Source: Candidatus Doudnabacteria bacterium
Lineage (GTDB): Bacteria; Patescibacteriota; Doudnabacteria; UBA920
Reading direction: 5' to 3'
Length of the DNA: 64,000 nucleotides
Assembly: GCA_963837465.1 (NCBI GenBank)
Contig: CAWINB010000001.1
Coordinates: 139,915 to 203,914 of the forward strand
Shown: positions 1 to 64,000 of the stretch, in pieces
Layout: each line of letters begins with the position of its first letter
How positions within the stretch are numbered: the stretch's first letter is position 1
Translations under genes and position numbers: made by a program
Notes under the pieces: generated by a model
What the model saw: the letters and a program-made list of their open reading frames with translations, nothing else
Told to the model about the DNA's origin: nothing
Database searches by the model: none

Positions 1-2
1 TG

Positions 3-635
3 ATGGGCATGATTTTCACCACTAAATTTTTGGACGGGCTGGACGGTCTTTGCGCCGGGGTGGCCTTTATCGGCGGTCTGACCATGTTCGCGCTGTCGCT
101 GGGGCCAAAAATCAACCAGCCCGAAACGGCCAGCATCGCCATAATTTTCAGCGGGGCGATATTGGGCTATTTAATTTACGCTTTTTATCCGGCCACTATT
201 TTTTTGGGCGAAGGCGGCAGTACTTTTTTGGGGTTTATGCTGGCCGTGCTGTCCATAATTTTAGGCGCCAAAATCGCCACCGCGCTTTTGGTTATGGGCA
301 TCCCGATATTGGATGTCGCCTGGGTCATAACGCTCAGGCTTTGGTACCACAGAAGCCCCTTTAAAGGCGACCGCCAGCATTTGCATTTTAGGCTGCTGGA
401 TATCGGCCTTAGCCAAAGACAAACTGTGCTGGTTTTATACGCTATTTCCGCTGTTTTTGGGGTCACGGCCGTGTTTTTGCAAAGCAGAGGCAAGCTTATT
501 GCCCTGCTAATTTTGCTGGGCGTAATGCTGGCCATGGCCATAACCGTAGTAATCCTGTTCAAAAAACGCCATCCCCACATTCCGGATTTGTTTGATTATC
601 GTTTGTCCCAAAAAAATGATAAAACCGGACGTTGA
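3..635 (+). CDS. Glycosyltransferase family 4 (MraY/WecA-like polyprenyl-phosphate N-acetylhexosamine-1-phosphate transferase), C-terminal part; 5' end outside window
   Basis: Multi-TM protein with GEGGSTFLGF and DRQHLHFRL motifs characteristic of the MraY/WecA family; ORF is open to the window edge. Confidence 0.6.
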   Translation: MGMIFTTKFLDGLDGLCAGVAFIGGLTMFALSLGPKINQPETASIAIIFSGAILGYLIYAFYPATIFLGEGGSTFLGFMLAVLSIILGAKIATALLVMGIPILDVAWVITLRLWYHRSPFKGDRQHLHFRLLDIGLSQRQTVLVLYAISAVFGVTAVFLQSRGKLIALLILLGVMLAMAITVVILFKKRHPHIPDLFDYRLSQKNDKTGR

Positions 636-753
636 CTAAATTGAGCATATTTGATAGAATATCAGGAGTTCGCTTAAATCTAATACATTTGTCCAGCAAA
701 AGATGCCAAATTAAAATTTTGGCTTCCAAGCAAAAACAAGGCCAAAATTTTAT

Positions 754-1041
754 ATGATAGCTATATTTGAATCCGGCGGAAAACAGTATCTGGTTTCCAA
801 AGGCGATAAAGTCCAGGTGGAAAAGCTGGAAGGCGAAGCCGGCAGTACTATTACTTTTGACAAAATTTTATTTTTTGACGGCACCATCGGCAAGCCTTAT
901 ATCAGCGGCGCCGCTGTTACAGCCAAAGTCCTAAAACAAGGCCGCGGCAAAAAAATCCACGTCCTGAAATACAAACCCAAAAGCAAATACCGCCGCAAAA
1001 TCGGCGCCAGACAGCACTTTACGGAAGTGGAGATTGCGTAA
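754..1041 (+). CDS. rplU: 50S ribosomal protein L21
   Basis: MIAIFESGGKQYLVSKGDKVQVEKL... is the canonical L21 N-terminus; ~95 aa. Confidence 0.9.
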   Translation: MIAIFESGGKQYLVSKGDKVQVEKLEGEAGSTITFDKILFFDGTIGKPYISGAAVTAKVLKQGRGKKIHVLKYKPKSKYRRKIGARQHFTEVEIA

Positions 1042-1043
1042 GC

Positions 1044-1077
1044 AAAAAAATCTCCGTCAACTGACGGAGATTTTTTT
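1044..1077 (+). terminator. Rho-independent terminator after rplU
   Basis: Perfect hairpin tctccgtca-ac-tgacggaga followed by a T7 tract. Confidence 0.65.
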
Positions 1078-1247
1078 ATGGATTAAGCATGCTTTAATGT
1101 CAGCTGCCTGACATCTTTTTGCAGCTGGACAATGTCTTTGGCAACGGCATTGCTGTTTTCTTTGCCGCGTTTGTCAATCCTGTTAACTTTTTCTTCAATA
1201 TTAGCCGTCTTGAATTTCAAAAAAACAAGATCTTCCTTATGCGGAAT

Positions 1248-1859
1248 TTAGTATTCCCTCCGCCCTTCCATCGCTCTCATTAAAGTAATGTCGTCCGCGT
1301 ATTCCAAGTCACCGCCCATAGGCAGGCCTCGGGCAATGCGGGTGATTTTTATTTCCGGGTTGGCGGATTTAATAAATTTTTGCAGGTGCATAGCGGTTGT
1401 TTCGCCTTCAAGGGACGGGTTCGTCGCGATAATGATCTCCATAATTCCTGATTCATAATTCCTGATTCTTTCCAGCAGACTTTCCACTTCCAAATTTTCC
1501 GGGCCAATCCCTTCCAGGGGATTGAGCACCCCGCCCAAAACGTGGAAAACGCCCTTAAACTGTCCGGACTTGTCTATGGCCTGGGCATCCAGCGGTTCTT
1601 CCACAACACAGACTATTGAATGGTCGCGTTTTGGATCGTTGCAGGTAGAACACGGATCAGCTTCGCCCATATTGTGGCAGACGGAACAAAAAACAATGCC
1701 GCTTTTTACCTGAGCCACCGCCTGGGACAGGTTCCCGATATCAATATCGTCTTTTTTCAGCAAATAAAAAGCCAGCCGCTGGGCGGTTTTTGGCCCAATG
1801 CCGGGAAGACGACTGAGCTCGTTGATTAATTTTTGGAGACTAGTTGGTAGTTTAGTCAT
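1248..1859 (-). CDS. recR: Recombination protein RecR
   Basis: HhH N-terminus (LPGIGPKTAQRLAF), C4 zinc finger CSVCHN...C, Toprim region. Confidence 0.9.
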   Translation of the reverse strand: MTKLPTSLQKLINELSRLPGIGPKTAQRLAFYLLKKDDIDIGNLSQAVAQVKSGIVFCSVCHNMGEADPCSTCNDPKRDHSIVCVVEEPLDAQAIDKSGQFKGVFHVLGGVLNPLEGIGPENLEVESLLERIRNYESGIMEIIIATNPSLEGETTAMHLQKFIKSANPEIKITRIARGLPMGGDLEYADDITLMRAMEGRREY

Positions 1860-1967
1860 TGTTCTTTAAAATTTTGCAGTTTTAATTTCAAATTTCCAAT
1901 TCCAAATATCAGATAAAGTCCTGATTCCTAAATTCAGCATTTGTCATTCATTTGAAATTTGAAATTA

Positions 1968-3356
1968 CTACCCCTGTTCCTCCGCGTTCATGCTCCCCAT
2001 AACCGTCTGCGGCGAAACGTCAAAAGTTTTATCCAGATTTTTAAATGATGTCTTGTCCGCGTCAAAGAACAAATCAATCTGGCCGGTGGGGCCGTTTCTG
2101 TGTTTTTTAATATGAATTTCCGCTATGTGCGGGCGCTGGGCATCCTTGCCTTTATACATTTCTTCGCGGTAAATGAACATAACCACGTCCGCGTCCTGTT
2201 CAATGGAACCGGATTCGCGCAAGTCCGCCAGCTGGGGAACTTTATCCGGACGGTTTTCCACTCCGCGCGACAACTGCGACAAAGCCAAAACCGGCACGTT
2301 TAATTCGCGCGCCAAAAGTTTCAGGGCCCGGGAGATTTCGGAAACCTCCTGCACGCGGTTTTCCTGGTTGCGTCCTTCCATTAGCTGCAAGTAGTCCACG
2401 ACTATCAGCCCGATATTATGCTCGCTGTGAAGCCGCCGGGCTTTGGTGCGGATTTCCATAATGTTGCTGCCCGCAGCATCGTCTATAAAAATGGGGGACT
2501 CGGACAATTCTCCCATGGCCTGTCCGATTTTTTCAAAATCGTCGTCATTTAAATTTCCGGTGCGGATTTTCCACAAATTAACATCGCTTTGGGAACTCAA
2601 TAAACGGTCAACTAATTGATCTTTGCTCATTTCCAGAGAAAAAATTCCCACCGGCGCTTTTAAATTTACGGCCACGTGGCGCATAATATCCAGCGCCAGC
2701 GAAGTTTTGCCCATAGACGGCCGGGCGGCCAAAATCACCAAATCCGATTTCTGCAACCCCCCGAGCAAATTATCCAAATCCACGTAACCGGTGGGCAGGC
2801 CGCGCAGCTTGCCTTTTTCGCGATGCAATTCGTCTATCCTTTCAAACGTGCTGTGCAGAATATTGCTGATGGAAATAAAATTCTGCTTGAGGTGTTTTTG
2901 GGAAATGTTAAACAATTTTTGTTCGGCCTGGTCTAAAATATCTTCAATCTCTCCTGCCTCGCCAAAACCCAAGTTGGTAATTTCGCCGGAGGCTTGGATG
3001 AGTTTTCTTAAGGTTCCTTTTTTGCGCACTATAAAAGCGTAGTGGCTGATGTGGGCGGCGCTTGGCACGCCGCTGACCAGCTGGGTTAAGTAACTGGCTC
3101 CGCCGACTTTTTCCAGCGTTTTATGCTCTTCCAGCCAGTTGGTGACGGTTAAAATATCCACGGAGGTATTTTTTTCGTACAAAGCCAGGGCGGCATCAAA
3201 AATTTGGGTGTGCCTTGGGTCGTAAAAATCATCGGACCTTATAACGTCGCCGATTTTTATAAACGCGTCTTTATCCAGCATCAAACAGCCCAAAACCGAC
3301 ATTTCGGCTTCCAGGCTTTGGGGCGGAATTCTTTGGATTGAAGTATTGTCCGGCAT
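1968..3356 (-). CDS. dnaB: Replicative DNA helicase DnaB
   Basis: Walker A ARPSMGKTSLAL, RecA-like C-terminal domain, DnaB N-terminal domain; 462 aa. Confidence 0.9.
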   Translation of the reverse strand: MPDNTSIQRIPPQSLEAEMSVLGCLMLDKDAFIKIGDVIRSDDFYDPRHTQIFDAALALYEKNTSVDILTVTNWLEEHKTLEKVGGASYLTQLVSGVPSAAHISHYAFIVRKKGTLRKLIQASGEITNLGFGEAGEIEDILDQAEQKLFNISQKHLKQNFISISNILHSTFERIDELHREKGKLRGLPTGYVDLDNLLGGLQKSDLVILAARPSMGKTSLALDIMRHVAVNLKAPVGIFSLEMSKDQLVDRLLSSQSDVNLWKIRTGNLNDDDFEKIGQAMGELSESPIFIDDAAGSNIMEIRTKARRLHSEHNIGLIVVDYLQLMEGRNQENRVQEVSEISRALKLLARELNVPVLALSQLSRGVENRPDKVPQLADLRESGSIEQDADVVMFIYREEMYKGKDAQRPHIAEIHIKKHRNGPTGQIDLFFDADKTSFKNLDKTFDVSPQTVMGSMNAEEQG

Positions 3357-3459
3357 ATATCGTCTTTGTATTATAGCTTGTTTTTGACTGCCGCGAAAGA
3401 TTAAAAATGCCCTGGTTTAGGGCATTTTGCGGGTTTGATGTGGAAGGACAGGGGATAGC

Positions 3460-4902
3460 TTAAGTTTTTATTATTTTACGGGTTTTCTGGCCCCCGGGCG
3501 TATCCATAATTTCGTAGCCCAGGTTTTGCGCTTGTTTCCTGAGTTCGTCGGCTTTTTTAAAATCTTTTTGTTCGCGGGCCTCCTGCCTTTGGCGGATTAA
3601 ATTTTTTATATCCCCGGGCAGTTCAATATCTTCGAAAATACTGGGCGAATCCGCCAAGTTAAAACCCAAAACCCGGTCCAGATTTTTTAAGATGGAATCC
3701 TGGGTATTTATATTAAGCTGTTTGTCGCCAACCGCTTCCCAAAGCAGCGCGGCCAAAGAGGGGATATTTAAATCATCGGCTAAAACCCCGGAAGCTTTAT
3801 CGGTATAATATTTCAGAAGCTCCTCCTGCGGCGGCTGGTTATCGCCGATGATTTTATGGGACTTAAGGATATTGTAGATTTTTTCCAGGGCCTTATAAGA
3901 AGCAATAAAGCTGTCCATTGTAAAATTCTGCCGGGCGCGATAGCCGCTCTGGCTGTATAAATGGCGCAAAACAATTCCGGCCAGCGGAACCTTGTCTTTT
4001 AAATCGCGGATGGTGTAAAAATTATTAAACCGTTTACCCATTCGCCCGCCATCCACCAAAATATGCTCGCTGTGCGTCCATTGGCGGACAAACTTCCCTT
4101 TGCCGAGCAGCCCCTGCGACTGCGCGATTTCGTTGGTATGGTGGGGGAATATCAAGTCCACTCCGCCGGTATGGATGTCCGTAACTTCGCCGCCGAACCC
4201 CATTTGGTTTATTGCCGAACATTCAATGTGCCAGCCCGGGCGCCCTCTGCCCAAAACCGGGTGCTCCCAAAAAATCTGTCCGTCGCTTTTTTCATCGCGC
4301 GCTTTCCACAAAGCAAAATCGCTGAGGTCGTCTTTGTCGTATTCGTCCACAGCTACCCGGGCGCCGACTTTTTTGCCCTCTATGAATTTTTGCCCCACCA
4401 GCTCGCCGTAGTCGCCAAAGTCCTTTTGGTATTTTTCAATGCTAAAGTAAGTGCTGCCGTCTTCGGCTTTGTAAGCGTATCCTTTGTCAATCAACCCCAC
4501 TACAAAATCCTGGATCCGCGGGATGACATCCGTTACCCGAATAAATTTTATTTCATCCTTTAAAACATTAACCTCAGCCAAATCATTTAAAAACTCTTTC
4601 AGATAAAAACCGGTAAATTCCCGCAAATCTTTTACGGTCGCGGAGGTCCCGTATTTGGCAACCGCCCCCTTAATGGTTTTATCGTCAACGTCAGTAATAT
4701 TCATTACCCAGCTGGGCTTATATCCCTGATGTTTTAAAGTCCGGTACAGAAAGTCGGCCGTAATGTAAGCCCGTAAATTGCCGATATGGGCGTAATTATA
4801 AACCGTCGGTCCGCAAGTATATAAATTTACTTTATTATCCTTAAGCGAATCAAACTGTTCATTTTTTTTTGTTAGAGTGTTATAAAGTTTTAACATAGAC
4901 AA
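3460..4902 (-). CDS. cysS: Cysteinyl-tRNA synthetase
   Basis: Class I aaRS HIGN motif (CGPTVYNYAHIGN), KMSKS-like GRMGKRF, CysRS zinc-binding Cys; 480 aa. Confidence 0.9.
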   Translation of the reverse strand: MSMLKLYNTLTKKNEQFDSLKDNKVNLYTCGPTVYNYAHIGNLRAYITADFLYRTLKHQGYKPSWVMNITDVDDKTIKGAVAKYGTSATVKDLREFTGFYLKEFLNDLAEVNVLKDEIKFIRVTDVIPRIQDFVVGLIDKGYAYKAEDGSTYFSIEKYQKDFGDYGELVGQKFIEGKKVGARVAVDEYDKDDLSDFALWKARDEKSDGQIFWEHPVLGRGRPGWHIECSAINQMGFGGEVTDIHTGGVDLIFPHHTNEIAQSQGLLGKGKFVRQWTHSEHILVDGGRMGKRFNNFYTIRDLKDKVPLAGIVLRHLYSQSGYRARQNFTMDSFIASYKALEKIYNILKSHKIIGDNQPPQEELLKYYTDKASGVLADDLNIPSLAALLWEAVGDKQLNINTQDSILKNLDRVLGFNLADSPSIFEDIELPGDIKNLIRQRQEAREQKDFKKADELRKQAQNLGYEIMDTPGGQKTRKIIKT

Positions 4903-5199
4903 ATTTTGGATGATAACTAAATTGGATGATTAATTGGCAGGGGAGTGAAAAATCAACGTTATTTCAATATATTCATCACGTCGCACAATGTATGTTCGGC
5001 GACTTCGTTGTAGTCTGATTACTGATAAATCCAGTTTTAACCCCAAACTAACAATTTAAGGCCTTTAACCGGAATTACTACCTTTTTATTTTACATCATT
5101 ATCTTTAAAACAAAAAGGGTTAAGCCTTATTTTAAATTTAAGCAGCTTAGCCTTTACTTACAGATACGCTGATTAAATACGTCCGCGCATCATTAAAAG

Positions 5200-6423
5200 T
5201 TATTTCGTTTCTCTAAGCTCCTTAACTATTTGTGGCAGAATTTTTACAAGGTAGTCCAGGTCGGCCTTGGTGCTGGCTTTGCCCAAACTAAACCTTATAC
5301 TGCTTTGCGCCTCTTGGCTTGTGCGGCCTATGGCTAAAAGCACGTGGGATGGGTCCAGGCTGCCTGTACTGCAGGCGCTGGCGGTTGAACAGGAAATGCC
5401 GTAAGCGTCCAGGTAAAGCATTAAGGCTTCGCCTTCCACGTTTTTGATTGTAAAATTAATATTGTTGGGCAGCCGTAAATTGCCGGCTTTAGATTTTAAT
5501 TCAGTGTTATCGGGACCATTTAAAAGTACATCCGGCACTTTCTGCTTTATTTTATTTATAAGATAGCAGGCTAATTCGTTAAGGCGAATATTCTCCGCGT
5601 CCTTATTTTTCTGAACCAACTCAAAAGCTTTGCTTAAGCCAACCGTTCCGGCCACATTTTGCGTGCCTGACCTTAAGCCCGATTCCTGGCCGCCGCCGTA
5701 AATTAGCGGTTTAATTTCAGTTCCCGATCGTAAGTACAAAAACCCCGTCTGTTTAGGGCCGTAAATTTTGCTGCCGTTTACGGACATTAAATCCACGCCA
5801 AGTTTTTCTACGTTAAGGTCCATAAACCCCGCGGCCTGGCAGGCATCGGTGTGGAAAAAAATTTTAGGCAGACCCTGGCTTAGCCTTTGGGCGTTTAGAT
5901 GTTTAAGCCATTTGCCGATTTCGGCTACGGGCTCAATAGCGCCGATTTCGTTATTGGCGAGCATTACCGAAACGAAAACAGTTTCCGGACGGACGGATTT
6001 TTTAAGCCCATCCAAATTTATAAATCCCCTGCCGTCAACTCCAATAAAAGTTGTTTCGCGGCCTTCCTGTTTTAGCGCGTTAAAAGAATTTATGACGCAG
6101 TGATGTTCAATGGCCGATGTTATAAAGCTCGCCGATGTTTTATGGCGGCGCGCCACGCCAAAAATTGCCAAATTTACGCTCTCGGTCCCGCCGGCGGTAA
6201 AAATAATTTCGGACGCTTTGGCATTTATTATGTCCGCGATGGTTTTTCTGGACGCGTCAATTGCCAGCTTTGCCTCCATCCCCTTTTGATAAAGCGCAAA
6301 CGGATTACCGAATTTTTCCGCCAAAAAAGGCGCCATGGCTTTTTTAACCGCCGGGACCAAATAAGTAGTCGCGGCGTGGTCCAGGTAAATATCTTTTTCC
6401 GATTTTTTTAGTTTGGGAAACAT
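5200..6423 (-). CDS. Cysteine desulfurase / class V aminotransferase (NifS/IscS/SufS-like)
   Basis: PLP fold-type I; lysine-containing SVNGSKIYGPKQ motif; ~407 aa. Confidence 0.8.
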   Translation of the reverse strand: MFPKLKKSEKDIYLDHAATTYLVPAVKKAMAPFLAEKFGNPFALYQKGMEAKLAIDASRKTIADIINAKASEIIFTAGGTESVNLAIFGVARRHKTSASFITSAIEHHCVINSFNALKQEGRETTFIGVDGRGFINLDGLKKSVRPETVFVSVMLANNEIGAIEPVAEIGKWLKHLNAQRLSQGLPKIFFHTDACQAAGFMDLNVEKLGVDLMSVNGSKIYGPKQTGFLYLRSGTEIKPLIYGGGQESGLRSGTQNVAGTVGLSKAFELVQKNKDAENIRLNELACYLINKIKQKVPDVLLNGPDNTELKSKAGNLRLPNNINFTIKNVEGEALMLYLDAYGISCSTASACSTGSLDPSHVLLAIGRTSQEAQSSIRFSLGKASTKADLDYLVKILPQIVKELRETK

Positions 6424-6471
6424 AGCGACATTATATATTAAAATACGCTCAAATCAAAAGCAAAGCCGCTT

Positions 6472-6631
6472 AGAGCCTGTTTAAAAATTCATTTTGGCCG
6501 CAATTTCAGGAATCCGGCCGCGAAAGCTTCATAAAAATTCACCGATACTTTGGCATCGCTTCATTTTCCTTCAGCTTTTTCGCTCGGATTCCTGAAATTT
6601 CGCTTCAAAAGCAATTTATTAAACAGGCTCT
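6472..6631. repeat. Nested palindromic intergenic element (agagcctgtttaa...ttaaacaggctct with inner gcaatttcaggaatccg/cggattcctgaaatttcgc)
   Basis: Perfect 13 bp outer and 17 bp inner inverted repeats read directly from the sequence; the gccgcaatttcag core recurs at 14938–14955. Confidence 0.55.
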
Positions 6632-6661
6632 GACGAAACAAAATCAGCGCCGCAAAAAAAG

Positions 6662-7087
6662 TCATCGCCTCGACTTTACAAACCCTGCCGCTTGCGCGGC
6701 CGTTTCCGTGCTAAAACACTGTTCCGGCTTTACTTTGGAGTAAAAAGCGCCCCCGGGAACGTGATAAATCTTTTTGCCCGAAGAAGCCGAAATATTGCCT
6801 TTTATTGGGCAATTATGGTCCGGAGCAGCGGATTTGGGGCTGGTTTTGGCCTTTGTACCGGTTCCCCGCGCCGGAGTTTGGTCGTTTTCCCTGGAAGTGT
6901 CGGGTAATGGCGCGACGTTTTGGTTTGTGGTATAATTAGCATATGTTTTTAAAACTGGCTCGGTGGATTTTTTATAATCCCCTGTCCCGAAACCAACCAA
7001 AAACACCAAAATAAAACTTACGCCAAGTACCAACTTATTTTTGTTCTCTTTTTGCGACAACCAGTCTTTTAAATTTTGATAATTCAT
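6662..7087 (-). CDS. Small membrane-anchored protein with a Cys-containing conserved C-terminal domain (CPIKGNIS...YH.PGG.Y...CF..E..A.AAGF)
   Basis: N-terminal TM helix, low-complexity linker, conserved C-terminal motif; function unknown. Confidence 0.45.
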   Translation of the reverse strand: MNYQNLKDWLSQKENKNKLVLGVSFILVFLVGFGTGDYKKSTEPVLKTYANYTTNQNVAPLPDTSRENDQTPARGTGTKAKTSPKSAAPDHNCPIKGNISASSGKKIYHVPGGAFYSKVKPEQCFSTETAAQAAGFVKSRR

Positions 7088-7174
7088 AGCTTGCTTAATT
7101 ATAGCAATAAAAAATTAATTCCGCAAGTTTAAGTAGTTTTAAGGGTTTGGTTATCTTAAACCCCTTTACTTTAT

Positions 7175-8542
7175 ATGCGTTACGCGTTTGTGTTGGGGAG
7201 GGTTTATACTTTGTCCGTTGCCGAACTGGCGGCTGTTTTGGAAGGCACGGACGTTTCTTTGGGCTTAACCGGCGAACCGGTTAAAATTTTGGAAGCTTCG
7301 GAAGAAATCCTGATCATCGAAGCTCAAAAACCTCTTAACGCCGAAAGGCTGCAAAAAAAACTGGGCGGCGTGATTAAAATTTTGGAAGTTGTGGATGTTA
7401 TAACCAAGCGCGAGCAGGACTCCATCAACTTCGCGCTTAAGCACTATTTTAAACCCGGCATTTTAAAGAAACATTTTTTCAAGGACTATAAAGGCAAGAC
7501 GCAGTTCGGCATCAGCGTTTACGTGCTGGATATGGATTTGCTAAAACGGCCGACTTTTGTACCTCCGGGCAAAGGGCAGCAAAACTCCCGCGGCTCATTT
7601 CCCCAATCTTTTAACTCGGTTTTCTCGGAGCCAAAAAGACTGGGTATGATGATAAAAAACGGCCTTACGGAAAGTGGTTTAAGCGTGCGCGTGGTTTTGC
7701 CGGAATTTAATTCCCTGTCGCTGGCTTCCGTAGTCGTAACCAAAAATTTATTGCTGCAAAAGGGCGCGGAAATTTGTATCTTAGCCGCCAAAGATAAAAT
7801 TTTTACGGCCAAGACTTTAACCGCGCAGGATTTTGAGGATTATGGACGCCGCGATTACCAAAGGCCGGCCAGGGATGAAAAACAGGGAATGATTCCGCCC
7901 AAGGTGGCGCAGATTATGCTTAACCTTTCGGGCTGTAAATCCGGCGAAACCATTTTGGATCCTTTCTGCGGCATTGGCACTCTGGTTCAGGAAGGTTTGC
8001 TGCTTGGTTTTAGGATGATAGGCAGCGACATCAATAAAACGGCCATAAAAGGCAGCGAGCAGAATTTGGAATGGTTCAGGAACCGCTATAAAGTCGCTCC
8101 GGGAAAATACGGTCTGGAAACCAGCGACGCCTGCAAAGTGGCGGAGCTGATAGAAAAATCCGGCCAAAAAATTAACGGTATTGTTACAGAGGGCACTTTG
8201 GGGCCTATTTATTCCCAATATCCAAAACCTGATGAAATTGCCAAAAACTTTAGGGATTTGGAAAGTTTGTATAAAAAAAGCTTTAAGGAATTCGCCAAAT
8301 TTCTGCCACAAAAAGCGCTGATTGTTATGTGTTTACCGGCCTATAAAAAAGGCCGCGAAGCTTATGAATACTTCCCCGGGCTTGACTTTGCCAAAGACTT
8401 AGGATATAATTTAGTGGATATTATTTCTCCGACGCTGGCTAAAAAGTTAAAGTTTTTACGGTTGACCGACAGGAAAACAGCAATCTACGATCGTAAAGAC
8501 CAGATAGTTGCGAGGGAAATAGTGATATTTGAAAAGAATTAA
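7175..8542 (+). CDS. Putative SAM-dependent RNA methyltransferase (Trm11/RlmL-like)
   Basis: Methyltransferase motif I DPFCGIGTL followed by an acidic motif II; 455 aa. Confidence 0.5.
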   Translation: MRYAFVLGRVYTLSVAELAAVLEGTDVSLGLTGEPVKILEASEEILIIEAQKPLNAERLQKKLGGVIKILEVVDVITKREQDSINFALKHYFKPGILKKHFFKDYKGKTQFGISVYVLDMDLLKRPTFVPPGKGQQNSRGSFPQSFNSVFSEPKRLGMMIKNGLTESGLSVRVVLPEFNSLSLASVVVTKNLLLQKGAEICILAAKDKIFTAKTLTAQDFEDYGRRDYQRPARDEKQGMIPPKVAQIMLNLSGCKSGETILDPFCGIGTLVQEGLLLGFRMIGSDINKTAIKGSEQNLEWFRNRYKVAPGKYGLETSDACKVAELIEKSGQKINGIVTEGTLGPIYSQYPKPDEIAKNFRDLESLYKKSFKEFAKFLPQKALIVMCLPAYKKGREAYEYFPGLDFAKDLGYNLVDIISPTLAKKLKFLRLTDRKTAIYDRKDQIVAREIVIFEKN

Positions 8543-8610
8543 TAAAGCGTTTAGCGGTTAGTACTTAACGTCTAGACGTTAACTCCCTAAACGCTAATCC
8601 CTACACCCAT

Positions 8611-8892
8611 ATGGCTCATAAAAAAGCAGGCGGCAGTACAGCTTTAGGCCGCGATTCAGTATCAAAAAGATTAGGCGTTAAAATTTTTGGCAACCAGGCC
8701 GTAAAAAAAGGCCAGGTTATTGTGCGCCAAAAAGGCACCAAATACCACCCCGGCAAAAACGTCGACATTGGCGGCGACAGCACTTTATACTCCCTGGCCG
8801 ATGGCTTAGTGCATTTTCAAAACAAGATGATGAAAAAATTCCACGGGAATTTACGCAGGACACGGATTGTGAATGTGGTAGCCGCAAAGTAA
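8611..8892 (+). CDS. rpmA: 50S ribosomal protein L27
   Basis: [16 protein letters not shown]...[19 protein letters not shown] is canonical L27. Confidence 0.9.
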
Positions 8893-8913
8893 ACCGCATC
8901 AATAAAAATTTTA

Positions 8914-8948
8914 AAACCCCGCCCATATGGGCGGGGTTTATTTTTCTA
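8914..8948. terminator. Rho-independent terminator (possibly bidirectional) after rpmA
   Basis: Hairpin ccccgcccatatgggcgggg followed by tttattttt. Confidence 0.65.
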
Positions 8949-9660
8949 TTAATTTAGATATCTTATCTCTCCATCTTCTAAGCTGAGCAAGTCGCATAGC
9001 ATCGTCTACAGGAGCTAAGACCTTTTTTAATTTATAATTCTTGGCCTTACCGGAGACCTGGCCTATGTCCACAAAATGAACTCTTTGCCCTGATTCAGAG
9101 CTCCCGTCCGATATTACAATATTCCCGGAGAACCTGGGGTTATGAAGAAAATTACCCAAAAAATATCTGGTATCGGAATATAAATCCGGAATTTTTCTAT
9201 CGGTTTCCCTTGCTTTTTTTATTATTTTTATACAGGCATTAACAAATTCTAGCAGCTCCGGGAGTAAGGTTGGATCACCATAAAGCTCTTGGTCACTTAA
9301 TGACTCTACCCTTTTACCCGAGATCGGCTTTTGGACTACGTAAGCCCGCGCGGGGTCAGATTCTTTATTCCTTGCTTTTATGAAACTGCTTTCTACGACA
9401 AATTTGCCGAAATCCGGATCGCCTTTATAAAATCGTAAAAAGCCTTAAGCTTCGGCATTTCTTTGTCATCCGCATATTCAGTGAGTCGATTTTCCTTTAA
9501 TATAATATCGACGTCCTTAGAAGTGCCACCCCTAACTTTAACTCCCAAAGAATAGACATCTGAGTCCTTCCCTGACTTTGCAAAAAGTTCAGAACTTTGG
9601 ATGTTAAAAGGTAACTTGTTTTCTGTCGGGTCTATTCCGCGATTTTTTTCGGGCGTAAAT
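8938..9660 (-). pseudogene. Decayed protein-kinase-like/phosphotransferase (Kdo/RIO/APH-like) gene remnant
   Basis: Only a 73-aa ORF (8938–9159) survives, carrying HNPRFSGNIVI...VHFVDIGQ (kinase catalytic loop and DFG-like motif); the remaining ~500 nt to pyrG lack a long ORF in any frame. Confidence 0.35.
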
Positions 9661-11358
9661 TTATTTCTTTAACTTTAACACAGCTTTCATAAACCCCGCG
9701 AACAAAGGATGCGGCGATAACGGGCGCGACAGGAATTCGGGGTGGAATTGGGTACCGATAAAAAAGGGATGGTTTTTGAGTTCAATTATTTCCACGAGTT
9801 TGCCGTCCGGAGTTGTACCCGCGATAGTTAGACCGGCTTTAACCAGCTGGTCGCGGTAGGCGTTGTTAAATTCAAAGCGGTGGCGGTGGCGCTCGCTTAT
9901 TTTTGGCTTGCCGGTTTTTTGTATCCATTTGCCTTCCAGGTAACATTTTTCCGTCAGCGTGCCGCGCTCCACCAGGCAATCCCAGGCGCCCAGGCGCATT
10001 GTCGCGCCGTATTCGCGGTTGAGCAATTTCTTTTCCTGGTCCGGCATAATGTGGATTACCGGATGCAGAGTATCGTCATCAACTTCGGTCGTGTTGGCGC
10101 CTTTAAGTCCGGCCACGTTGCGCGCGAATTCAATACTGGCCATTTGCATGCCGTAGCATAAACCTAAGTAAGGAATTTTATTTTCCCGCGCGTATTTTAT
10201 GGTTTCTATCATTCCTTCCGTGCCGCGCGTGCCGAAACCGCCCGGCACGACTATACCGTCAAAACCGGATAAAACCTTTTTGGCGCCCTGTTTTTCCACG
10301 TCAATGCTGGAGACCCACTCTAAATTTACCTTTACGTTATTGGCCCAGCTGCCGTGCTTAATGGCTTCCACCACTGAAACATAAACATCTCCAAGTTTGT
10401 AATCGCCTGTTTCGTAATATTTACCCACTACCGCTATGTTAATTTGGTCTTTATGGGAGTTAATTTTAGTTATTTTATCGGCCAGGTTTTTCCACTCGCC
10501 CAAGTTATTCTTTTTGGATTTCATGGAAAACTTAGCCAAAATTTTGTCCGTTAAATCCTGTTTGTCAAAATTCATCGGCACCTTATAGATACTGTCCGCG
10601 TTCGGAGCCGCGATAATATTTTCCGCCGGCACGTTGCAGGTCCAGGCCAAAGTTTCGCGCCTTCTGTCGTCTATGGGCAATTCGGCTCGGGCAATAATAA
10701 AATCGGGCTGGATGCCGCTGCCGATTAGCAGGCGTACGGAAGTTTGCGCCGGCTTGCTCTTCATTTCCCCCACGCTGGGCGGCGTTGGCAAATAGGCCAC
10801 ATGGACGTGGATAACGTCGCGGCCGTCGCGGTACTTCATTATCCGGTTGGCTTCCATAAACAAAATATTCTGGTACTCCCCCACCGTGCCGCCAATTTCG
10901 GCTATGACAAAATCCGCTTTTCTTTCCCGCGCGGCTTTTTCCAAACGCCGAATTATTTCTTCCGGCACATGCAAAGCCACCTCTACATCTTCTCCATCAT
11001 ACTCAAAATTCCGCTCTTTACGGATAATTTCCTGGTAAATTTGGCCGTTGGTCACGTAATTGGTGCTGGACAAATCGCTGTTTAAAAATCTTTCGTAATT
11101 TCCCACATCCTGGTCGGTTTCCACGCCATCTTTAGTTACAAAAACTTCCCCGTGTTCCTGCGGCCTTATGGTTCCGGCATCCACGTTTAAGTACATATCG
11201 CACTTAACCGGCGCCACTTTGTACCCGCGGCTTTCCAAAAGCGCGGCAATCGATGCCGTGGTAATCCCCTTGCCGACGGAACTAATAACTCCGCCGGAAA
11301 CAAAAATAAATTTAGTATCCAGCTTCTTGGCTTTGCGCGGTTTTATGTGATAGGACAT
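9661..11358 (-). CDS. pyrG: CTP synthase
   Basis: N-terminal synthetase domain (KFIFVSGGVISSVGKG) and C-terminal glutamine amidotransferase (GLCYGMQ, HPEF); 565 aa. Confidence 0.95.
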   Translation of the reverse strand: MSYHIKPRKAKKLDTKFIFVSGGVISSVGKGITTASIAALLESRGYKVAPVKCDMYLNVDAGTIRPQEHGEVFVTKDGVETDQDVGNYERFLNSDLSSTNYVTNGQIYQEIIRKERNFEYDGEDVEVALHVPEEIIRRLEKAARERKADFVIAEIGGTVGEYQNILFMEANRIMKYRDGRDVIHVHVAYLPTPPSVGEMKSKPAQTSVRLLIGSGIQPDFIIARAELPIDDRRRETLAWTCNVPAENIIAAPNADSIYKVPMNFDKQDLTDKILAKFSMKSKKNNLGEWKNLADKITKINSHKDQINIAVVGKYYETGDYKLGDVYVSVVEAIKHGSWANNVKVNLEWVSSIDVEKQGAKKVLSGFDGIVVPGGFGTRGTEGMIETIKYARENKIPYLGLCYGMQMASIEFARNVAGLKGANTTEVDDDTLHPVIHIMPDQEKKLLNREYGATMRLGAWDCLVERGTLTEKCYLEGKWIQKTGKPKISERHRHRFEFNNAYRDQLVKAGLTIAGTTPDGKLVEIIELKNHPFFIGTQFHPEFLSRPLSPHPLFAGFMKAVLKLKK

Positions 11359-11404
11359 AGGGAGTTTATGGTTTTAGATTTAGGATTGAAAATTAAAAAA
11401 AGGA

Positions 11405-12097
11405 TCATTCTGTAAATTTGAAACTGGAAAGCATTTGGTTTAAAATTTCATTGTTTATATTGATTGCCGCGGCTTGATCCTGTGTTTCCTGGGGCGTGGC
11501 ATCGCTTTTACCATTTTCCATTATCCCCAGATAGCCAGCCTCACGCCAATATATGTTGGAGTTCAAAATATAGCAATAACCATTGTGGATTATATGGTAT
11601 TCGCTTACAGTACCCCTGGCGCCGCCCATGGCATCGTCCGAAGTATTATCATATAAAACATAAAAGTTATTACCATTAATTTCCTTTGTCTCCGTTAAAT
11701 CTTTCGGATTGGCGCTGCCCGGATCGTCTTTTAGACACATGCTTAAGTTGACGCTGTTATTATCGGCAAAAACAGAAAATAAGGAGCTGTCAATATAGTT
11801 GCTTTTTCCGGAAAAACTCGCCACCTCAGAAATTTCATATTCAAAATACGGCTGTTTGCCTGGGCTGTCGTTTAACGAGTAGCTTGATGGGTACTTTAGC
11901 GTAAACCCATACTGGCTGTTGGTATAAGTTTTCCAATGGCTGGTTTCGCTCGGGACCTGGGTGTTCGCGGTTTCCAGTTCAATATCGGTTTTCTGCTCGT
12001 AGTACTCATTATAGTTTTTATAAACCAAAAGCCCAACGCCGCTGGTGAACAGGAAAACAATTACCAGGAAGAATATGGATTGTTGCCGGTTGGTCAT
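11405..12097 (-). CDS. Hypothetical secreted/membrane-anchored protein
   Basis: N-terminal TM helix; no recognisable domain. Confidence 0.4.
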   Translation of the reverse strand: MTNRQQSIFFLVIVFLFTSGVGLLVYKNYNEYYEQKTDIELETANTQVPSETSHWKTYTNSQYGFTLKYPSSYSLNDSPGKQPYFEYEISEVASFSGKSNYIDSSLFSVFADNNSVNLSMCLKDDPGSANPKDLTETKEINGNNFYVLYDNTSDDAMGGARGTVSEYHIIHNGYCYILNSNIYWREAGYLGIMENGKSDATPQETQDQAAAININNEILNQMLSSFKFTE

Positions 12098-12156
12098 AAT
12101 CAGTTAAAAGTTATCAAGTTGCGAGTTATAAAGTCTTGGAAAATTCATCTGATTAA

Positions 12157-12603
12157 CTACGAAGCTTCCACTTTAATGGTAATACCCGCGACAATATTCG
12201 GGCCCAGTTTCAGTTTAACTTTATGCTCGCCAAGCTCCTTAATGTGGCCGGTAATTTCCACTTGATTTTTCTCGATCATCGCGGACATTTTTTCGTTAAC
12301 CGCTTTGGCAATATCTTTTTCACGCACGCCGGAAAAAATCTGGCCCTTGTCCCCTACTTTGATTTTTACCGTAAAAGTGCGTTTTTCCAATTCCTGCTTC
12401 AACGTCCGTAATTTCTCAATATCCTTTAATATCTTAATATCCGCCTCTTTTTGCTCCTTGGCAATTTTAGCCTGAATTTCCGGCGTGGCCGTTTTAGCAA
12501 AGCCTTTGGCGATTAAAAAATTCATGGCGTAGCCGTCGCTTACGTCTTTAATTTCGCCCTTTTTACCAGTACCCGATAGCTCTTTTACAAAGATAACTTT
12601 CAT
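12157..12603 (-). CDS. rplI: 50S ribosomal protein L9
   Basis: [36 protein letters not shown] is the canonical L9 N-domain. Confidence 0.85.
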
Positions 12604-12724
12604 AAAATAAAAACTCTCCGATTATTTTCAGAGAGTCCTTTTGCCTTGTCTGCCCGTTGGCGGACCAAGGTTTTAACTACCCATTCTTGGGCTCTTTATA
12701 AGTATATTATATTGGGCTAAATTG

Positions 12725-13642
12725 TCAAATCTTAAGATACTTCCGTATAGCCAGCATTGTTGAAATAACCGACAAAATAATCGCTACAATAAAAAGCAGC
12801 AAAATCAGATACCAAAAGCTGAAAATATTGTGGCTGTAAACATTAACCTGCGGGTTAACATATTGCGTAACCTCGGGCAGGACTTTCGCGAACACGGGGA
12901 CAAATATCAGCCCCGTAATAATTGTCGAGCCTATGCTGTAAAGCAGGCTCTCCATTAAAAATGGCCCGCGGATGTACCAGTTGGTGGCGCCGACCAGCCG
13001 CATTATTTCCACCTCTTCTTTGCGGGTGTAAATAGTCAGGGTAATAGTGTTAAAAATAACCAGAACCGCGATAACCCCGAACACGGCCACCACTCCTATG
13101 CCAAAGGCGATAATAAATTTTAAAATCTGATCCAGCCGGTCTATAACCGCGCTGTTATCCTCGTAGTTGACCTTGTCTATAAAGTCCTTGTACTGGGCGC
13201 CGGACAGACTTTGGGCTATGGCCGGATAATCGCTCAGTCTGTAAGCCTTGACGTGCAGGGTGGCGGAGAGCGGGTTATTGTTAAGTTCGTTTAACGATTC
13301 GGAAATCAGCGGGTCGCTCTGGTGGCGGGCTTTAAAGTCGTCAAATGCCTGCTGGGCGGAAATGTAATCAACTTCCTCTACGCGCGGGTCTGCCGAGACA
13401 TCATTTTTAATCTGCGTAATTTGCCCTTCGTCCAGGCCGACTTTAAAGTAAACGCTGATATCCACGGTGTTTTGTATGGTGTGGATGGAATAAGTCGTCA
13501 GGACAAATACCAAAAACAGGGTGGCGAAAATGACCAGGGTTATAGTCATAACCATAGTGGCGGCCAAAGACAGCCAGATATTTCTGCCAAAATTTTTCAA
13601 TCCGGTTTTTATGATCCGCAAGAATGAAATGGAATCGAGCAT
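12725..13642 (-). CDS. ftsX: Cell division permease FtsX
   Basis: Four-TM FtsX topology with large periplasmic loop; sits next to ftsE. Confidence 0.85.
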   Translation of the reverse strand: MLDSISFLRIIKTGLKNFGRNIWLSLAATMVMTITLVIFATLFLVFVLTTYSIHTIQNTVDISVYFKVGLDEGQITQIKNDVSADPRVEEVDYISAQQAFDDFKARHQSDPLISESLNELNNNPLSATLHVKAYRLSDYPAIAQSLSGAQYKDFIDKVNYEDNSAVIDRLDQILKFIIAFGIGVVAVFGVIAVLVIFNTITLTIYTRKEEVEIMRLVGATNWYIRGPFLMESLLYSIGSTIITGLIFVPVFAKVLPEVTQYVNPQVNVYSHNIFSFWYLILLLFIVAIILSVISTMLAIRKYLKI

Positions 13643-13651
13643 GACGCAGAA

Positions 13652-13680
13652 CGATTAACAATTAACGATTTACGATTAAC
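13652..13680. repeat. 29 bp terminal inverted repeat (left) bounding the four-helix-bundle gene
   Basis: cgattaacaattaacgatttacgattaac is the reverse complement of 14068–14096 with one mismatch. Confidence 0.7.
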
Positions 13681-14066
13681 TAACTCTTTTTACCCTTGGA
13701 TAGATACACAGTAAACGCTGTAAGTTGTTTCGCGAGGTTTGAAGCTCTTACAAGAGAAGCCTCCAATTCTTGTTCGGGGATATAGTTATCATCTAACGCA
13801 CAATCAAGACAGGCAACAACCTCGTCTAAAGAGCAGTGACTCCTATTTATGTAAAGCCTCATATCTTTGTCAGAATTTTTATTTGTGCTTTCCGCGATAT
13901 TTAAGATAATTGAAGTTAAGGCCCTTTTAGCTTGGTCGCTTAATGCGTACTTTTCGTCGGATGGGAATTTTTTAATTAATTGGTTTATATCTTTACGAAA
14001 TTGCCTAGAATCTTTATACACCTGCCAATCCCTAAACCTAAATCCATGTTTGTCTTTTGTCTCCAT
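13680..14066 (-). CDS. Four-helix-bundle protein (TIGR02436-like; formerly 23S rRNA intervening-sequence protein)
   Basis: 128 aa, characteristic helical pattern; precisely fills the gap between the ftsE stop and the ftsX start. Confidence 0.75.
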   Translation of the reverse strand: METKDKHGFRFRDWQVYKDSRQFRKDINQLIKKFPSDEKYALSDQAKRALTSIILNIAESTNKNSDKDMRLYINRSHCSLDEVVACLDCALDDNYIPEQELEASLVRASNLAKQLTAFTVYLSKGKKS

Positions 14067-14067
14067 G

Positions 14068-14096
14068 GTTAATCGTCAATCGTTAATTGTTAATCG
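14068..14096. repeat. 29 bp terminal inverted repeat (right) bounding the four-helix-bundle gene
   Basis: gttaatcgtcaatcgttaattgttaatcg; partner of 13652–13680. Confidence 0.7.
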
Positions 14097-14098
14097 TA

Positions 14099-14800
14099 TT
14101 ACAGCTTATACTTTCCCTTTTCCTGTTCCATGGTAATTTTTCCGCCTTCTATGGTGATGACGCGTTTTTTTATTTTGTTAACCAGGTCAACGGCGTGGGT
14201 GGCTAAAATTACCGTTGTGCCGAGCTGGTTGATTTTCAGCAGCAAATCCAAAACTTCGGCCGCGTTCATTTCGTCCAGATTTCCGGTGGGCTCATCGGCC
14301 AAAAGCAGCACCGGTCTGTGCGAAAGCGCCCGGGCAATGGCAACTCTTTGTTTTTCGCCGCCCGACATTTCGTCCGGAAAGCTGTTTCGCTTATGCGCCA
14401 ATCCCACCAGTTCCAAAATTTTGGGCACGTCAACGGCAATTTTATCCCTTGAGTGACCGCAAACCTCCATGGCAAAAGCTATATTTTCAAAAGCCGTGGC
14501 TTTGGGCAAAAGTTTTATATCCTGGAACACCATACCGATTTTCCGGCGCAAATAAGGCAGGTCGCTTTTTTTGACTCTGGAGATGTCTATGTTATCAATT
14601 AAAATCTGGCCGCCGTCGATTTGCTCCTCGCCTATAATCAGCTTAAGCAAGGTGGATTTGCCCGCGCCCGAAAGCCCGACCAAAGAAATAAATTCTCCGT
14701 GGCGGATTTGCAGATTAATGCCGTCCAAAGCCGGTTGATGCCGGTCGTATTGTTTTATTACGTTTACGAACTTAATCATATTTCGATCCACGGAAGGCAC
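14099..14800 (-). CDS. ftsE: Cell division ATP-binding protein FtsE
   Basis: ABC ATPase: Walker A GLSGAGKST, signature MSGGEKQR, Walker B LLLADEPT. Confidence 0.9.
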   Translation of the reverse strand: MPSVDRNMIKFVNVIKQYDRHQPALDGINLQIRHGEFISLVGLSGAGKSTLLKLIIGEEQIDGGQILIDNIDISRVKKSDLPYLRRKIGMVFQDIKLLPKATAFENIAFAMEVCGHSRDKIAVDVPKILELVGLAHKRNSFPDEMSGGEKQRVAIARALSHRPVLLLADEPTGNLDEMNAAEVLDLLLKINQLGTTVILATHAVDLVNKIKKRVITIEGGKITMEQEKGKYKL

Positions 14801-14908
14801 GGATTAAATCGGATAACAACGATGTTAAAGGCGAATATTTGTACTAGCTTCAAATAAATTATTGCCTTTAAAGTATATCATAAAAAAAGGAATATAAAAA
14901 TTTTATCT

Positions 14909-14987
14909 AAAGAGGCTGTCCGAAAAGATCCGTTTCTGCCGCAATTTCAGAATTTCGCGACGAAAACGACTTTCCCGGCAGCCTCTT
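14909..14987. repeat. Palindromic intergenic element (aaagaggctg...cagcctctt) sharing the gccgcaatttcag core with 6472–6631
   Basis: Inverted repeat visible in sequence; core shared with the 6.5 kb element. Confidence 0.5.
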
Positions 14988-15106
14988 AACGGAGTCTTTG
15001 CCCGGATTCGGGATATTTTTTACGGCTGCCGAATCCATGTGACGTAAAAAATTTCCAGGACGACACATAGCCAGATTAGGTGTCGGTTCGGCGCAGGTAC
15101 CCGCGG

Positions 15107-16321
15107 CTAATCAGCGTTGTTTTCCAGGTATTTTTCCACAAACTCATCCAGTTCTCCGTTTAAGACGGATTCCGGGTCGGAGGTTTCCATTCCCGTGCGG
15201 TGGTCTTTGACCATTTTGTAGGGGTGGAGCACGTAACTGCGGATTTGGTTGCCCCATTCCGCGGACTTGAATTCGCCGCGGATTTCCTGTTTTTCTTTTT
15301 GCAGTTTTTGCTCTTCCAAAGTTTTTAGGCGGGACATTAAAATCTTCATAGCCAGTTCGCGGTTTTGGTGCTGGGAGCGTTCGTTTTGGATGCTGACTTT
15401 TATGCCGGAGGGGATGTGGGTTACGCGAATGGCCGAGTAGGTAGTGTTCACGCTTTGGCCGCCGTGGCCGCTGGCGGTGTTGGCTTCTATTTTCAAGTCC
15501 TTTTCATCCACCTTAAATTCCTCCTGTTGGTCCAAAAGCGGCAGCAGTTCCAAAAGCGCGAACGATGTCTCACGTGTATGCGCCGGATTAAACGGCGAAA
15601 GACGCACCAAGCGGTGCACCCCGGCCTCGCTTTTAAGCAAGCCGTAAGCGTACGGCCCGCGCGCTTCCACCACCGCGGTTTTTACGCCGCCCCTTTCGCC
15701 GCGCGACAGTTCAATAACGTCCGTGGAAAAGCCTTTTTTTTCACAATAGCGCAAAAACATCCGCAACAGCATATCGGCCCAATCCTGCGCGTCCACTCCC
15801 CCGGCGCCGGAATGGATGGAAAAGATGGCATTGTGATCGTCGTACTTTTTGCTTAATAAGGCAACAAAACGATTTTTACGATACAGAGTTTCCAGTTCAT
15901 CAAGTTTCTGTTTAAGATAGTCTTGGTCCGCGGGTTTTATACCACCTCCCCCCGCTTCGCGGGGTACTCCTCCTGTAAAAGGAGGAGAGCTCCGATGTTT
16001 ATCCCGGGATAACCGCGGAGCATCCCCTCCTGGTATAGGAGGGGTGGCCGCGTTAGCGGACGGGGCGGTAGAATCTTCCGCTAATTCCAAAGTCTCCTGA
16101 ACATCCTTTTCCAACCCCAGCCAAAAATCCACAAACTTTTTGAGCTGATTATATTCCTGGCTGACCTTTTGCGCGTTCTCGTTATCATTCCAAAAATCAC
16201 TTTCCCGCATCCTGCCTTCCATTTCCAAAATCCTCTGCTCCTTTTGCGGCAGGTTCAAATGGGATTTAAGATTTAAAATTTCCGATTTAAGGTTTTCTAA
16301 GCGCTTTATAAGGTCGTTCAT
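15107..16321 (-). CDS. prfB: Peptide chain release factor 2 (single continuous ORF, no +1 frameshift) carrying a ~40-aa low-complexity insertion
   Basis: SPF motif (RLSPFNPAH), GGQ motif (SGHGGQSVNTT); 404 aa versus ~365 typical; a GC-rich insertion lies in the inter-domain linker. Confidence 0.85.
   Translation of the reverse strand: MNDLIKRLENLKSEILNLKSHLNLPQKEQRILEMEGRMRESDFWNDNENAQKVSQEYNQLKKFVDFWLGLEKDVQETLELAEDSTAPSANAATPPIPGGDAPRLSRDKHRSSPPFTGGVPREAGGGGIKPADQDYLKQKLDELETLYRKNRFVALLSKKYDDHNAIFSIHSGAGGVDAQDWADMLLRMFLRYCEKKGFSTDVIELSRGERGGVKTAVVEARGPYAYGLLKSEAGVHRLVRLSPFNPAHTRETSFALLELLPLLDQQEEFKVDEKDLKIEANTASGHGGQSVNTTYSAIRVTHIPSGIKVSIQNERSQHQNRELAMKILMSRLKTLEEQKLQKEKQEIRGEFKSAEWGNQIRSYVLHPYKMVKDHRTGMETSDPESVLNGELDEFVEKYLENNAD
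15925..16080. repeat. GC-rich, multi-hairpin insertion inside the prfB reading frame
   Basis: Perfect hairpins ccccgcttcgcgggg, ctcctcctgtaaaaggaggag and cccctcctggtataggagggg in ~70% GC sequence embedded in ~40% GC coding DNA; encodes the ...PPIPGGDAPRLSRDKHRSSPPFTGGVPREAGGGG... stretch. Confidence 0.6.
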
Positions 16322-16411
16322 AAATGAATTATCGCAAAAATACAGGGACTAGTCCAGAAAAAATTAAGAACCGGCGAAAGAACAGTTAAGCCGGTTCACG
16401 ATTTTTTTTAT

Positions 16412-16609
16412 GGCTATTCATCGTGCATGCCGATGAATGGGCCTGTTGCCAAATGTCATTTTGGTTAAAAATTCATAATTTTGGTCATTCGACCAAAAAA
16501 ATTTATCAGCTTAACTAAAAGTTAAACGTCAAAATTTGTTTTGACCGACTGCCTCAAAATTCTTAATTTTTACCTCAAAAGCCCATTTGGCAACAGGCCC
16601 TGAATAGCC
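16412..16609. repeat. Long interrupted inverted repeat (ggctattca...gggcctgttgccaaatg / catttggcaacaggccc-tgaatagcc) enclosing ~125 nt; MITE-like or structured RNA
   Basis: 17 bp perfect plus 9 bp flanking inverted repeat read directly; lies between the stop of the thyX-like gene and the prfB start. Confidence 0.55.
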
Positions 16610-16674
16610 AGAGCAATGGGGCAAGTATATCAAAAAAGCCCCGGGAAATCCAGGGGCAATTTGTTTAAAGCAGG

Positions 16675-18360
16675 CTAATTTTTTTCAAATTTTTTATCCA
16701 GTCTTGCTTCCTTGACTCTTTGTTTTGCCTCACTGTCGGCACGGGACCAATAGTAGTCGTTATGGTCCACAAATTTCATTGCATCGGACATATTTGCGTT
16801 TCTTGATTCAATAAGCCTATGTATTTTTTGCGCGGCCAGACGATAATTAGGATGGCCTTGCGGAGTAGAGCGAAGCTCAAGCATATGCATAGCCTCACGA
16901 TCATTAAAAGCCATTGACCAGCGGACGTAGTGGCCGTGGAGAGCAGAGTACTGGGCAAGTAGCGGATTATGGGCAACTATAGCGTCAAAGAGCTCATCGG
17001 CTTTCTCCACGCATTTTTTTACCTGCTCCATCGCGCCAATTGCTTCCAGTTCCGGCGAATAATCAAAGCCAAGCTTCGTTGTAAATAGTTGCCTGGATTG
17101 GGTATTCATCCGATGTCGCGTTAAATCTTTATAAACTCCAAAATTAGTTACCATATCAAAAGTATAAGGATAGCCGTCTTCTAAAGCCCTGCCCGGACGG
17201 TCGCGGCGGGTTTTTCTTTGGCCGATGTAAGTGTGCGCCGCGCGGCTACGCTGATTGGAATCCATTTGCAATACTTTTTGGCGAAGATCGCCCATAGAAA
17301 TATTCGTATAGGGATAGAGCATGCAAGCCAGCATGGAAATTTCTTCATATTCGGTTAGCGCCTGCTTTGCGGAAACCCCTTCGCCGCGAATTCGTTTTTC
17401 CAAAAATTCTTCTCCCCTGTCCATTAAAACAAAATCAGGCAACTCCGGCGTTTGCGGTTTCACACCTTTAAATAATTCTTTTGCCAAAGCAAACATATTA
17501 TTTGTATTTTCGGCCGAGTACTCGCTACGCTGGGCGCGGCGGACATACTGCGGGATAATTTCCTTTAGCGCCATAGCGCACCCTTGGGCCATATTGTGGC
17601 TTTCGGGCAAGTCCGAAGTCAGCAAGTAGGATATCAGTCCCTGGTAAAAACGGCCGTTGCCGAACAGGCCTACGTTGGTTAATGTCGCTACCGGTAAAAG
17701 TGAGCGTAAAATATCACAGGCCTTGGCCCGCAAATCAAAAGTATAGGTTTGCTTAAAAGCTTTCTTTTGCTTATCGTCCGTCAGGTCGGCCATTTTTTCC
17801 TTTATACCATCGCCGTTTATATCGTACTCCGCTTCCAAAATTGGTTTTTGCGATTCCAAATGCTTTTTTAAAGGCTCAATCAGGTCCGCGTAAGTTTGGA
17901 AAATAAAATCCATGGTTTCAACATACTGCTCCCCAAAACCCGCTTCCATAACTTCGCTGCCACGATAGTAAAGCCACTGGCCCTGTTCATTTTTTTGATC
18001 ATACAAAACGTAACGGGTGGACTGCTCAATCGGGCTGCCGCCAATCCTGCGGTCCTCTATTTCCTTAGTAGCAAGCATGCTTATTTTTTCAAAACTAACA
18101 TGCGCGCCTTCTAATTCCCCTACACTATCATCTCCATAGGCAACTAACACACGCTGGATTAATTCGTCCGCGTGCTTTGGGTCAATATTCCCCCCCTCAA
18201 TAAATTCTTTCAGCAAAACTTCGCGGAAACCACCTTTAGCGCGGCTATACCTGGCGTAAGCCGCCCCCACCATACCCTCCATCCCTTTAACGGCAAAAAT
18301 ATTGGCCTCCGTTGATGTTACATATTTTTTTAGTATTTCTTTTTCCTGGTCTGTAAACAT
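16675..18360 (-). CDS. FAD-dependent thymidylate synthase ThyX-like, long form with tandem Thy1-like domains
   Basis: N-half has a degenerate ThyX motif (HVSFEKISMLATKEIEDRRIGGSPIEQSTRYV); C-half has TRHRMNTQSRQ (RHR...S motif); genomic context is tmk, dut and dCMP deaminase; 561 aa. Confidence 0.55.
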   Translation of the reverse strand: MFTDQEKEILKKYVTSTEANIFAVKGMEGMVGAAYARYSRAKGGFREVLLKEFIEGGNIDPKHADELIQRVLVAYGDDSVGELEGAHVSFEKISMLATKEIEDRRIGGSPIEQSTRYVLYDQKNEQGQWLYYRGSEVMEAGFGEQYVETMDFIFQTYADLIEPLKKHLESQKPILEAEYDINGDGIKEKMADLTDDKQKKAFKQTYTFDLRAKACDILRSLLPVATLTNVGLFGNGRFYQGLISYLLTSDLPESHNMAQGCAMALKEIIPQYVRRAQRSEYSAENTNNMFALAKELFKGVKPQTPELPDFVLMDRGEEFLEKRIRGEGVSAKQALTEYEEISMLACMLYPYTNISMGDLRQKVLQMDSNQRSRAAHTYIGQRKTRRDRPGRALEDGYPYTFDMVTNFGVYKDLTRHRMNTQSRQLFTTKLGFDYSPELEAIGAMEQVKKCVEKADELFDAIVAHNPLLAQYSALHGHYVRWSMAFNDREAMHMLELRSTPQGHPNYRLAAQKIHRLIESRNANMSDAMKFVDHNDYYWSRADSEAKQRVKEARLDKKFEKN

Positions 18361-18403
18361 AAATTTTCGTTAATGTAAGTTTATTGGTTAATTCAATCTT
18401 GAA

Positions 18404-19018
18404 TTATGTTTTTTTAACTGTTACTTTACCTGCTAACTCCTTGATTTTCTGCTCTGCCCGCGCGCGATCCCGTTCATAATTCAGTTCAGAAACTTTGGAG
18501 GATACGGGGGAATTAAATTCCGGCCGGGAAGAATCTAAAAACTTTCGATAAAGGCCAATGGCTTCAAAAGGACTTTCTTGTTCCACCGACTGTGCCAACA
18601 AAAAACATCCTTCGCCGTCACCCCCCAGTTCTACCGACTTCCTCAAATGCTCGATAAATTCCATTCTCCGGCCCGACATACCCGAATACATATTTGCCAG
18701 CTCGCCATAGGCGTTGGGGTTTTTTGGCTGAAGCTCCACTACTTTTTGCAAAAGTCTTTCGGCTATTGGATACATATCGCCAAAAGAGAGCGCTTGGCCA
18801 AGCTTAGTCAAGGCTTCAACATTGCCGGGGTTTTCCATAATAGATTCGGCGGCATCCAGATTTTCCCCCTTTAGCCGGGGAAGAGCCGAACGCAGTAAAT
18901 CTTCCATACTCATACCCTCTTGTTCTTGATCCCCGTTTCCACTTTCCGCTTCTATAAAATCCGCCTCTTGGGGTCCGTGGTAAAGTTCTATCGGACCATC
19001 TAAAAATTCTCCGTCCAT
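18404..19018 (-). CDS. Hypothetical acidic helical (TPR-like) protein
   Basis: No signal peptide or TM segment; helical repeats; no recognisable catalytic motif. Confidence 0.4.
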   Translation of the reverse strand: MDGEFLDGPIELYHGPQEADFIEAESGNGDQEQEGMSMEDLLRSALPRLKGENLDAAESIMENPGNVEALTKLGQALSFGDMYPIAERLLQKVVELQPKNPNAYGELANMYSGMSGRRMEFIEHLRKSVELGGDGEGCFLLAQSVEQESPFEAIGLYRKFLDSSRPEFNSPVSSKVSELNYERDRARAEQKIKELAGKVTVKKT

Positions 19019-19032
19019 AAAAATCTGAATAA

Positions 19033-19761
19033 TTATAATTTTAGCCCTTTTAAAGCAATACGGCGCGCCAATTCCCAGACTTTGTTATGGATTTCTTCGG
19101 GAGGCAATAGTTTGCCACTTTGCACGCATTCCACCAGTTTGGTATTGGGAAACAGTTTGGCGATTTCCAGGTAAATTTTTTCCGCGTTTTTTAAGTGGTC
19201 AATATCGGCTTCATGCAAATCTTTTTTTTTGTGGGCGGATTTTTCGTCCGCGTTTTCGCGCCGCTTATCCATCAGCTCCAGAGTTTTTTCCGCCGGGATG
19301 TGTAAAATAATATTCAGGTCCGGCTTTGGGATGCCAAAAATATCGTATTCCAGATTATTGAGCCACTTAAAGTATTTAAAGCGCTCAACGTCATCGGCGA
19401 TTTTACCGCCCTGGTGCCCGGCGTTGGCCGTAACATAGCGGTTTGAGATTACAATTTTTCCTTCCGTTAGCCACTGCCTTAATTTAAAAGAGGCGTCGAA
19501 CCTGTCTATGGCGTAAAAAATGGAAGCCGCCTGAGGATTTATCTGGCCGTACTTGCCGTCCAGATACTGCTCCACCATGCCCGCGGATTTTTGGCCGTAT
19601 TGAGGAAAATCCGTTTCCTCAACCTGGTAGCCGTTAAGCCGCATCTCGTCCACCAATAAAGCGGTCTGCGTGGCCTTACCGGTGCCATCGGTGCCGTCTA
19701 TAACAATAAACCGCCCGCGCTGGATTTGATTTTCCTTTTTGGTTTTGCCGAATTTTAACAT
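19033..19761 (-). CDS. tmk: Thymidylate kinase
   Basis: P-loop FIVIDGTDGTGKATQ, DR motif, LID region; carries a C-terminal extension. Confidence 0.85.
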   Translation of the reverse strand: MLKFGKTKKENQIQRGRFIVIDGTDGTGKATQTALLVDEMRLNGYQVEETDFPQYGQKSAGMVEQYLDGKYGQINPQAASIFYAIDRFDASFKLRQWLTEGKIVISNRYVTANAGHQGGKIADDVERFKYFKWLNNLEYDIFGIPKPDLNIILHIPAEKTLELMDKRRENADEKSAHKKKDLHEADIDHLKNAEKIYLEIAKLFPNTKLVECVQSGKLLPPEEIHNKVWELARRIALKGLKL

Positions 19762-19765
19762 ACTG

Positions 19766-20317
19766 TTAACGAAGTTTTTTAATAATCTCTTCCGCTTTTT
19801 GGTACAGCTCCTCCAGGCTGCCGGAATTATCTATTCTAAAATCCGCCAAAGCGCCCTGGCCGGGAATTTCTTTTTCTATCCATTCCTGTTCCTGGAGTAA
19901 AAATTGCTCCAAACTTTCCGTCCCATCTTCTTTTTTTTCTTTGCGCCGCAAAAATCTTTGGTAGCGAAGCTCCGGCGGCGCGGTAATATAAATAATTTTT
20001 CCGCCCAGGCTTTTGGCGTCGGCAAACTGGTCGGGACGGCGCAAGCCGTTAATAACCACCATGGGAGCGCCGGATTCAAGCGCCCTTTTTTTAACCGCCT
20101 CTCCGATGATATGCTGCCCGAACACCATTTCCATTCCGCGGCCGGCGTCTATCTCGTCGCGCCTGGTAACCGGCAATCGCAAAACGCCCAACAGTTCGTC
20201 TAAAATCTTACTGGCGCGAATATGTTCGGCGCCGTAGCGGCTGACCAAATATTCCGCCACCGTATCTTTGCCCGCGAGTTTTTCTCCCAAAATGCCAATA
20301 ACCATTTGCGGCGTCAA
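19766..20317 (-). CDS. P-loop nucleoside/deoxynucleoside monophosphate kinase-like protein
   Basis: Walker A GEKLAGKDT; small (183 aa) kinase fold; sits in the dTTP-supply cluster. Confidence 0.5.
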   Translation of the reverse strand: MTPQMVIGILGEKLAGKDTVAEYLVSRYGAEHIRASKILDELLGVLRLPVTRRDEIDAGRGMEMVFGQHIIGEAVKKRALESGAPMVVINGLRRPDQFADAKSLGGKIIYITAPPELRYQRFLRRKEKKEDGTESLEQFLLQEQEWIEKEIPGQGALADFRIDNSGSLEELYQKAEEIIKKLR

Positions 20318-20319
20318 AA

Positions 20320-20760
20320 TTAATTTTTATAACCCCCTGTTGACCCAATCCCGCCGCGGTCCACCGGCCGCAATTCCGAAACTTCTTCCCACTGTGCCTG
20401 CTCTACCGGCAAAAACAGCCCTTGCGCCAGGCGCTCCCCTTTTTTTACTTCCACTTCCTGCCTGCTGAAATTATGGACTATAATATGGATTTCGTCATTG
20501 GGGCCGGCGTAATCGGGGTCCACCACGCCAATGCCGTTGGCCATGTTCAGCCCTTTTTTAAAAGCCAGGCTGCTGCGGGCCGCTATAAGCAAAAAATGCC
20601 CCCTGGGCGCTTGTATAACCAATCCCGTGGGGACTTTTGCCACTTCTCCCGGCTGAATGACTACATCGCCGCTCGCGGCAATATCAAAGCCGGCGGATTC
20701 GGAGGTGTGATATTGGGGAAGCTGGATGTCAGGCGATTTTTTTTTAATAAGGACTATCAT
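20320..20760 (-). CDS. dut: dUTP diphosphatase
   Basis: dUTPase motifs AGFDI, GLVIQAPRG, GVVDPDYAG, RLAQGLF. Confidence 0.9.
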   Translation of the reverse strand: MIVLIKKKSPDIQLPQYHTSESAGFDIAASGDVVIQPGEVAKVPTGLVIQAPRGHFLLIAARSSLAFKKGLNMANGIGVVDPDYAGPNDEIHIIVHNFSRQEVEVKKGERLAQGLFLPVEQAQWEEVSELRPVDRGGIGSTGGYKN

Positions 20761-20777
20761 AGTGTTATCTCATGGCT

Positions 20778-20887
20778 TCCCATCCCGGAATTTTTCAGGG
20801 TTTTATCTGGAAAATATCCGGGATCCAGGTCGTCGCTTAGTTCTGAATCCCGGATATTTTTACAGCCCTAAAAATTCCGGGATGGGA
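20778..20887. repeat. Nested hairpin element (cccatcccggaatttttcaggg...ccctaaaaattccgggatggg with inner aaatatccgggat/atcccggatattt)
   Basis: Inverted repeats read directly; a half-copy recurs at 30736–30780. Confidence 0.55.
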
Positions 20888-20906
20888 ACACAACGCTTTG
20901 GCTTAT

Positions 20907-21464
20907 TTAAAAATTGATCGATTTCATTACCTCATCTATCCCCCCAAACAACTCCTCCAAACTTCCCTCATTGACAATCGTCCAGTCCGCGCGGGCGATT
21001 GGTCCCGCCTGGCGCAGATTTTCTATCTGGGAATAATCCCGCGATATTAATTGTTCGGAAGTCAGCGGGCGGAAAGGCCTTTTTTCCATGCGCGCGATCC
21101 GGGTTTTGGGGCTGGAATATATTGCCAGAACCTTAAAAGCATCGCCGAATTGTTTTTTTACCTCCAGATATTCCTCCCATGAGTACAGGCTTTCCAGGAT
21201 TACCGGCGATTTTTCAAACGCCGCTTTTATTTTCGGCATATTGGCGATTGCCATGGCCGCCAAACCATTTTTATCCCGGTACTCTTCGCGCACAGTTCTT
21301 TCGTTGGCCTCGTTCAGCGGCAGGTTTCTGTTCGCGACCTCGTCTATTATTGCCTGCCCGAAATAAATTTTGGGCCACATCACTTTTTTGATTAAATATT
21401 CCGTGGCTTCAGTCTTGCCAGCTCCGGGCAATCCGACAATGGCGAGAACTATTTTATCACTCAT
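20907..21464 (-). CDS. P-loop (d)NMP kinase-like protein (paralog of 19766–20317)
   Basis: Walker A GLPGAGKTE; 185 aa. Confidence 0.5.
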   Translation of the reverse strand: MSDKIVLAIVGLPGAGKTEATEYLIKKVMWPKIYFGQAIIDEVANRNLPLNEANERTVREEYRDKNGLAAMAIANMPKIKAAFEKSPVILESLYSWEEYLEVKKQFGDAFKVLAIYSSPKTRIARMEKRPFRPLTSEQLISRDYSQIENLRQAGPIARADWTIVNEGSLEELFGGIDEVMKSINF

Positions 21465-21505
21465 AAGTTTAAATTTAAAATGGATATTGAACCGGCTTCG
21501 TTGCT

Positions 21506-22123
21506 TTACGATTCACTCATTTTAACCTGCCCTTCATTTTCCCTTACGGGAATTTCTTCGCTAAAAATTTGGCCCAATTCGTCACGCCACCTGGAATTTT
21601 CGCCGTAAACTTCCACGCTGACTCCGGCCTCTTTAAGCATATCCAGGGCCTGGGGATTGCGGTAAACTTTGCCAATAACAACCCTTTTAACGCCGCAGGC
21701 GATAATGTATTTGGAGCAGTGGATGCAAGGGCTGTATTTGGTGTACATAGTTGACCCCTGGGTTGATGTGCCGCCCTGCCTCGCCGCCTGCAGAAGGGAA
21801 TTATGCTCGCCGTGAATGGTGCGCACGCAGTGGCCTTCTTCCAAAAGATGCCCCGCGTCGTCGCAGTGCGGCAGCCCGGCCGGAGAACCGTTATAACCGG
21901 TGGCGATTATCCGGTTATCCTTAACCAAAACCGATCCGGCGTACAGGCGGTCGCAGGTGCCGCGGGCGGCGATAATTTTGGCAATAGCCATAAAATAATC
22001 GTCCCAGGAAGGGCGGTAATGCTTTCTTTCTTCGGACATAAAGGACATAGTTAAAAGTTTCCGCTCAAGGCGGATCCGCCTTGGGCGGAAAAAGTAGAAA
22101 GTGAAAAGTGCCTTGATTGCCAA
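21506..22123 (-). CDS. dCMP deaminase (ComEB family); true start probably at the internal MSFMSEE Met (~22047)
   Basis: Zinc-binding HAEHNSL...PCIHCSKYI motifs. Confidence 0.85.
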   Translation of the reverse strand: MAIKALFTFYFFRPRRIRLERKLLTMSFMSEERKHYRPSWDDYFMAIAKIIAARGTCDRLYAGSVLVKDNRIIATGYNGSPAGLPHCDDAGHLLEEGHCVRTIHGEHNSLLQAARQGGTSTQGSTMYTKYSPCIHCSKYIIACGVKRVVIGKVYRNPQALDMLKEAGVSVEVYGENSRWRDELGQIFSEEIPVRENEGQVKMSES

Positions 22124-22234
22124 GTTAATCTATTTTACACCAATTTTACCGTGTTGACAAAAAGCCAAAGCAAAATCTATTACAACATACTTCTGCCAAA
22201 AACAAGGGGAATCCTTTTTTATATGTAGGCCAGA

Positions 22235-23987
22235 TTACGCAAACCCTCCCGCCTGTATCTGCCACAGTTTTTGGTAAGTCCCCTGCTCAACTTTCAGCAG
22301 TTCTTCGTGCCGGCCCTGCTCCGAAATTCTCCCGTTCTCCAACACCACAATCCTGTCCATTTGCATTATCGTAGATAGCCGGTGGGCGATGACCGCGACG
22401 GTTTTGCCGCTCATTAAATTTTTTAAAGCCTCCTGAATATACTGTTCGCTTTCGCTGTCCAAAGATGATGTGGCCTCGTCCAAAACCAAAATCGGGGCGT
22501 TTTTGAGTATTGCCCGGGCAATGGCCACGCGCTGGCGCTCGCCGCCGGAAAGTTTTACTCCCCGCTCCCCGACAAAAGTTTGGTAGTTTTGGGGAAATTT
22601 GGAAATAAATTCGTGGGCGCAGCGCCAGCCTGGCCGCCTGCAGAACCTCGTCGTCCGTGGCCGTCGGTTTGCCGTAACGGATATTTTCCATTAAGGAACG
22701 GTGGAATAAAATCGCCTCCTGCGGCACTAAGGCAATATTGGCGCGCAGGCTTTCCTGCGTGGCTTTGGCAATGTTTTGCCCGTCGATTAAAATTTCGCCG
22801 CCGTTAATGTCCACAAAACGCAAAAGCAATTTTACAATGGTGGATTTGCCGCCGCCGGAGGGGCCGATTAAAGCCACGCGTTCGCCCGGGTTTATTTTGA
22901 TGTTAAAATTTTCCAAAACCGGCGAATTATTTTCATAAGAAAAGCTGACATTTTTAAATTCCACCAGGCCTTTGGCCACTTTTAGTTCAAAGGCCTTGGG
23001 AGCGTCGGCGACTTCGTGCGGGGTTCGCAAAATCTCCGTCATCTCGTTGGCATCGGCCACGCTCTCATAAACGCGCCGCACAAAACGTCCAAAATTCCAG
23101 AGCTGGCTGAAAATCTGGATTAAGTAAGCTTGCAGCAAAGCAAAATCGCCAACAGTTAACTGGCCTTTTTTCCACAAAAGCACGGCGCCGTACATTACGC
23201 CGAATTCCAAAATTACCACCAAAAACCCCTGCACCGTTTCCGAAAGCGTGCCCAAATTCCAGCCCAGCCGCCTTAGCCGGAACAGCTCGTTGGTCTGGTC
23301 CTTAAAATCCCGCAGCTCTTTGCTAAAGCCGTTAAACAGTTTCAGGTTGATGTTGTTGCTCACGGTATCCGCCAGCTGTCCGCTGACTTTGGTATCCTGG
23401 GCGGCCCGCGCCACATCATATTTTATTTTCCAGATGGTAAAGCGGTAATTAAAATAAACGTAAATAGCCGACCAGATTAAAATTATCCAGGCCAAAGGCG
23501 GAAAATAAAAAAACAGCACGATGATTATGATGCCGATTTGCAGAGTGACCTGGCAGAGGTTTTGGAATAAAATATCGGCCAAATCCTCAAAGGTCCGGCT
23601 GTAGCGGTTGATTTTGCGCACCAGGCTGCCGGCAAAATTGTTGGAGAAAAAAGTATAGGAATGCTTTTGCATGTAGGCAAAGCAGGTGTTTAAAAGATCC
23701 GACATTACGCGGGCTTCGTACAAAGACAAAGCAAACCCCGAAAGCCTCCAGGCCGCCCAGGAGCCCAATCCCACCCAAAAAATCCACCAAACTATGCCAA
23801 GCATTTGCGGAACGGCAGATATATGGTTCGCTGCCAGCAAATTAAACAAATCCTTAAACAAAAACGGCTGATAAGTATCAAACCCCACCCCCACAGCCAA
23901 ACTCAAAAGCACCAAAGCCACAGTTTTGGCGTAAGGTTTAGAGTGTTCTTTGAATATGTTAAATGTCTGGCGGGTTAGGGACTGCAT
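22235..23987 (-). pseudogene. ABC exporter (fused permease and ATPase, MsbA-like) with a frameshift near 22610–22625
   Basis: The 566-aa ORF carries 6 TM helices plus Walker A (GPSGGGKST) and then runs into nonsense after QAARLA. The downstream frame continues correctly as [20 protein letters not shown]...[16 protein letters not shown]...VLDEATS...IAHRLST. Confidence 0.7.
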
Positions 23988-24405
23988 AAATAATCGGTGT
24001 TTAAAATATAGTTGATGACTAAAAAATTACAGTCATATAAAATTTCTTCATGTATCAAAATCTTAATGAGGATTCGGTGGTCGAAGAGGCCGCTGAAGAA
24101 TTTGAGAAAGAAGAAAAATCCGCTACCCGCCAACCCACCCTCATAGAACAATTTGTTAGTGGAGAACTAGGCGGGTCCTGTTACTCCGAGTAACATCCGG
24201 CGCAACACCTGCTCCATCATCTGCAATCATAATCATCTGCCGCTTTAACTTGATTAAGGCCCGCATATGAACATGAAGATGCTGGAGCAGGCATCACTTT
24301 ATTTACTATATATTGTAAAGGTTTTAACCATAAAATAAAAGCTCTAATTGACAGCCAATAAAAAAAGTTTATAATAAATATATAATTATTATTCAGCAAA
24401 TAAGT

Positions 24406-24624
24406 ATGCCTATATTAACAAAAGAATTTTTTGATGAACTGGAAGATGGACAAAAATTTAGTTACGGAAGCTCCCAATATATCAAAGGGGGGGGAGTTGT
24501 GAAAATGTTGGGTAAGTACCGGGCTGGAGCCGAAGGACCTTTTTCCGAATTACGCATAGAACAGCCCATGAGCCAATTACTGGGAAGGAATGTGGAGATC
24601 TTAACGGAATCTAAAAAAGATTAG
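24406..24624 (+). CDS. Small hypothetical protein (72 aa)
   Basis: Isolated ORF in an AT-rich intergenic region; weak support. Confidence 0.25.
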   Translation: MPILTKEFFDELEDGQKFSYGSSQYIKGGGVVKMLGKYRAGAEGPFSELRIEQPMSQLLGRNVEILTESKKD

Positions 24625-24691
24625 TTTGGCGTTAGAATTGTTGCTAATTACTGGCTCGCTCCCACTTTTATTTAGACCCTATATTAAGGCA

Positions 24692-25495
24692 TCAATTAAA
24701 CTTGAATCCACTTCTTAAAGTTTCATCAACCAACTCCCCTCTCAAATAATATATCCGGTTATTGTAAACGGCGGCGATGCCGTTGTTTTGTTGGGTGGTG
24801 GCGGAGAATTGGAGGGCCGGTTGGTTATTTAAAAATGTGTTGGAGATGCCGGTTACGTCGGGGCTGTTTTTTAGTTCGGCATAGATGTCAGTTAGAGTTT
24901 GGTTGGAAGTGTTGTTGTAAACTTCTATGTAGCCCACTTCCTGGCCGGTGGAGATGTCAAAAAAGTTAACCAGGTTGGGGCCGGAAGTTTGGGCTTGCCA
25001 GTCGGCAGGCAGAGTTATTTGGAAACCTAAAAGTGAATTTTGGTAAAGCGTTTGGCTGGGCTGCGATGGCGGCAAAACATAAGCCGGGGGTTTTTGCGGT
25101 AACGGAGAATTTGGGGTCAGGGGGCCGCGCGGCATTATGTAAGTATTGCCCGGCAAAGTTGCCGGAATGTAGGCCGGGGAAGACGTGGAAATCCCCTCCA
25201 CGGAACCGGTGGTGGATGTGCCGACCTGTAAAAAAATCTGGCGGATTTGGTTAATGCTCGGCAAGTTAACCGCTGAAGAAGATGAAGGTTGGGGTAAGGT
25301 AATTTTTCCGCCGCTTGTTACCCACGCGACCCCAAAAACCAAAACCAGCACAACCAAAGCGCCTGTGCCAAAAAGCAGCGCCTTGGATTTTTCGCTGGAC
25401 TTTGTAACCGTAACGACAGCCGGGTCCGAAGCGGGCCCGTCTGTTGTCTGCGCCTGGTCATCAATATTAGTTGGCGGAAGCGGGTGATCGGACAT
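24692..25495 (-). CDS. Hypothetical membrane-anchored Pro/Ser/Thr-rich protein
   Basis: N-terminal TM helix followed by a low-complexity extracellular region. Confidence 0.45.
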   Translation of the reverse strand: MSDHPLPPTNIDDQAQTTDGPASDPAVVTVTKSSEKSKALLFGTGALVVLVLVFGVAWVTSGGKITLPQPSSSSAVNLPSINQIRQIFLQVGTSTTGSVEGISTSSPAYIPATLPGNTYIMPRGPLTPNSPLPQKPPAYVLPPSQPSQTLYQNSLLGFQITLPADWQAQTSGPNLVNFFDISTGQEVGYIEVYNNTSNQTLTDIYAELKNSPDVTGISNTFLNNQPALQFSATTQQNNGIAAVYNNRIYYLRGELVDETLRSGFKFN

Positions 25496-25499
25496 AGTT

Positions 25500-27071
25500 T
25501 TATAATGCTATCAAACTCTCCCCTGTCATTGTTTCCGGTTTGGGGAGGTTAAGAAGTCGCAAAATTGTCGGAGCGATATCGGCCAGGGAACCTTTGGATT
25601 TAAGCGGGATTTTTTGCCCGGGTGCGTGGCCGGCTAAAATAAACGGCACTAAATTTAAAGTATGCGCCGTGTGCCTTTCGCCGGTTTCCGGATGCACATT
25701 GACCTCGGCGTTACCGTGATCAGCCGTAATTATAGCTGACCCGCCCAACGCCAGAACTTTTTCCGCCACCCTTTTAAGCTCCCTGTCCACGGTTTCCACG
25801 GCTTGGATGATTGCGGGTTTGTTGGCGCTGTGGCCGACCATATCGGCGTTGGCAAAATTAATCAAAATAAAATCATCGCCGTCATCCAGTCGTTTTAGGG
25901 CAGCATCCGCGATTTCCCGCGCGCGCATTTCCGGCGCCTGGTCGTGGGTTTTAATGTCCCTGCGGCTGTCGATTAAAATCTGTTCCTCGTTTTGGCAAGG
26001 CTCCCGGCGACCGCCGTTAAAAAAATAGGTTACGTGAGCGTATTTTTCCGTTTCGGCGATACGCGACTGTTTTAATCCGGCGGCTGAAATTTCCGCGGCC
26101 AGAGTGGTTTGGGGCAGGGCTTTGGGAAAAGCCACGCTGCTTTCTATGGCAGGGTCATATTCGGTCATGGTCACAAAATACAAATTTTGCTTTTTGGCCC
26201 GTTCGGCGATTTTTCGCGCAAGCTGGCGCGGTCGGTCGGTCCGGAAATTAAAAAAGAAGATGCCGTCATTGTCTTTTACAAAATCAGGCCGGCCGCCAGG
26301 ATCCAAAAAAATCGTCGGTTCCAGCAGTTCATCCACAACGCCCTGTTTATAAAATTCGGCCATGGCTTCCGAGGGATTTTTTTCCGAGACCTGTCCTTTT
26401 CCCGTAAAAACCGCGTCCTCGGCTTTTTGGGTACGGTCCCAGTTTTTGTCGCGGTCCATGGCAAAGTAACGTCCTGTTGCCGAGGCGATAAAGCCCACGC
26501 CAAGATCCCCAATTATTTTTTCAAGCTCCCGCAAATACTCCGCCGCCTTTTGCGGAGCCACGTCCCGGCCGTCGGTAAAAACATGGATGGTAATTTTTTT
26601 CAGGCCGGCTCGTTTGGCCGCGCGCAAAAACCCGTAAAGATGTTCGCTGTGGCTGTGCACGCCGCCGTCGCTTAATAATCCCGCAATATGCAAAACGGAA
26701 TCATATTTTTTTACATGCTCAAATAAAGCCGTAAAAGCCGGATTCGCGTCAAAGCCTCCATTGAGCATATTTTTGGTAATGCGGACCAAATCGGTGTCTA
26801 TTACTCTGCCGGAACCCATGGTCATATGGCCGATTTCGCTGTTGCCAATCACGCCTTCCGGCAAGCCCACAAACTCCTCGCTGGCGTTTAATAAAGTATG
26901 GGGGTAATTTTGCCAGAGCCGGTCAAAAAACGGCGTGCGCGCCTCAAAAATAGCATTATGTTCGTGCTCCGGCCTGTATCCCCAGCCGTCTAAAACTATC
27001 AAGCAAATTGGATGTTTTATTGGTTGCATTTTTATGATTATAGCAGGAATACAAAATCCTATAAACAACAA
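25500..27071 (-). CDS. gpmI: 2,3-bisphosphoglycerate-independent phosphoglycerate mutase
   Basis: Conserved iPGM N-terminus (PICLIVLDGWGY), metal-binding ADHGN motif; 523 aa. Confidence 0.9.
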   Translation of the reverse strand: MLFIGFCIPAIIIKMQPIKHPICLIVLDGWGYRPEHEHNAIFEARTPFFDRLWQNYPHTLLNASEEFVGLPEGVIGNSEIGHMTMGSGRVIDTDLVRITKNMLNGGFDANPAFTALFEHVKKYDSVLHIAGLLSDGGVHSHSEHLYGFLRAAKRAGLKKITIHVFTDGRDVAPQKAAEYLRELEKIIGDLGVGFIASATGRYFAMDRDKNWDRTQKAEDAVFTGKGQVSEKNPSEAMAEFYKQGVVDELLEPTIFLDPGGRPDFVKDNDGIFFFNFRTDRPRQLARKIAERAKKQNLYFVTMTEYDPAIESSVAFPKALPQTTLAAEISAAGLKQSRIAETEKYAHVTYFFNGGRREPCQNEEQILIDSRRDIKTHDQAPEMRAREIADAALKRLDDGDDFILINFANADMVGHSANKPAIIQAVETVDRELKRVAEKVLALGGSAIITADHGNAEVNVHPETGERHTAHTLNLVPFILAGHAPGQKIPLKSKGSLADIAPTILRLLNLPKPETMTGESLIAL

Positions 27072-27244
27072 GTTATCGCGAAAATTAATTTAAAATTAAG
27101 CTTAATGCGCTATGGTTTTTATGGGCAATTCGGAGGAGTTGGAGGGATTGCCCTTACTATACTATCATTATTATTTAGGTTTTACGGATAGTTATTTATT
27201 TTTGTTTTGACTCATCCTAAAATCCTAAAGAAAGGAAAAATTAT

Positions 27245-27433
27245 ATGTGGCAACAATGGATAAACGGCATTTTAGGTTTGTGGGTACTTATTGCCTCCTA
27301 TTTGTATGTACCGTCCGGAGGCGACCGTGTGGCAATGCTGATTACAGGCATTGTAGTGGCCCTATTGGGCTTTTGGGGAGCGGCGAGCTCGAACGAATCC
27401 CAAAGCTCCAGCCGAAACCAAATGCAGCATTAA
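27245..27433 (+). CDS. Small two-TM membrane protein
   Basis: 62 aa, two hydrophobic helices. Confidence 0.35.
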   Translation: MWQQWINGILGLWVLIASYLYVPSGGDRVAMLITGIVVALLGFWGAASSNESQSSSRNQMQH

Positions 27434-27505
27434 TTTACAGCCACATGAGCCCGCGTTACGCGAAAATCGTGCCCATCGGCACGATTTTCGCTATGCTGTT
27501 AGAAT

Positions 27506-28000
27506 CTATTTTCCATCCGGTGTTTTGTTTTCCGGTTCTTCCGCCAGCCGTTTAATGCCTTCCATCTGCTTTTTGATTAACCGGTTATACAGGGGCGACA
27601 GCGCGCGGACCAGCATTTTGCTTCCGGGGCCGCCGTCAACAACTTCCAAGTTCAGCACGAGTTTGGTCGTGTTCTCGTCGACTTCGGTAAAGTGGTAAAA
27701 AACAGTGTTTTTCAGCTTGCCATGCCTTTGGCCTACGCCGAGTAATTCCGGTTTTTTATAGGCGATAACCTCGCCCTCAACTTCAATAACGCCGTTAATT
27801 TTTTGGCGGTATCTTGTTCCCACGGGGTTTTCGGGGTCCTTGAGGTTTTCATAAACCGTGTGCAGGTCCCCGCCCATCCAGCGCCTGATTTTATCGTCGT
27901 CATCCACACAGGCAAACGCCTTTCCTATGGGCGCGTTTATGATAATACTGTATTTTTTTTCCATAAAATAAGCGTAATAAGTAATGACTTTATCCCCCAC
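27506..28000 (-). CDS. SRPBCC (START/Bet v1/AHSA1-like) domain protein
   Basis: Size and beta-rich pattern typical of SRPBCC ligand-binding proteins. Confidence 0.5.
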   Translation of the reverse strand: MGDKVITYYAYFMEKKYSIIINAPIGKAFACVDDDDKIRRWMGGDLHTVYENLKDPENPVGTRYRQKINGVIEVEGEVIAYKKPELLGVGQRHGKLKNTVFYHFTEVDENTTKLVLNLEVVDGGPGSKMLVRALSPLYNRLIKKQMEGIKRLAEEPENKTPDGK

Positions 28001-28105
28001 TCTGGCTACAGTATACCAAAAAAATTCCCAAATAGAAAAATAAAGCCTTGGCAGCAGGCGGAGCCGCGGCCTTTCCCGGTTTATGGCTTATGTTTGCGGT
28101 TAGCT

Positions 28106-28495
28106 CTACTTTATTAAGCTATAAGGCCAAGGTACGGATAGCATGTACATCATAAGAACGGCTCCCAGCAGAGCCAGGTTTTTGTAGAAATTCACCCGGT
28201 TGCCCATTTTCATGTTTGGGTCGGTATCATTCCAATAAGCGTGCATCATAAAAGTTACGGGCAGCAGGAAAATTACCAACAGGGCCAGAGCGAAGCGCGC
28301 GTAAGCGCCGAGTAAAACTCCCAACCCTCCAAGGAGCAGCAACAAGCCGGTAAATCCTATGGCCAGCTTGGGCATTGGCACTTTTTTTGAAGCGGCGTAG
28401 CCGCTCATGCTGTTCAAGTTCTTAAAATGACCATAGCCGCTCATTATGAAAAAGCCGCCGAACAGCGCTCTTCCCAGGAGAAAAATGTATTCCAT
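28106..28495 (-). CDS. DoxX family membrane protein
   Basis: Four-TM, 129 aa; DoxX-like N-terminus (LGRALFGGFFIMSGYGHF). Confidence 0.65.
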   Translation of the reverse strand: MEYIFLLGRALFGGFFIMSGYGHFKNLNSMSGYAASKKVPMPKLAIGFTGLLLLLGGLGVLLGAYARFALALLVIFLLPVTFMMHAYWNDTDPNMKMGNRVNFYKNLALLGAVLMMYMLSVPWPYSLIK

Positions 28496-28622
28496 AAATT
28501 TATTTTATTTGCTAATGGATTAATACGTACATTACGGTGGTTGCGAAACTATAGTTTGACCCGATAAAATCGGCCGCTTAATGAGTTTTGCAACCATCTA
28601 ATATTGCGGAGATTCAATTATT

Positions 28623-29099
28623 CTAGCTCCGCTCGTCGGCGGAGGGGCCGTAAATAGAGGGTACTTTGGCTCCCATGGCCCGAAGGTAAGTTGTCAGCTG
28701 GCCGCGGTGGTGGATGGCGTCAAACAAAAAACCCCAGGCCATATCATACTTTTTTGTTTTCCATATTTCCCCCATATTGGCTTCGCCGTTCTCCCAGTCG
28801 CTTTCGGAAATGGCCGCAACGTCGTTCTGCAATTGATTTATTCCTTGGTCAAACTTGGCCAGCATATCAGCTTTACTTTGAGAACCCATTTCATGCGGAT
28901 TGAAGTCCGGGGCTCCTTTGGTTAAAATACCGGAAACAGCTTTCCATTGCGCGGCAATTTGCGCGGCAATATTTCCCGCTTCGCGGGATTTTTCATGGAC
29001 CTTATGGGTATGCTTGTCTTCCGGCAAAGCCTCTATGGCTTTTCTGAACCTTGGCGCTTCGTCTTTTAGCACCTTGGCAAAAAAATCTTTTGTCGTCAT
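28623..29099 (-). CDS. DinB/YfiT-like metal-dependent hydrolase superfamily protein
   Basis: Helical bundle with conserved His residues (H..H...HHRGQ). Confidence 0.5.
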   Translation of the reverse strand: MTTKDFFAKVLKDEAPRFRKAIEALPEDKHTHKVHEKSREAGNIAAQIAAQWKAVSGILTKGAPDFNPHEMGSQSKADMLAKFDQGINQLQNDVAAISESDWENGEANMGEIWKTKKYDMAWGFLFDAIHHRGQLTTYLRAMGAKVPSIYGPSADERS

Positions 29100-29432
29100 A
29101 TATTGTTGCTTTCTCGATTAATTTTTAGACTACCTTCATCCTAACAAATCCGGCCTCTCCTGCCAAGAAAACAAACTAAAACCTTACCAGCCAGAACTGC
29201 CTCCGGAGCAGTTAACACTTTTCCCAAAAAAAGATAATAAGGTACAATTTAAAAACTTCAAAAAATAAAGCTGTGTCCGTCCTTGCTCAAAGGCTTGGAG
29301 CGGAACACGGCATGGCATACGGTTGCATTTTACTTGAGTCTTCGAAAGACCCAAATCATGAGCAATCCGCCAGCGGCATCAACAATAAGGTTAGACTCTG
29401 CTATTGACTTTCGCCAATTAGATTGAATAGTC

Positions 29433-29906
29433 TTAAACATAGAGTACCGAGGCTCTCAGAAATCCCCGTAACAGTTCCCGGTCATTCCTGATTTTACGAT
29501 AACTCCTGCCAACCGCGGCCTTTAACAGCGGCAAGCCTTTGGGCCGCAGGTTGCATAAATGTTTGTTCTTCATAGCGGACCACAGGTATTCGGCCGGGTT
29601 GAGTTCCGGCGCGTAAGCCGGAAACCGCTCCACCTTCAGCCAATGCTTTTGAGTTTTGAGGTATTCTATCGTCGCTTTAGCCTTATGCGCCGATAGTCCG
29701 TCCCAAAACAACAACAGCTTCTTACCCTTTAAGTGGCGTTTCAGTTCTTTTAAATAGTCAATAACATCGGGAAATTTGACGCTATGGGGCAGGCTTTTTA
29801 AAAACAACCGGGGATTATTGCCTTTAGGGGTACAAACAATTGTCCCGGAAAGGCTCATTGTCGCCCAAGAGCCCGTGGATTGTATTATCGGCGTCCTGCC
29901 CACCAC
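29433..29906 (-). CDS. IS630 transposase, C-terminal DDE part (orfB)
   Basis: DDE_3 motifs (LLFWDGLSAHK...ERFPAYAPELNPAEYLW). Confidence 0.8.
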   Translation of the reverse strand: MVGRTPIIQSTGSWATMSLSGTIVCTPKGNNPRLFLKSLPHSVKFPDVIDYLKELKRHLKGKKLLLFWDGLSAHKAKATIEYLKTQKHWLKVERFPAYAPELNPAEYLWSAMKNKHLCNLRPKGLPLLKAAVGRSYRKIRNDRELLRGFLRASVLYV

Positions 29907-29982
29907 AGACCAGGTTCTTCTGACAGTAGGTTTTTCAGAAATTCCCGACTCATCGTGGAAGCCCAGTAAATACAGGTGTTTA

Positions 29983-30480
29983 TCAGCCCATTTTTTTTAA
30001 GGCCGGAAAGCTTTGAACTTTCCAGGCTTTGATGGCTGACTCATCGCGTTCTTTGGCTCTGGTTTCAGGCTTTTGGCAGGAAAAGCCCAAAGAGATGAGA
30101 ATTTTCCAGACATGGCCCGGGTGGTAGTTAACCTTACTGATGCTTTTAATTACCTTGCCGATCCTTTGAAGTGTCCATAAGTCGGTGGAATAACCCAGGG
30201 CTTTGGGGCCCTTTAAGATAGCGGCTTTGAGCTTTCTCCGGTCTTCATTATCCAGTTGAGGCTTGGGGCCGGGCCTGCCCTTGCTTTTTAAGCCCTCTAA
30301 ACCGCCATCTTTATAGAGCTCCACCCAGTTACTGACCGCCTCAAAGCTGACTTTTAGCTTTTTGGCTATAAAATACTGGCTTTTGCCCTGGCTATGGAGC
30401 CTGATGGCTTGTCTGCGGCGCGACTCCAGCGCCTGTGGATCCCGTTTGCGAGACCCTGAAGATATATGTTTGTTTTTCAT
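29983..30480 (-). CDS. IS630 transposase, N-terminal HTH part (orfA)
   Basis: HTH/winged-helix transposase N-domain; frameshift-coupled to the downstream DDE ORF. Confidence 0.8.
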   Translation of the reverse strand: MKNKHISSGSRKRDPQALESRRRQAIRLHSQGKSQYFIAKKLKVSFEAVSNWVELYKDGGLEGLKSKGRPGPKPQLDNEDRRKLKAAILKGPKALGYSTDLWTLQRIGKVIKSISKVNYHPGHVWKILISLGFSCQKPETRAKERDESAIKAWKVQSFPALKKMG

Positions 30481-30735
30481 ATACCTTCATGGTAGCACAA
30501 AATTAATCCATATTCAAGCTAATTGGCGAAGGTCAATAGGAGATTGAACGGCATCGGATTTTCCAGCAGAGGGTGCTTAACATCAAGGAGAAAATTGACG
30601 TCAAAGATGTTGAGCTAAAAAGCTACACAAAATATGTGTTGGAGCATGGCAGTATTGTTGAGAAGCGGAATATTTTAAGCTGCTTAAAATCAAGACTAAT
30701 TTTTAAAGACAAAATTGTAACATTACTGTGATCTG

Positions 30736-30780
30736 GATCCCGGATATTTTTCAGATAAAGCCCTGAAAAATTCCGGGATG
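30736..30780. repeat. Half-copy of the 20778–20887 hairpin element (atcccggatatttttcag...ctgaaaaattccgggat)
   Basis: Near-identical to the right half of the 20.8 kb element; forms a hairpin. Confidence 0.5.
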
Positions 30781-30913
30781 ACGCCATCAGGCATAAACAA
30801 AAATACGGCCATCGCTGGTCGTACTTTTGTTTTCGGTAAAGGCATCTTTTATCGAGCTTAGGTCTAGAACTTAAAACTCCGCGCGCGCCTCGATAACTCG
30901 ATAAAAAATGTCT

Positions 30914-30987
30914 TGGCAGGGGCGGTAGGAATCGAACCTGCGCTAACGGTTTTGGAGACCGTTGTACTGCCATTATACGACGCCCCT
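30914..30987 (-). tRNA. tRNA-Trp (anticodon CCA), CCA encoded
   Basis: Cloverleaf folded by hand: acceptor AGGGGCG/CGCCCCT, anticodon stem ACGGT/ACCGT with loop CTCCAAA, T-loop TTCGATT. Confidence 0.75.
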
Positions 30988-31317
30988 ATACAAACATTTG
31001 ACCTTTGACTTTTAACAATTAACTTTTCGGTCAAATGTCAGGCGTCAAAGGTCAAATGTTGCTAAACTATTTCGTTTCCTTGTGCAAAGTTTTCTTTTTG
31101 CAGAATTTGCAGAATTTTTGGAGTTCCAGGCGTTTTTGCGTGTTCTTTTTGTTCTTTTTGCTCTGGTAGTTCAGATTGTGACAAATTGCGCACTCCAGGT
31201 TTATGAGATGATCTTGGGACATTTTTTAAGAACCTTTGACATATGACATTTAACATTTAACCCTCTGCAGCGACAGGCGTTAATTGTTAATTGTCAATGA
31301 TTAATTGTTTGCTATAT

Positions 31318-31393
31318 TGGAGCCGGCTGTCGGACTTGAACCGACCACCTACGGTTTACAAAACCGTTGCTCTACCAGATGAGCTAAGCCGGC
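31318..31393 (-). tRNA. tRNA-Thr (anticodon TGT), CCA encoded
   Basis: Acceptor GCCGGCT/AGCCGGC, D-stem GCTC/GAGC, anticodon loop TTTGTAA, T-arm GTCGG-TTCAAGT-CCGAC. Confidence 0.8.
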
Positions 31394-31592
31394 ATTGGTT
31401 ACCTTAAACAGCAGGTAACTCAAAATATTTTACCATAAACCCAAAAAAAAATCCAGCGGTTCGTATAAAGACCAAAAACTGGATAAAACCGCCCCAATAT
31501 GATAAAATTGCCTATATTGTTAGGTTAATTGTTTCCGTCAAAGGCGGATCCGCCTTTGACGGAAAAGATAAAAGATTAAGGATAATTTTTAC

Positions 31593-31667
31593 GGCGCTAT
31601 CGTCTAACGGTTAGGACAAGTGGTTCTCATCCACTAAATCGGAGTTCGATTCTCCGTAGCGCTACCA
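31593..31667 (+). tRNA. tRNA-Glu (anticodon CTC), CCA encoded; 3' end overlapped by the recombinase gene
   Basis: Acceptor GGCGCTA/TAGCGCT, anticodon stem AGTGG/CCACT with loop TTCTCAT, T-arm CGGAG-TTCGATT-CTCCG. Confidence 0.8.
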
Positions 31668-33153
31668 AGACCAAACTTTCAGACAATTTAGATTTGTTCA
31701 CAAGGGCTGCCTTAAGGGCAGCCCATTGTGTTTGTGGGACAAATTCTATTTTTTGATTTTTTAAAAACAGGTTCGAACCGAAGATTTTTTGTGCAGCCGA
31801 TTTTTTGGGGTGCAATTCTGCGCCCTGCGTGATTGCGCCCAGGTTTTCTGCGTCTTTGAGCCATTGTGTCAGGGGTTCAAACCAGGCATCCCGCTTTTGT
31901 TCAAGACGGGCAATTTGCTCCTCCAAAGACTTCTTTTCCAAGACGAGCTTATTCTTTTCTTCTCGGTACTTCTCCCTCTCAATATCCTGGTCTAAATACA
32001 TATTCTGTAGTCTTTGGAGCCTGCGGTCAATGCCCTCAATTTTTGACCGCAGGTCTTTGACAAAAGCCGACGTGGACTGTGCGGACTGCTGCCGTTTCTG
32101 CTGGGCCATAGCTAAAAGCTTTTCTGCCCAGCCCTTGGGCATAATAAATTGTTTTAATGTTTCTGACAGCTGGTTGATTAAAACCTCGTCCCTAACAAAG
32201 GGCTGTGAGCAGACAACGTTTCTCTTGGTGCAATGGTAATAAACATAACGGTGAACGTTGCCGTTTTTTTGGCGCTTTTCCCTTTGCTCAGCAGTAACAC
32301 CCCGGCCGCACTCTCCGCAGTGGAATAATCCACAAAGCAATTGGGGGTTATTTTTAGTTTCCTTGTGCGGCCTGCCCCGATACTTTAAAACTTCTTGGAC
32401 TTTATCAAACAATTGCTTGCTAACGATTGGCTCGTGCTTGCCTTGATACAATTCGCCACCAAAGCGGAATAGTCCACAGTATATAGGGTTAGAAAGCATG
32501 TAGGAAATTTTATCCCGTTTGAAAAGTTTGCTGCCACGGGAAATTAATCCCTGACTTTTAAAAAATTCTCCTACATCCTCCAAACGGTACTGGTCTTTGG
32601 CATACAGCTCAAAAGCGGCTTTGACGATTGGCGCTTTGTTTTTATCAACAGCTATAGTTTTAGTCCTTAAGTCATTAATGTAGCCGATTGGAGCGAGGCC
32701 TGGGTATTCACCGCGCTTGGCTTTTTCGTACATGCCGCGTTTTGTGTTAGTGCTTAAATCTCTAACATACTGATTGGCAATACCAAACTCCATTTGCATC
32801 ATCAAAACATTATCAGCAGAATAATAACTTTTGTCATGGGTTTGAATATGCTGGATTGTGCCCTCTTGCAGCATCCAGCTAATTTGAGCAGCGTCCACAG
32901 GATTACGAGCTAATCTATCCAACTTCCAGCAGACTATGCCTTGGGCTTCACCTTTGTTAATACGGGCAAGCATATCAGTAAATACAGGGCGCCCGGGTCT
33001 TTTGGCCGACTGTTTTTCAACAAATTCGGAGGCAATATTTAAGCCCTGTTCTTTTGCTAAGGTCCTCAAAACAGCAAGCTGATCTTCAATAGACCGGACT
33101 TGCTTGTCTTCTACATCTGTGGATTTACGGGCGTATAAAAAGTAGCCTGGCAT
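31627..33153 (-). CDS. Large serine recombinase (integrase), intact
   Basis: N-terminal resolvase catalytic motif YARKSTD...Q, recombinase domain, zinc-ribbon cysteines (C..C...C..C), coiled-coil; the stop lies 40 nt inside tRNA-Glu. Confidence 0.9.
   Translation of the reverse strand: MPGYFLYARKSTDVEDKQVRSIEDQLAVLRTLAKEQGLNIASEFVEKQSAKRPGRPVFTDMLARINKGEAQGIVCWKLDRLARNPVDAAQISWMLQEGTIQHIQTHDKSYYSADNVLMMQMEFGIANQYVRDLSTNTKRGMYEKAKRGEYPGLAPIGYINDLRTKTIAVDKNKAPIVKAAFELYAKDQYRLEDVGEFFKSQGLISRGSKLFKRDKISYMLSNPIYCGLFRFGGELYQGKHEPIVSKQLFDKVQEVLKYRGRPHKETKNNPQLLCGLFHCGECGRGVTAEQREKRQKNGNVHRYVYYHCTKRNVVCSQPFVRDEVLINQLSETLKQFIMPKGWAEKLLAMAQQKRQQSAQSTSAFVKDLRSKIEGIDRRLQRLQNMYLDQDIEREKYREEKNKLVLEKKSLEEQIARLEQKRDAWFEPLTQWLKDAENLGAITQGAELHPKKSAAQKIFGSNLFLKNQKIEFVPQTQWAALKAALVNKSKLSESLVLVALRRIELRFSG
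31663..31790. repeat. IR-a, copy 1 (~120 bp; encodes the recombinase C-terminus and ends exactly at the tRNA-Glu 3' tACCA)
   Basis: Reverse complement is near-identical to 33590–33709. Confidence 0.8.
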
Positions 33154-33244
33154 AGCTTTTTGGTTTAAATGTTAAAATCTGTTATCATGATATTGATAGA
33201 ATATCATAACATTATCATACTATCAAATTAATAATATTACCGCA

Positions 33245-33445
33245 ATGCAAAATACTATTGGAGACAACATTAAAAAGAGACGTCTAAAACTCAAACTATC
33301 TCAAGAAGAGTTTGCCCAAAAGTCCGGCGTTAAATATACAACTCTAACAAAAATTGAGAGCGGGGTCATTAAAACTCCTTCGGTTTTAATTGCTGCTAAA
33401 ATAGCAAAAGGCCTAGCAATTTCTATTGAGGAGTTAATAAAGTAA
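33245..33445 (+). CDS. XRE-family HTH transcriptional regulator
   Basis: 66 aa; canonical HTH_3 (LSQEEFAQKSGVKYTTLTKIE). Confidence 0.75.
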   Translation: MQNTIGDNIKKRRLKLKLSQEEFAQKSGVKYTTLTKIESGVIKTPSVLIAAKIAKGLAISIEELIK

Positions 33446-33589
33446 CTTCTACAATTTTTTTATCAGGGAGCCCATAGCCTAAAGCTGCGCGAACTGGGAG
33501 GGTGGGTTAGCGGCTTTTCATTACTTAATTTTTTTGTTTCCTCTGCGTCTTGCGTTCTTGCGCCCTGCGTCCCCCAAAAAATCTTCCCT

Positions 33590-33709
33590 GGTTCCGAACC
33601 TGCTTTTAAAAAATCAAAAAATTGAATTTGTCCCACAAACACAATGGGCTGCCCTTAAGGCAGCCCTTGTGAACAAATCTAAATTGTCTGAAAGTTTGGT
33701 CTTGGTACC
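33590..33709. repeat. IR-a, copy 2 (inverted); gives rise to a 72-aa chimeric ORF at 33534–33752
   Basis: Near-identical inverted copy of 31663–31790; abuts IR-b at ggta/ccc. Confidence 0.8.
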
Positions 33710-34061
33710 CTTATTCGATATTTTACAAACCTATTATACCCAAAACAGCTGACCTTGGCTACCCTAAAACAGCTCTTGCTTAGGGCTGTTTTTTGATTTA
33801 AAATGGGGGTACAAACTAGTTGAACAGCTAGTTGAATCCGGGTTCAACTAGTAAAGTTCCTAAACACCCTAATTCCATTACCTTTTCTTAAACCACAAAC
33901 CTTGACTATCACCACGATTTCCACTGGCAGACAAAGAAAAATAATGGAAAGAAATACTAACTACTAAAATACTTAAAATACTACTATCTATATACTCTAA
34001 AAATATACTAAAATACCAAACTAAAAACTAACCAAAAACAGAAACAAAACAGGGTGCAAAA
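33706..34061. repeat. IR-b, copy A (~357 bp)
   Basis: Exact reverse complement of 45832–46189 over its full length as far as could be read. Confidence 0.85.
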
Positions 34062-34116
34062 TGGGGGTGGAAAAATTTTTGTGTCTTAACCGCCGCGATG
34101 AGCGGCGGGACAGGGG

Positions 34117-36909
34117 GTGGAAAAAACTAAGTTTGCTTTTATGTCAATCCCAAAACTCGCCTTGGCTTATCCGACAACTCACCCTGTAGCCCACAAAGTT
34201 CTATCCCCCGCAGCTAGCACCAAGGGTGCCGATTTTTTCACCGGTCCCCTGTATGCCAGTACCATTGGCAACCTTCCTGCGTGGGAGCGGACGACTTCAA
34301 ACATAGCGGGCTGCCTGTTCCTCGTAGTGATTGGCTACACTGTGCTCCACAAACTTGGCTTCTTCCCCAAACACGCCTTTGAAAAGATAAAGCTAAAAAG
34401 CAAGGACGTAGACAAATGGCTAGAGAACACTGTGTACTTTGAAATCACCATCCCCAAGAACTCCCAGGCCACGGCCTTTCAAATCCAGCAAAAGATATTA
34501 AAGGCCTTCCACTCAATATATATTGATCCGGTGGAAGGCGCACATAACTTTAGCAGCCTTTGGGAGTTTGTCTACTACTTCCAAAAGCTCTGGAGAAGAA
34601 GCAAAGTCAAACGCTCCCAAAAGACTTTCTTTAGTATGCAAATCTGGGCCCAGCACCCGTTCATTTCTTTTAGGCTCCAAGTCCACGAAGCTGACTTTAC
34701 CCGGGTGGAAAAAGCCATTTTTAACGCCTACCCAGCGGCAGAGATTACCATGTTAGACAAGTCCCAACCCCTTAAGGAAATTACCCAATTTTCCCAAGAC
34801 TTTTTAGCATATGGGGAGACAACTATAGAGGGGCCATTTTACCACAGACTGAAAACCTTTAAGGACGTATCTAGCGAGCCTGTAGATTCTATGGTCTCGG
34901 TCATGGAAGGCCTAAAGAAGGGCGAGTTTATGGTCTACAATGTCCTAATTTCTCCCTCTTCCCATTACTTTAACCAAATCCTCCATTACCTCATAGAAGA
35001 GCAGGAACAAATGGGAGCGGTAGATATGGGCAGACGCAGGTTGACTATCCAAAAGCGGGGCTCAGGCTCGGAATTGGCCAACGCTTTAAACTCGGCCATG
35101 ATTGAAAAGATGAAAGCTCCACTGTTCCAAACCATAATATCCTACTGGACGATAGCCGAAACCAAGAACGAGGCTGAGAATAAACTCCGCAGCATCCAAG
35201 GGGCTTTGACCGAGCTGAACCAAAAAAATATGAACACGCTTAAGTCTAAGCTGCTGTTTACCAAGCAGGTACAGAAACTTGAGCGTAAGGGCAAGCTGGC
35301 TGGCATAGTCAGCCAAAAGCCGGTGTTCAAGTTAAGACGTTTTCCGTTTTGGCCCTTTGCTAAGTTTAAAAACTATGGGCAAAAAATTTCTGACGGGGAG
35401 CTTTACTCCTTTTGGCATTTGCCTAATACCCAAGATGGGACGGTATCGTCCATTAACCTAACCAGATTTAAAAAGCTCCCGGCCAGTCAGCAAATCAGGC
35501 GCTACCCTAAGGACTTCTTTCTGTCCTTAGGCCATAGTAATTTCCGTATGCAGGATAACGCCCCCATTGGCATTGCCACTTGGGATGACTTAAAAAAGCA
35601 CGTTTACATCTTAGGGGGAACAGGAGCGGGGAAGTCCGAAACCTTGAAAACTATCTTAAATAGCCTGTTACAAAAACAAGGCCAGGAAAAGTGTGCCCTG
35701 CTCATCGTCGACCCCAAGAATGACTTTGCCACGGATTTGCTAACTATGATACCGGAAGACCGCAAAGCTGACGTAGTATATTTTAACCCCCAGAGACAAA
35801 AAGACCGCCCGTTGGCTTTTCCGTTCTTCTCCAAGTTTTCAGGACAAAAGACCGATGACGAAAAACTGGAGTTTTTAATCTCCATAATGAAAAGGTTTGT
35901 CCAGATAGATTCCGCTTTTTCCTGGGGGCCGGAGCTCGAAAATATCCTGCGCCAATTATTTGCTACGGCCTACATACTGCCCCAGCAGTCCCTGTCCGGC
36001 CTTGACCTGCTCCTGCACCAACCCGAGCAAATCGGCAGGATGATTCCCTTTTTACCCCCAAGACTTCAAAACTTCTGGTCTAACTCCATATTAAAGCGCA
36101 GCAGCAATGATTTGGCTAAGTATCTAGCCACTACCAACAACAAGCTGGGTAAGTTTTTGGATTACCCGGAGTTTATGAATATCGTGGACAGGCAAAACAC
36201 TAAAATTTCCTTTGAGGATATGATTAACCAAGGCAAGATATTTATCGCAAACCTTGGCTCCAGTAGCGAGCAGATGAAAAAATATTATTCTGTTTATCTC
36301 TCTGCCCACATTGCCGAGGCTATCTTTGGGCAGGCCAGACTTTCCAGCGAAAACAGAAAACCCACGGTCTTTGTGGTGGACGAGTTTCAAAGGGTGGCCA
36401 GTGATATCTTTGAAACCCTATTTTCCGAAGTTAGAGCTTTCAATACTGCTTTGGTAATCAGCAACCAATTCATGGGACAATTAGACCCAAGAATCCAAAA
36501 ATCCATAGAGTCCAACATTGCCACTAAAATCTTTATGCGTACCCAGTCGGTGGATGACGCAGAGATTGCCGAAAAGATTTTAGGCGGCAAGGCCTTAGTG
36601 GAGGACATTATCAACCTGCCCACTGGCACGGCTTACATTAAAACCTTAGTTTCGGGTGTGCCGCAGGACGCAATGTCGATAAACATTAAAAAGACCGAGC
36701 ACCACAGGGAAAACGCCAAAGAAACCGAGGATTATTTTATTCAGCAGACTATGGAAAAATACGGCACGCCGCAGGACGATATTATCTGGGAACGCACCGC
36801 CGTAAATTCCATATACTATTCAGGTGACAACGAGGAACAGTTTAGTAAAGCTATGAGTCAAAAAAAGACGACTGCCGAGACGGCAGGTGAAGCGGAGAAG
36901 CAGCCTTAA
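34117..36909 (+). CDS. Membrane-anchored P-loop ATPase, TraD/VirD4/TcpA-like (AAA-like/DUF87) conjugative coupling-type protein
   Basis: N-terminal TM helices; Walker A ILGGTGAGKSE; Walker B VFVVDEFQRV; 930 aa. Confidence 0.5.
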   Translation: MEKTKFAFMSIPKLALAYPTTHPVAHKVLSPAASTKGADFFTGPLYASTIGNLPAWERTTSNIAGCLFLVVIGYTVLHKLGFFPKHAFEKIKLKSKDVDKWLENTVYFEITIPKNSQATAFQIQQKILKAFHSIYIDPVEGAHNFSSLWEFVYYFQKLWRRSKVKRSQKTFFSMQIWAQHPFISFRLQVHEADFTRVEKAIFNAYPAAEITMLDKSQPLKEITQFSQDFLAYGETTIEGPFYHRLKTFKDVSSEPVDSMVSVMEGLKKGEFMVYNVLISPSSHYFNQILHYLIEEQEQMGAVDMGRRRLTIQKRGSGSELANALNSAMIEKMKAPLFQTIISYWTIAETKNEAENKLRSIQGALTELNQKNMNTLKSKLLFTKQVQKLERKGKLAGIVSQKPVFKLRRFPFWPFAKFKNYGQKISDGELYSFWHLPNTQDGTVSSINLTRFKKLPASQQIRRYPKDFFLSLGHSNFRMQDNAPIGIATWDDLKKHVYILGGTGAGKSETLKTILNSLLQKQGQEKCALLIVDPKNDFATDLLTMIPEDRKADVVYFNPQRQKDRPLAFPFFSKFSGQKTDDEKLEFLISIMKRFVQIDSAFSWGPELENILRQLFATAYILPQQSLSGLDLLLHQPEQIGRMIPFLPPRLQNFWSNSILKRSSNDLAKYLATTNNKLGKFLDYPEFMNIVDRQNTKISFEDMINQGKIFIANLGSSSEQMKKYYSVYLSAHIAEAIFGQARLSSENRKPTVFVVDEFQRVASDIFETLFSEVRAFNTALVISNQFMGQLDPRIQKSIESNIATKIFMRTQSVDDAEIAEKILGGKALVEDIINLPTGTAYIKTLVSGVPQDAMSINIKKTEHHRENAKETEDYFIQQTMEKYGTPQDDIIWERTAVNSIYYSGDNEEQFSKAMSQKKTTAETAGEAEKQP

Positions 36910-36955
36910 TTTTTTTCAAATTTAATTTTAAAATTTTTACTCATTTAAAACAAAT

Positions 36956-37837
36956 ATGGAACTTCAACTGACCCCGCGACAGGAACTTAAAGCCTACAAC
37001 ATCAGGCTCAACCAAGGCACCTTGGAAATTTTGACTTTGGTGTTTGAATTTAAAATTGCGGCAGCGTGGCACATTTCCAGGCTTCTGTCCGGGCGTGACC
37101 AAAGCAAGTATGTTTATCTCAAGCTCCGCCGGATGTGGCAGGCTGGCTACTTGGACAGCTTTAAACTATTTACCGGCTCTATGGCAGGAGTGCCTTTGTA
37201 CTACATGCTCTCAAAATCTGGCCTAAAAGTTTTACTTAAAGAAAACCTCTACAGTCCTAGCCAAATATCCAAGTACCCGTCTCCCCAGATTTTGTTTTCT
37301 TCCGGGCTATTTGAGCATGAAAAGGATGTGGTGGAACTGGCCAGCAAGGAAGCCAAAAATCAGACCAAGGATTTAAAGATTAAGTTTAAGGGCGAGATAG
37401 CCTCTCAAGGCACGGACTTTATGGACGACAAGACCATTGAAGCCTTAACCCCCGACTATACGGTGCTATATACTTATCCAAACCAAACACAAATCGTTTA
37501 CAGCGAACTGGAACGCACCCAAAAGGGCAAGCAGGCCATGCTCCGCAAGGTAGAGCGTTACAAAAATTTCCTGAAACCCGAGCAGCTTAAAAACAGAACT
37601 TTAAGGCTTATTTTTCAAACGCCAGAAATGGAAGCCAGCTTTTGGCTGAACATTTATACTAACCGACCCGGGCTTTTAAATACCATTAGGCTAGTAACCA
37701 CCAATACTTTACTGCTTAAAGACCATAACAAATTTGTGGAAGAAATTTATGCTACCCACAAAACAATTAAGCTATCCAAGCCTGTGAGGTTAGTAGTAGA
37801 CACTTCTAAAAGGATAAAGCTGTTTGAGTTTTTGTAA
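36956..37837 (+). CDS. Hypothetical protein, possibly replication-relaxation family (winged-helix N-terminus)
   Basis: Weak resemblance only; adjacent to the coupling-type ATPase. Confidence 0.3.
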   Translation: MELQLTPRQELKAYNIRLNQGTLEILTLVFEFKIAAAWHISRLLSGRDQSKYVYLKLRRMWQAGYLDSFKLFTGSMAGVPLYYMLSKSGLKVLLKENLYSPSQISKYPSPQILFSSGLFEHEKDVVELASKEAKNQTKDLKIKFKGEIASQGTDFMDDKTIEALTPDYTVLYTYPNQTQIVYSELERTQKGKQAMLRKVERYKNFLKPEQLKNRTLRLIFQTPEMEASFWLNIYTNRPGLLNTIRLVTTNTLLLKDHNKFVEEIYATHKTIKLSKPVRLVVDTSKRIKLFEFL

Positions 37838-37952
37838 AGACGTTAGGTTAAAAAATTTTAATCAGTTTTTTAACGCCCAAACTAATTGCTCTATTATCTT
37901 ATCGCCCATGAATTTAGCCACCCTTTTCAGAGTGGCTAAATCTTGTATAGGA

Positions 37953-38114
37953 TTAAACTTCAAAGTATTTTTTGATGTTTAAATTGCTGGGGCCGCAACC
38001 CGGACAGGTAACGGTGTCCAGGTCAATGACTTCTTCCCGGCTGGCGCTCCAGCAATTCTGGCAGTTAGGGCAAGTGATTAAATACTGAAAGTAAGCTGTT
38101 AGTGTTTTTAGCAT
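37953..38114 (-). CDS. Small zinc-ribbon protein (53 aa; CPNC...CPGC)
   Basis: Translated by hand from the minus strand; too short for the ORF track; two CxxC pairs. Confidence 0.35.
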   Translation of the reverse strand: MLKTLTAYFQYLITCPNCQNCWSASREEVIDLDTVTCPGCGPSNLNIKKYFEV

Positions 38115-38224
38115 TGTTTTAAAGTTAGTTGTTTAAGAAAGATTTTTGTTTTGGTATTAGTTTAAATTGTGTATCATTCTCCTTTCCTTTGGCTTAATTA
38201 TCATGGCCAAATAGCACTGGCCGA

Positions 38225-38320
38225 AAGTTTTAGGTGTCAACGGGATTGAAAATATTTTATGCCCCACGGGAAATAAATTATTTTCACCCTTGAGCATCCT
38301 AAAAACCGGACAGTATAATG
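38225..38320. repeat. Promoter-bearing ~96 bp repeat, copy 1 (ggtgtcaacggga...tataat)
   Basis: Shares ggtgtcaacggga, the tttatg stretch, gataaa and the -35/-10 layout with 39603–39698. Confidence 0.5.
38290..38319 (+). promoter_or_regulatory. Sigma70-like promoter (TTGAGC-18-TATAAT) inside repeat copy 1, upstream of the 229-aa ORF
   Basis: -35 and -10 hexamers read directly. Confidence 0.45.
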
Positions 38321-38379
38321 AGGGCAGATAAGGAAGCAAAGGAAAAGCTGTTCCCATTTAGTTTTATTTTTGATATATT

Positions 38380-39069
38380 TTGAACATGAATACATTACCA
38401 ACAATGCACACTGGCGGAGTAGAATTTTTTAGGTTTGCCGACCTGCAGTCGCTAGACGAGGCCAGGTATTTTGAATGCATGGATTCGCTAAGGCCGCTTT
38501 TTGAAAATCCTGATTTCAAAAATTCAACCCCGGGGTTTTACATAAACTACATTTCCAACCAGCCGGACGACGGCTTAATTTCCTTACGCCTAACTTACTA
38601 CACCATCGACCCTGCCAAAACCCAAGAGAATATAACAAAATTTGTTAGCAATAACAAAAACGGCCTCGCTCTGTTTGACTCCAAATGGACTGGTCGTCCC
38701 GAAGCAAATCAAATTTTGAGCATGCCCGAAAAGGAGGAGATGGATTTTAGAAATTTTTTAAACCGCAATACCCAAATCGCTTTAGAGGTATTAAAAAGTT
38801 TTGGGGTAAAACAATTTCGGGACTTAGTTTTAAACTATCGCCATAGGCAATTACTGCAAGGAGTACCACCCGCGGTCATCTTTAAGCAAGTCTTTGAACA
38901 GCATAGCGGCTATTACAGCCAGCTAAAAAAAGACTTCTTGGCAAGCGAATATTGGACTGGCTTGATCCGACTTTTCCATGGGCAAAATCCAGGGCTACAT
39001 TTTTTGGTAAATATGCTAGCCTTACCTGAAGCCCAATATTATTCAGCTTCTCCCGAAGCCATTTTATAA
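38380..39069 (+). CDS. Hypothetical protein (229 aa)
   Basis: No recognised domain. Confidence 0.4.
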   Translation: MNMNTLPTMHTGGVEFFRFADLQSLDEARYFECMDSLRPLFENPDFKNSTPGFYINYISNQPDDGLISLRLTYYTIDPAKTQENITKFVSNNKNGLALFDSKWTGRPEANQILSMPEKEEMDFRNFLNRNTQIALEVLKSFGVKQFRDLVLNYRHRQLLQGVPPAVIFKQVFEQHSGYYSQLKKDFLASEYWTGLIRLFHGQNPGLHFLVNMLALPEAQYYSASPEAIL

Positions 39070-39073
39070 TTTT

Positions 39074-39556
39074 CTACATCAGCCCTTTATCTCTAAAGCT
39101 GGCATAAAATTCAGCTGTTACAATCACGTGATCTAAAACTTCTATGCCAAGAAGTTTTCCGGCATCTTTCAGACGCTTGGTAACTGCGAGGTCTTCGTCA
39201 GATGGCTCCAGACTGCCGCTGGGATGGTTGTGAGCAACAATCACTGAGCAGCAGTTTTTTAATATAGCTGTCCTGAATGTTTCCCTTGGATGAATTAAGC
39301 TGGCGTTTAATGTGCCAATGCTTATTACTTCCTTACCTGTTATTTTGTTTTGAGTGTCAAGAAAAAAGACGCAAAAGTATTCTTTTTTAGCTTTTCTGAA
39401 ACTCTTGCATTTTTCAGCCACTTGAGCTGGGCTGTAAACACCTTCTGGCATAGGCTTAATTTGCAAGTTTTCGTTAACATAATTTTTGGCTTTTTCGTTA
39501 GCCTCGGATTCGTTCTCCGCGGTAAACTGATAATTGATGTTAATTTGGTATTCCAT
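39074..39556 (-). CDS. RadC-like JAB/MPN-domain protein
   Basis: JAMM motif HNHPSGSLEPSDED, conserved Ser and Asp; 160 aa. Confidence 0.85.
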   Translation of the reverse strand: MEYQININYQFTAENESEANEKAKNYVNENLQIKPMPEGVYSPAQVAEKCKSFRKAKKEYFCVFFLDTQNKITGKEVISIGTLNASLIHPRETFRTAILKNCCSVIVAHNHPSGSLEPSDEDLAVTKRLKDAGKLLGIEVLDHVIVTAEFYASFRDKGLM

Positions 39557-39602
39557 AAAACTCCTTTTTGTTTACTTGTTATGGAGCAAGCAAACCGACC
39601 GC

Positions 39603-39698
39603 AGGTTTTTGGTGTCAACGGGACTAAAACCGATTTTATGGCTTACGGCAGATAAAGAGGTTTTACCCTTGCACACCCAAAAAACGGCCGGTATAATC
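39603..39698. repeat. Promoter-bearing ~96 bp repeat, copy 2 (TTGCAC-17-TATAAT), followed ~70 nt later by a terminator
   Basis: As copy 1; near-consensus sigma70 spacing. Confidence 0.5.
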
Positions 39699-39767
39699 TA
39701 AAACCCACAAGGAAACAAAAAGTTTTTGGTTTAAATTGGCGCGCCTAATGCTTTATCATTGAAATAG

Positions 39768-39799
39768 AAAAAACCATCCAGCAAATTGGATGGTTTTTT
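39768..39799. terminator. Bidirectional rho-independent terminator (aaaaaaccatccagcaaattggatggtttttt)
   Basis: Perfect 8 bp stem with A- and T-tracts on both sides; lies 3' of the giant minus-strand gene. Confidence 0.7.
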
Positions 39800-39835
39800 C
39801 TTACGCGCTCGAGCGAGGACGTTTTTGTAGTTCTT

Positions 39836-42800
39836 TTACTTTAGGCTGTTAATAAAGTTCCGGGTTAAGGTATCTAGCGCGCCAGTAGCGGCACTAATAC
39901 CGATTTGAGTTTTGTATTGGCTCTGAAATTTCTTTAAAGCGGCTTTGGTTGCAAGACCAAACAAAGTGGTTTCGTGGCCTGGGGAGCCAATTACTCCATT
40001 TGGCGCGACTGGGAAATTATTTTGGTTTAAAAATTGCTGCAAGGCAGTGACGTCTGCGCCTTTGCTTAAGTAACCAAGATTTCTGGCAAAGGTCATGGAC
40101 GGAGGAACGAGGCCGGTTGCCTGATTGGTTGCAGAAGTAGCAGAACTGGAAGTTTGACCCAGTATTTGGCCAGCAATTTGAGATTGTATTGTGTAAGGGG
40201 CTTTAGTGCCTTTTAGTACGGTTAACTTCTCCCCACTCTGGCCTTGGTAGGTTTGGAAGCTTGAAAAAGTATCAAAAGGATACAAACCACTTGGCTTAAC
40301 CAGGTAAATGGTAGGATTTCCTTTAAACTGCAATAACTGCCCATCGTGAACATTATAGGGCAGAACTATGGTAACAGTACTTGGGTTATTGGTAGTTGGT
40401 AGGGTAATCCCTATGGGTGGAAATGGTAATGTCTGTGGTGGGGTTGATGTAGGGGTGGAAGTTGAAGCAGGTGGCAAGGTTACCACAGTTCCTGCCGCGG
40501 CTAGAGTGGTAAATATGTAATCCCCTGAGGCATTAAACTGTAAGTTAGGGTCTTTAACCCTAAAATGGTAAGTGGTGGCAGGGTTTAGGCTGGTTAGGGC
40601 AAGACTGTGGTTTGTTACAGATGTAGAACTGGAAACTATGGAGCCGTAACTATTAGTTAAACCATAGTCTATGGCAGAGCCAATTTGGTAATTAGTCTGC
40701 CAAGTAACAATGGTTGATGTTGCCGTTGTGGAAGCAACCGTAACATTACTAAAGCTGGCATAGGTCGCTCCGCCTCCGCCTCCTGAGCTGACAACATTGG
40801 TAGTGCAGGAAACGGATACATTGGTAATGTTAGATGAGGCTACTGTACCGGTGCCGTTAGTGATATTGCAAGTCTGGCCGGACGGCTGAGTTAAAACCGT
40901 GACGCTATATGTACCGCCGGTGCTAGTGGCCGTGGCGAAAATAAAGCTAGTATTAGTTGTGGTGCTTATATTATCCCCGCCATTGTTTTGCAAAACCACG
41001 GTGCCGGTTAAGCCAGAAATACTGCCGCCAATTGTGTAAGTTGGATTATTGGAACACGAAACTGAAACATTGCTAACATTTGCCGAAGACACTGTACCGC
41101 TGCCGTTAGTTACATTACAGGTCTGTCCAGAAGGCTGCGTTAAAACCGTAACGGAGTAACTGGCACTATTATTTAAAGCTGTAGCAAAAGTAAAAGTACC
41201 ATTAGTCGAAGTGCTATAGTTATCGCCACCGTTATCTTGCAACACCACTGTACCCGAGAGACCCGATATGGTGCCGCCGATAGTGTAAGTTGTTAGCGCT
41301 ACATATTGATACGCGCCCATGTCCCAAGGTCCTGTTGTTGGTCGACTATTGCCAGCCGCATCGGTTGTGGGCAGCCCTGCTGATGTTAATACACTAGTAA
41401 GATTTGTTCCTGTTTGGTAGGCTGGCGAAGCAGAGGAAGATAATTGTAAATTGGTAGAACTAATAAATTTTGGATCCGCGTTAGCCCCGTGTGACTCTTG
41501 ACTATTACAGGTCGCAGATAAATATAAGGGCCAATTTCCCCAGCAACCAGTCAACCCGGTCAAACGAACTGGATTACTTATATTTGTCCATCCATAAAAA
41601 TCATCATAATCAGATGACCAACCTGCGGTGGTGGTTGCGTCTTCAGAATATATAGCAGCTTGAGAGCCAGCGAAAATGTTATTCCTAACAGTGAGACTGG
41701 GAACAGGCCCGCCTGCAAGGCCAGCTGTTATAAGTCCTTGCCAAGCAGCCTGGGGGCTACTGGTGTCCATGTTGAAAGAATTATTATAAATATAGGCTTG
41801 TCCACCAGGAACAGTATAAATATTCATATAATTCATCTCAATCACAGTTCCTCCATTTGAAGCGGAATCCCATCCATGATTATTATAAATGTAGACCGGT
41901 CCTGCCGTACCAGAAAAATACATAAAAGCAGTCACGCCAGTTTCCGCAGGAGGATTGGCTCCAGAGGTGGAAATACTAGAAGATTGTGTCCAGCTTGTAC
42001 CCGTTGTTATTGGCGTGGAATTTTGTTTATAAAGCGTACTGCTCTCCCCCGCGGTACTAAAATACACATTCCATCCTGAAACTGGTGAACATTCCGGAGG
42101 AGAAGAAACTTGGATGGCCTGATTCGGAGCGGATGTGGTAATTGAAGCCTCGGGAGAAAAATTACTTTCACTTACGCCTACGCAGGTCGTCTCAACATAA
42201 TAAGTTCCAGCAACAGGAGCTGCTCCGGAAACACTAATAAGCGCTGGCGTAGTTGTTGGGAACTGTACATAGTTGCTCCAGTTCCCATAAAAATAATTAT
42301 TATAAATAAACTCATTTGTAGTGTAAGACGATGGGTCGTTTGACACAGAAGAGAAAGTAAAAATACCGTCAGTATGATATCCCGCGCTGGCCATCTGATT
42401 GTGAAAATCGTGAATTAAGTTATCATGAATAGATACCCCATTTATTACGGTATTGGCATAAGGAGTTGAGATTGCGATACCCCACGTACAGTTTGAAATA
42501 TCGTTGCCACTAAATGTGATGTTTTGTAACGTTTTTGAAGTACCGTCACCGGGTCGGTAATAAATAGCAATCCTTGCGTATACTGACAAAACCATATTCT
42601 TCACTGTTATATTTGAGCTGGAGCCTTGAATTACGACAGCTTCATTGCCTTGGTTTATTCCTACCACTCCGATATTTTGCAGTTGTAGATTGTCCATTGT
42701 AATATATGAGCCCGTGATCAAAAAGTACCCGTTCATTTGCGAAGGAGATACGGTATTTTGGCTTCCTCCATCAAAAATAGGCCGTGTCCAAGAACCTCCT

Positions 42801-45229
42801 GAATACCAGCTTTTGTTTATACCATAATAATCCGGCGTCCCGGATGCTCCAGAATTAGTTATATTCCACGGTGCAATAGTGTTATCCCAAGTTATTCCAC
42901 CCCTGAATATAAATTGGTCGCCAGGATTATGTGTGTAGGTTCCGGAAAATCCCTGCATACCAGGCGCGCGCTGCCAGGGCGTGGAGGTAGAAGTCCCATT
43001 ATTTGAGTCACTTCCGTTTTGAAAATCAATATAATAAATTCTTGCCTGTGTTGTTGCAGTTGCTGTAGTGCTGCTCGCAGATGTATTTCCAATTGCATCA
43101 AAAGCATCCACATAATAACTATAAGTGGTGCTGGCATTAAGTCCGGTGTCAGAATAAGAGGTTAGCGAGGTAGTGGCTATGTGTAAATTGTTTCGGTAGA
43201 TATCATAACCGGTCACGCCAACATTATCCGTAGAGGCGTTCCAAGTAATATTAATTTGGCTGGCGGATGTTGTTGAAGCGGTAAGGCTAGCGGGAACGGA
43301 TGGAGGCTGAGTATCTATATAAAATGTGCCATCAGTCGTGGTGGCAACATTACTTTGGGCATCAGTTGAGGAAATTTGGTAATGATAGGTGGTATTATTA
43401 GTAAGACCGGTTAAGGTAATGGAATGGCTAGTCACCAGAGCCGGAGTGGACGAAGACGAACCATAACCTGAACTAGTACCATAATTTATTAGCGAGTTAG
43501 CGGAATGATTTGTGGTCCAGCTAAAAGTGGCCGTGGATGATGCGGTGGTAGTGGAAACACCTGAAATTATAATCGGATTTTCAATATTGACCGTCGTTGA
43601 GGCGGTGGAAGTATTGCTTGAGGTATCGGTAGATAAAGCCCAGAGAGTGGTTGAGCCATTGGCAACAGCAGTTGTGTTCCAAAGTATGGAATAAAGATTA
43701 CCACTTGGGGTAGTAGTTGAATTTATTAGAGTACTGGAGGCAAATGTGCCGCCATAACTCCCGTAGTAGAAAGCCACGCTCCCTACCGCTACGTTATCTG
43801 TAGAAGAAGCGGTTAAGGTAGTCGAACCTGAAATAAGGGCGTTATTGGCAGGAGAAGTCCAGGCAACATTAGGAGCCGTAAGGTCTGGCACAAAATATTG
43901 GTCAGCGCCAATGTCCCATGTACTGCCGCGGCTTTGACCGTCTATGTCTGTGGTAAAATTTAATGGAGATGAATCACCAGAAGTATTAGTACCCACACCT
44001 TTTAGAGCCGAACCAGATGTTATGTGATAATCTTCACTCCCAGGAGTAACATTTATAAATGTGGCAGTGCTGGTAGCAATTCCGGTTAAGCCTGCTGTTC
44101 CACTAGCATCTCGACTTGCACAGGTGGTTTTTGTAATCGTCCCAAAATAATCACTAAGCGCCCCTCCGCCAGCATAAGTGTTTTTGCATACTACTGTTCC
44201 GCCCGTTTGCCTTATGCCAACACGGGCATTAATCACAGTTGAGCTATAAATGTTAACGGAATTTGAACTGCTTGTAAGAATCCCAGTCTCGTTAGATAAA
44301 TTTGGTACAAAGTTGAATAGGATTGTATTCCAAATATTTACTTTAGCATTTGCAGCACTAATATTTATACCGTTTTGATTATAGGTTGGGTCACCGCTTG
44401 CTTTAATAATAGAATTTGATAAATCGGCTTCGTTAAATGCGCCATTATCCAAAAAATTTAAAATATTGCGGTTTACGACTGTAGGACTTACATTTGTTAA
44501 TTGTAATCCATCTAGTTTTATAAAGTCTATGCTTCCAACGTTGATAGCATAATTATCCGTCGGTGACAAATACCATTTAGTTGTATCCCATTTTCCGGCG
44601 GCTCGCTGGCTTTGATTGACTTCAGCCGTAGTGCTTGTTGGTGTATAAATTCGAATGTAATGGGTAGCATCGGTGGTTAAACTTTGAGCATTCACTCCTG
44701 TTGTGTCCGGTCCGGTATCATAATAAACAGGAACATTCAAAACCACATCAGCGGAAACAAGGCTTGTGGTCGCTATATGATTAGTATCAGAAGCCTTAGG
44801 CGTTCCATTGAATACATTGTTCAAACTAGAAAATGCGTGGGCAATAGAATTTACAGTGGCGTTACTTACATTACTGCAAGGAGCGCCCAGGGCTGTAACT
44901 AAATTCCAGACAGAAGTGGATGTTTTAGAAGCTATGTAACAGATGGAAGAAGTGTTAAAGGTGACCTGATCTCCTACACCGAGGTTGGTGGCAGTCTGAG
45001 CATAGTTGAAAGTAGCTTGCCCCGCTCCTCCGGCAATAGTCATGGTGCAGGCACCCGTGGTTGAACAAGTGGCTCCTCCAGCTCCAATACTATGGTCGCT
45101 GGTATTTTGCCCGACAGAATAATATACATTGGCCGTGGCAGAGGCTTTCCCAGCCAGAGAAAAACCACACCCTATAAACACCACAAAAAATGCCAGTAAG
45201 GTTAATTTGTTTTTTAAAAATTTAGTCAT
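39836..45229 (-). CDS. Giant secreted surface protein (1797 aa): signal peptide, parallel beta-helix (pectate-lyase-like) region, Ig/FN3-like repeats, C-terminal peptidoglycan-binding domain
   Basis: N-terminal signal/TM (LLAFFVVFIGCGFSLAG); repeated TYTIGG(T/S)ISGL(S/T)GTVVLQ(D/N)NGGDN modules; beta-helix style N..I..N repeats; C-terminal GADVTALQQFL...PNGVIG...T..A..KFQ (PG_binding_1-like). Confidence 0.8.
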   Translation of the reverse strand: MTKFLKNKLTLLAFFVVFIGCGFSLAGKASATANVYYSVGQNTSDHSIGAGGATCSTTGACTMTIAGGAGQATFNYAQTATNLGVGDQVTFNTSSICYIASKTSTSVWNLVTALGAPCSNVSNATVNSIAHAFSSLNNVFNGTPKASDTNHIATTSLVSADVVLNVPVYYDTGPDTTGVNAQSLTTDATHYIRIYTPTSTTAEVNQSQRAAGKWDTTKWYLSPTDNYAINVGSIDFIKLDGLQLTNVSPTVVNRNILNFLDNGAFNEADLSNSIIKASGDPTYNQNGINISAANAKVNIWNTILFNFVPNLSNETGILTSSSNSVNIYSSTVINARVGIRQTGGTVVCKNTYAGGGALSDYFGTITKTTCASRDASGTAGLTGIATSTATFINVTPGSEDYHITSGSALKGVGTNTSGDSSPLNFTTDIDGQSRGSTWDIGADQYFVPDLTAPNVAWTSPANNALISGSTTLTASSTDNVAVGSVAFYYGSYGGTFASSTLINSTTTPSGNLYSILWNTTAVANGSTTLWALSTDTSSNTSTASTTVNIENPIIISGVSTTTASSTATFSWTTNHSANSLINYGTSSGYGSSSSTPALVTSHSITLTGLTNNTTYHYQISSTDAQSNVATTTDGTFYIDTQPPSVPASLTASTTSASQINITWNASTDNVGVTGYDIYRNNLHIATTSLTSYSDTGLNASTTYSYYVDAFDAIGNTSASSTTATATTQARIYYIDFQNGSDSNNGTSTSTPWQRAPGMQGFSGTYTHNPGDQFIFRGGITWDNTIAPWNITNSGASGTPDYYGINKSWYSGGSWTRPIFDGGSQNTVSPSQMNGYFLITGSYITMDNLQLQNIGVVGINQGNEAVVIQGSSSNITVKNMVLSVYARIAIYYRPGDGTSKTLQNITFSGNDISNCTWGIAISTPYANTVINGVSIHDNLIHDFHNQMASAGYHTDGIFTFSSVSNDPSSYTTNEFIYNNYFYGNWSNYVQFPTTTPALISVSGAAPVAGTYYVETTCVGVSESNFSPEASITTSAPNQAIQVSSPPECSPVSGWNVYFSTAGESSTLYKQNSTPITTGTSWTQSSSISTSGANPPAETGVTAFMYFSGTAGPVYIYNNHGWDSASNGGTVIEMNYMNIYTVPGGQAYIYNNSFNMDTSSPQAAWQGLITAGLAGGPVPSLTVRNNIFAGSQAAIYSEDATTTAGWSSDYDDFYGWTNISNPVRLTGLTGCWGNWPLYLSATCNSQESHGANADPKFISSTNLQLSSSASPAYQTGTNLTSVLTSAGLPTTDAAGNSRPTTGPWDMGAYQYVALTTYTIGGTISGLSGTVVLQDNGGDNYSTSTNGTFTFATALNNSASYSVTVLTQPSGQTCNVTNGSGTVSSANVSNVSVSCSNNPTYTIGGSISGLTGTVVLQNNGGDNISTTTNTSFIFATATSTGGTYSVTVLTQPSGQTCNITNGTGTVASSNITNVSVSCTTNVVSSGGGGGATYASFSNVTVASTTATSTIVTWQTNYQIGSAIDYGLTNSYGSIVSSSTSVTNHSLALTSLNPATTYHFRVKDPNLQFNASGDYIFTTLAAAGTVVTLPPASTSTPTSTPPQTLPFPPIGITLPTTNNPSTVTIVLPYNVHDGQLLQFKGNPTIYLVKPSGLYPFDTFSSFQTYQGQSGEKLTVLKGTKAPYTIQSQIAGQILGQTSSSATSATNQATGLVPPSMTFARNLGYLSKGADVTALQQFLNQNNFPVAPNGVIGSPGHETTLFGLATKAALKKFQSQYKTQIGISAATGALDTLTRNFINSLK

Positions 45230-45315
45230 CGTAAAAAAATAAAAAGCCCGTCAAAAACGGAGCTTAATTAGAAATATTAAGTTTGTATAATCGCAAAACT
45301 GGCGAGCGTGTTTTA

Positions 45316-45337
45316 CTCTCTCTCTCTCTCTCTCTCT
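45316..45337. repeat. (CT)11 dinucleotide microsatellite in the 5' region of the giant surface-protein gene
   Basis: ctctctctctctctctctctct read directly, ~90 nt upstream of the start at 45229 (minus strand). Confidence 0.9.
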
Positions 45338-45364
45338 GCTAGCGCGTTTAAGATTTTGGACATT

Positions 45365-45667
45365 TTAGTTTTTTTCTGGTAATTTTTGTAAGGCTCGGGC
45401 TTTAATCTCTTCTAGGGTGTCGGCCGGTACTGACTTGCCGAGAATCCTTTCAGCCAGTTCCAGCATTTTATTTAAGCTTGGTTGACTTTTAAATTTATCC
45501 GCTATGATTTCCTGAGCACCTTCTTGGGCAGGAGTTTTATCCTCAACAGTTATCCCGGATAAGTGAAGCATTGAGACATAGGCGGATAAAAGTCTGGCAC
45601 ATTCTTCCAGATAAGCCGGGCTGTCTTCGGGCTTAGGGACCAATTCTAGTCTATTAGGATAATCCAT
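45365..45667 (-). CDS. Hypothetical protein (100 aa)
   Basis: No recognised domain. Confidence 0.4.
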   Translation of the reverse strand: MDYPNRLELVPKPEDSPAYLEECARLLSAYVSMLHLSGITVEDKTPAQEGAQEIIADKFKSQPSLNKMLELAERILGKSVPADTLEEIKARALQKLPEKN

Positions 45668-45831
45668 AATTACTACAGCTCTTTATACAAATATTATAGT
45701 ATATTTTACGATTTAAAGCCAGGATTGACTAAGTATTAGATTTGCTAGACATTTTGGGCCTTGTTTATTGGTCAGTTTTCCCGTATTTTTCTATGTTTTT
45801 TGCTTTTCTCCACCACCCCCACCCCCCCTGT

Positions 45832-46189
45832 TTTTGCACCCTGTTTTGTTTCTGTTTTTGGTTAGTTTTTAGTTTGGTATTTTAGTATATTTTTAGAGTA
45901 TATAGATAGTAGTATTTTAAGTATTTTAGTAGTTAGTATTTCTTTCCATTATTTTTCTTTGTCTGCCAGTGGAAATCGTGGTGATAGTCAAGGTTTGTGG
46001 TTTAAGAAAAGGTAATGGAATTAGGGTGTTTAGGAACTTTACTAGTTGAACCCGGATTCAACTAGCTGTTCAACTAGTTTGTACCCCCATTTTAAATCAA
46101 AAAACAGCCCTAAGCAAGAGCTGTTTTAGGGTAGCCAAGGTCAGCTGTTTTGGGTATAATAGGTTTGTAAAATATCGAATAAGGGTACC
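45832..46189. repeat. IR-b, copy B (inverted); overlaps the last 30 codons of the second recombinase
   Basis: Reverse complement of 33706–34061. Confidence 0.85.
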
Positions 46190-47703
46190 ATCGGCGATTT
46201 TAGAGCGGGTTGCAATCAGATCGAAGGGAGAACTCGGCGTGATCTCCAGGAGTTTTCCGTTCAGTACCCGGTTCGAGGTCAGAGAATCTACCATTTCGCG
46301 TTTTTCCGGCATGATGCCGACTTTGTACGCTGAATACGCGGTGTTCGCGCGTTCGAGAATTTCTAGCAGCTCATCGGCGACATTGCGGTTGCCGCTTTCC
46401 CAGCCAGAGAGTGTTTCCGACGTTTCCAGGCGCTCCGTGAGGAGCGCCGTTTTTCGTTGCTCGAACAGATCCTTTTCGACCAGCCGGTCGATGTAGGCAT
46501 CGGTGAGGCGGTTCAGCCGGTCGTCAATCTGGCCGAGCTTCAGCTTGAGGGCGGCGATGGCATCCTCGGTTTGCTTGTGACTGTCAGCTTTCAACCGGCG
46601 GAGTTCCTGCCAGCAGTATTGCTGCTCATCGGGAAGCAGCCGTAGTTGAAGGAGGGTTTCGAGAAATGAATTCTCGGCAACCTCTTCCCGGATCGCTGTT
46701 GTGGGACACTCGCGAGTTTGGCAGCGGTAGTAGACGAACCCCTTGTGAGTTTCGCCGATCAGGGTATGGCCGCAACCTTTGCAACTCAGCCTGCGGCGAA
46801 ACAGAAAATCATGGCGGTTGGTCCGCGTGTTGGTTTTTCCGTGGAGCACATCCTGGACGCGCTGAAAGAGCGCCTTGGAGATTAGAGGCTGGTGAGCTCC
46901 GAGGAAGGACTGACCGGAAACCTTGATGTGGATGAGGCCCATGTAGAAAGTATTGTTCAGCAATTTGGTCAGGCCGTTCATGGTGACCTGCTTGCCACTG
47001 CGCCCGCGCAAGCCGATGCGTTCGGCTTCGTGAAGTAGATCGTGAAAATTGGCCGTGCCGGTGGAATACTTTTCAAACAGATGGCGCACCAGGGGCGCAG
47101 TCTTGGGGTCTGGCTCCTTAGGTTTGCCGCTGCTGATGTTCCGATACCCCAGCGGGGCTGGCATGGGCAATATGCCTTGCTTGAGCCGTCCATAGAATCC
47201 CTTCTTGGTTTCTTCTTTGAGGTTGCGGATGAAATCGGATGCCACAACCGCTTGGATGTCCGCCGAGAGTCGTCCGCCGCGAGAATTGAGGTCCAGACCT
47301 TCGTTGGCGAAGTGGACTTCGACGCCACGGTCGATGATTTCGCCGAGGTCAGCCCAATCCTTGAGGTTGCGGGCGGAGCGGTCGATCTTGTGAATGACCA
47401 CACCGCGAACCGTGCCAGATCTCAGCCGCCTGATCATCTGGGTGAACACCGGGTGTCGGACGGCAAGAGGAAGCCATCACAGTCCCAGCAATCCGGCGTA
47501 GTCGCTCCGGGTGGCAACACGTACGGGGAAGTATCGAAAATAGACCGCTCCCTCTCATGCTTCGGGCCGTAAACGACCAAGTGCTCTGCGGTCTGATTTG
47601 TGCACTGGCCCCAGCCGCGTCCGCGGAGAATACGGAATGGCGGACGAATCAGGTCTCCATAATCCAGATCGAACAACAGCATGTCCTCCGCTCGGCACTT
47701 CAT
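46097..47703 (-). pseudogene. Second large serine recombinase with a disrupted N-terminal catalytic region
   Basis: The 450-aa ORF (46097–47449) starts inside the resolvase domain (GVVIHKIDRSARNL) and keeps the recombinase, zinc-ribbon (C..C...C...C) and coiled-coil parts. The upstream catalytic segment is scattered across three frames (...VRVATRSDYAGLLGL* ; ...DCDGFLLPSDTRCSPR*). Confidence 0.55.
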
Positions 47704-47754
47704 GCTTCGCTCTCAGATCACCGATCATATTGCTACGGACGAGTCGTCGCGTGG

Positions 47755-48471
47755 CTAAGGTTGCCACCGCCAGTTGGACCGGTATACATCAACGACGCCA
47801 AATTCTTTACCTGGGCTCCAACTACGTGACTCCCACATGAGCTGGCGAGCGCTACCGCCAAATTTACTACTGTCCAACATCACGTCGAATACTGCCTTGG
47901 TAATGTATGTAGAGAAGCCGACCTCCCGGATCGCGCTGAGCTTCGCCGCAATGTTCGGGGCTCGGCCTACCCACACCAGATCATTATTATTGCGAATTCC
48001 GCTCCGAACTACCATTATTTTGCTCGTGTCTATGCCAACGGTTTGACTCAATGGCAGGCCAGAGGGAAACGACCCCTTATAGAACGCATTAAATTCCGGG
48101 GTCAAAATTTGATTAAAAAAATAATTGATCTTGAGGCCCGCTTCGACCGCGTTCGTATTTTTCGCGCCCTCGATAAAGACGCCCATAACCCGGTCACCGT
48201 CAAAGCTTCGAATCTCACCCCCCAGCGCACGAATAATTCTCGTAGTGCCCATTAGATACGCCTTGAACACTTCAGCCGCGACCGACTGGTTAGCAATGGC
48301 CAGCCGAGTGGAGTCGTGCAGATCAGCATAAACGAAGGTAGCATCCAGGTTGACGCCCTCGTTGCCAAGGGCGAGGTCTTCGGTCTCAGGAACCACCGTC
48401 CCGTCCCGGCGTGTCCAGGCATCATGGACGACTTTGGCGGTTTCATTCTTAAGATCGTCGAGAAGAGTCAT
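47755..48471 (-). CDS. Class III nucleotidyl cyclase (CHD) domain protein, candidate Pycsar PycC-like cyclase
   Basis: Motifs ATFVYADLHDST and GDRVMGVF typical of the adenylyl/guanylyl cyclase catalytic domain; ~238 aa from the internal Met; one-nucleotide gap to the upstream TM gene. Confidence 0.55.
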   Translation of the reverse strand: MTLLDDLKNETAKVVHDAWTRRDGTVVPETEDLALGNEGVNLDATFVYADLHDSTRLAIANQSVAAEVFKAYLMGTTRIIRALGGEIRSFDGDRVMGVFIEGAKNTNAVEAGLKINYFFNQILTPEFNAFYKGSFPSGLPLSQTVGIDTSKIMVVRSGIRNNNDLVWVGRAPNIAAKLSAIREVGFSTYITKAVFDVMLDSSKFGGSARQLMWESRSWSPGKEFGVVDVYRSNWRWQP

Positions 48472-48472
48472 A

Positions 48473-48988
48473 TTAGTGAAATAGGGTTGAACGGGTTGGA
48501 GCTGTATACGCCGCAAATAACGCGAGCGCGGCAAGCCATGGAAGGAGAGCCAGCGCGAGAAACGTGAAGGCCGCTTTTAGCGCATCAAACTTTGCTGTCA
48601 GTATTTCCGAATTCCGCCACACCTGTGCCAAGAGATCGTTAACGTGCCCGTCTTCATTCTGCTGCTTGAATTGTTCGATAAAGTGGTGCTCCGTACGACC
48701 TGCTATCTGTCGAAAATAAACCAAGGACGAATTGCCTCCCTTAAGACTGGGGAATGCGCCACGATACAAAAACACAATGCTCACGCCCAAGAGAACCACA
48801 CAGATACCGGCGGACGTTGACATCGGCCAGGTTAACGCTTTGAGTGGTGGTGCGTCGGTAGCCAACACGGCTAACATTCCCGTATCTACCGCGAGTATCA
48901 CAGAAAGCTTTGAATCTACACGCGGGAAAAAGCTCAATACTCGATCGAGTTGATCTTTGCTCGCAGCGTATATAGTTTCAGTCTTCAT
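48473..48988 (-). CDS. Small transmembrane protein (2 to 3 TM), candidate cyclic-nucleotide-activated effector
   Basis: 171 aa; hydrophobic helices at ~30–75 and 140–165; translationally coupled to the cyclase. Confidence 0.45.
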   Translation of the reverse strand: MKTETIYAASKDQLDRVLSFFPRVDSKLSVILAVDTGMLAVLATDAPPLKALTWPMSTSAGICVVLLGVSIVFLYRGAFPSLKGGNSSLVYFRQIAGRTEHHFIEQFKQQNEDGHVNDLLAQVWRNSEILTAKFDALKAAFTFLALALLPWLAALALFAAYTAPTRSTLFH

Positions 48989-49153
48989 ATAGGCTTGGGG
49001 CGCAGCCTAGCAAATGCGTCTGCGCAGTAAATATGTTAAATTGCGCTCAGACAAAAGATATTATTAGAATCATAACTCTCGAATTCCGAGGCGTCAAGAA
49101 CTCAAGGCCGCATATTTGAAAGGCGAACTCGCTCGAAGTCCCGCTGGGTTCAC

Positions 49154-49477
49154 TCATGTCCGAGGAATAAACACGCCGAAAATCTTTACGATGTCCGAAC
49201 GTTCAAGCGGCTTGTCGGTCAAGTTGAACACATGCATGATGGTCGACCAGTGACACGCGAGGTTGTCCGCGAGCAACTGGGCTTGAGTGGCGAATGGCTC
49301 AAAGGGCACGCTGCGACGACTCAGAGCCGAGACACGCGTTTCAGCCAAGTGCCACTGGCCATATAGATCCTCGGGAGGACGCACGAGGACCAGATTCCAG
49401 CCTTCCCGATCCCGCGCGTTTTCGTTGATCTCAATATAACCACCATGTGCGACATGACGCCGCTCCAAAGTTGTCAT
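49154..49477 (-). CDS. Hypothetical protein (107 aa), operon gene 3
   Basis: Start overlaps the stop of the upstream gene. Confidence 0.4.
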   Translation of the reverse strand: MTTLERRHVAHGGYIEINENARDREGWNLVLVRPPEDLYGQWHLAETRVSALSRRSVPFEPFATQAQLLADNLACHWSTIMHVFNLTDKPLERSDIVKIFGVFIPRT

Positions 49478-49893
49478 CCTGCCAGGAACAATAGGATTTG
49501 CAAACAGCTCGCCACGATGAAAGAACCGGACACGTAAGGCCCGCCCACCAAAGCGGTATTTTTTCCGTCCGCAGCGGTAGCTGTGACGATCTTGGTTTCC
49601 GCGAGATGCCTATTGATCTCCTCGACGATCTCGTCAACCATCGCAATCAACTCCTCTTCTTTGTATCGATTCCTAGCAGCCGTGTCCCTTTCGGACTTCG
49701 CAATCCGCTGCTGCTCAAGTGTCGCCGCTTCGACCGCGTCGTGGTGTTGGCGCATCCTGGCGGCTAGCGCACCGATGGCGGATTCCCTTGGGGCCGGAGC
49801 AGTCTCCAGGCATCCAGAACCTCCCGCGCTGTTTGGTGACGGGCACGCGGATCCTTGGTCAAGAGCCTCTTGCCCAACTTTCCGGTTAAACAT
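49474..49893 (-). CDS. Hypothetical protein (139 aa), operon gene 2
   Basis: Overlaps the downstream gene by 4 nt (translational coupling). Confidence 0.4.
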   Translation of the reverse strand: MFNRKVGQEALDQGSACPSPNSAGGSGCLETAPAPRESAIGALAARMRQHHDAVEAATLEQQRIAKSERDTAARNRYKEEELIAMVDEIVEEINRHLAETKIVTATAADGKNTALVGGPYVSGSFIVASCLQILLFLAG

Positions 49894-49941
49894 TCACCAA
49901 TCATAAGATTTTTCTAAAAGATAGCAGCACAAGGCCCGACG

Positions 49942-51015
49942 TCAATCCCCCCTTTCGGCGCCGCCATCGAAACAAACACTGCCGTTCGAAGCCAGGGTAT
50001 CTCTAAAGTATGTTGCCAGATCGGCATTCCACACGAAGAAAGCCTGTGCTATAAGGCTGAAGGCGTCGCGATCAATCGGCTCGTCGATCCTGAAGATTTT
50101 CATCCGTACTCCGGTTTTCCCGAGTTTTCTGAGATGATCTTTCTGCCGTTCTTCAAATTGCTCGCCGTTGTAAATCCTCAGCGCCCCGTCGAAATGCGTA
50201 ATGGATTGGCTGCCCGGATCGTAAATCGCGTGAAGGTAACGGGCACCGGCGAATGGGATACGATCCCTGGGTGGAAGCTCCTCACAGACGAAATGGATTC
50301 CATCGCCACGTGGGCTCCAGCAGAATTCGGTAACTTGACTCCTGTCCCACGGCTTATCGGCCCGCATTTGCCCGAAGTGCTGTTCTCTCAATCGACCTAT
50401 GTCGTTCCAGGTCAGCGGCGCGGCATACACAATCATCTTGTACATGGTCTGCGGGAAAGAATCGCACGGACCCCAAAGAAATGGGTCGAGCCGGACGCTG
50501 ACGGAATTGGCGACACCCTGCTCATAAAACGACCGTAGTAGCCAATAAGTTGAATTGGGAGATTCGGTAGTTGTACAGACCGTGAAGTCGAACCCGTTGG
50601 CCTCAAGGGTTGAATTGTTGTAACTAAACTCCGCCAGTCTGACCATACCTTCACCATCCACGGTGACGCCGCGCAGACAATCGGCGGTGTAAGGTAGTGT
50701 CTGCGCGGAAGAGAAGGTTTCCGCTAGGATCTCCAATCGGCGGCGCGCCGCTTCATTGGTGAGGAGCGCATCTGCGACCCAGATCCGTGCAAGGCGTTCA
50801 TTCTTTCCGTGAAGTGCAAGGAAGGTCGGGTCCTGGAAGGCGGCCTCGACCGCCTTCGTCGGCAAACTCGAAAGTAACCGCGACAGGTCGGGATACAGGG
50901 ACCACGTCGACTCATTTGAGTTTTTAAGCAATTTGTCGAACGGGGCGAGCGGATCGGAAGCAAAGTCGCGCACGAGATCTTCCGGAAGCTTCACCCGTAT
51001 CCCATTGAACTGCAT
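49942..51015 (-). CDS. Hypothetical protein (357 aa), first gene of an unknown three-gene operon
   Basis: High GC; no recognised motif. Confidence 0.4.
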   Translation of the reverse strand: MQFNGIRVKLPEDLVRDFASDPLAPFDKLLKNSNESTWSLYPDLSRLLSSLPTKAVEAAFQDPTFLALHGKNERLARIWVADALLTNEAARRRLEILAETFSSAQTLPYTADCLRGVTVDGEGMVRLAEFSYNNSTLEANGFDFTVCTTTESPNSTYWLLRSFYEQGVANSVSVRLDPFLWGPCDSFPQTMYKMIVYAAPLTWNDIGRLREQHFGQMRADKPWDRSQVTEFCWSPRGDGIHFVCEELPPRDRIPFAGARYLHAIYDPGSQSITHFDGALRIYNGEQFEERQKDHLRKLGKTGVRMKIFRIDEPIDRDAFSLIAQAFFVWNADLATYFRDTLASNGSVCFDGGAERGD

Positions 51016-51199
51016 AGTCTTCTTGCCTTTCTAGTTCCAGCATATCCTGGACGCGTCCCGCTGTCCAGAAGAGCTCTAAACGGCAGTTCAACATCGCGTT
51101 TGTCGATACCTCCATCGAACACGCCCGTTCATTTGACAAGACTTCTAGGGCGGACCATTATATAAGTAGAATTAGAATATCTATTAACGTCAGCGTTTT

Positions 51200-51649
51200 A
51201 TGGTCGCTCTCGAATTTACATTAGGACACGTACACCTCAAGGTGAAAGACGTTGAAAGGGCAACTGCCTTCTATACAAATGTTTTCGGGCTTAAGGTTGC
51301 CGAGCGGGTCGGCAACTATGTATTCCTCTCGTTTGGCCAGAGGTATCATCACGACTTGGCCATACACGAAGTTCCGGCGGACGCGGCAGTGCCCGGCCTT
51401 AAAGATGTAGGCCTTTATCATTTTGCCCTTGAAGTTGCCGACATTCGGCAACTCGCATTGTTGTACCGCAAGCTAAAGCAATTAAATGTGGCCGTCAAGC
51501 CGGTTGATCACGGAATCAGCAAGGTGATATATTTCAGCGACCCCGACGGCAATGGCATAGAGGTCTACGTTGACACACGAAGTGAAACCGGACAGCAGGA
51601 ATGGCAAGGAAAATCCACGCCGCTAAACCTTGAGGATGTCATGGTGTGA
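51200..51649 (+). CDS. VOC (glyoxalase / bleomycin-resistance / dioxygenase) superfamily protein
   Basis: HVHLKVKDVERATAFYTNVFGL...HHDLA...HFALEV pattern. Confidence 0.7.
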   Translation: MVALEFTLGHVHLKVKDVERATAFYTNVFGLKVAERVGNYVFLSFGQRYHHDLAIHEVPADAAVPGLKDVGLYHFALEVADIRQLALLYRKLKQLNVAVKPVDHGISKVIYFSDPDGNGIEVYVDTRSETGQQEWQGKSTPLNLEDVMV

Positions 51650-52428
51650 GAAGAAAAACTGTAATAAACCTCGCCACCGGCCTTGGCTTTTTTGGGTTTT
51701 CTACCCTATCTGGCTGGGCGCTTCACTCGCCCGTCGCGGCACTCGTAACGGGTTTCGGCATTGTAATCATCCGTCTTCTAGTAGACATCAGGCTGAATCT
51801 ACATACAAAGATTCCGGTGGAGGTATCTTTCCTCAATAGCTACACTAAGCTGCGAGAGAGCCAATGTGAACTCTTTCGGGAGGCGGCAGCCGTAAAGCTA
51901 CGGTCTGTGACTGCCTACTTCGACAGTTTGGCAGGTGGCCATTTGCCGGTTGACAATCAGAATGAGGTCTTCGATTTACTTGAGCTTTTGTTCTGTGACA
52001 TTGATTTTGTAAGACAAATTCGTACGACTAGCTTTGGGGAAATTGAAGAGTGGGGAAATTGGTGGGGCAAGCGATATTTGGGTATCCACAAAGAGGCGAA
52101 GAAGAGAGGAGTGAAGGTACATCGCGTTTTCATCCTTCAGTCCGACGACGACGTTCAGGCGGGAGCCGATATCATGCGCGCCAACGCTGCTGAGGGCGTG
52201 GCGGTAAAGTATGTATCGCGGCGTGTGATTTCTCTGGGAGATTTCAATACCGGCAACAACTGTATGCTGTTCTATGACCGAAACGGGGTTCCAGTATATG
52301 CTCTCACGGCCGTGCACGACGAAAAAGGCGGATTTTTGGCAGCGATAATCTATAACGACGCAGCCCACATCAAACCCGTAGTTGATGCATACAGCCATAT
52401 CGATGCCCTTGCCGTCGAGTTTAGATAA
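51646..52428 (+). CDS. Hypothetical membrane protein (260 aa); start overlaps the VOC gene stop
   Basis: N-terminal TM segments; unknown C-terminal domain. Confidence 0.4.
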   Translation: MRRKTVINLATGLGFFGFSTLSGWALHSPVAALVTGFGIVIIRLLVDIRLNLHTKIPVEVSFLNSYTKLRESQCELFREAAAVKLRSVTAYFDSLAGGHLPVDNQNEVFDLLELLFCDIDFVRQIRTTSFGEIEEWGNWWGKRYLGIHKEAKKRGVKVHRVFILQSDDDVQAGADIMRANAAEGVAVKYVSRRVISLGDFNTGNNCMLFYDRNGVPVYALTAVHDEKGGFLAAIIYNDAAHIKPVVDAYSHIDALAVEFR

Positions 52429-52479
52429 CGGTGGACTTGGGACAAGCTTGTCCACCGTCTCGCAGAAAAAATGGACTTC

Positions 52480-52700
52480 CCGCCAAGTTTTCCCTCCTAT
52501 ACAAACCTTTAAGTTCTGCTATTCTATCTTTGCCACGATCAAAGCCGCCGAGCGGGGTGCTGGCCGCGCGGCAGGCTTGATCGATGAGCAAACTCATGCC
52601 GCAATCTTTTCTTTCGACTCTTGTTTGCGTTGGAGCAAATCCATTATCGCGGGCAGAAGGCGCTTCCACGTTCGATGTATGTCCCGTCTCGGGCTACCAA
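52480..52700. repeat. R-family ~230 bp repeat, copy 1 (core ctattctayctttgccacgatcaaagc...gcttccacgttcgatgtatgtcccgtctcgggctacca)
   Basis: Copies at ~55195–55430, ~59085–59345 and a truncated one at ~60105–60235. Confidence 0.75.
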
Positions 52701-52874
52701 AATGATTCAGCAGCGTAAAGCTGCTGTTTTTATTTGCTAAAACGATTCAAGGAAAACGAACCATGCGGAGGGAGAAATTCCGGTCCGCATATTTAAAAGG
52801 CAAAATCGTTCGATTCCCCAATGGGGTCGAAATTAATTCCAGTAAGTAAGAACACAATACGGGCGACATCTTAG

Positions 52875-54290
52875 TTACTTAGCGACCGCCATCAGATTGC
52901 TTGGCGGGGGGAGTGTGGAGGGTGACGTAGAACCTTTTACCATCGCATCTGTGATAATCAAAGAACTACATGTAGACCCTGGGCACGTTAGGAGCGACGC
53001 AGGCACCGGAAACGCATCGGTAAATACGTAGCCCAGTGAAGTAAATGCCGTAGCAGTAGCGAAACCCGCAATTTGACCGTCCGACACGACATAATAGGTG
53101 CTATTGGTTGCGCATCCGTGCCCGCTCGAATCGAGAGTGCAAAGAATCGAACCTTCGCGATATGGCAACGTATAGTTCCGGAACGTTGGATCTTCCAGCA
53201 ATGTGGCCGTCGACTGTTGTTGTATATCACTCCAGCGAAATCCCACGCCGTCGAATATCAATTGTGACGTGATACCTCGCTTATAATGCTGATCGGTTAC
53301 CTCGTAGATGGTACCGCCATCATTCACCAAGAACGCTGCCGGCGGCGGCCCTAACAGACTTCCTTGGGGAAGCGCCTGAATCTCTTGAAGCCCCACACTT
53401 ATGACTTTGCCGAAATCAAAGCCGTACGCGTAGAACACGGCGGGCGACGGTATCCCGCGAAGTTTACCGGCCTGTATGAGGTACACCGTGCCATTGTAAG
53501 AAACCAGCGAACCGTCGGGGTGCCAGATTACGTTTGGCGCGGCCGTTCTCGCCGGTGCCCAAAGAGTGGTGCTTCGGACTGTCCTCGGGTCCAGATACCT
53601 CCCTTGCCACCCATAGGGGTCAACCGGAACTCCGTTATAGCGTACCTCGAAGTGGAGGTGCGGGCAGGGAGAGTCCGTGGTACAGACTCCAACGCTACCG
53701 CTAACCCCGATCATATCTCCTGCGCTCACTGCCCGTCCTTCGACGGTGTTTGGATCAACCCAACTGGAGAGGTGCAAATAATATGTTTTATAGCAATTGC
53801 CATGGTCAATGTAAAGTGCATGGCAGCACTTTTCACCGGTATCCACGTGCAGTGTGCCGCTGGCGGCGGCATAGACTGGTATTTCGCCACTAGGGTCCTG
53901 ATCCGTAGTTTTGTAATCGATTCCGGGGTGCCCATCATAGTTGAGAAATGTTGGCGTGCCCGCGCCGATATACTGTCCGTTTATCACGAAAGGGATTCCA
54001 GGCATGTTCTGAAAGGAGAAGAACGTTTGGCCGTTGATCGTCGTAGCATACTCGGGATTTAGATTGGCCAACTCGCCGGTGAATCCAATCACCACGTTGT
54101 CAGATGTGTAGGAGTTGGTCATGGAGTGATCCATGACCGAGTTGATGCTCGCGGAATAGGCGGTTCTGTTTGGCAAGGGGAACTTTGACAAGTAGAACGC
54201 TGAAGAGGGTTGCGAGGGGCAGGTAGACTGAGCAAGGAGCAGTACGTCTGCGTGCAGTGCGCAAATCGCGAAACAAAGCCAAAAACGCAT
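52875..54290 (-). CDS. Secreted M23 (LytM) family metallopeptidase
   Basis: Signal peptide (MRFWLCFAICALHA); HPGIDY...D and HLHFEV zinc-binding motifs. Confidence 0.8.
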   Translation of the reverse strand: MRFWLCFAICALHADVLLLAQSTCPSQPSSAFYLSKFPLPNRTAYSASINSVMDHSMTNSYTSDNVVIGFTGELANLNPEYATTINGQTFFSFQNMPGIPFVINGQYIGAGTPTFLNYDGHPGIDYKTTDQDPSGEIPVYAAASGTLHVDTGEKCCHALYIDHGNCYKTYYLHLSSWVDPNTVEGRAVSAGDMIGVSGSVGVCTTDSPCPHLHFEVRYNGVPVDPYGWQGRYLDPRTVRSTTLWAPARTAAPNVIWHPDGSLVSYNGTVYLIQAGKLRGIPSPAVFYAYGFDFGKVISVGLQEIQALPQGSLLGPPPAAFLVNDGGTIYEVTDQHYKRGITSQLIFDGVGFRWSDIQQQSTATLLEDPTFRNYTLPYREGSILCTLDSSGHGCATNSTYYVVSDGQIAGFATATAFTSLGYVFTDAFPVPASLLTCPGSTCSSLIITDAMVKGSTSPSTLPPPSNLMAVAK

Positions 54291-54408
54291 GGTAACTCCA
54301 GTTGCCACCAGCGTACTACAGGCCTCGCCGAAAATCAAAGGGGCTCCCCGCTCCGCCCTACCCATCAGACCAGCAAGCTTGACCGGCTCTCCGACGTTTG
54401 TAATAATG

Positions 54409-55070
54409 CAATGGCTTCAATAATTAATCTGATTGTTCTAATGAAGAGGTACTTGTTTATCTTTGTAATGAGCTGTCTTTCTGCGGGTTGCAGTCGGGTA
54501 AACGTGGCGACAAATGAACCGGCGGTTCAGCCCGACGTTCGACTGAACCCGCCCCGGAACGCTTCTAAATCGCCGGTCAGCTTGATGGGTGTAACAGCCA
54601 ATGGCACCACTACGCAGGACTCTCAACCCGGCGATTGGACTACATACACGGACACTGCTTATGGCTTTAGCCTGAACATTCCAGCCGGATACGTTTATGC
54701 CACGTCGACAGCGGAGCGCGGATGGTCGCCTGTGCTAATTGTCTACGACCCAGAGAATTTACCCATAGCCAGTGAGCCAGCTGTTACTGTTTATGTTTCA
54801 ACAATCACTAGCAAGGAGCAGGAATCGCCTTCTTATCTGCTTCAGCAAGAAGGCATACCCCCGGCAGCGGCTACAGTCACCCCAACAAGGTTTGCGGGAT
54901 GCCTAGCCACCCAAATTATTATCGAGAACACGGACGGAGGATACCCGGTTGAGGACCAGATGTTCGTAGCCCACGACGGTCTTGAATATTCAATCAGATA
55001 TACCGCGCGCGACAATACGACATTCGCAAGGATTGCTTCGTCCTTTGTATTCCTCGCAACTGGTTGTTGA
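54409..55070 (+). CDS. Putative lipoprotein (lipobox LSAGC)
   Basis: Signal peptide plus lipobox; the 3' 240 nt is duplicated at 59751–59987. Confidence 0.5.
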
Positions 55071-55282
55071 CTCTTAGCTTGATACTCCGCTTCACCTTCA
55101 AAGGATGATGGCGTTTTCGTGGGGTTGAGTCCGATTAGCCCAGAGCGAAAAGAATTGGCAAGAGCTCAAGATATCCACCGAGCGGGTCAATTCTTGGAAG
55201 TTGAGCCAATGTTTCCCTCCTTTGCAAGCGTCTGAGTTCTTGCTATTCTACTTTTGCCACGATCAAAGCAGCCGCGCAGGGT
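54835..55282. repeat. ~448 bp direct repeat, copy D1 (3' end of the lipoprotein gene plus downstream R repeat)
   Basis: Near-identical to 59751–60199 apart from a diverged ~70 nt patch. Confidence 0.8.
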
Positions 55283-55430
55283 GCTGGCCGCACGGCATGC
55301 TTGATCGAGGAGAACCATTTAGGCCGCAATCTTTTCTGTAGACTCTTGTTTGCGTTGGAGCAAGCTCAGCATCCTGGGCAGAAGACGCTTCCACGTTCGA
55401 TGTATGTCCCGTCTCGGGCTACCAGGAATC
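55195..55430. repeat. R-family repeat, copy 2
   Basis: See copy 1. Confidence 0.7.
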
Positions 55431-55650
55431 CCATTCAACTTTTCCCTCCCTAAAAGAAGAATTCACCCGCAGAAATGCGGGTTTTTCATTGGCGCAGATT
55501 CAGCCCTTGGCCAGAATTGTCCACAGGCCATTGGGGAATCGAACTGACAGGCGGTTTCCCGCATGGGAAAGCGTAGTAGTGGTGCAGATTTGACACCCAC
55601 ACAAAAGGTGTGTAAACTACAAATATAAGATCATTAACCTAGAAACTTCC

Positions 55651-55920
55651 ATGAGCAAACGTATTAACATCATGCTGCCGGAAAGAACCCTGGCCGTGCT
55701 GGACCGGGTGGCTTCCAAAGGCAACCGCAGCCAGTTTGTGTCTAGGGCCGTGCTCCACTACGTGGAAATCCAGGGCAAACAAAGCCTGCGCCAGCAGCTT
55801 AAAGCCGGCTATATGGCCAATGCCGATGAGAACCTAAAGATTGCCGCGGAGTGGTTTCCCCTTGAGGAACAAGCATGGCAAAAGTCCCGCACCAGCCAAA
55901 AGGCCAAAAGCAAAAAGTAG
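55651..55920 (+). CDS. Ribbon-helix-helix (CopG-like) antitoxin
   Basis: KRINIMLPERTLAVLDRVASKGNRSQFVSRAV is the RHH fold signature. Confidence 0.7.
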   Translation: MSKRINIMLPERTLAVLDRVASKGNRSQFVSRAVLHYVEIQGKQSLRQQLKAGYMANADENLKIAAEWFPLEEQAWQKSRTSQKAKSKK

Positions 55921-56273
55921 AAGGCATCCGAAGGGGTGAAGTCTACCTCTGCTCTTTTGACCCGACGGTCGGCCACGAAATCAAGAAGACCCGGCCCGCC
56001 CTGGTCGTCCAAAACGATGTCGGCAATCGCTATGGTCCCCTGACGATTGTCGCGGCAATCACTTCCAGCGTTTCCCCTGTCCCCTATCCGGTCGAGGTTG
56101 TCGTTGAACCGACCGCCGCCAACGGCCTGGATGTCCGCTCTTCCGTTCGCCTGGACCAGATCCGCACCATAGACCGGCAGCGCCTGATTCGTCATTTGGG
56201 CGTAGTGGATTCCGCCACCATGGCCAGGGTCGATGAGGCCATCAAGATTAGCTTGGGGCTGATTAGAGTTTAG
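55875..56273 (+). CDS. MazF/PemK-family endoribonuclease toxin
   Basis: RGEVYLCSFDPTVGHEIKKTRPALVVQNDVGN is the PemK/MazF signature; overlaps the antitoxin gene. Confidence 0.8.
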   Translation: MAKVPHQPKGQKQKVEGIRRGEVYLCSFDPTVGHEIKKTRPALVVQNDVGNRYGPLTIVAAITSSVSPVPYPVEVVVEPTAANGLDVRSSVRLDQIRTIDRQRLIRHLGVVDSATMARVDEAIKISLGLIRV

Positions 56274-56278
56274 TATCT

Positions 56279-56995
56279 ATGTCGATTCACTCATTGGTCC
56301 CGGACGCGCCGACGCTCCTTGCCCTTGAACCGGAAGAACTCGCAGGCGTAGTGCTGCAATATCTAAACTCGCTACCGCCCGACGCCTCTGAGTTAAACCG
56401 ACACAACTTCAGTTTGCCCCATACGGTTCAGGAGTATCCCAGGGAATATCAGCGACAGTTGAGGAGCGCACTTATGGAAGCCTGGGTATGGCTGGAGCGG
56501 GAAGGACTTATCGCTCCGAACCCAGAACAAGGCACTGATTGGCGGTTTATTACAAGGCGCGGCCGACTACTGAAGACGGCGCCCGAGGTCGCGGCATACC
56601 GGAAGGCCGAGATGCTGCCAAAGGCGCTCTTGCATCCTACTATCGCGACTAAGGTTCATGCGGCCTTTCTGCGCGGCGAATATGACACTGCCGTATTTCA
56701 GGCTTTTCGAGAAGTCGAAATCGCCGTACGCACCGCCGGCAAGTTTAAGGCCACGGACCTTGGAGTGGATCTAATGGATAAGGCCTTCAACAAGACCAGC
56801 GGCCCGTTAACGGATTTGGCCGTCCCCGACAGTGAACGAGAAGCGACGCGGCTCATGTTTCGAGGCATAATCGGTCGTTACAAAAACCCTCATAGCCACC
56901 GGGCCGTGGCAATCATTGATCCGTCCGAAGCCATCGAACTCTTGATGCTGGCCACGCATTTACTCCGCATCATTCAGGCCGCCGCCGTGGCTTAG
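56279..56995 (+). CDS. Hypothetical protein with an Abi-associated (TIGR02391-like) C-terminal domain
   Basis: C-terminal FRGIIGRYKNPHSHR resembles the conserved motif of the TIGR02391 abortive-infection-associated family; tentative. Confidence 0.35.
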   Translation: MSIHSLVPDAPTLLALEPEELAGVVLQYLNSLPPDASELNRHNFSLPHTVQEYPREYQRQLRSALMEAWVWLEREGLIAPNPEQGTDWRFITRRGRLLKTAPEVAAYRKAEMLPKALLHPTIATKVHAAFLRGEYDTAVFQAFREVEIAVRTAGKFKATDLGVDLMDKAFNKTSGPLTDLAVPDSEREATRLMFRGIIGRYKNPHSHRAVAIIDPSEAIELLMLATHLLRIIQAAAVA

Positions 56996-57009
56996 CAGGA
57001 ATTAACCTT

Positions 57010-57879
57010 ATGATTGACGATCCAGGCGAACAATTCAAAGAGCAGCTCGACAATGCAATGAGTCACGGTAATGGTCCGAAAGCCGCCCGTTTTGCGTTGG
57101 CCTGCCTAGGCGTGATTCCCGGCGTCGGCGGGGCAATCGCCGGCATTGCTGGCTCGTGGTCAGAACGAGAGCAGGCCGAGTTTAACCGTATCTTTTCCGC
57201 TTGGCTCAAGCTCCAAGAGGATGAAATTCGGGAGATCGGCATGACCATATTCGAAGTCATGAACCGTCTCGACCAAAATGATGAAGAAATCCGAAAGCGC
57301 ATTGAAAGCCCGGAATACCTCAAGCTGGTTAAAAAATGCTTCCGGGATTGGTCGGCAGCCGAAAGTGAAGAGAAGCGCGCCCTAATCAGAAATCTTCTCA
57401 GTAATGCGGCAGCGACCAAGCTCTGCTCCGATGACGTCATTCGAATGTTCATCGAGTGGATCGATAAATATTCTGAACCGCATTTTGCGGTCATCAGGCA
57501 CATTTTTAAGACACCCGGCTCGACGCGCCGTGAAGTTTGGGCTGAAATCCACGGTGCCGACGTTCGCGAGGATTCTGCTGAGGCCGACCTCTTCAAGCTC
57601 TTGGTTCACGATTTGAGTACCGGCCATGTGATTCGTCAGCACCGGGAGAAGGATTACTATGGCAACTTCGTTAAAAGAGAACCACAGAGGAAGGGCCGCG
57701 GGGAGGCAAGCCGCGTCATGACATCTGCATTCGATGACGACAAACAATACGAACTCACGGAACTCGGCAAGCAGTTCGTACACTACACGATGAATGAAAT
57801 CGTGCCGAAGATTGCCGCTCCGAGCGCAAATCCAGTGGCGAGCGAGCAAGGCCGCGCCGCCGCACCAAGCCAGTCATAG
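57010..57879 (+). CDS. Hypothetical protein (289 aa)
   Basis: No recognised domain; adjacent to the Abi-like gene. Confidence 0.4.
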   Translation: MIDDPGEQFKEQLDNAMSHGNGPKAARFALACLGVIPGVGGAIAGIAGSWSEREQAEFNRIFSAWLKLQEDEIREIGMTIFEVMNRLDQNDEEIRKRIESPEYLKLVKKCFRDWSAAESEEKRALIRNLLSNAAATKLCSDDVIRMFIEWIDKYSEPHFAVIRHIFKTPGSTRREVWAEIHGADVREDSAEADLFKLLVHDLSTGHVIRQHREKDYYGNFVKREPQRKGRGEASRVMTSAFDDDKQYELTELGKQFVHYTMNEIVPKIAAPSANPVASEQGRAAAPSQS

Positions 57880-57907
57880 AATATTAAACTTCCTACACAG
57901 AGGCAAT

Positions 57908-58837
57908 ATGAATTCATCATTGAAACAACAACCTCTAATAGCGGAGGTCCTTCCTGGCCTCGCCGTGCTGGCGGTTCTCGCTGTATCATATTGCGTCACC
58001 CACCCTCAGCAGCTGAGCGAGCTCTTGCACCTGCCGAGCGCTGGCGTGATCGTGACCGGGATCGGTGTTGGAGGATTCTTTTTATCCTGGATCATCGGGA
58101 CCTTTTTGGACGCGGTTAGAAATGCTTGCGAAGCACTTTTGGACATGCGCTGGCCCATCGACTGGAGTTTCCTGTTTACGGCCTCAGTAGATGAAATCAA
58201 GAAACTCGACGATTCTTTTCTTGCATACTATTTTCTTGACGGGAACTATGTAGCCGGATTTGCCATTCTCCTCATCCTCAAGGGCCTTGGCCTGGTTCAC
58301 ATCCCGCTACTGCCACTCGGTATTGTTTTCCTCATCTTTCTAGCCAATGCCACATTCCTTAGAATCGAAATCAAAAATCTGATAGACCGCCAAAACGAGC
58401 AACGCGGCAATGTAGGGCCTCATTGGCCCCACATTGGGGTCTATACCCGGTTGGCACCGTCGCAGATACACCAGGGTGGAATCGGGGTGATGGCCATTCG
58501 GGACATCAAAGAAGGCACCTCTGTATTTGAACCCGATGACGACGATATGGTCTGGGTTGAGTCTGGGGTCGTAGGCGCATTGCCGGCACAGTTGCGGAAA
58601 CTCTATGACGACTTCGCGGTTATCCACGACCACCGTTACGGATGTCCCCGCAGTTTCAACAAGCTTACAATCGCCTGGTACTTAAATTCATCGAAGAATC
58701 CCAATGTGGCAAGCGATGCGGATTATAAGTTTTATGCAGTTCGTGATATTGCTCAGGGTGAAGAATTGACCGCAGACTACGATACTTATAGCGATGCACC
58801 GGAATCACTTCCAAAAACGCCCGCCAGTGTTGAGTGA
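57908..58837 (+). CDS. Membrane-anchored SET-domain protein
   Basis: 4 to 5 N-terminal TM helices, then SET motifs (GIGVMAIRDIKEGTSVFEP; YLNSSKNPN; EELTADYD). Confidence 0.6.
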   Translation: MNSSLKQQPLIAEVLPGLAVLAVLAVSYCVTHPQQLSELLHLPSAGVIVTGIGVGGFFLSWIIGTFLDAVRNACEALLDMRWPIDWSFLFTASVDEIKKLDDSFLAYYFLDGNYVAGFAILLILKGLGLVHIPLLPLGIVFLIFLANATFLRIEIKNLIDRQNEQRGNVGPHWPHIGVYTRLAPSQIHQGGIGVMAIRDIKEGTSVFEPDDDDMVWVESGVVGALPAQLRKLYDDFAVIHDHRYGCPRSFNKLTIAWYLNSSKNPNVASDADYKFYAVRDIAQGEELTADYDTYSDAPESLPKTPASVE

Positions 58838-59084
58838 GCCAAAAACCTGTAACCATAGGGGCTATTCCAGAATTTCGTCGTTTCGCTGGGATGCCGGCCA
58901 TTCCTTACCCTCTACCTTGAGCCGGTCGTAGATCCTAACGATCACGGCCAGGTACCGCCTGAGGTTGTCGCGGGCAATCCGCAGCTTGTCATCGGTCATG
59001 TGTGGGTAGAGTTTACGGATGTCGTCTAGATTGTCTTCTTCATATGGGACCATTCCGGGAGCCTACAGGAATGTCCCCCGTCTA

Positions 59085-59345
59085 GGCAAGATATCCACCG
59101 CATAAGCAAAGGTTACGGAACTTCCGCCAACTTTTCCCTGTTATTCAAAACCTTTGAGTACTGCTATTCTACTTCTGCCACGATCAAAGCCGCCATGCGG
59201 AAATGTTGTCGCACAGCGTGCTTGATCTAAGAAATAAAATCAGGCCGCAATCTCTTCTGTAGACTCTTGTTTGCGTTGAAGCAAGCTCAGCATCCTGGGC
59301 AGAAGACGCTTCCACGTTCGATGTATGTCCCGTCTCGGGCTACCA
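59085..59345. repeat. R-family repeat, copy 3
   Basis: See copy 1. Confidence 0.7.
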
Positions 59346-59525
59346 CGAGTTTCCGTTATCGAGGGATGTTGAAGCATCAAGCTGCCTAGAAAAGTTCTAG
59401 TCGTTGATGCGTCACAAAATCCAATCAATAGTGTAAGCTCGCAAAAACACGACCAACGTTGATCATGTTTTTGTTAAAATAATTACAAAATTTTAAAATT
59501 GTGGGTTTGACAAACAAGCCAGATT

Positions 59526-59987
59526 TTGGTAAACTATATATACAAAGTGCTATTTCGGCACTTTCTTTTTTTAAGAAACAAAATGCCTAACTCTTTATCA
59601 CAAGTCGCTGTAAAAGAGATTGTTCCTACAGGTCTAACCAAGCTCGACTATGGAACTTTTGACATATTGCTGGAAAAGTCCAATCCCTTTTCTGCCGAGA
59701 ACCCAGTTTTTGATTTAACGGGAATTACCAGGACCAGGAATCACCCTCATATCTGCTTCAGCAAGAAGGCATACCCCCGGAAGCGGCTACAGTCACCCCA
59801 ACAAGGTTTGCGGGATGCCCGGCCACCGAAATTATCGCCAAAAACACTGCCGGAAGGATACCCGGTTGAGGACCAGATGTTCGTAGCCCACGACGGTCTT
59901 GAATATTCAATCAGATATACCGCGCGCGACAATACGACATTCGCAAGGATTGCTTCGTCCTTTGTATTCCTCGCAACTGGTTGTTGA
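59526..59987 (+). pseudogene. Duplicated 3' fragment of the 54409–55070 lipoprotein gene fused to an unrelated 5' leader
   Basis: The last ~45 aa are identical to the lipoprotein (GYPVEDQMFVAHDGLEYSIRYTARDNTTFARIASSFVFLATGC); upstream reading is frame-shifted relative to D1. Confidence 0.5.
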
Positions 59988-60199
59988 CTCTTAGCTTGAT
60001 ACTCCGCTTCACCTTCAAAGGATGATGGCGTTTTCGTGGGGTTGAGTCCGATTAGCCCAGAGCGAAAAGAATTGGCAAGAGCTCAAGATATCCACCGAGC
60101 GGGTCAATTCTTGGAAGTTGAGCCAATGTTTCCCTCCTTTGCAAGCGTCTGAGTTCTTGCTATTCTACTTTTGCCACGATCAAAGCAGCCGCGCAGGGT
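59751..60199. repeat. ~448 bp direct repeat, copy D2 (includes the truncated R copy 4)
   Basis: See D1. Confidence 0.8.
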
Positions 60200-60236
60200 A
60201 CTCTGTGCGCGCGGCAAGCTTGATCGATGAGCAAAC

Positions 60237-60575
60237 TTGGGAGTGGCAAAATCTTTTATGAAAACTATTATAAAAACCGCCCTGTTTAATTCTCTCTCAA
60301 CGGCAGTTTATGTAGCGCTGGTAGGGTCGTTTTTTTACTTAGCCGGGCAAAAAAAATTCGGCGATGGACATACTGTGTTTATCCCTATTTTCCTTTTAAT
60401 GCTCTTGGTATTTTCCGTCGCGCTAACGGGAGCGTTAATTTTTGGCCGGCCCGTGCTTTGGTATTTGGAAGGCAAAAAGCAAGACGCTCTGTCGCTACTG
60501 GTTTATACCTTAGGAAGCTTTTTTATTATCACATTGCTCGCGTTCCTTGGTATGATAATCTTTATACACCCATAG
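60237..60575 (+). CDS. Small three-TM membrane protein
   Basis: 112 aa; host-like AT-rich composition. Confidence 0.45.
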   Translation: MGVAKSFMKTIIKTALFNSLSTAVYVALVGSFFYLAGQKKFGDGHTVFIPIFLLMLLVFSVALTGALIFGRPVLWYLEGKKQDALSLLVYTLGSFFIITLLAFLGMIIFIHP

Positions 60576-60803
60576 TGGATTGGGAAAATTAATTAAGAAC
60601 CTAATTCTTAAATTCCGCCTACGAATTATTTTTTTAAATAGGTTCTATTTTTTTGGGCTAATTGTCAATCGTAAATTGTCAATTGTTGTTTACTCGTGGC
60701 TGGCTTCAGGGAGTTTCAGACTATATTAATTAAACTTAAACTAAAACCCTGCTAATCTTTTGGCCGGATTTTATGGTATCAAGATTACGCTTTTGCAATA
60801 AAT

Positions 60804-63467
60804 TTACTGCAGCCTGGCATCGTTTAAAGTCATCAGCGGGAGCATGGGGAAGGACAGGTCGTAGCTGTTGGCCGGGACTATGTAACCGGCTTGGCCGCCG
60901 TTGCTTAGGAATATGGCCCAGCTTGGGACAGGGATAAGGCCATTGGGAGTGATAAAGTAAACAGTGGAGCCGCTAAGCAACCAGCTGCCGCGGGGGTGGG
61001 CGCCGTCGGCCGTTACCACAATTTTACCGGATAAAGGCAACCCGGAGTTGCTGACAGTTCGCACGTTGGCAAAACTGAAACCCAATCCCAAAAATGCCGG
61101 GGCGTTGGCAAAGGGAGTCTTGGTATTTTGGTAGACAATGGAGATGGTGCCGTTTTCGTTAATCAACTCGCCATTGTTGTATGTAGTGGGCGCGCTGCCG
61201 ACCGCGGGAACAGACAGGCTGGGGGCGCCGGGAATGGTTAAAGAGCCGGCCGGATTTACGGCAAGGGTGAAGTTTAAACTTTGGTTGGTGCCGCCGCTGT
61301 CCGCTACTTCCAGAGTAAAACTGTAACTACCCTCAACGGTTGGCGTGCCCGTAATAAGTCCGCCGGACGAAAGAGTCAGCCCGGCCGGCAAAGCGCCGGA
61401 AGTTAAGGAATAATTATAACTGCCCAAGCCGCCCTGGGCCGCCAGCTGGAAACTGTAACTTTGGTTTAAAGTCGCGGCCGACAGGCTGGCGCTGGTAAAA
61501 CTTACCGAACCCGAACTGGTTGCGGATGTTCCGGTAGTGTTTACCGTTACGTTTAAACTGGCGCAGGCGGAACCGCCCGTTTGGCATATGCTTACGGACG
61601 AACTTCCAAGACTTGTGCCCGTAAGATTAAGCAGTGAACCGCTTAAATTTAAACTGACCACGCCGGGATTGCTGATGCTGGAAATGTAGTAACTGCTGCT
61701 GTTGCCGCCGCTGATAGTAATGCTTTGGCTCTGGCCCACGGTCATTACCGGAGCGCTGTTGCTAAAGCTGATAATTCCCGTGCCCGTAGATGAAGTGCCT
61801 ACTGTTACCAATAAAGTGCTGCAAATGGAACTGTTGCTGTTATCGCAAACACTAACACTGCTTGAACCGGAATTAAGCCCCGTAGTATAAATGTTCGCGC
61901 CCTGTATGGAAACAGCCGCCGCGGAAGGATTGGTATTACTGGAAACGTAATAAGTCCCGCTGCCGCCCGTAATGGTTACCGTGGAACTTTGGTTTTGCGC
62001 CACATTGAGGCTGCTGGGGTTAAGGGTTAAGCCGCTGCCGGACCCGTTGACCGTCACATACAAAGTTCCACAAACAGTGCTTGAGGTCTGGCAAATTGTG
62101 ATGCTGCTGCTGCCGAGATTTTGCCCGACTAAATAAAGTGAGCTTCCGCTCAGGCTCAAGCTGGCAACATTGGCGCTGGAGTTGTTGGAAACAGAATAAG
62201 TGCTGACGCCGTTTGTGGAATAAATGGCAATGCTCTGGCTTTGCCCAATCGTCATTACCGGATTCGGTACGCTAAAACTAATGCCGCCGCTTGAACTGCC
62301 GCTGCTGTTGCTGCCGACTTGGACATAAAGGTAAACACATCCCGAGGAACTGCCTACCGGGCAAATAGTCAGCGTACTGCTGCCGGGAGCCTGGGCGTAA
62401 ACCGTAACGGTTTGGGAGGTCTGGCCGCTTACATTGCTGACGCTGGCGGAAACTTCGGAGGAATTGGAATTGTTGGTAATGGCTACAGCTCCAACAGTAT
62501 TGCTGATCGTGGCGCTGCCTGTGTTGCCGACCGTTAAAGTCAGCGTGTTCGGACTTATACTCATTCCGCCGGAGCCGTTACTTCCCACAGTCACCGTAAC
62601 CGTGCCGCAATAACTTGGGTTGGATTGGCAAATGGTAAGGGTAGAAGTACCCGGCACGCCTCCGGAAAAATAAAGGGTCGACCCGGAAATACTCGGGCTT
62701 GTCACAACGTTGGAATTGGAATTACTGGAAATATAGTAGTTTGAGGAATTGGTGTTGCTCGGGCTGAAAATAGTGATGTTGGAACTTTGGCCGGCTATAA
62801 CAATCGGGTTTTGGTTGCTGAAATTTAATGTAGTGGAACTGCCGCCGTTAACAGATACAAAAATACTGCCGCACTGGCTTGTTGAAGTTGTGGAGCATAC
62901 AGTCACGGTCGTACTGCCGGTAACCTCTCCGGTGATAATAATGGAATCACTGCTGGCAAAAACATTGGCTACCGAACTGTTGGTATTGCCGGTAACGTAA
63001 ACACTGCCGCCGCCGGACGGGGAAGCGGTAACGGTTATACTGCTCGGACTGTTTATGGCAACACTGGTCTGGCTTAAGCTCAGGGTGCCCGAGGCGCAGC
63101 CAGACGCGCAGGTGCCGGGAGGGATTTGCAGGGGCGTGCTCGGGTTTGGAAACGAAACCCCGTTAACCATCACATACAAAAGCACCGGATTGGGACTGCC
63201 GTCAAAATTAATGGTCTGGGACGGACTGGTAAAATTACCGTTGCCGTCGGTACTGCCCAAGCTGGCGCTCTCGGTAAAATTAGAGGCGCTTTGGCGCTGG
63301 AACAAATAAACCGGGGAGCCAGCTCCGGCGCCGCTTATGGATAAAGTTATGGAATTGCCGTTTTGGGTAACCGAAAGCACGGGTGTGGAGGCCAAAGCTA
63401 CCCCCGCTCCTGTCAGCAAAGGAGCCAAAAGAACCGCGGCGGCCAGGATTTTTGTCAATTTTTTCAT
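60804..63467 (-). CDS. Secreted Ser/Thr/Gly-rich surface protein with Ig-like repeats (887 aa)
   Basis: Signal peptide; repeated (S/T)VT(I/V)...GSSSV...C modules; C-terminal region resembles the tail region of the 1797-aa protein. Confidence 0.7.
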   Translation of the reverse strand: MKKLTKILAAAVLLAPLLTGAGVALASTPVLSVTQNGNSITLSISGAGAGSPVYLFQRQSASNFTESASLGSTDGNGNFTSPSQTINFDGSPNPVLLYVMVNGVSFPNPSTPLQIPPGTCASGCASGTLSLSQTSVAINSPSSITVTASPSGGGSVYVTGNTNSSVANVFASSDSIIITGEVTGSTTVTVCSTTSTSQCGSIFVSVNGGSSTTLNFSNQNPIVIAGQSSNITIFSPSNTNSSNYYISSNSNSNVVTSPSISGSTLYFSGGVPGTSTLTICQSNPSYCGTVTVTVGSNGSGGMSISPNTLTLTVGNTGSATISNTVGAVAITNNSNSSEVSASVSNVSGQTSQTVTVYAQAPGSSTLTICPVGSSSGCVYLYVQVGSNSSGSSSGGISFSVPNPVMTIGQSQSIAIYSTNGVSTYSVSNNSSANVASLSLSGSSLYLVGQNLGSSSITICQTSSTVCGTLYVTVNGSGSGLTLNPSSLNVAQNQSSTVTITGGSGTYYVSSNTNPSAAAVSIQGANIYTTGLNSGSSSVSVCDNSNSSICSTLLVTVGTSSTGTGIISFSNSAPVMTVGQSQSITISGGNSSSYYISSISNPGVVSLNLSGSLLNLTGTSLGSSSVSICQTGGSACASLNVTVNTTGTSATSSGSVSFTSASLSAATLNQSYSFQLAAQGGLGSYNYSLTSGALPAGLTLSSGGLITGTPTVEGSYSFTLEVADSGGTNQSLNFTLAVNPAGSLTIPGAPSLSVPAVGSAPTTYNNGELINENGTISIVYQNTKTPFANAPAFLGLGFSFANVRTVSNSGLPLSGKIVVTADGAHPRGSWLLSGSTVYFITPNGLIPVPSWAIFLSNGGQAGYIVPANSYDLSFPMLPLMTLNDARLQ

Positions 63468-63551
63468 AAAATCAGGTTAATGTTTATTTTGGTTTATTAT
63501 AGCATAAATTATACGATAATGGTTGGTTTTTGGTGCGGAACAGCTCATAAA

Positions 63552-63596
63552 AATAAAAAGGATTCCCCTTACAACAAAGGGGAATCCTTTTTATTT
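63552..63596 (-). terminator. Rho-independent terminator after the FMN-reductase-like gene
   Basis: Hairpin aaaggattcccctt-acaaca-aaggggaatccttt followed by a T-tract on the minus strand. Confidence 0.6.
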
Positions 63597-63602
63597 TCAG
63601 GT

Positions 63603-63959
63603 TTATAATTTTCCGGCTAATTGTCCAAGCTTATCCACCATGGCGTTGGCGTTTTTGGCGTGGAAATCCCCGTTAACCAAAACTCCTTTTTCATCAAAGG
63701 CTTGCCAGACAGTGGGGATAAGAACCTGGTCGCGAATATCGTACATTTGCAGTTCCGCGGCCACCTGGCGCAGGTGTTCCGCGGCTCTGGAGCCGCCAGC
63801 GTAACCTCCGTAAGCCACAAAACCCACGGGCTTGCCGTTCCATTGTTTGTAGCCGTAATCAATGGCGTTTTTTAAAACCGAAGAATAACTGTGATTGTAT
63901 TCGGGAGTAATAATTACAAAACCCCGGGCCGCGCTGACTTTTTCCAGCCACTGTTCCAC
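63603..63959 (-). CDS. NAD(P)H-dependent FMN reductase / flavodoxin-like fold protein; N-terminus outside window
   Basis: Flavodoxin-like motifs (GFVAYGGYAGG); ORF runs to the window edge. Confidence 0.55.
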   Translation of the reverse strand: MEQWLEKVSAARGFVIITPEYNHSYSSVLKNAIDYGYKQWNGKPVGFVAYGGYAGGSRAAEHLRQVAAELQMYDIRDQVLIPTVWQAFDEKGVLVNGDFHAKNANAMVDKLGQLAGKL

Positions 63960-64000
63960 TGTCTGGTTGGGATGTTTGCCCGCGCGGTTTTTTACTTCAT

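Follow-up and report, generated by a model that had tools for sequence, protein, structure and literature searches.

A block of GC-rich DNA lies towards the right end of a 64,000-nt stretch of a Candidatus Doudnabacteria contig (the window), raising the question of whether it is a foreign island, native sequence of unusual composition, or DNA of another organism joined to the host by an assembler. The block is very likely a tRNA-proximal, horizontally acquired island of stacked, decayed mobile elements carrying anti-phage genes, inserted into a Patescibacteria chromosome by a large serine recombinase (LSR).

Composition and edges of the block

The GC content of positions 46191-60237 is 52.35% as compared to 44.7% for positions 1-46190, where the richest window of equal length reaches 47.2%, and 1-kb windows average 52.3% in the block and 44.7% to its left (Mann-Whitney p = 2.6e-7). 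The abrupt change foreseen at ~46.1 kb by the original prediction is found at 46190, where GC rises from 30-41% to 49-58% inside ~300 nt, but the predicted magnitude of 55-62% was overstated, as only 29% of 300-nt island windows are at or above 55% GC and 2% at or above 60%. That every island gene is GC-rich is true in a loose sense: island genes lie at 49.7-57.6% and host genes at 37-52%, so that the two ranges overlap, and the last ORF (59526-59987) is at 45.5%. The right edge, expected at ~60.24 kb, is roughly correct in position, with the last repeat of the island (r4, below) stopping at ~60255, but it is not a plain return to host GC; an AT-rich stretch at 59.3-59.75 kb inside the island is already at 36-38%, and positions 60.8-63.5 kb to the right of the island are at 52.7% because of a Ser/Thr/Gly-rich surface-protein gene that in other respects is like the host.

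This surface gene, which reaches 52.7% GC purely by amino-acid composition, lends some colour to the notion that the block is native and owes its GC to gene content alone. Such an origin is nonetheless extremely improbable, as GC is raised at all three codon positions of island genes, and the island possesses its own tetranucleotide usage, att sites, a recombinase remnant, and close homologues in the same arrangement in another phylum. Sliding-window GC and tetranucleotide comparisons agree that the block differs from the host and that composition is not uniform; the tetranucleotide correlation to host is 0.57-0.59 for the island, versus 0.92-0.95 between host segments.

A recombinase gene split at its own attachment site

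An intact tRNA-Glu(CTC) gene lies at 31593..31667 on the plus strand (ARAGORN; Rfam, 60.6 bits; sequence), and its 3' end, ...GCGCTACCA, provides an attB core, TACCA (31663-31667). At the left edge of the island, 46190, is a core for site-specific recombination, TACCA, that matches this tRNA 3' end exactly. Adjoining it on the minus strand is the body of an LSR, rec2 (46191..47452; ORF 46097-47449), recognized from Pfam and full-length relatives and retaining Resolvase (profile positions 52-143 only), Recombinase and Zn_ribbon domains. Profile coverage, relatives and the upstream frame indicate that ~57 N-terminal codons are missing, including the catalytic Ser, and rec2 is now inactive. The last 35 codons are also missing, the gene being cut at the core after ...SKIADG.

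These 35 codons survive in r1 (52444..52699, minus strand; sequence), a repeat of ~258 nt located at a distance of 6.5 kb. It consists of a 3' end separated from a rec2-type gene, ...G|SPRRDIHRTWKRLLPAIMDLLQRKQESKEKIAA*, plus ~150 nt downstream, with the core TACCA at 52695-52699. Full-length relatives of rec2 (510 aa, 86-89% identical) all read ...ADG|SPRRDIHRTW...AA*, whereas rec2 of the window ends at ADG| and the reverse complements of r1 and two further copies, r2 and r3, encode G|SPRRDIHRTW...AA*. On the unsplit contigs L003-L008 the equivalents of window positions 46183-47452 and of r1-r3 are adjacent and contiguous; on L003, to which rec2 is 84.6% nucleotide-identical, the gene body runs to position 11435 and r begins at 11428. 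Because the gene of intact relatives (at most 89% identical; contigs of 55-58% GC) runs uninterrupted through the core and r, attP lies inside the recombinase gene. Read from these alignments, attP is within the 3' end of the LSR's own gene, with crossover in the core TGGTA/TACCA (rec2-type context GA|TGGTA|GCCCGAGACGGG); the P' arm is similar to the 3' half of a tRNA (TGGTAGC...ATCGAAC). With an intragenic attP and a core in the tRNA, integration leaves the recombinase body beside the tRNA and puts the last 35 codons and ~150 nt downstream (together, r) at the element's distal end.

The same arrangement is seen in relatives. The recombinase body abuts a tRNA 3' end in all seven assessable Patescibacteria loci. 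A Doudnabacteria contig (L032) has a 5.8-kb element with the tail at 5486, a body that closes with ...SDG| at 11263, and, in convergent orientation, tRNA-Glu(CTC) at 11257. Of the non-Patescibacteria loci, 49 were scanned for tRNAs; a tRNA at the end of the match is seen in none, and the tail was found contiguous with the body in ~28. Entry by a now-degraded serine recombinase was thus correctly anticipated, but the accompanying suggestion of recent acquisition is not demonstrated: the recombinase is defunct, and insertion of another element alongside has followed.

An array of modules and their cargo

Two more full copies of the repeat, r2 (55166..55424, core ending 55424; nhmmer profile positions 1-258) and r3 (59087..59345, core ending 59345), and a truncated copy, r4 (60082..60255; profile positions 90-259), were found by nhmmer and alignment, all on the minus strand. 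The terminal sequence common to r1, r2 and r3 is GGGCTACCA; r4 has neither core nor P' arm and is the last sequence of island origin. Containing a single recombinase body, three complete r ends and a fourth that is truncated, the island is a composite of three attR-delimited modules and a fragment, rather than the single unit first described. The attR-type end of module 1 is r1, followed by module 2 (52700..55165; Pfam, terminator scan), module 3 (55425..59086, plus strand; Pfam and NCBIfam) and the fragmentary module 4 (59346..60081). Module 4 consists of an AT-rich stretch followed by a hybrid ORF (59526/59584-59987), the C-terminal part of which is a duplicate of the C-terminus of the module 2 lipoprotein. 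Two identical direct copies of a 345-nt sequence are present (54938..55282, plus strand, and 59855-60199), at a spacing of 4917 nt. Modules 2 and 3 have no recombinase, and each starts with non-recombinase sequence right after the core, which would not be expected from simple accretion and later decay.

The predicted genes bear out the expected list of recombinase, cyclase, TM protein, VOC, M23, RHH-MazF, Abi-like/Ymh and SET. To the left of r1, on the minus strand, is a predicted Pycsar system (47755..48988), consisting of a PycTM effector gene (48473-48988; PADLOC 2TM effector, 5e-54; Pfam PycTM, 6.8e-14) and then a PycC cyclase gene (47755-48471 by the Logan gene call, ORF to 48534; PADLOC PycC, 1.8e-82). 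Upstream of it, three co-directional orphan genes (49154..51015, minus strand; 357, 139 and 107 aa) have no match in Pfam, NCBIfam, PADLOC or PHROGs; the family of the 357-aa protein comprises about 544 clusters, and a confident structure model showed no solved structural relative. On the plus strand follow genes for a VOC/glyoxalase-fold protein (51200-51649; Pfam, NCBIfam) and a DUF6879-like protein (51646-52428; a Pfam match under the family cut-off). Module 2 encodes an M23 peptidase (52875-54365, minus strand; Pfam) and a putative lipoprotein (ORF 54210-55070, likely start 54441 on a reading of the sequence). In module 3, all on the plus strand, are genes for an RHH antitoxin (55651-55920), MazF (55875-56273), a Hypoth_Ymh/TIGR02391 protein (56279-56995), a 289-aa orphan (57010-57879) and a TM+SET protein (57794-58837), assigned by Pfam and NCBIfam except for the orphan. 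The annotated cargo is mostly anti-phage or addiction genes, namely the complete Pycsar pair, RHH-MazF and the Ymh-family protein, the remainder being the SET, M23, VOC/glyoxalase-fold and DUF6879-like proteins and the orphans.

The r sites could also be working sites of cassette recombination, whereby an LSR, with its own attP or attR-like sites as targets, captures and shuffles recombinase-less x|r circles in the manner of an integron. The precise bounding of modules 2 and 3 by core and r, and the unrelated sequence right after each core, are consistent with this, as are two Acidobacteriota chromosomes (cores TGGTA and GGTGC) that read rec|r, ~3.1 kb, x|r'. Moreover, the core-proximal 30 nt of r are conserved at 29/30 to 30/30 across r1-r3, L003 and the Bryobacterales locus L009, while the rest is ~70% identical; given the likeness of r to the 3' half of a tRNA, x|r might serve as a pseudo-attB. 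Extra r sites, however, occur in only ~3 of ~60 related loci, no circular cassette junction was observed, and to our knowledge characterised LSRs recombine attP with attB only. Terminator-like hairpins found by terminator scan directly after the r1 and r2 cores (at 52708-52726 at the start of module 2) resemble captured tRNA-downstream sequence, in which case r1 and r2 would be true attR sites. Cassette shuffling is therefore improbable, and stacking of decayed elements is the preferred reading.

A second element and the continuity of the contig

Between the tRNA and the island, inserted exactly at the island's attL core, is an intact integrative element, E1 (31668..46190; Pfam, PHROGs, att reading). 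Its att boundaries, read from sequence, are t|a at 31667/31668 and b|i at 46190/46191, and the junctions read ccgtagcgc TACCA agaccaaac (tRNA-Glu|E1) and cgaataaggg TACCA tcggcgat (E1|rec2). By Pfam and PHROGs, E1 encodes a full-length LSR, rec1 (31627-33153, minus strand), an HTH protein (33245-33445), a TraG/VirD4-like ATPase (34117-36909), a nicking Rep-like protein (36956-37837), RadC (39074-39556) and a 1797-aa surface protein (39836-45229). Although rec1 and rec2 are only 26% identical, they share the same core at the same gene position. E1 also contains, at 33595..34070 (inverted repeats I1 and I2; alignment), a copy of its attP junction in inverted orientation, rc(b.a), with core TGGTA at 33703-33707. 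The right arm of E1 (45823..46190) ends GGTACCA, with core TACCA at 46186-46190, and gives the rec2 ORF a false C-terminus. This is the inverted-repeat copy cited originally as physically tying island to host; it does overlap the rec2 ORF 3' end, but is the P' arm of E1 and no part of the island.

To the right of the island, host-like sequence (60256..64000; motif search, Pfam, tetranucleotide r = 0.77 to host) encodes a small membrane protein (60258-60575), followed by a host heptad motif (60657-60686) and genes for an 887-aa surface protein and then an FMN reductase (Pfam). The motif, (GTYAATY)n, occurs at 13.7, 14.1, 31.0-31.3 and 60.66 kb (14 hits versus 0.64 expected) and, in the 64-kb window searched, is absent from E1 and the island. 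The host is a Doudnabacteria-like member of the Patescibacteria with a tiny genome; the best named matches of its DnaB are Candidatus Doudnabacteria, at 84-85%.

The exact 345-nt repeat links the island to the right flank, and on the left the link runs by way of E1, which terminates in perfect inverted repeats of ~363 nt; both repeats are of types that short-read assemblers can mis-resolve. A GC-rich block from another organism could have been joined at these repeats, and the right junction (~60255), which is not a recombination junction because r4 has no core, was found in no other assembly. Such a chimera is highly unlikely. The 46190 junction coincides exactly with the att core and with the codon at which recombinase homologues are divided, and is crossed by 30 nt in a Logan unitig (L002, ERR10755945), a separately built short-read unitig (k=31 inferred) whose reads are possibly shared with the deposited assembly. 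Since the host motif and host-like tetranucleotide usage are present on both flanks, a chimera would need two independent mis-joins. Equivalent architecture exists in seven other Patescibacteria assemblies, and one 699,532-bp contig holds all the proteins looked up by exact sequence, seven of host or E1 and three of the island, and the M23 protein. Of the two options originally left standing, a foreign island is therefore supported and a chimeric contig is not. An empty site was not found in relatives; the metagenome collection does not contain the exact tRNA-Glu sequence, and tRNA-Glu is missing at the matching position from the nearest iPGM-syntenic contigs.

A plausible history is that the multi-r composite largely predates arrival in the present genome, and entered en bloc by recombination of a rec|r3 attP with the tRNA-Glu 3' end. 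E1, with its distantly related LSR, would later have integrated into the island's attL, moving the island 14.5 kb from the tRNA and giving rec2 its foreign C-terminus.

Origin of the island

The best named match of rec2 is from Bryobacterales, at 67-68% identity, and in a neighbour-joining tree rec2 and L003 are sister to the Bryobacterales locus L009. The layout of L009 is that of module 3: rec|r, then Ymh (75%), MazF (68%) and RHH (78%) homologues in the same order, then x|r'. In another locus, L019, a Pycsar pair adjoins its recombinase. These relationships point to an element family from higher-GC bacteria with Acidobacteriota as nearest named relatives, the taxonomy of the donor being weakly indicated; the tetranucleotide signature of the island fits any higher-GC genome equally well, and relatives of the M23 protein are of mixed phyla.

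It is possible, though less likely, that the genuine island was acquired from a different Patescibacteria lineage of higher GC and not straight from Acidobacteriota, the family circulating in the CPR. At least nine Patescibacteria assemblies, some at 55-59% GC, have rec2-family recombinases, island tetranucleotides fit high-GC CPR loci at 0.79-0.81 versus 0.75-0.83 for Acidobacteriota, the M23 C-terminal domain resembles a domain of CPR surface proteins, and a survey found that horizontal transfer into Patescibacteria is mostly from other Patescibacteria (PMC12455944). Complete CPR copies are, however, only 45-53% identical to rec2, Bryobacterales possess the module 3 cassette together with the r sites that flank it, and backbone genes of the closest contigs (L003) best match Acidobacteriota loci, towards which the comparison panel is biased.

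Comparison with known systems

Large serine integrases such as phiC31, Bxb1, A118, TP901-1, SPbeta SprA and CcrAB consist of Resolvase, Recombinase, Zn ribbon and coiled-coil regions. Characterised members use a short crossover core, with attP and attB lacking long identity; attP lies outside the gene, and targets are protein-coding genes or intergenic sites. The LSRs of this locus are alike in domain set, short core and absence of long attP-attB identity, but here attP is intragenic and its P' arm is like a tRNA 3' half. The predicted Pycsar pair conforms to PADLOC and Pfam definitions in its adjacent PycC-type cyclase and 2TM PycTM effector with full-length profile matches; it differs in having the effector gene before the cyclase, and in its Patescibacteria host.

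Accretion of ICE, IME and CIME elements, as in the tandem ICESt1/ICESt3 of Streptococcus thermophilus (PMC5704250), similarly involves one attachment site, older elements decayed to att-flanked, recombinase-less modules (which those here, judged by sequence, resemble as CIME-like), and two distantly related recombinases with a common target (26% identical here). According to that review, elements with serine recombinases insert within protein-coding genes, while tyrosine integrases are the enzymes that target tRNA 3' ends (PMC5704250); here both recombinases are LSRs, yet they use a tRNA 3' end as target. The tRNA-seeded additive islands of Prochlorococcus tycheposons likewise carry defence cargo in a streamlined host, but utilize tyrosine recombinases and leave partial tRNA copies behind (bioRxiv 10.1101/2020.12.28.424599); in the present island an LSR takes that role, and what is repeated is the 3' end of the LSR's own gene. 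The 'suicidal' SSV-type tyrosine integrases of archaea (PMC8371274) also have the attachment site inside the recombinase gene, so that integration partitions the gene in both cases. Self-disrupting recombinases have been stated to be archaea-only (PMC8371274), and the recombinase here is serine rather than tyrosine, in a bacterial host. Because only the last 35 codons are exchanged, an integrated LSR of the rec2 type may stay active.

Composition of the island and identity of the host

Between positions 46191 and 60237 the sequence averages 52.35% GC, against 44.7% over positions 1-46190, where no window of equal length exceeds 47.2%, and 1-kb windows of the island differ in GC from those to its left (p = 2.6e-7). 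The abrupt compositional step of the original prediction is thus present, though less pronounced than stated, and the value of 55-62% GC ascribed to the island was wrong, with 29% of its 300-nt windows reaching at least 55% and 2% at least 60%. Individual genes have 49.7-57.6% GC in the island versus 37-52% in the host. Tetranucleotide usage, normalised for base composition, correlates between island and host at r = 0.57-0.59, as compared to 0.92-0.95 among host segments. The right flank (60256-64000) has host-like word usage (r = 0.77), and its GC is raised only because it includes a gene for a Ser/Thr/Gly-rich surface protein. The deviant GC and word usage, combined with a recombinase remnant at one end of the block and matching att sites at both (core TACCA at 46186-46190 on the left; core plus P' arm at 52699, 55424 and 59345), bear out the reading of a foreign island, which is real, horizontally acquired and, in general terms, of a known type.

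Every host or island protein that was looked up sits on a single 699,532-bp contig (NCBI, ENA), and the best named relatives of DnaB are Candidatus Doudnabacteria and "Patescibacteria group" proteins with 82-85% identity, indicating that the host belongs to the Patescibacteria (CPR) and has a small genome. The reverse strand encodes two Ser/Thr-rich surface proteins of very large size, at 39836-45229 in the neighbouring integrative element E1 and at 60804-63467 in the host flank (887 aa); a single Doudnabacteria ORF (locus L032) matches the C-terminal domains of both the 887-aa protein and the M23 peptidase of the island.

An attachment site inside a recombinase gene

At the left end of the island, the ORF at 46097-47449 (rec2) encodes a large serine recombinase (LSR) that retains the Recombinase domain (PF07508, 7.9e-11) and zinc ribbon (PF13408, 3.9e-07) but matches the Pfam Resolvase profile over positions 52-143 only. 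Its closest relatives, 86-89% identical, are proteins of 510 aa that start MNQYFAYIRVST... and finish ...ADG SPRRDIHRTW...QEKxAA before the stop codon. As had been proposed, rec2 is degraded: the first ~57 residues of these homologues (MNQYFAYIRVST...) are gone, a stop codon lies upstream, and the complete catalytic domain with nucleophilic serine of a functional LSR is lacking. The other end of the protein is also missing, and the reading frame past ...SKIADG consists of E1-derived sequence.

The absent C-terminus is found in a set of repeats within the island. Full copies of ~258 nt lie at 52444-52699 (r1), 55166-55424 (r2) and 59087-59345 (r3), each terminating in GGGCTACCA, and a truncated copy without the core occupies 60082-60255 (r4). 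On the reverse strand r1-r3 code for G SPRRDIHRTWKRLLP...QES.E.IAA followed by a stop codon, which is the C-terminus that rec2 lacks. The copies are 75-90% alike; in each, one half belongs to the recombinase coding region and the rest holds no reading frame kept across copies. In related loci of 55-58% GC (L003-L008), whose recombinase is 88% identical to rec2, window positions 46183-47452 and r1-r3 map to neighbouring positions, and the gene is uninterrupted through GA, the core TGGTA and GCCCGAGACGGGACATACATCGAAC. Because the gene runs unbroken through core and r in these loci, attP in the rec2-type family lies within the recombinase gene itself, with 35 codons between it and the stop. On integration the last 35 codons, with ~150 nt downstream of them, move to the opposite end of the element. 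The intact recombinase of E1, rec1, is 26% identical to rec2 and alignable with it up to the residue at the core, and thus the two elements have a common integration design.

An imperfect hairpin of ~20 bp (GATCAAAGC...GCTTGATC) is present in the non-coding half of r, and this half also occurs alone, without core or coding tail, at 60082-60255 and at 11873-11999 of locus L003. The possibility that r is a structured RNA or tRNA-like gene was rejected, with no Rfam match at E <= 1, nothing reported by ARAGORN and a folding z-score of -0.37; for covariation only three sequences are available, too few to judge.

Element E1 and the tRNA-Glu gene

The gene for tRNA-Glu(CTC) has its 3' end, ...GCGCTACCA, at 31667. 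The core TACCA is present at this end (31663-31667) and again at the border of E1 with rec2 (46186-46190), and it is found inverted, as TGGTA, at 33703-33707; the longer GGTACC is palindromic. Sequence 33595-34070 is the exact reverse complement of a hypothetical join of 46190 to 31668, and is an inverted copy (X) of the attP of E1, which spans 31668-46190. E1 carries the full-length LSR rec1, an HTH gene, a TraG/VirD4-like ATPase, a nicking Rep-like protein, RadC and a 1797-aa surface protein. Copy X places the segment bearing rec1 and the HTH gene (31776-33594) between inverted repeats of 113 nt, and perfect inverted repeats of ~363 nt bracket the 11.7-kb cargo of E1.

When E1 is removed in silico, tRNA-Glu ...GCGCTACCA runs directly into TCGGCGATTTT... 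and the 3' end of rec2 abuts the tRNA. The inverted-repeat copy (IR-b copy B) that had been taken to support the physical link of the island to its host is therefore the right arm of E1 and lies outside the island. What can be read directly are the core positions, the split gene and its unsplit relatives. From these, a history may be proposed in which a multi-module element entered by an LSR-catalysed crossover of its intragenic attP with the 3' end of tRNA-Glu, rec2 decayed after integration, and E1 later targeted the junction of tRNA and rec2. Loss of E1 would be expected to leave the junction GTAGCGCTACCA joined to TCGGCGATTTT, an E1 circle would contain AATAAGGGTACCA joined to AGACCAAACTT, and island circles would contain TCTCGGGCTACCA joined to TCGGCGATTTT.

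A split IS630-like transposase (29433-30480, reverse strand), consisting of an HTH ORF at 29983-30480 and a DDE_3 ORF at 29433-29906, adjoins the tRNA-Trp/Thr/Glu cluster, and this neighbourhood is an accessory-gene region even before E1 is considered. In the best iPGM relatives (~65% identity), tRNA-Thr and tRNA-Trp are retained and there is no tRNA-Glu at that position; a search of a metagenome collection for an empty site did not find the exact tRNA-Glu sequence.

Integrity of the contig

A block of deviant composition could also arise by joining of unrelated sequences during assembly. The perfect repeats that bound E1 and a 345-nt repeat near the right end of the island are the kind of feature at which a chimeric contig might form, and the right junction is non-canonical and unreplicated, with no other assembly containing it found by four exact-protein look-ups. 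Against this, the left junction coincides with the att core and falls at the homologous codon, and a Logan unitig (run ERR10755945) covers 50767-46161, ending only where a repeat begins, although the Logan contigs and the deposited assembly possibly derive from the same reads. Moreover, a tandem heptad, (GTYAATY)n, which is restricted to host intergenic regions and serves here as a host marker, flanks the block of E1 and island on both sides (13651-13680, 14068-14097, 31008-31308 and 60657-60686; 14 matches versus 0.64 expected) and is absent within it. The chimeric alternative raised in the original prediction was thus not borne out and is very improbable.

Modules and cargo

The repeats divide the island into three modules and a fragment. 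Module 1 (46191-52699) holds rec2, an 89-aa ORF, PycC, PycTM, three orphan genes, a VOC protein, a DUF6879-like protein and r1; module 2 (52700-55424) holds an M23 peptidase, a putative lipoprotein and r2; module 3 (55425-59345) holds an RHH-MazF pair, a Ymh/TIGR02391 protein, a 289-aa orphan, a TM+SET protein and r3; and the fragment (59346-60255) ends in r4. Profile matches identify the cargo at family level. The predicted PycC cyclase matches PADLOC PDLC00766 at 1.8e-82 over profile positions 1-230 of 232, as expected of a Pycsar cyclase, and its gene lies one base from that of the adjacent putative effector, PycTM (PADLOC 2TM effector, 5e-54; Pfam PycTM, 6.8e-14). MazF (PF02452, 2.6e-34) is preceded by the gene of an 89-aa candidate antitoxin that overlaps it by 46 nt, the arrangement of a MazEF system, with an RHH match of 17.2 bits against a Pfam cut-off of 26. 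Pycsar would act via abortive infection, and MazEF is predicted to be an addiction or stress toxin. A 0.7-Mb genome thus retains a complete, predicted Pycsar system plus other abortive-infection or addiction modules.

An exact 345-nt direct repeat (54938-55282 and 59855-60199) joins the end of module 2 to the fragment and brackets a 4917-nt unit consisting of the remainder of r2, module 3, r3 and module 4 (the fragment). Homologous recombination between its two copies might delete or excise this unit, and the repeat is also a source of assembly ambiguity. Hairpins resembling intrinsic terminators lie 9 nt past the r1 core (52708-52726) and 41 nt past the r2 core (55465-55482); they fit DNA just downstream of a tRNA gene, and suggest that modules 2 and 3 may open with flanking DNA captured from earlier hosts.

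The recombinase family and the origin of the island

A scan for the recombinase family, taking one genome per species, yielded 79 loci. Seven Patescibacteria loci could be assessed (Paceibacterota, Doudnabacteria, Saccharibacteria, Liptonbacteria, Parcubacteria and two from one unclassified assembly), and in every one the recombinase body ends where a convergent tRNA gene has its 3' end, the targets being Ala, Glu, Gln, Arg, Ala, His and Arg. No tRNA was found at this position in the 49 non-Patescibacteria loci scanned, and in ~28 of them the tail is contiguous with the body. Within this sample, then, Acidobacteriota carry the gene of this family unsplit, and each Patescibacteria genome that could be assessed has it split at a tRNA gene. 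The Doudnabacteria locus L032 preserves both ends of an integrated 5.8-kb element: at the far end (5486) non-recombinase sequence is followed by TGGCA GCCCGTCTCGG..., coding for GSPSRIVLRTW..., and at the other ...KYSDG and TGGCA meet tRNA-Glu(CTC) at 11257. Around the recombinase of a Saccharibacteria locus of ~39% GC, 4 kb have 44-49% GC. The idea that Acidobacteriota have no attB for want of an encoded CCA in their tRNA genes was refuted: CCA closes 9 of 10 of the tRNAs there, versus 21 of 55 in Patescibacteria-type loci.

Among named genomes, the closest relative of rec2 (67-68% identity) is encoded on a Bryobacterales chromosome, L009, and a neighbour-joining tree groups rec2 with L003 and L009. 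In L009, homologues of Ymh (75%), MazF (68%) and RHH (78%) come after an unsplit recombinase with its r and precede a second core and tail, the arrangement of module 3 between r3 and r2. A Terriglobia chromosome likewise has a recombinase with its r, then ~3.1 kb, then a second core and tail, with a different core sequence; in an Acidobacteriaceae locus a Pycsar pair adjoins the recombinase; and the backbone genes of L003 have their best matches, within the panel compared, in Acidobacteriota loci. Together these observations support a multi-r composite older than its arrival in this genome, and an association of the element family, as distinct from the immediate donor, with Acidobacteriota.

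The immediate donor is not fixed by these data, because word usage fails to discriminate among candidates and Patescibacteria copies of the family exist, including one split at tRNA-Arg in Parcubacteria that shares 83% identity with a copy left unsplit in Acidobacteriota (loci L069 in Parcubacteria, L042 and L036 in Acidobacteriota). Tetranucleotide usage at first looked Acidobacteriota-like (r = 0.90), but in a control any higher-GC genome, Patescibacteria and Proteobacteria among them, correlated equally well; the result was withdrawn as evidence on the donor and is kept solely as evidence that the island differs from its host. The M23 protein, with relatives from mixed phyla, is uninformative as a taxonomic marker. 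A phage origin was also rejected: no relative was found among viral contigs, and six orphan or poorly annotated island ORFs have no PHROGs match.

In the tree of the family, Patescibacteria copies are scattered among Acidobacteriota copies. If this distribution stems from repeated transfer between the phyla, it gives a testable lead to the organisms with which these uncultured episymbionts live. A far-reaching reading is that an LSR family with an intragenic attP, whose P' arm mimics the 3' half of a tRNA, repeatedly shuttles defence cassettes between Acidobacteriota (unsplit) and Patescibacteria (split at tRNA 3' ends), that cores plus r following non-recombinase sequence are secondary attB-like docking sites, that the arrays are an LSR-driven cassette platform, and that Acidobacteriota would be the physical hosts of these Patescibacteria. 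This reading is considered unlikely.

Comparison with known systems

Genomic islands at tRNA genes are textbook knowledge, and as first described the island is ordinary; it is the mechanism that stands out. Islands of Patescibacteria have already been surveyed (PMC12455944), and the position of E1 next to the island resembles the tandem accretion seen in ICE/IME/CIME arrays (PMC5704250) and tRNA-seeded islands (10.1101/2020.12.28.424599). The r arrays are not an integron, which would possess an IntI tyrosine recombinase, attI and attC: there is no tyrosine recombinase, no attC-like sites were found, and the repeats are ~258 nt long and half recombinase-coding. With the self-partitioning integrases of SSV type the family shares an attP inside the recombinase gene: its unsplit homologues carry core and r within the ORF, and the gene is split in the window and at L032. 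However, SSV-type integrases have a tyrosine fold and an archaeal host, whereas here a bacterium is the host and the domains identify a serine recombinase. According to a recent review, archaea are the only known source of recombinases that disrupt themselves (PMC8371274), and tRNA 3' ends are ascribed to tyrosine integrases in a review of mobilisable elements (PMC5704250). A serine recombinase of bacteria that carries its attP intragenically and is aimed at tRNA 3' ends is an unusual arrangement that neither review describes.

Follow-up and report, generated by a model that had tools for sequence, protein, structure and literature searches.

A probable kinase pseudogene and a widespread orphan gene behind an apparent three-gene operon in a defence-rich island of a Candidatus Doudnabacteria bacterium

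Do three adjacent reading frames in a defence-rich island encode one new immune system, or do they belong to unrelated genes? The question arises from a 64,000-nucleotide stretch of a Candidatus Doudnabacteria contig (CAWINB010000001.1, positions 139,915 to 203,914; hereafter the window), in which an earlier note had described three overlapping minus-strand ORFs as a tightly coupled three-gene operon.

49942..51015, minus strand: intact gene of 357 aa, an ORF whose product belongs to a widespread uncharacterised family.
49474..49893, minus strand: ORF of 139 aa (ORF 139), an artefactual reading according to frames and alignment.
49154..49477, minus strand: ORF of 107 aa (ORF 107), the last 107 codons of a C-terminal domain according to frame-1 translation and homologues.

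All three ORFs indeed lie on the minus strand at the coordinates first given, and ORFs 139 and 107 have 4 nt in common, but the 357-aa gene is separated from ORF 139 by a 48-nt gap. As far as profile libraries can tell, the reported lack of recognisable motifs is confirmed: ORFs 139 and 107 gave nothing above noise in Pfam, PADLOC, NCBIfam or PHROGs, nor did the 357-aa protein in profile searches of Pfam-A, NCBIfam, PHROGs and PADLOC-DB v2. The description of the setting as a foreign, defence-rich island was likewise borne out. The G+C content climbs from ~0.40 to 0.52-0.57 at ~46 kb, and a genuine Pycsar pair, PycTM and PycC (PADLOC 5e-54 and 1.8e-82), adjoins the three ORFs immediately downstream; the other flanking genes include a VOC/glyoxalase gene (51200-51649) and a PemK toxin pair (55651-56273). 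The operon itself did not survive comparison with related loci. The locus very probably consists of a pseudogene and an autonomous orphan gene, in which case two unrelated items would share one strand, namely an intact, self-contained 357-aa gene and the debris of a kinase gene.

DNA alignments placed ORFs 139 and 107 within the remnant of a single gene that carries three lesions.

49154..49904, minus strand: pseudogene remnant of a gene for a Ser/Thr kinase, linker and C-terminal domain, from three-frame translation and DNA alignments to intact relatives.
49869..49874, minus strand: junction of a 723-bp in-frame deletion, between GGC and AAG, from alignments to locus L014 and intact relatives.
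49808..49809, minus strand: first 1-nt deletion, where the window reads GATGCC-TGGAG and intact relatives read GATGCCTTGGAG (alignment column 73).
49560..49561, minus strand: second 1-nt deletion, where the window reads GGAAAA-AATACC and intact relatives read GGAAAAGAATACC (alignment column 325).

The intact relatives, present in L013, L014, L016, L019 and other loci, are 488-aa proteins composed of a Ser/Thr kinase, a coiled-coil linker and an uncharacterised C-terminal domain (CTD), and an uninterrupted frame of 490-532 codons is found in 15 of the 37 kinase-family loci. They match the Pkinase domain of Pfam at 1e-42 to 1e-44 and the PD-T4-6 and mad6 models at 1e-55 to 1e-61, the latter two over the kinase domain only; the CTD gave no match in Pfam and no fold match in the PDB. 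None of the window ORFs matches Pkinase in Pfam or PD-T4-6 in PADLOC. The remnant is 83.6% identical to the gene of L013 over 721 nt. It keeps the start codon plus 11 codons, with MIGECLTG and the kinase tail KDPRARHQTAREVLDA sharing one frame, and the 723-bp deletion takes out the entire catalytic domain (about codons 12-252 of the intact gene): window positions 50066-49882 align to 3017-3213 of L014, and positions 49872-49160 to 3937-4651. Scored relative to L013, L014 and L016, the first 1-nt deletion, at a TT dinucleotide, moves the kinase frame into that of ORF 139, and the second, in an A6 run, moves the frame of ORF 139 into that of ORF 107. The conceptual product runs through three successive frames, with MIGECLTGKLGK joined across the large deletion to RLLTKDPRARHQTAREVLDA, followed by LETAPAP...AADGK and then by (E)YRFGGRALRV...FIPRT up to the stop codon.

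The boundaries of the two small ORFs follow from these frames. The first ~28 codons of ORF 139 lie out of frame over the 3' end of the kinase, codons ~29-108 are true linker, and the last 31 are out-of-frame CTD. Its single database homologue is a 219-aa protein (P0122) covering 74% of the ORF; the same protein covers ORF 107 as well, reading through the frameshift as DGKEYRFGG. ORF 107 begins at the conserved Met of a VPGRM motif, with homologous coding sequence extending upstream in the same frame, and several of its 18 homologues (152-219 aa) reach further upstream. The 4-nt ATGA overlap consists of this Met and an out-of-frame TGA made by the frameshift at 49561/49560; translational coupling through stop/start overlaps was rejected, the ATGA being a by-product of the second frameshift and the gap upstream of ORF 139 offering no such overlap. 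Judged from these alignments, ORFs 139 and 107 are fragments of one putative pseudogene and not independent genes.

Positions 49904-49154 would once have encoded a Hanks-type Ser/Thr kinase of ~488 aa, complete with coiled-coil linker and CTD, of a stand-alone type that also occurs in defence islands, and the in-frame deletion together with the two 1-nt deletions would have inactivated it. The dN/dS of the remnant (0.15-0.175) is barely above that among intact kinase copies (0.10-0.14), so that either the gene was inactivated not long ago or its C-terminal part remains under constraint. Different lesions are found in the kinase gene of L009, L010/L021, L023, L035, L041/42 and L040, and these independent events point to recurrent decay of the gene. 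Programmed frameshifting was considered and dismissed, since the lesion positions vary between lineages.

The surroundings of the 357-aa gene were compared by all-against-all clustering of the neighbours across 64 loci with a homologue, which revealed no conserved neighbour; integrases are the only recurrent ones, in 9 of the 64 loci. The DNA homology with L006, L007 and L001 forms a gene-sized block (window 51043-49964) that ends at the gene borders. By these comparisons the gene travels between genomes as a single-gene block without a conserved partner. The sole exception to its separation from the kinase family is L014, where a 357-like gene, reduced to its last ~70 codons, lies directly upstream of an intact kinase gene, with 78% identity across the same junction; elsewhere in the 64 loci the ORF 139/107 sequences are never adjacent to a homologue of the 357-aa gene, and this ~70-codon remnant is the only 357-like sequence in the 37 loci with a homologue of ORFs 139/107. 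The decay is reciprocal: the window keeps the 357-aa gene and a broken kinase, and L014 keeps the kinase and a broken 357-like gene. On account of this reciprocity the junction looks inherited, and the adjacency of the two genes looks historical rather than functional.

How do other readings of the locus fare? The proposal of a single operon, in which translation of the three ORFs is coupled and a new three-component defence system is produced, is almost certainly wrong. The shared strand, the close spacing and ATGA overlap of ORFs 139 and 107 and the defence-island setting beside Pycsar speak for it, yet two of its members are two frames of one disrupted gene, the 357-aa gene has a homology block of its own, and the trio occurs as a unit in none of the 64 and 37 related loci. 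The earlier note had itself named a lack of conserved co-localised homologues of the three proteins as grounds for abandoning the idea, and such homologues are indeed lacking; the small ORFs that follow the 357-aa homologue in L004, considered as counterparts of ORFs 139/107, turned out to be unrelated. It is very improbable, too, that the 357-aa gene and the kinase formed an ancestral two-gene system (a sensor or effector with its kinase) that has half decayed in the window. The junction of the 357 3' end and the kinase 5' start common to the window and L014 would fit such a pair, but this adjacency is confined to these two loci and shared by descent, no other locus of either set repeats it, and the destruction of a different partner in each is the opposite of what an obligate pair would lead one to expect.

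Improbable, if less so, is a technical origin of the 1-nt deletions, in which the locus would encode a functional, kinase-less linker-CTD protein of ~248 aa, acting alone or with the 357-aa protein, like the CTD genes that follow caspase-helicase genes. The 723-bp deletion is in frame, the second 1-nt deletion could be a homopolymer sequencing error given its position in the A-run, and the remnant retains a low dN/dS (0.15). Moreover, in L033 and L038 a CTD-only gene of ~212 aa (linker and CTD) follows a Peptidase_C14-DEAD helicase fusion, and such stand-alone genes make a kinase-less product not absurd in principle. By contrast, the first 1-nt deletion falls in a dinucleotide and not in a homopolymer run, and two frameshifts within 250 bp would have to be reconciled with more than 10 kb of uninterrupted neighbouring ORFs, one of them of 1797 aa (5.4 kb); these long intact ORFs in the rest of the window indicate that the indels are not assembly noise. 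The independent lesions of the same gene in other lineages also argue against it. A pseudogene beside an autonomous gene is the reading that we retain.

The intact 357-aa gene is the one part of the locus to which the notion of a new immune gene of unrecognised family can apply. The window copy keeps 33 of the 33 invariant columns of the family alignment, and with a dN/dS of 0.15 against L006 and 0.086 against L007, purifying selection acts on the gene. The protein has an N-terminal helical domain (about residues 11-98), followed by a β-rich core (about residues 120-310) and C-terminal helices. The AlphaFold (AF2) model is confident (pLDDT 87.3, pTM 0.85), and Foldseek with this model found no match in the PDB or BFVD; a search of solved structures (PDB) with the family profile returned no usable match either (best E=8). 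In the conserved β-sheet core, His, Asp, Arg, Tyr and Lys are invariant within RY-H, H-DGA-R-Y and GK motifs, and these polar residues suggest an enzyme, or else a protein that binds nucleic acids or nucleotides. The PD-(D/E)xK, HEPN Rx4-6H, ART R-S-E and tyrosine-recombinase RHRY patterns were rejected for the core, their order or spacing being wrong as judged by eye. An exact look-up of the window protein P0001 gave no record, and a cluster look-up of the window proteins gave no names or accessions. A promoter-like sequence precedes the gene.

51039..51067, minus strand: promoter-like site TGGACA-17-TATGCT from a consensus scan, a weak match only.

This site lies 24 nt upstream of the start codon, in the 184 nt that separate the gene from the divergent VOC gene, and the scan of the upstream region gave 4 sites against 1.7+/-1.5 expected.

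The family comprises 193 homologues in a 90%-clustered database and 983 clusters at 50% identity (E<=1e-3). Most members are single-domain proteins of ~330-360 aa, with hosts in Acidobacteriota, Chloroflexota, Bacteroidota, Bacillota, Nitrospirota and Gammaproteobacteria. Proteins of ~700 aa in Bacillota, Bacteroidota and Pseudomonas contain the conserved core as well; no Pfam or PADLOC domain was found in these distant relatives, and a sequence search with the 681-aa Pseudomonas relative gave no match among solved structures. With a long relative as the query, a distant hypothetical protein of a P. aeruginosa megaplasmid was recovered (WP_031655160.1), of which a literature search found no mention.

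Judging by its neighbourhood, the 357-aa protein may be a stand-alone anti-phage or anti-mobile-element protein, a possibility that we rate at somewhat less than an even chance. Among the 148 nearest neighbour ORFs of the family, at least 12 are strong PADLOC matches to many different systems (DrmD, DrmMI, type III MTase, Dsr1, SIR2+HerA, NucC+CD-NTase, BrxH and PDC-S05/06/46/49), and the close relatives sit amid GmrSD, AAA_13, HsdR, caspase, Fic, UvrD, toxin-antitoxin and Multi_ubiq/ThiF genes. A serious alternative, though itself open to doubt, is that the family is not immune, and that its members are accessory cargo of mobile elements or niche metabolic or regulatory proteins, given that both kinds of gene gather in variable regions. 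Integrase, relaxase and IS genes recur nearby (the Pfam matches among the 148 ORFs include integrase, TrwC and IS1595 in addition to SIR2_2, DUF4062 and AAA_13), housekeeping neighbours such as aldo/keto reductases and MacB/FtsX are present as well, the context in L005 is mostly metabolic, and the protein has no recognisable effector domain. Against this alternative stand the defence neighbours just listed and the absence of the family, at the protein level, from the plasmid and phage collections searched by tblastn, save for the distant megaplasmid relatives. Narrower roles were set aside: an accessory component of Pycsar, as linkage to PycC/PycTM does not recur (no Pycsar-type cyclase lies among the family's neighbours in other loci) and the Pycsar of the window has its own promoter-like site; and one half of a type II toxin-antitoxin pair, as no small neighbour gene recurs. 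Altogether, the 357-aa family is a reasonable single-gene defence candidate.

Both the 357-aa gene and the kinase remnant would be cargo of a decaying cassette array, marked by repeats, a truncated large serine recombinase, toxin-antitoxin genes and Pycsar.

52475-52699, 55196-55427, 59117-59348 and 60107-60237: copies of the ~230-nt direct repeat of the island in the window.
49108..49136, plus strand: 29-nt vestige of the repeat, from BLAST of repeat R1 (86% over 29 nt, E=5e-4), a weak match.

The vestige sits just downstream of the kinase remnant, and in L009 a full repeat copy (8714-8945) comes after the kinase gene, which stops at 8660. In L006, L009, L015 and L017 this repeat adjoins the 3' end of the large serine recombinase or overlaps with it. 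It contains a conserved, imperfect palindrome of ~49 nt with a variable centre and 4 compensatory pairs; the 3' end of an RNA or tRNA/tmRNA was considered for the repeat, which ends in ...GGGCTACCA, and rejected, with no Rfam match at E<=1, no ARAGORN match and no canonical T-arm by hand. The recombinase lies at one end of the island in L006, L009 and L015, and that of the window is truncated at both ends. Repeats stand between cargo blocks, antitoxin-PemK modules are repeated, and the defence cargo is swapped. A large serine recombinase at the array end with direct repeats bounding the cargo, the arrangement by which a serine-recombinase array is recognised, is what is found here. It is conceivable, albeit rather unlikely in all its parts, that the 357-aa family is a new single-gene anti-phage family with a new fold and site, spread by a large-serine-recombinase cassette platform, under whose action the defence genes of Acidobacteriota-like soil bacteria are reshuffled and eroded.

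These results remove a false lead, with two of the three "genes" reduced to probable pseudogene debris, and suggest that, where small ORFs overlap in a defence island, frameshifted relatives should be looked for before the ORFs are counted as components of a system. They also offer a snapshot of defence-island turnover, in which two lineages have kept the same inherited gene junction and lost a different partner. One concrete candidate is left, a large, conserved and unannotated family that has invariant polar residues, is modelled with confidence and often lies beside defence genes; if immune, it would add a new fold to the defence repertoire.

Compared with known systems, the intact relatives of the remnant resemble the Hanks-type Ser/Thr kinases of defence islands (PD-T4-6 and the Stk2-type abortive-infection kinases) in being single proteins with an N-terminal Pkinase domain amid toxin-antitoxin, restriction-modification and recombinase genes, whereas the window copy has lost the kinase domain and is frameshifted. 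The PD-T4-6 models are unspecific for defence kinases: they also catch PknB-like kinases with housekeeping roles, which all S. thermophilus genomes analysed in PMC11514479 carry. The 357-aa family resembles the PDC-S type candidate families of PADLOC, which are defined by their embedding in defence islands, in its single-gene, patchy occurrence in variable, defence-rich neighbourhoods; it differs in matching 0 of 5027 PADLOC v2 models, and hence is not among the listed candidates. Arrays of integron cassettes stabilised by toxin-antitoxin genes are a known kind of cassette array, and the island likewise has repeated antitoxin-PemK modules, but it lacks a tyrosine IntI and attC-type sites. It further differs from the cassette arrays of known systems in that its repeat overlaps the recombinase 3' end and in that the recombinase of the window is truncated. 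SCCmec-type elements with large serine recombinases are reported to mobilise anti-phage genes (PMC10055296), and the island, whose mobility is putative, is like these arrays in its recombinase at the end, its direct repeats and its swapped defence cargo.

Analysis of three adjacent minus-strand ORFs, named here by their length in amino acids, revealed that the three-gene operon proposed in an earlier note is an artefact of pseudogene fragmentation. The relevant features of the window are:

49942-51015, minus strand: ORF 357 (ORF call)
49474-49893, minus strand: ORF 139 (ORF call)
49154-49477, minus strand: ORF 107 (ORF call)
48473-48988, minus strand: PycTM (PADLOC, 5e-54)
47755-48534, minus strand: PycC (PADLOC, 1.8e-82)
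55651-56273: PemK toxin pair
52475-52699, 55196-55427, 59117-59348 and 60107-60237: direct repeats of ~230 nt

The three ORFs were correctly placed, but they do not all overlap as described: ORFs 139 and 107 share 4 nt (ATGA), the sole overlap, whereas a 48-nt gap separates the end of ORF 357 from ORF 139. None of them has a significant match in Pfam, PADLOC, NCBIfam or PHROGs, in agreement with the reported lack of recognizable motifs. The surroundings are also as described, with PADLOC matches for the Pycsar-like pair, a VOC/glyoxalase gene and a weakly DUF6879-like gene upstream on the opposite strand, the PemK genes, and a step in G+C content from ~0.40 up to 0.52-0.57 at ~46 kb of the window.

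ORF 139 has one homologue in the database, the 219-residue protein P0122, and ORF 107 has 18, several of them 150-219 residues long. P0122 is uninterrupted across the 139/107 boundary (...HLAETKI...DGKEYRFGGRTLRIQFF...VPGRM...HGGYIEI...), and frame translation showed that the window splits the equivalent peptide between frame 2 (...HLAETKIVTATAADGK) and frame 1 (YRFGGRALRVRFFHRGELFANPIVPGRMTTLERRHVAHGGYIEI...). ORFs 139 and 107 are thus one broken gene, not two. In homologous contigs, the 139/107-type gene lies downstream of, or is fused in continuity with, a Ser/Thr kinase. Scanning metagenomes with an alignment of this gene's family recovered 37 loci, 15 of which hold a single unbroken frame of 490-532 codons, and the translated intact relatives begin with a kinase, continue through a long linker and end in an uncharacterized C-terminal domain (CTD). 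Their Pkinase domain is detected at 1e-42 to 1e-44, and their matches to the PADLOC models PD-T4-6 and mad6 (1e-55 to 1e-61) are confined to the kinase domain. The ancestral gene was a Ser/Thr kinase.

Alignment of the window copy to those of four related loci (L013, L014, L016 and L009) defined its lesions. The copy still has the start codon at 49904 and 11 codons (MIGECLTGKLG), followed by a 723-bp in-frame deletion (junction 49872/49871) that removed the whole catalytic domain, after which the frame resumes at ...(K)RLLTKDPRARHQTAREVLDA. Two 1-nt deletions are found at 49809/49808 (TT to T) and 49561/49560 (AAAAGAA to AAAAAA). These three lesions explain the mixed-frame make-up of ORF 139, namely ~28 out-of-frame codons, then ~80 codons of true linker and finally 31 CTD codons read out of frame. 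The first codon of ORF 107 is the conserved Met of VPGRM, and the ATGA overlap arose by chance. Assembly noise is an unlikely source of two frameshifts within 250 bp, because long intact ORFs, one of 1797 aa, are abundant in the window. Other lineages bear different lesions in the kinase gene (L009, L010/L021, L023, L035 and L041/42, with a 3' fragment in L040), and the family is prone to frequent decay. Measured against intact copies, the remnant has a dN/dS of 0.15-0.175, compared to 0.10-0.14 among the intact copies themselves, and the inactivation is recent relative to a dS of ~0.6. The kinase cannot be produced from this region.

The confident CTD model (pLDDT 89.7) shows a 60-residue helix leading into an α/β domain that contains an antiparallel sheet, and has no fold match in the PDB. 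The linker and CTD also occur as a separate gene of ~212 aa directly 3' of a Peptidase_C14-DEAD helicase fusion, which suggests that the CTD pairs in modular fashion with varied defence-like enzymes. This upstream partner is a 1016-residue fusion of Peptidase_C14 (caspase) and DEAD/Helicase_C; fusion and CTD gene lie at 904-3954 and 3983-4618 in contig L038, at 857-3991 and 4007-4651 in L033, and likewise in L031.

Unlike the kinase remnant, ORF 357 is an intact, conserved and self-contained gene. The protein has 193 homologues (E<=1e-3) in a 90%-clustered database, every one labelled 'hypothetical', and the family profile gathers 983 clusters at 50% identity, of which 174 reach E<=1e-30, and almost all are 330-360 aa long. 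Genome matches span Acidobacteriota, Chloroflexota, Bacteroidota, Bacillota, Nitrospirota, Verrucomicrobiota and Gammaproteobacteria. All 33 of the 33 invariant alignment columns are kept in the window protein, with motifs including NST-W, RLDP, CEE-P, RY-H, H-DGA-R-Y, GK-G-R-K-F and FF-WN, and comparison with two of its closest relatives, L006 and L007, gives dN/dS values of 0.15 and 0.086, respectively. A weak promoter consensus match at 51067-51039 upstream may provide its own promoter. A 134-residue antisense ORF inside the gene (50134-50538, plus strand) recurs in 20 related loci and is best regarded as a by-product of sense-frame conservation rather than a gene.

The AlphaFold model, a confident one (pLDDT 87.3, pTM 0.85), comprises a helical N-domain and a β-rich core. 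Foldseek revealed nothing credible in the PDB (best E 0.054, TM<=0.18) or in BFVD, a PDB sequence-profile search with the family gave no match, and the family matches none of the known families. Its core (residues ~130-345) is nested in proteins of ~690-750 aa from Bacillota, Bacteroidota and Pseudomonas (hhalign probability 97.9% against the long Pseudomonas protein), and also in a hypothetical protein of P. aeruginosa megaplasmids; no Pfam or PADLOC domain is present in any of them. The long proteins come from L091, L093-L100, L103, L105, L107 and L109-L112. The megaplasmid protein (WP_031655160.1, 351 aa; pWTJH36, L115 6974-8029) carries the RY-H and H-DGA-R-Y motifs and adjoins IS elements.

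At the DNA level, the window is 80% identical to L006 and ~70% to L007, L008 and L001, from ~28 nt 5' of the start codon to ~20 nt short of the stop; the block that moves is therefore this single gene. The neighbourhoods in annotated metagenomic contigs differ each time: caspase, Fic and integrase; GmrSD, AAA_13 and HsdR; PemK toxin-antitoxin pairs, DUF5677, UvrD and serine recombinase; a UvrD-like helicase with ThiF and Multi_ubiq; and one mostly metabolic context. In L007, ThiF (E1-like) and Multi_ubiq genes (9480-11421) lie ~2.4 kb downstream of the 72%-identical homologue, a region that looks like a ubiquitin-like conjugation defence locus. All-against-all ORF clustering of 64 loci found no recurring neighbour family but integrases (9 loci), leaving ORF 357 with no recurrent partner. 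The 148 nearest-neighbour ORFs from 43 loci belong to heterogeneous Pfam families, with strong PADLOC matches to DISARM DrmD/DrmMI, type III MTase, Dsr1, SIR2-HerA, CBASS cyclase and NucC, BrxH and PDC-S05/06/46/49. These raw neighbour counts support but do not prove a defence-island lifestyle. With the operon rejected, a good yet ordinary lead is left, an uncharacterized gene in a defence island.

One other lineage, L014, has an intact kinase preceded by just the final ~70 codons of a 357-like gene, and is 78% identical to the window over the junction of gene end, intergenic region and kinase start. The decay is reciprocal: the window keeps the 357-aa gene and has lost the kinase domain, whereas L014 has a 357-like remnant (2908-3138) and an intact 487-residue kinase (3191-4654). 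One junction was therefore inherited and opposite partners were lost. As the pair was not found in any other locus of either family, the adjacency is best read as historical.

The ~230-nt repeat divides cargo blocks in L006 (copies at 1683-1854, 3986-4204 and 7440-7658), L009 (2871-3034, 3924-4132, 5509-5732 and 8840-8943), L015 and L017. In these contigs it lies against, or runs into, the 3' end of a large serine recombinase. The repeat holds a conserved imperfect palindrome of ~49 nt (CGATCAAAGCCGCCG...CGGCA-GCTTGATCG) with a variable centre and a few compensatory changes; three of the copies in the window terminate in exactly the 19-mer GTCCCGTCTCGGGCTACCA, and a 29-nt vestige lies 3' of the kinase remnant. 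Rfam and tRNA searches gave no match. Judged from sequence, the repeat may be the recombination site of a serine-recombinase cassette array. The window's large serine recombinase (46097-47449, minus strand) lacks its first ~55 codons and its 3' end, where it diverges from relatives, and matches the Resolvase profile only at positions 52-143. The catalytic serine region of resolvases falls within the first ~55 codons. This recombinase is probably a pseudogene, and the island is therefore probably immobile; we infer an eroding cassette array with cargo swapped at the repeats.

The Pycsar pair is intact (47755-48988, minus strand), the PycTM effector gene preceding that of the PycC cyclase; PycC probably starts at Met22 (ATG 48471), 1 nt past the PycTM stop codon, and a promoter-like site at 49097-49069 suggests separate transcription of the pair. 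An exact 300-nt duplication (100%; 54938-55237 and 59855-60154), with arms 4.9 kb apart overlapping the start of two repeat copies and 88% identity over the flanking 125 nt (54814-54938 and 59730-59854), indicates recent segmental duplication or recombination. A unit of repeat, 89-residue antitoxin and PemK toxin (55205-56261) is ~78% identical to two tandem copies in L006 (1683-2692 and 3986-5042) and also occurs in L009 (6318-6991); it looks like a recurrent stabilizing cassette of such arrays. The island also encodes a 347-residue protein (57794-58837, plus strand) with a SET (lysine methyltransferase) domain, a kind of cargo that is unusual in variable regions of bacteria.

We tentatively propose that the 357-aa protein might act alone as an accessory protein, most likely against phages. 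In the model, the β-sheet face with invariant His, Asp, Arg, Tyr and Lys is a candidate active or binding site, and the helical N-domain could serve in sensing or oligomerization. Because PADLOC PD-T4-6 models also match housekeeping kinases (PMC11514479), membership of the remnant's ancestor among the PD-T4-6/Stk2-type defence kinases is unproven. The likeness to these kinases lies in the ancestor of the 139/107 remnant, whereas the window copy itself fails their defining features.

Follow-up and report, generated by a model that had tools for sequence, protein, structure and literature searches.

The closest described counterparts of the locus analysed here are the ssrA islands of Dehalococcoides with their serine recombinase DsiB (McMurdie et al. 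2011, PMC3146451). As here, these islands lie in tandem downstream of a single tDNA and are bounded by repeats of its 3' end; the recombinase, of ~540 aa, is found at the attL edge in outward orientation, the 3' end of its gene invariably overlapping the att site, and many islands have no integration module. It has been proposed that a full-length integrase exists only in the circular form or where an adjacent island contributes the 3' fragment (PMC3146451). CIMEs and tandem accretion at tRNA genes, as described for the ICESt1 family and others, are a further precedent in which, again as here, decayed elements keep att and lose the integrase; the resulting composites are able to move en bloc, and the documented cases involve tyrosine integrases and att sites that are repeats of the target gene's end (PMC5704250). 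Integrons share with our locus the serial capture of modules that end in a recombination site and lie beside a recombinase gene, and toxin–antitoxin cargo is common. In archaeal integrases of the SSV1 type, attP lies within the int gene, and integration at a tRNA gene leaves one piece of int at either end of the provirus; an attP inside the integrase gene is a trait that recurs here.

In the window, i.e. the whole 64-kb stretch of DNA that was analysed, positions 31668–60247 are an array between tRNA-Glu and a host gene, and the process behind it is of a known kind, here run by a little-described integrase family. As in tandem accretion, the tRNA gene stands at one end of the array and host synteny resumes at the other, direct att-bearing repeats delimit the segments, and two segments (S3 and S4) are integrase-less. 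The tRNA-Glu(CTC) gene (31593–31667, plus strand; ARAGORN, Rfam and junction sequence) is the chromosomal attachment target, and the body of LSR2 follows directly on its 3' end, ...GTAGCGCTACCA; LSR2 is a large serine recombinase (LSR) with an intact gene (31627–33153, minus strand; Pfam Resolvase, Recombinase and Zn_ribbon_recom). At the far end, the first host gene encodes a 105-aa membrane protein (60258–60575, plus strand) with homologs at 71–86% identity, and homology to a relative's contig (L038) resumes at 60248. There the order is tRNA-Glu(CTC), a 173-aa gene and the 105-aa gene, with the tRNA ~700 nt upstream of the latter; L038 and a further contig (L037) both have tRNA-Glu upstream of the 105-aa gene with variable content in between. 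Their trailer is unlike the sequence from 59346 onward, and the 173-aa gene is missing from the window. No tmRNA was found. One named homolog of LSR2 suggests a Patescibacteria-like host.

GC content sets the parts of the array apart, being 0.52–0.57 across 46.2–59.3 kb against 0.37–0.44 in the flanks. S1 (31668–46190), the LSR2 integrative element, is host-like (GC 0.42–0.44), has genes for an FtsK/TraD-like ATPase of 930 aa and a surface protein of 1797 aa and encodes a native LSR2-type tail at its right end (46140–46190). S2 (46191–52699; PADLOC, Pfam and GC, the latter 0.52–0.57 against a background of 0.44) comprises the body of a second recombinase, LSR1, a Pycsar system made up of PycC (47755–48534; PADLOC, 1.8e-82) and PycTM (48473–48988; PADLOC 2TM effector, 5e-54), three unknown genes, a glyoxalase, a DUF6879-like gene and the first copy of a repeat, R. 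The integrase-less S3 (52700–55424; flank homology, Pfam and HMM) consists of a tRNA-trailer-like terminator region (52700–52830), an M23 peptidase (52875–54365, minus strand; Pfam), a lipoprotein (54210–55070, plus strand; Pfam) that contains the direct repeat D1, and R2 (55166–55424; HMM). S4 (55425–59345; Pfam and PADLOC), also integrase-less, encodes an RHH protein (55651–55920; weak Pfam match), PemK/MazF (55875–56273; Pfam, 2.6e-34), a Hypoth_Ymh/HEPN-like protein (56279–56995; Pfam, 2e-23), a 289-aa protein without Pfam matches (57010–57879), a membrane SET protein (57794–58837; Pfam, 1.9e-08) and sORF3 (58862–59053, minus strand) and ends in R3 (59085–59345; HMM); cassette architecture related to it is present in two other loci, L015 and L022. 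AT-rich host-like DNA follows (59346–59729, GC 0.367), which is probably the right flank (B' side) of the composite island's insertion site; read by eye, 46175–46190 and 59346–59362 appear to have an imperfect inverted symmetry. The array closes with D2 and R4 (59730–60237, GC 0.514; repeat comparison, HMM and GC), a remnant of a second module of a lipoprotein 3' end plus R.

What R is can be read from its homologs. In L013, L017, L018, L019, L022 and L026–L035 it runs on into a 510-aa ORF that is conserved and encodes an LSR (domains Resolvase, Recombinase and Zn-ribbon), and on the strength of this homology R is made up, on the minus strand, of the last 35 codons of the LSR1 gene, a stem-loop after the stop and a spacer to a small companion ORF, itself without a Pfam or PHROG match. 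The native tail of 35 residues is well conserved, with the motif GSPRRDIHRTW, and the orphan tails of R1–R3 are still in frame. In R1 (52443–52699, minus strand; HMM and junction), the orphan tail (35 codons plus stop, 52594–52698) is translatable and 71% identical to LSR residues 477–511 (tblastn); it is accompanied by post-stop stem-loop and spacer and by an end in TACCA. R4 (60083–60235; HMM) halts at the position of the LSR stop codon and has no tail. The 14-mer GCCACGATCAAAGC occurs exactly four times in the window, or five times at up to two mismatches against 0.56 expected by chance, a 34-mer from the R 3' end three times against zero expected, and there are no copies in the 64-kb window beyond R1–R4. 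The four copies that had been recognized in an earlier, sequence-only reading hold for R1–R3, which align over their full length (~260 bp) with an HMM built from the R copies, and for R4 only over the 5' 150 nt; all four lie on the same strand. That reading was correct in placing R at module boundaries, which are the boundaries bearing the recombination site, and right in spirit about a hotspot filled serially through a reusable site, each newcomer regenerating it; its R-element of ~230 bp is no autonomous unit or RNA gene but the C-terminal coding end of an LSR gene together with the 3' flank.

All 12 junctions examined, from six sources including the window and unrelated contigs, break immediately after TACCA. 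To the left of the break lies R, the genuine 3' end of a tRNA-Glu(CTC) gene or a tail of the second LSR family, and to its right an LSR body, a tRNA trailer with terminator, or cargo, with no obvious motif shared among the right-arm sequences of different junctions. This common break with exchangeable partners points to an attP inside the integrase gene that mimics the tRNA 3' end, and the R-side DNA, ...GTTCGAT..TCCCGTCTCGGGCTACCA, does resemble the 3' end of tRNA-Glu. In the window, the tRNA and S1, S2, S3 and S4 each end in TACCA, with a recombinase gene absent from the last two. A clean 5.6-kb element in L036 runs from tRNA-Glu(CTC), joined to the LSR, through the small ORF and three genes to the tail, which is joined to a terminator; the right flank of R1 resembles the tRNA trailer with terminator of L036 and shares homology with the sequence that flanks R in a locus (L009) of a Bryobacteraceae MAG.

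The integrase genes carry the same signature. LSR1 is a pseudogene in the window (about 46097–47452, minus strand, with its stop at 46097; tblastn, Pfam, nucleotide homology and junction). Its body (46191–47452) is 86% identical to residues 53–491 of intact 510-aa LSRs (tblastn), the gene lacks the first ~55 codons and with them the catalytic Ser, homology beginning at codon ~56 (47452), and the Resolvase domain matches profile positions 52–143 only (Pfam). Its C-terminus is replaced, the body being joined at 46190/46191, right after TACCA, to a tail of the LSR2 family: in the LSR2 frame, 46140–46190 reads LV, then PLFDILQTYYTQNS and a stop, and fits the native family tail ..LV.(L/I)Y...RT(Y/H)F..N(S/P) plus stop. 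LSR2 is 28% identical to LSR1, and PF00239, PF07508 and PF13408 match both of them (LSR1 partially) as well as the L022 LSR. The last 13 codons of LSR2 are the antisense of tRNA-Glu, its translation ending in ...SESLVL followed by VALRRIELRFSG and the stop. Tails of this kind are found in 67 of 120 LSR2 homologs sampled from >4,500 matches (E-value cut-off 1e-20), which end in tRNA-antisense peptides, and in 4 of 120 LSR1 homologs sampled from >4,500 matches at 1e-30, in which the junction is followed by GSATGN.., the antisense of a tRNA 3' end; three such LSR1 homologs (P0016, P0025 and P0029; 482–486 aa) are full-length. As with DsiB, the recombinase 3' end overlaps attL and the stop lies outside the island in LSR1, LSR2 and L036, for LSR2 inside the tRNA itself. 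The identity of R, the tRNA target, the common breakpoint and the split or swapped integrase C-terminus are clear.

The reading that we prefer, with a probability of roughly 0.78, is that R is the att-bearing end module of LSR1-driven integrative elements and that islands are stacked at tRNA-Glu. In the unsplit LSR1 gene, attP would lie inside the gene's own last ~35 codons, and a crossover within TACCA would recombine attP, i.e. the boundary of R and LSR body, with the tRNA-Glu(CTC) 3' end or with a site resembling it. The tRNA would stay intact, fused to an integrase body whose C-terminus has been swapped, and the detached tail, R, would end up at the far end of the element beside the tRNA trailer. 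Each integrated element deposits a new tRNA-like site, so that further elements can stack in tandem accretion, and elements losing their integrase would persist as att-flanked segments equivalent to CIMEs. In the window, a resident LSR2 element would hold tRNA-Glu, and an Acidobacteria-like composite of S2, S3 and S4 (46191–59345), already accreted in an earlier host, would have been inserted exactly at the attR of this element; D2 and R4 would be the remnant of an older related module. With LSR1 truncated at its 5' end, the composite is probably immobile on its own. That an LSR catalysed these joints, as well as the order of events and en-bloc transfer, we infer. The left ends of S3 and S4 (following R1 and R2) are not integrase bodies, so simple stacking needs extra deletions or integrase-less segments that move as units, and the R4 boundary at 60237 is not at TACCA, which calls for a separate deletion. 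In LSR reactions, attL and attR are normally not partners for attP, and stacking would therefore need a tRNA-like arm that makes attR a secondary attB.

The direct repeat that first drew attention to the region, put at ~448 bp, is real and somewhat longer, at ~500 bp: by BLAST, 54814–55312 and 59730–60231 match at 95.2% over 502 nt. D1 (54814–55312; repeat comparison and BLAST) covers the lipoprotein 3' end, its 3' flank and the 5' part of R2, and its partner is D2 plus R4. The left part (54814–54938 versus 59730–59854) matches at 88%, 54938–55237 and 59855–60154 are 100% identical over 300 nt, and the identical core found by BLAST is ~345 nt long; an identical core within diverged sequence has the look of gene conversion, which may have acted between D1 and D2. 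They are the ends of two paralogous modules of a lipoprotein 3' end plus R that share this core, and not, as the sequence-only reading had supposed, the product of inserting a TA/Abi/SET segment. The genes between them (RHH, PemK/MazF, Hypoth_Ymh, the 289-aa protein and SET) are those named in that reading; the segment's true ends are the TACCA ends of R2 and R3 (55425–59345), and the system, once delimited to 54835–60235, is far larger, begins at tRNA-Glu (31593–31667) and includes two integrase genes.

Could the array, or the repeat within it, have been produced by the assembly, i.e. by mis-joining Acidobacteria-like DNA into a low-GC contig or by threading the D1/D2 repeat twice? The sharp GC shift would be in line with this, the identical core of D1 and D2 exceeds typical read and k-mer lengths, and in an independent assembly S4 alone forms a 3914-bp contig broken inside R at both ends. 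Yet the junctions at the GC shift (46190 and 59345) have nothing but TACCA in common with their partners, far too little to bring about a mis-join, and coincide exactly with the point of recombination in unrelated contigs. D1 and D2 also differ at both flanks (88% at the left, unlike hairpin loops at the right), so two copies exist whatever their linkage, and an artefact is very improbable. The pairing of their flanks is beyond confirmation from sequence alone, since the 345-nt core exceeds short-read length, and in principle this core could have misled a short-read assembler on the S4/S5 order. Even less credible is that R is a gene for a structured non-coding RNA, or a repeat of the MITE kind, spreading alone and tending to land between modules. 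R does contain a conserved stem-loop (18 pairs, 90.6% of cells paired, several one-sided G-U changes, hairpin ~115 nt from the junction), with promoter-like and terminator-like sequences around R on the plus strand as judged by eye; its covariation, however, is not significant against shuffles (35/500). There is no Rfam match to R even at E<=10, neither inverted repeats nor terminal inverted repeats were detected, and outside the window R adjoins only LSR genes or small-ORF homologs. Moreover, 105 nt of R are in-frame LSR C-terminal codons and the stem-loop directly follows the LSR stop.

A more serious contender, although still rather improbable, is an integron-like platform in which the LSR is a cassette integrase, the site in its own 3' end corresponds to attI, units of cargo, small ORF and R are the mobile cassettes, and R corresponds to attC. 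Integrase-less units do end in a full R with intact tail and can be small (1.4 kb for RHH-MazF in L022, 3.9 kb for S4), two of them directly follow an intact LSR in L022 as in a cassette array, RHH-MazF and SET cargo appears in differing combinations in the window, L015, L022 and L025, and the orphan tails are in frame as though re-used. By contrast, L036 and the tRNA-fused homologs show ordinary insertion of a complete element at a tRNA gene to be the primary reaction, RHH-MazF in L025 has no R upstream, and circular cassette junctions were not seen. Unlike integron cassettes, the units are multigenic, lie in both orientations and have their own promoters and terminators, and the junction lies in LSR coding sequence, not at an attC-type folded site; no tyrosine recombinase of the IntI type was seen among the island genes scanned against Pfam. 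Integrase loss and accretion explain the same pattern and are documented for CIMEs (PMC5704250).

The locus nevertheless differs from each of its precedents. The Dehalococcoides islands, whose hosts belong to other phyla, target tmRNA instead of tRNA-Glu(CTC), have a 20-bp repeat and a divergent tail where here ~260 bp are repeated with a conserved 35-codon tail, stem-loop and small ORF, and possess a DsiA, RecF, ParB and Mom module that is not present here, where two distant LSR clades are stacked at one site. In contrast to the CIMEs, a serine integrase is involved and the repeated site is part of its own coding sequence. The SSV1-type enzymes are tyrosine recombinases of archaeal viruses in which the split takes away much of the gene; here, the exchange affects the last 35 codons only, and the tRNA stays whole. 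A puzzling repeat is explained as the footprint of a recombination system, and the affected region grows from 5 kb to ~29 kb. According to a database paper of 2015, no serine integrases were known to target tRNA genes (PMC4383910); here, LSRs of two distant clades do, and island-finding software that assumes tyrosine integrases at tDNAs would overlook such elements. The findings also bear on how defence cargo (Pycsar, MazEF, HEPN-like) spreads among very different bacteria, including small-genome Patescibacteria-like hosts, and may yield integrases for genome engineering whose natural landing sites are conserved and ubiquitous and whose C-terminus is inherently state-dependent.

More speculative, and in our view doubtful, is the idea that the integrase C-terminus serves as a switch between integration states, and this across a large clade of serine integrases that target tRNA genes, have hardly been described and include LSR1 (in Acidobacteria) as well as LSR2 (in Patescibacteria-like genomes). 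The native tail would then be present only when attP is unsplit, i.e. in the circle or behind another element's R, its replacement by a tRNA-antisense peptide would alter activity or directionality, and orphan R tails would be kept in frame by being re-attached during stacking. If the C-terminus is indeed such a switch, the design of the site would let elements cross phyla and build defence islands cassette by cassette.

The repeat R, about 260 bp long, is the end of a recombinase gene. Four copies had been recognized by the sequence-only reading, and an HMM built from the R copies recovers all of them on the same strand, three in full (R1, 52443-52699; R2, 55166-55424; R3, 59085-59345) and one, R4 (60083-60235), as the 5' 150 nt only; short diagnostic words of R are far commoner than in shuffled sequence and are absent elsewhere in the window. 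A genome-collection scan by hairpin pattern gave 10 chance matches and a single true one (L009, in a Bryobacteraceae MAG), and a metagenome scan gave eight further loci; L014, L016, L020, L021, L023 and L024 from the metagenome scan are six copies of one unrelated coding sequence. In several related loci, a conserved coding region runs on past ...GGGCTACCA on the opposite strand, and this continuation is LSR1, a 510-aa large serine recombinase (LSR) with Resolvase, Recombinase and zinc-ribbon domains (ORF listing, Pfam). On the minus strand, R comprises the final 35 codons of the LSR1 gene (...DGSPRRDIHRTWKRLLP...QESxEKIAA, then stop), a stem-loop directly after the stop codon and a spacer of ~100 nt, which precedes a small ORF of 63-91 aa; a paralog of this ORF lies immediately upstream of the LSR start and overlaps it. 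The orphan tails in R1-R3 keep the reading frame. The stem-loop has 18 pairs, with 90.6% of cells paired, and about nine cells that pair as G-U on the minus strand would be A-C mismatches on the plus strand, which fits a 3'-UTR hairpin of the recombinase mRNA; its covariation is not significant against shuffles (35/500).

The recombinase gene stops sharply after TACCA, with unrelated DNA from there on, in R1, R2, R3, L009, L015 and one of the copies of L022. The converse junction also occurs in the window, where the LSR1 body (46191-47452, minus strand) starts exactly after ...AAGGGTACCA, with AT-rich DNA on its left side. This body is 86% identical to the LSR of L022 over residues 53-491 and is without the first ~55 codons, the catalytic serine among them. 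Four LSR1 homologs from the protein search (P0016, P0025, P0029 and P0032) end, from the break on, not in the native tail but in GSATGN(RT(P/L/R)I) and a stop, i.e. in the antisense reading of a tRNA 3' end. On the 505-kb scaffold that carries the P0029 locus (L036), tRNA-Glu(CTC) ends in ...GTAGCGCTACCA and is fused right there to the LSR body, and 5.6 kb beyond this fusion the native tail recurs (...GTCCCGACTCGGGCTACCA), directly next to a terminator hairpin, the trailer of the tRNA. R ends in a diverged version (GTTCGAT..TCCCGTCTCGGGCTACCA) of the tRNA T-arm and acceptor end, and the break follows TACCA in 12 of the 12 junctions tabulated. The layout of this scaffold and the tRNA-antisense endings thus place attP inside the recombinase gene. 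Integration at the tRNA-Glu 3' end would leave the tRNA intact, with attL joining the tRNA to the LSR body and attR joining the tail to the trailer. Archaeal tyrosine integrases of the SSV1 type have genes that are split by their own attP.

Several other identities of R were considered. The ...GTTCGAT...GGGCTACCA end was first read as that of a tmRNA or tRNA-like RNA gene, for which neither ARAGORN nor Rfam gave anything; its tRNA-like look is explained by attP mimicry of the tRNA-Glu 3' end. Rfam has no model matching R even at E<=10. A plus-strand small RNA with a promoter of its own (TTGCAA..TATTCT) and terminators was dropped once the coding continuation on the minus strand had been seen, and the small minus-strand ORFs that follow GGAGGG in R, candidates for type I toxins, do not conserve their frame among the copies. 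An integron was rejected too, as no tyrosine recombinase was seen among the island genes scanned against Pfam and the junction lies in LSR coding sequence.

In the window, tRNA-Glu(CTC) (31593-31667) is overlapped by a second large serine recombinase, LSR2 (31627-33153, minus strand), just as LSR1 homologs overlap theirs. LSR2 is intact and 28% identical to LSR1; in a sample of 120 LSR2 homologs, 67 have a tRNA-antisense peptide (GIEPTT or the like) as their C-terminus and 15 a native tail, ..LV.(L/I)Y...RT(Y/H)F..N(S/P) before the stop. The DNA left of 46190, in the LSR2 frame, gives LV, the break, then PLFDILQTYYTQNS and a stop, matching this native tail, so 46190 is the attR of the LSR2 element, with the LSR1 body sitting exactly in it. 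Division after each TACCA yields five segments: S1 (31668-46190), the LSR2 element, of host-like GC; S2 (46191-52699), with the 5'-truncated LSR1, a Pycsar cyclase and 2TM effector, other genes and R1; S3 (52700-55424), with a trailer-like terminator region, an M23 peptidase, a lipoprotein and R2; S4 (55425-59345), with RHH-MazF, Ymh, a 289-aa protein, a SET-domain protein, a small ORF and R3; and S5 (59346-60237), AT-rich DNA followed by D2, the right-hand member of a direct repeat pair, and R4. GC is 0.52-0.57 at 46.2-59.3 kb, falls to 0.37 directly on either side and is ~0.44 over the remainder of the window. The small contig L038 has a close relative of the 105-aa host gene (60258-60575) with tRNA-Glu(CTC) ~700 nt upstream, and its homology to the window picks up again at 60248; in a more distant relative (L037), tRNA-Glu lies 5 kb upstream of the related gene, with other genes and an IS between. 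From these comparisons, we take the interval 31668-60247 to be inserted DNA.

The pair D1/D2 had been taken as the boundaries of a cassette inserted between direct repeats of ~448 bp. The repeat itself is borne out, with 88% identity between 54814-54938 and 59730-59854, followed by 300 nt at 100% (54938-55237 and 59855-60154); by BLAST, 54814-55312 and 59730-60231 are 95.2% identical over 502 nt, with ~345 identical nt in the middle of the alignment, and the linkage across this identical core is that given by the assembly. The cargo between the copies is also as described, namely a weak RHH, a PemK/MazF, a Hypoth_Ymh (HEPN-like) protein, the 289-aa protein, which has no match in Pfam, PHROGs or PADLOC, and a membrane SET-domain protein. 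The idea of a hotspot was right in spirit, in its view of serial, site-specific insertion at a self-renewing site, but D1/D2 have another role than the one supposed, and the system is of another kind and reaches further. D2 with R4 forms a GC-rich patch of 508 bp within AT-rich DNA, homologous to the end of S3 with diverged edges, and we take it for what is left of an older related module, with the central 345 bp probably homogenised with S3 by gene conversion. D1/D2 are not the variable and template repeats (VR/TR) of a diversity-generating retroelement, their differences not being adenine-specific and a reverse transcriptase being absent. A good promoter (TTGACA..N17..TAAACT) precedes an ORF at 59583-59987, whose start lies in AT-rich, host-like DNA; the ORF enters the lipoprotein-like D2 via two frameshifts that compensate each other with respect to the lipoprotein frame, and may represent a chimera or a gene in decay.

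How did this array form? To the right of R1, a terminator hairpin plus ~125 nt share homology with the DNA that flanks R in the Bryobacteraceae MAG and look like the tRNA trailer of L036, so the R1 junction would be an attR made in an earlier, probably acidobacterial, host and then carried along. This suggests that S2-S4 was already an accreted composite before it arrived. The composite would have been excised via the outer R (R3) and inserted in one piece into the attR of the LSR2 element, resulting in tail2 joined to LSR1 at one end and R3 joined to host-like DNA at the other. We infer these recombination steps and their order from the sequence. A precise deletion of LSR and small ORF as the origin of the left end of S4 is rejected because the shared CCAAC/TTTTCCCT motif is oppositely oriented where it precedes the LSR-proximal small ORF of L018. 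L015 and L022 carry RHH'-MazF'-x-SET-small ORF-R, then RHH-MazF-small ORF-R, then LSR, and L025 has RHH-MazF without R upstream; these differing combinations of the same cargo indicate that R is one place, but not the only one, where modules are reshuffled. S3 and S4, which lack an integrase, correspond to the cis-mobilizable elements (CIMEs) of the literature (PMC5704250).

The segments have further features of their own. S1 encodes a 930-aa FtsK/TraD/CedD-like ATPase (34117-36909) as well as a surface protein of 1797 aa (39836-45229), and its last kilobase, just before the tail, has a (CT)11 microsatellite (45317-45338) and an unusual AT-rich low-complexity stretch with repeated tagtatttt-like words (45790-45960). 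LSR2 homologs are abundant, one of them named Patescibacteria, and, with tRNA-antisense peptides at the end of most, point to a large clade of tRNA-targeting serine integrases. In S2, the complete Pycsar anti-phage system lies at 47755-48988 on the minus strand (PycC cyclase, 1.8e-82; 2TM/PycTM effector, 5e-54). The ~125-nt stretch after R1 (52700-52830), conserved after R in L009 (7490-7611), combines a T-loop-like GTTCGATTCC with two hairpins, one terminator-like and showing compensatory changes, the other ATGCGGA..TCCGCAT; nothing in Rfam matches this stretch, which may be the trailer of a tRNA together with an old att or tRNA fragment. The RHH-MazF promoter region (55570-55650; TTGACA..ACACAC-N-GGTGTGTAAACT, a palindromic operator) is conserved in all homologous cassettes (L015, L022 and L025), including the one without upstream R. 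The small ORFs (window 58862-59053; L022 2315-2590 and 4313-4510; L036 9731-9985) share the motif IR.LYP.M..EEL..A..NL.RYVAV.VRIYDRLK.EGK.WP and always occur with LSR1, one copy overlapping the LSR start and one after R; they match nothing in Pfam, PHROG or PADLOC and are candidates for a directionality or regulatory factor. Peat metagenome contigs (L026-L035, e.g. L026 1-11741) carry an intact LSR1-family gene and small ORF at the edge of an AICE-like module (tyrosine integrase, Replic_Relax, TrwB/FtsK-like ATPase, D12 methyltransferase), with an extra partial R (5' 130 nt) ~190 nt past the full one. Elsewhere, the window contains the housekeeping genes for DnaB, PyrG, RF2 and iPGM; the peptide chain release factor 2 ORF (15107-16321) matches the prfB model only from residue 134 on, which points to the usual programmed frameshift or to a mechanical ORF call extended at the N-terminus.

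Overall, the array is best read as a set of LSR-driven tandem islands at a tDNA, a class of mechanism that is established. For tyrosine integrases, there is ample documentation of both tandem accretion and CIMEs (PMC5704250), and the nearest published case is that of the Dehalococcoides ssrA islands, which lie in tandem at the tmRNA gene, 15 of them without an integration module; their authors suggested that a complete integrase may exist only in the circle or where a neighbouring island precedes it (PMC3146451). The system in the window works in the same way, but its target is tRNA-Glu, its repeat is long, with a conserved tail, hairpin and companion small ORF, its accessory genes are different and one site is used by two distant LSR clades. 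According to the Islander paper (PMC4383910), no serine integrase was known to have a tRNA gene as its target, and in the literature searched, with its incomplete coverage, we came across no account of tRNA-targeting LSRs built in this way. A specialist's follow-up is worthwhile for the integrase clades, for their targeting of tRNA genes and for the tail-swap design, and also for the Acidobacteria-like defence island that has apparently been transferred into a small-genome host of low GC.
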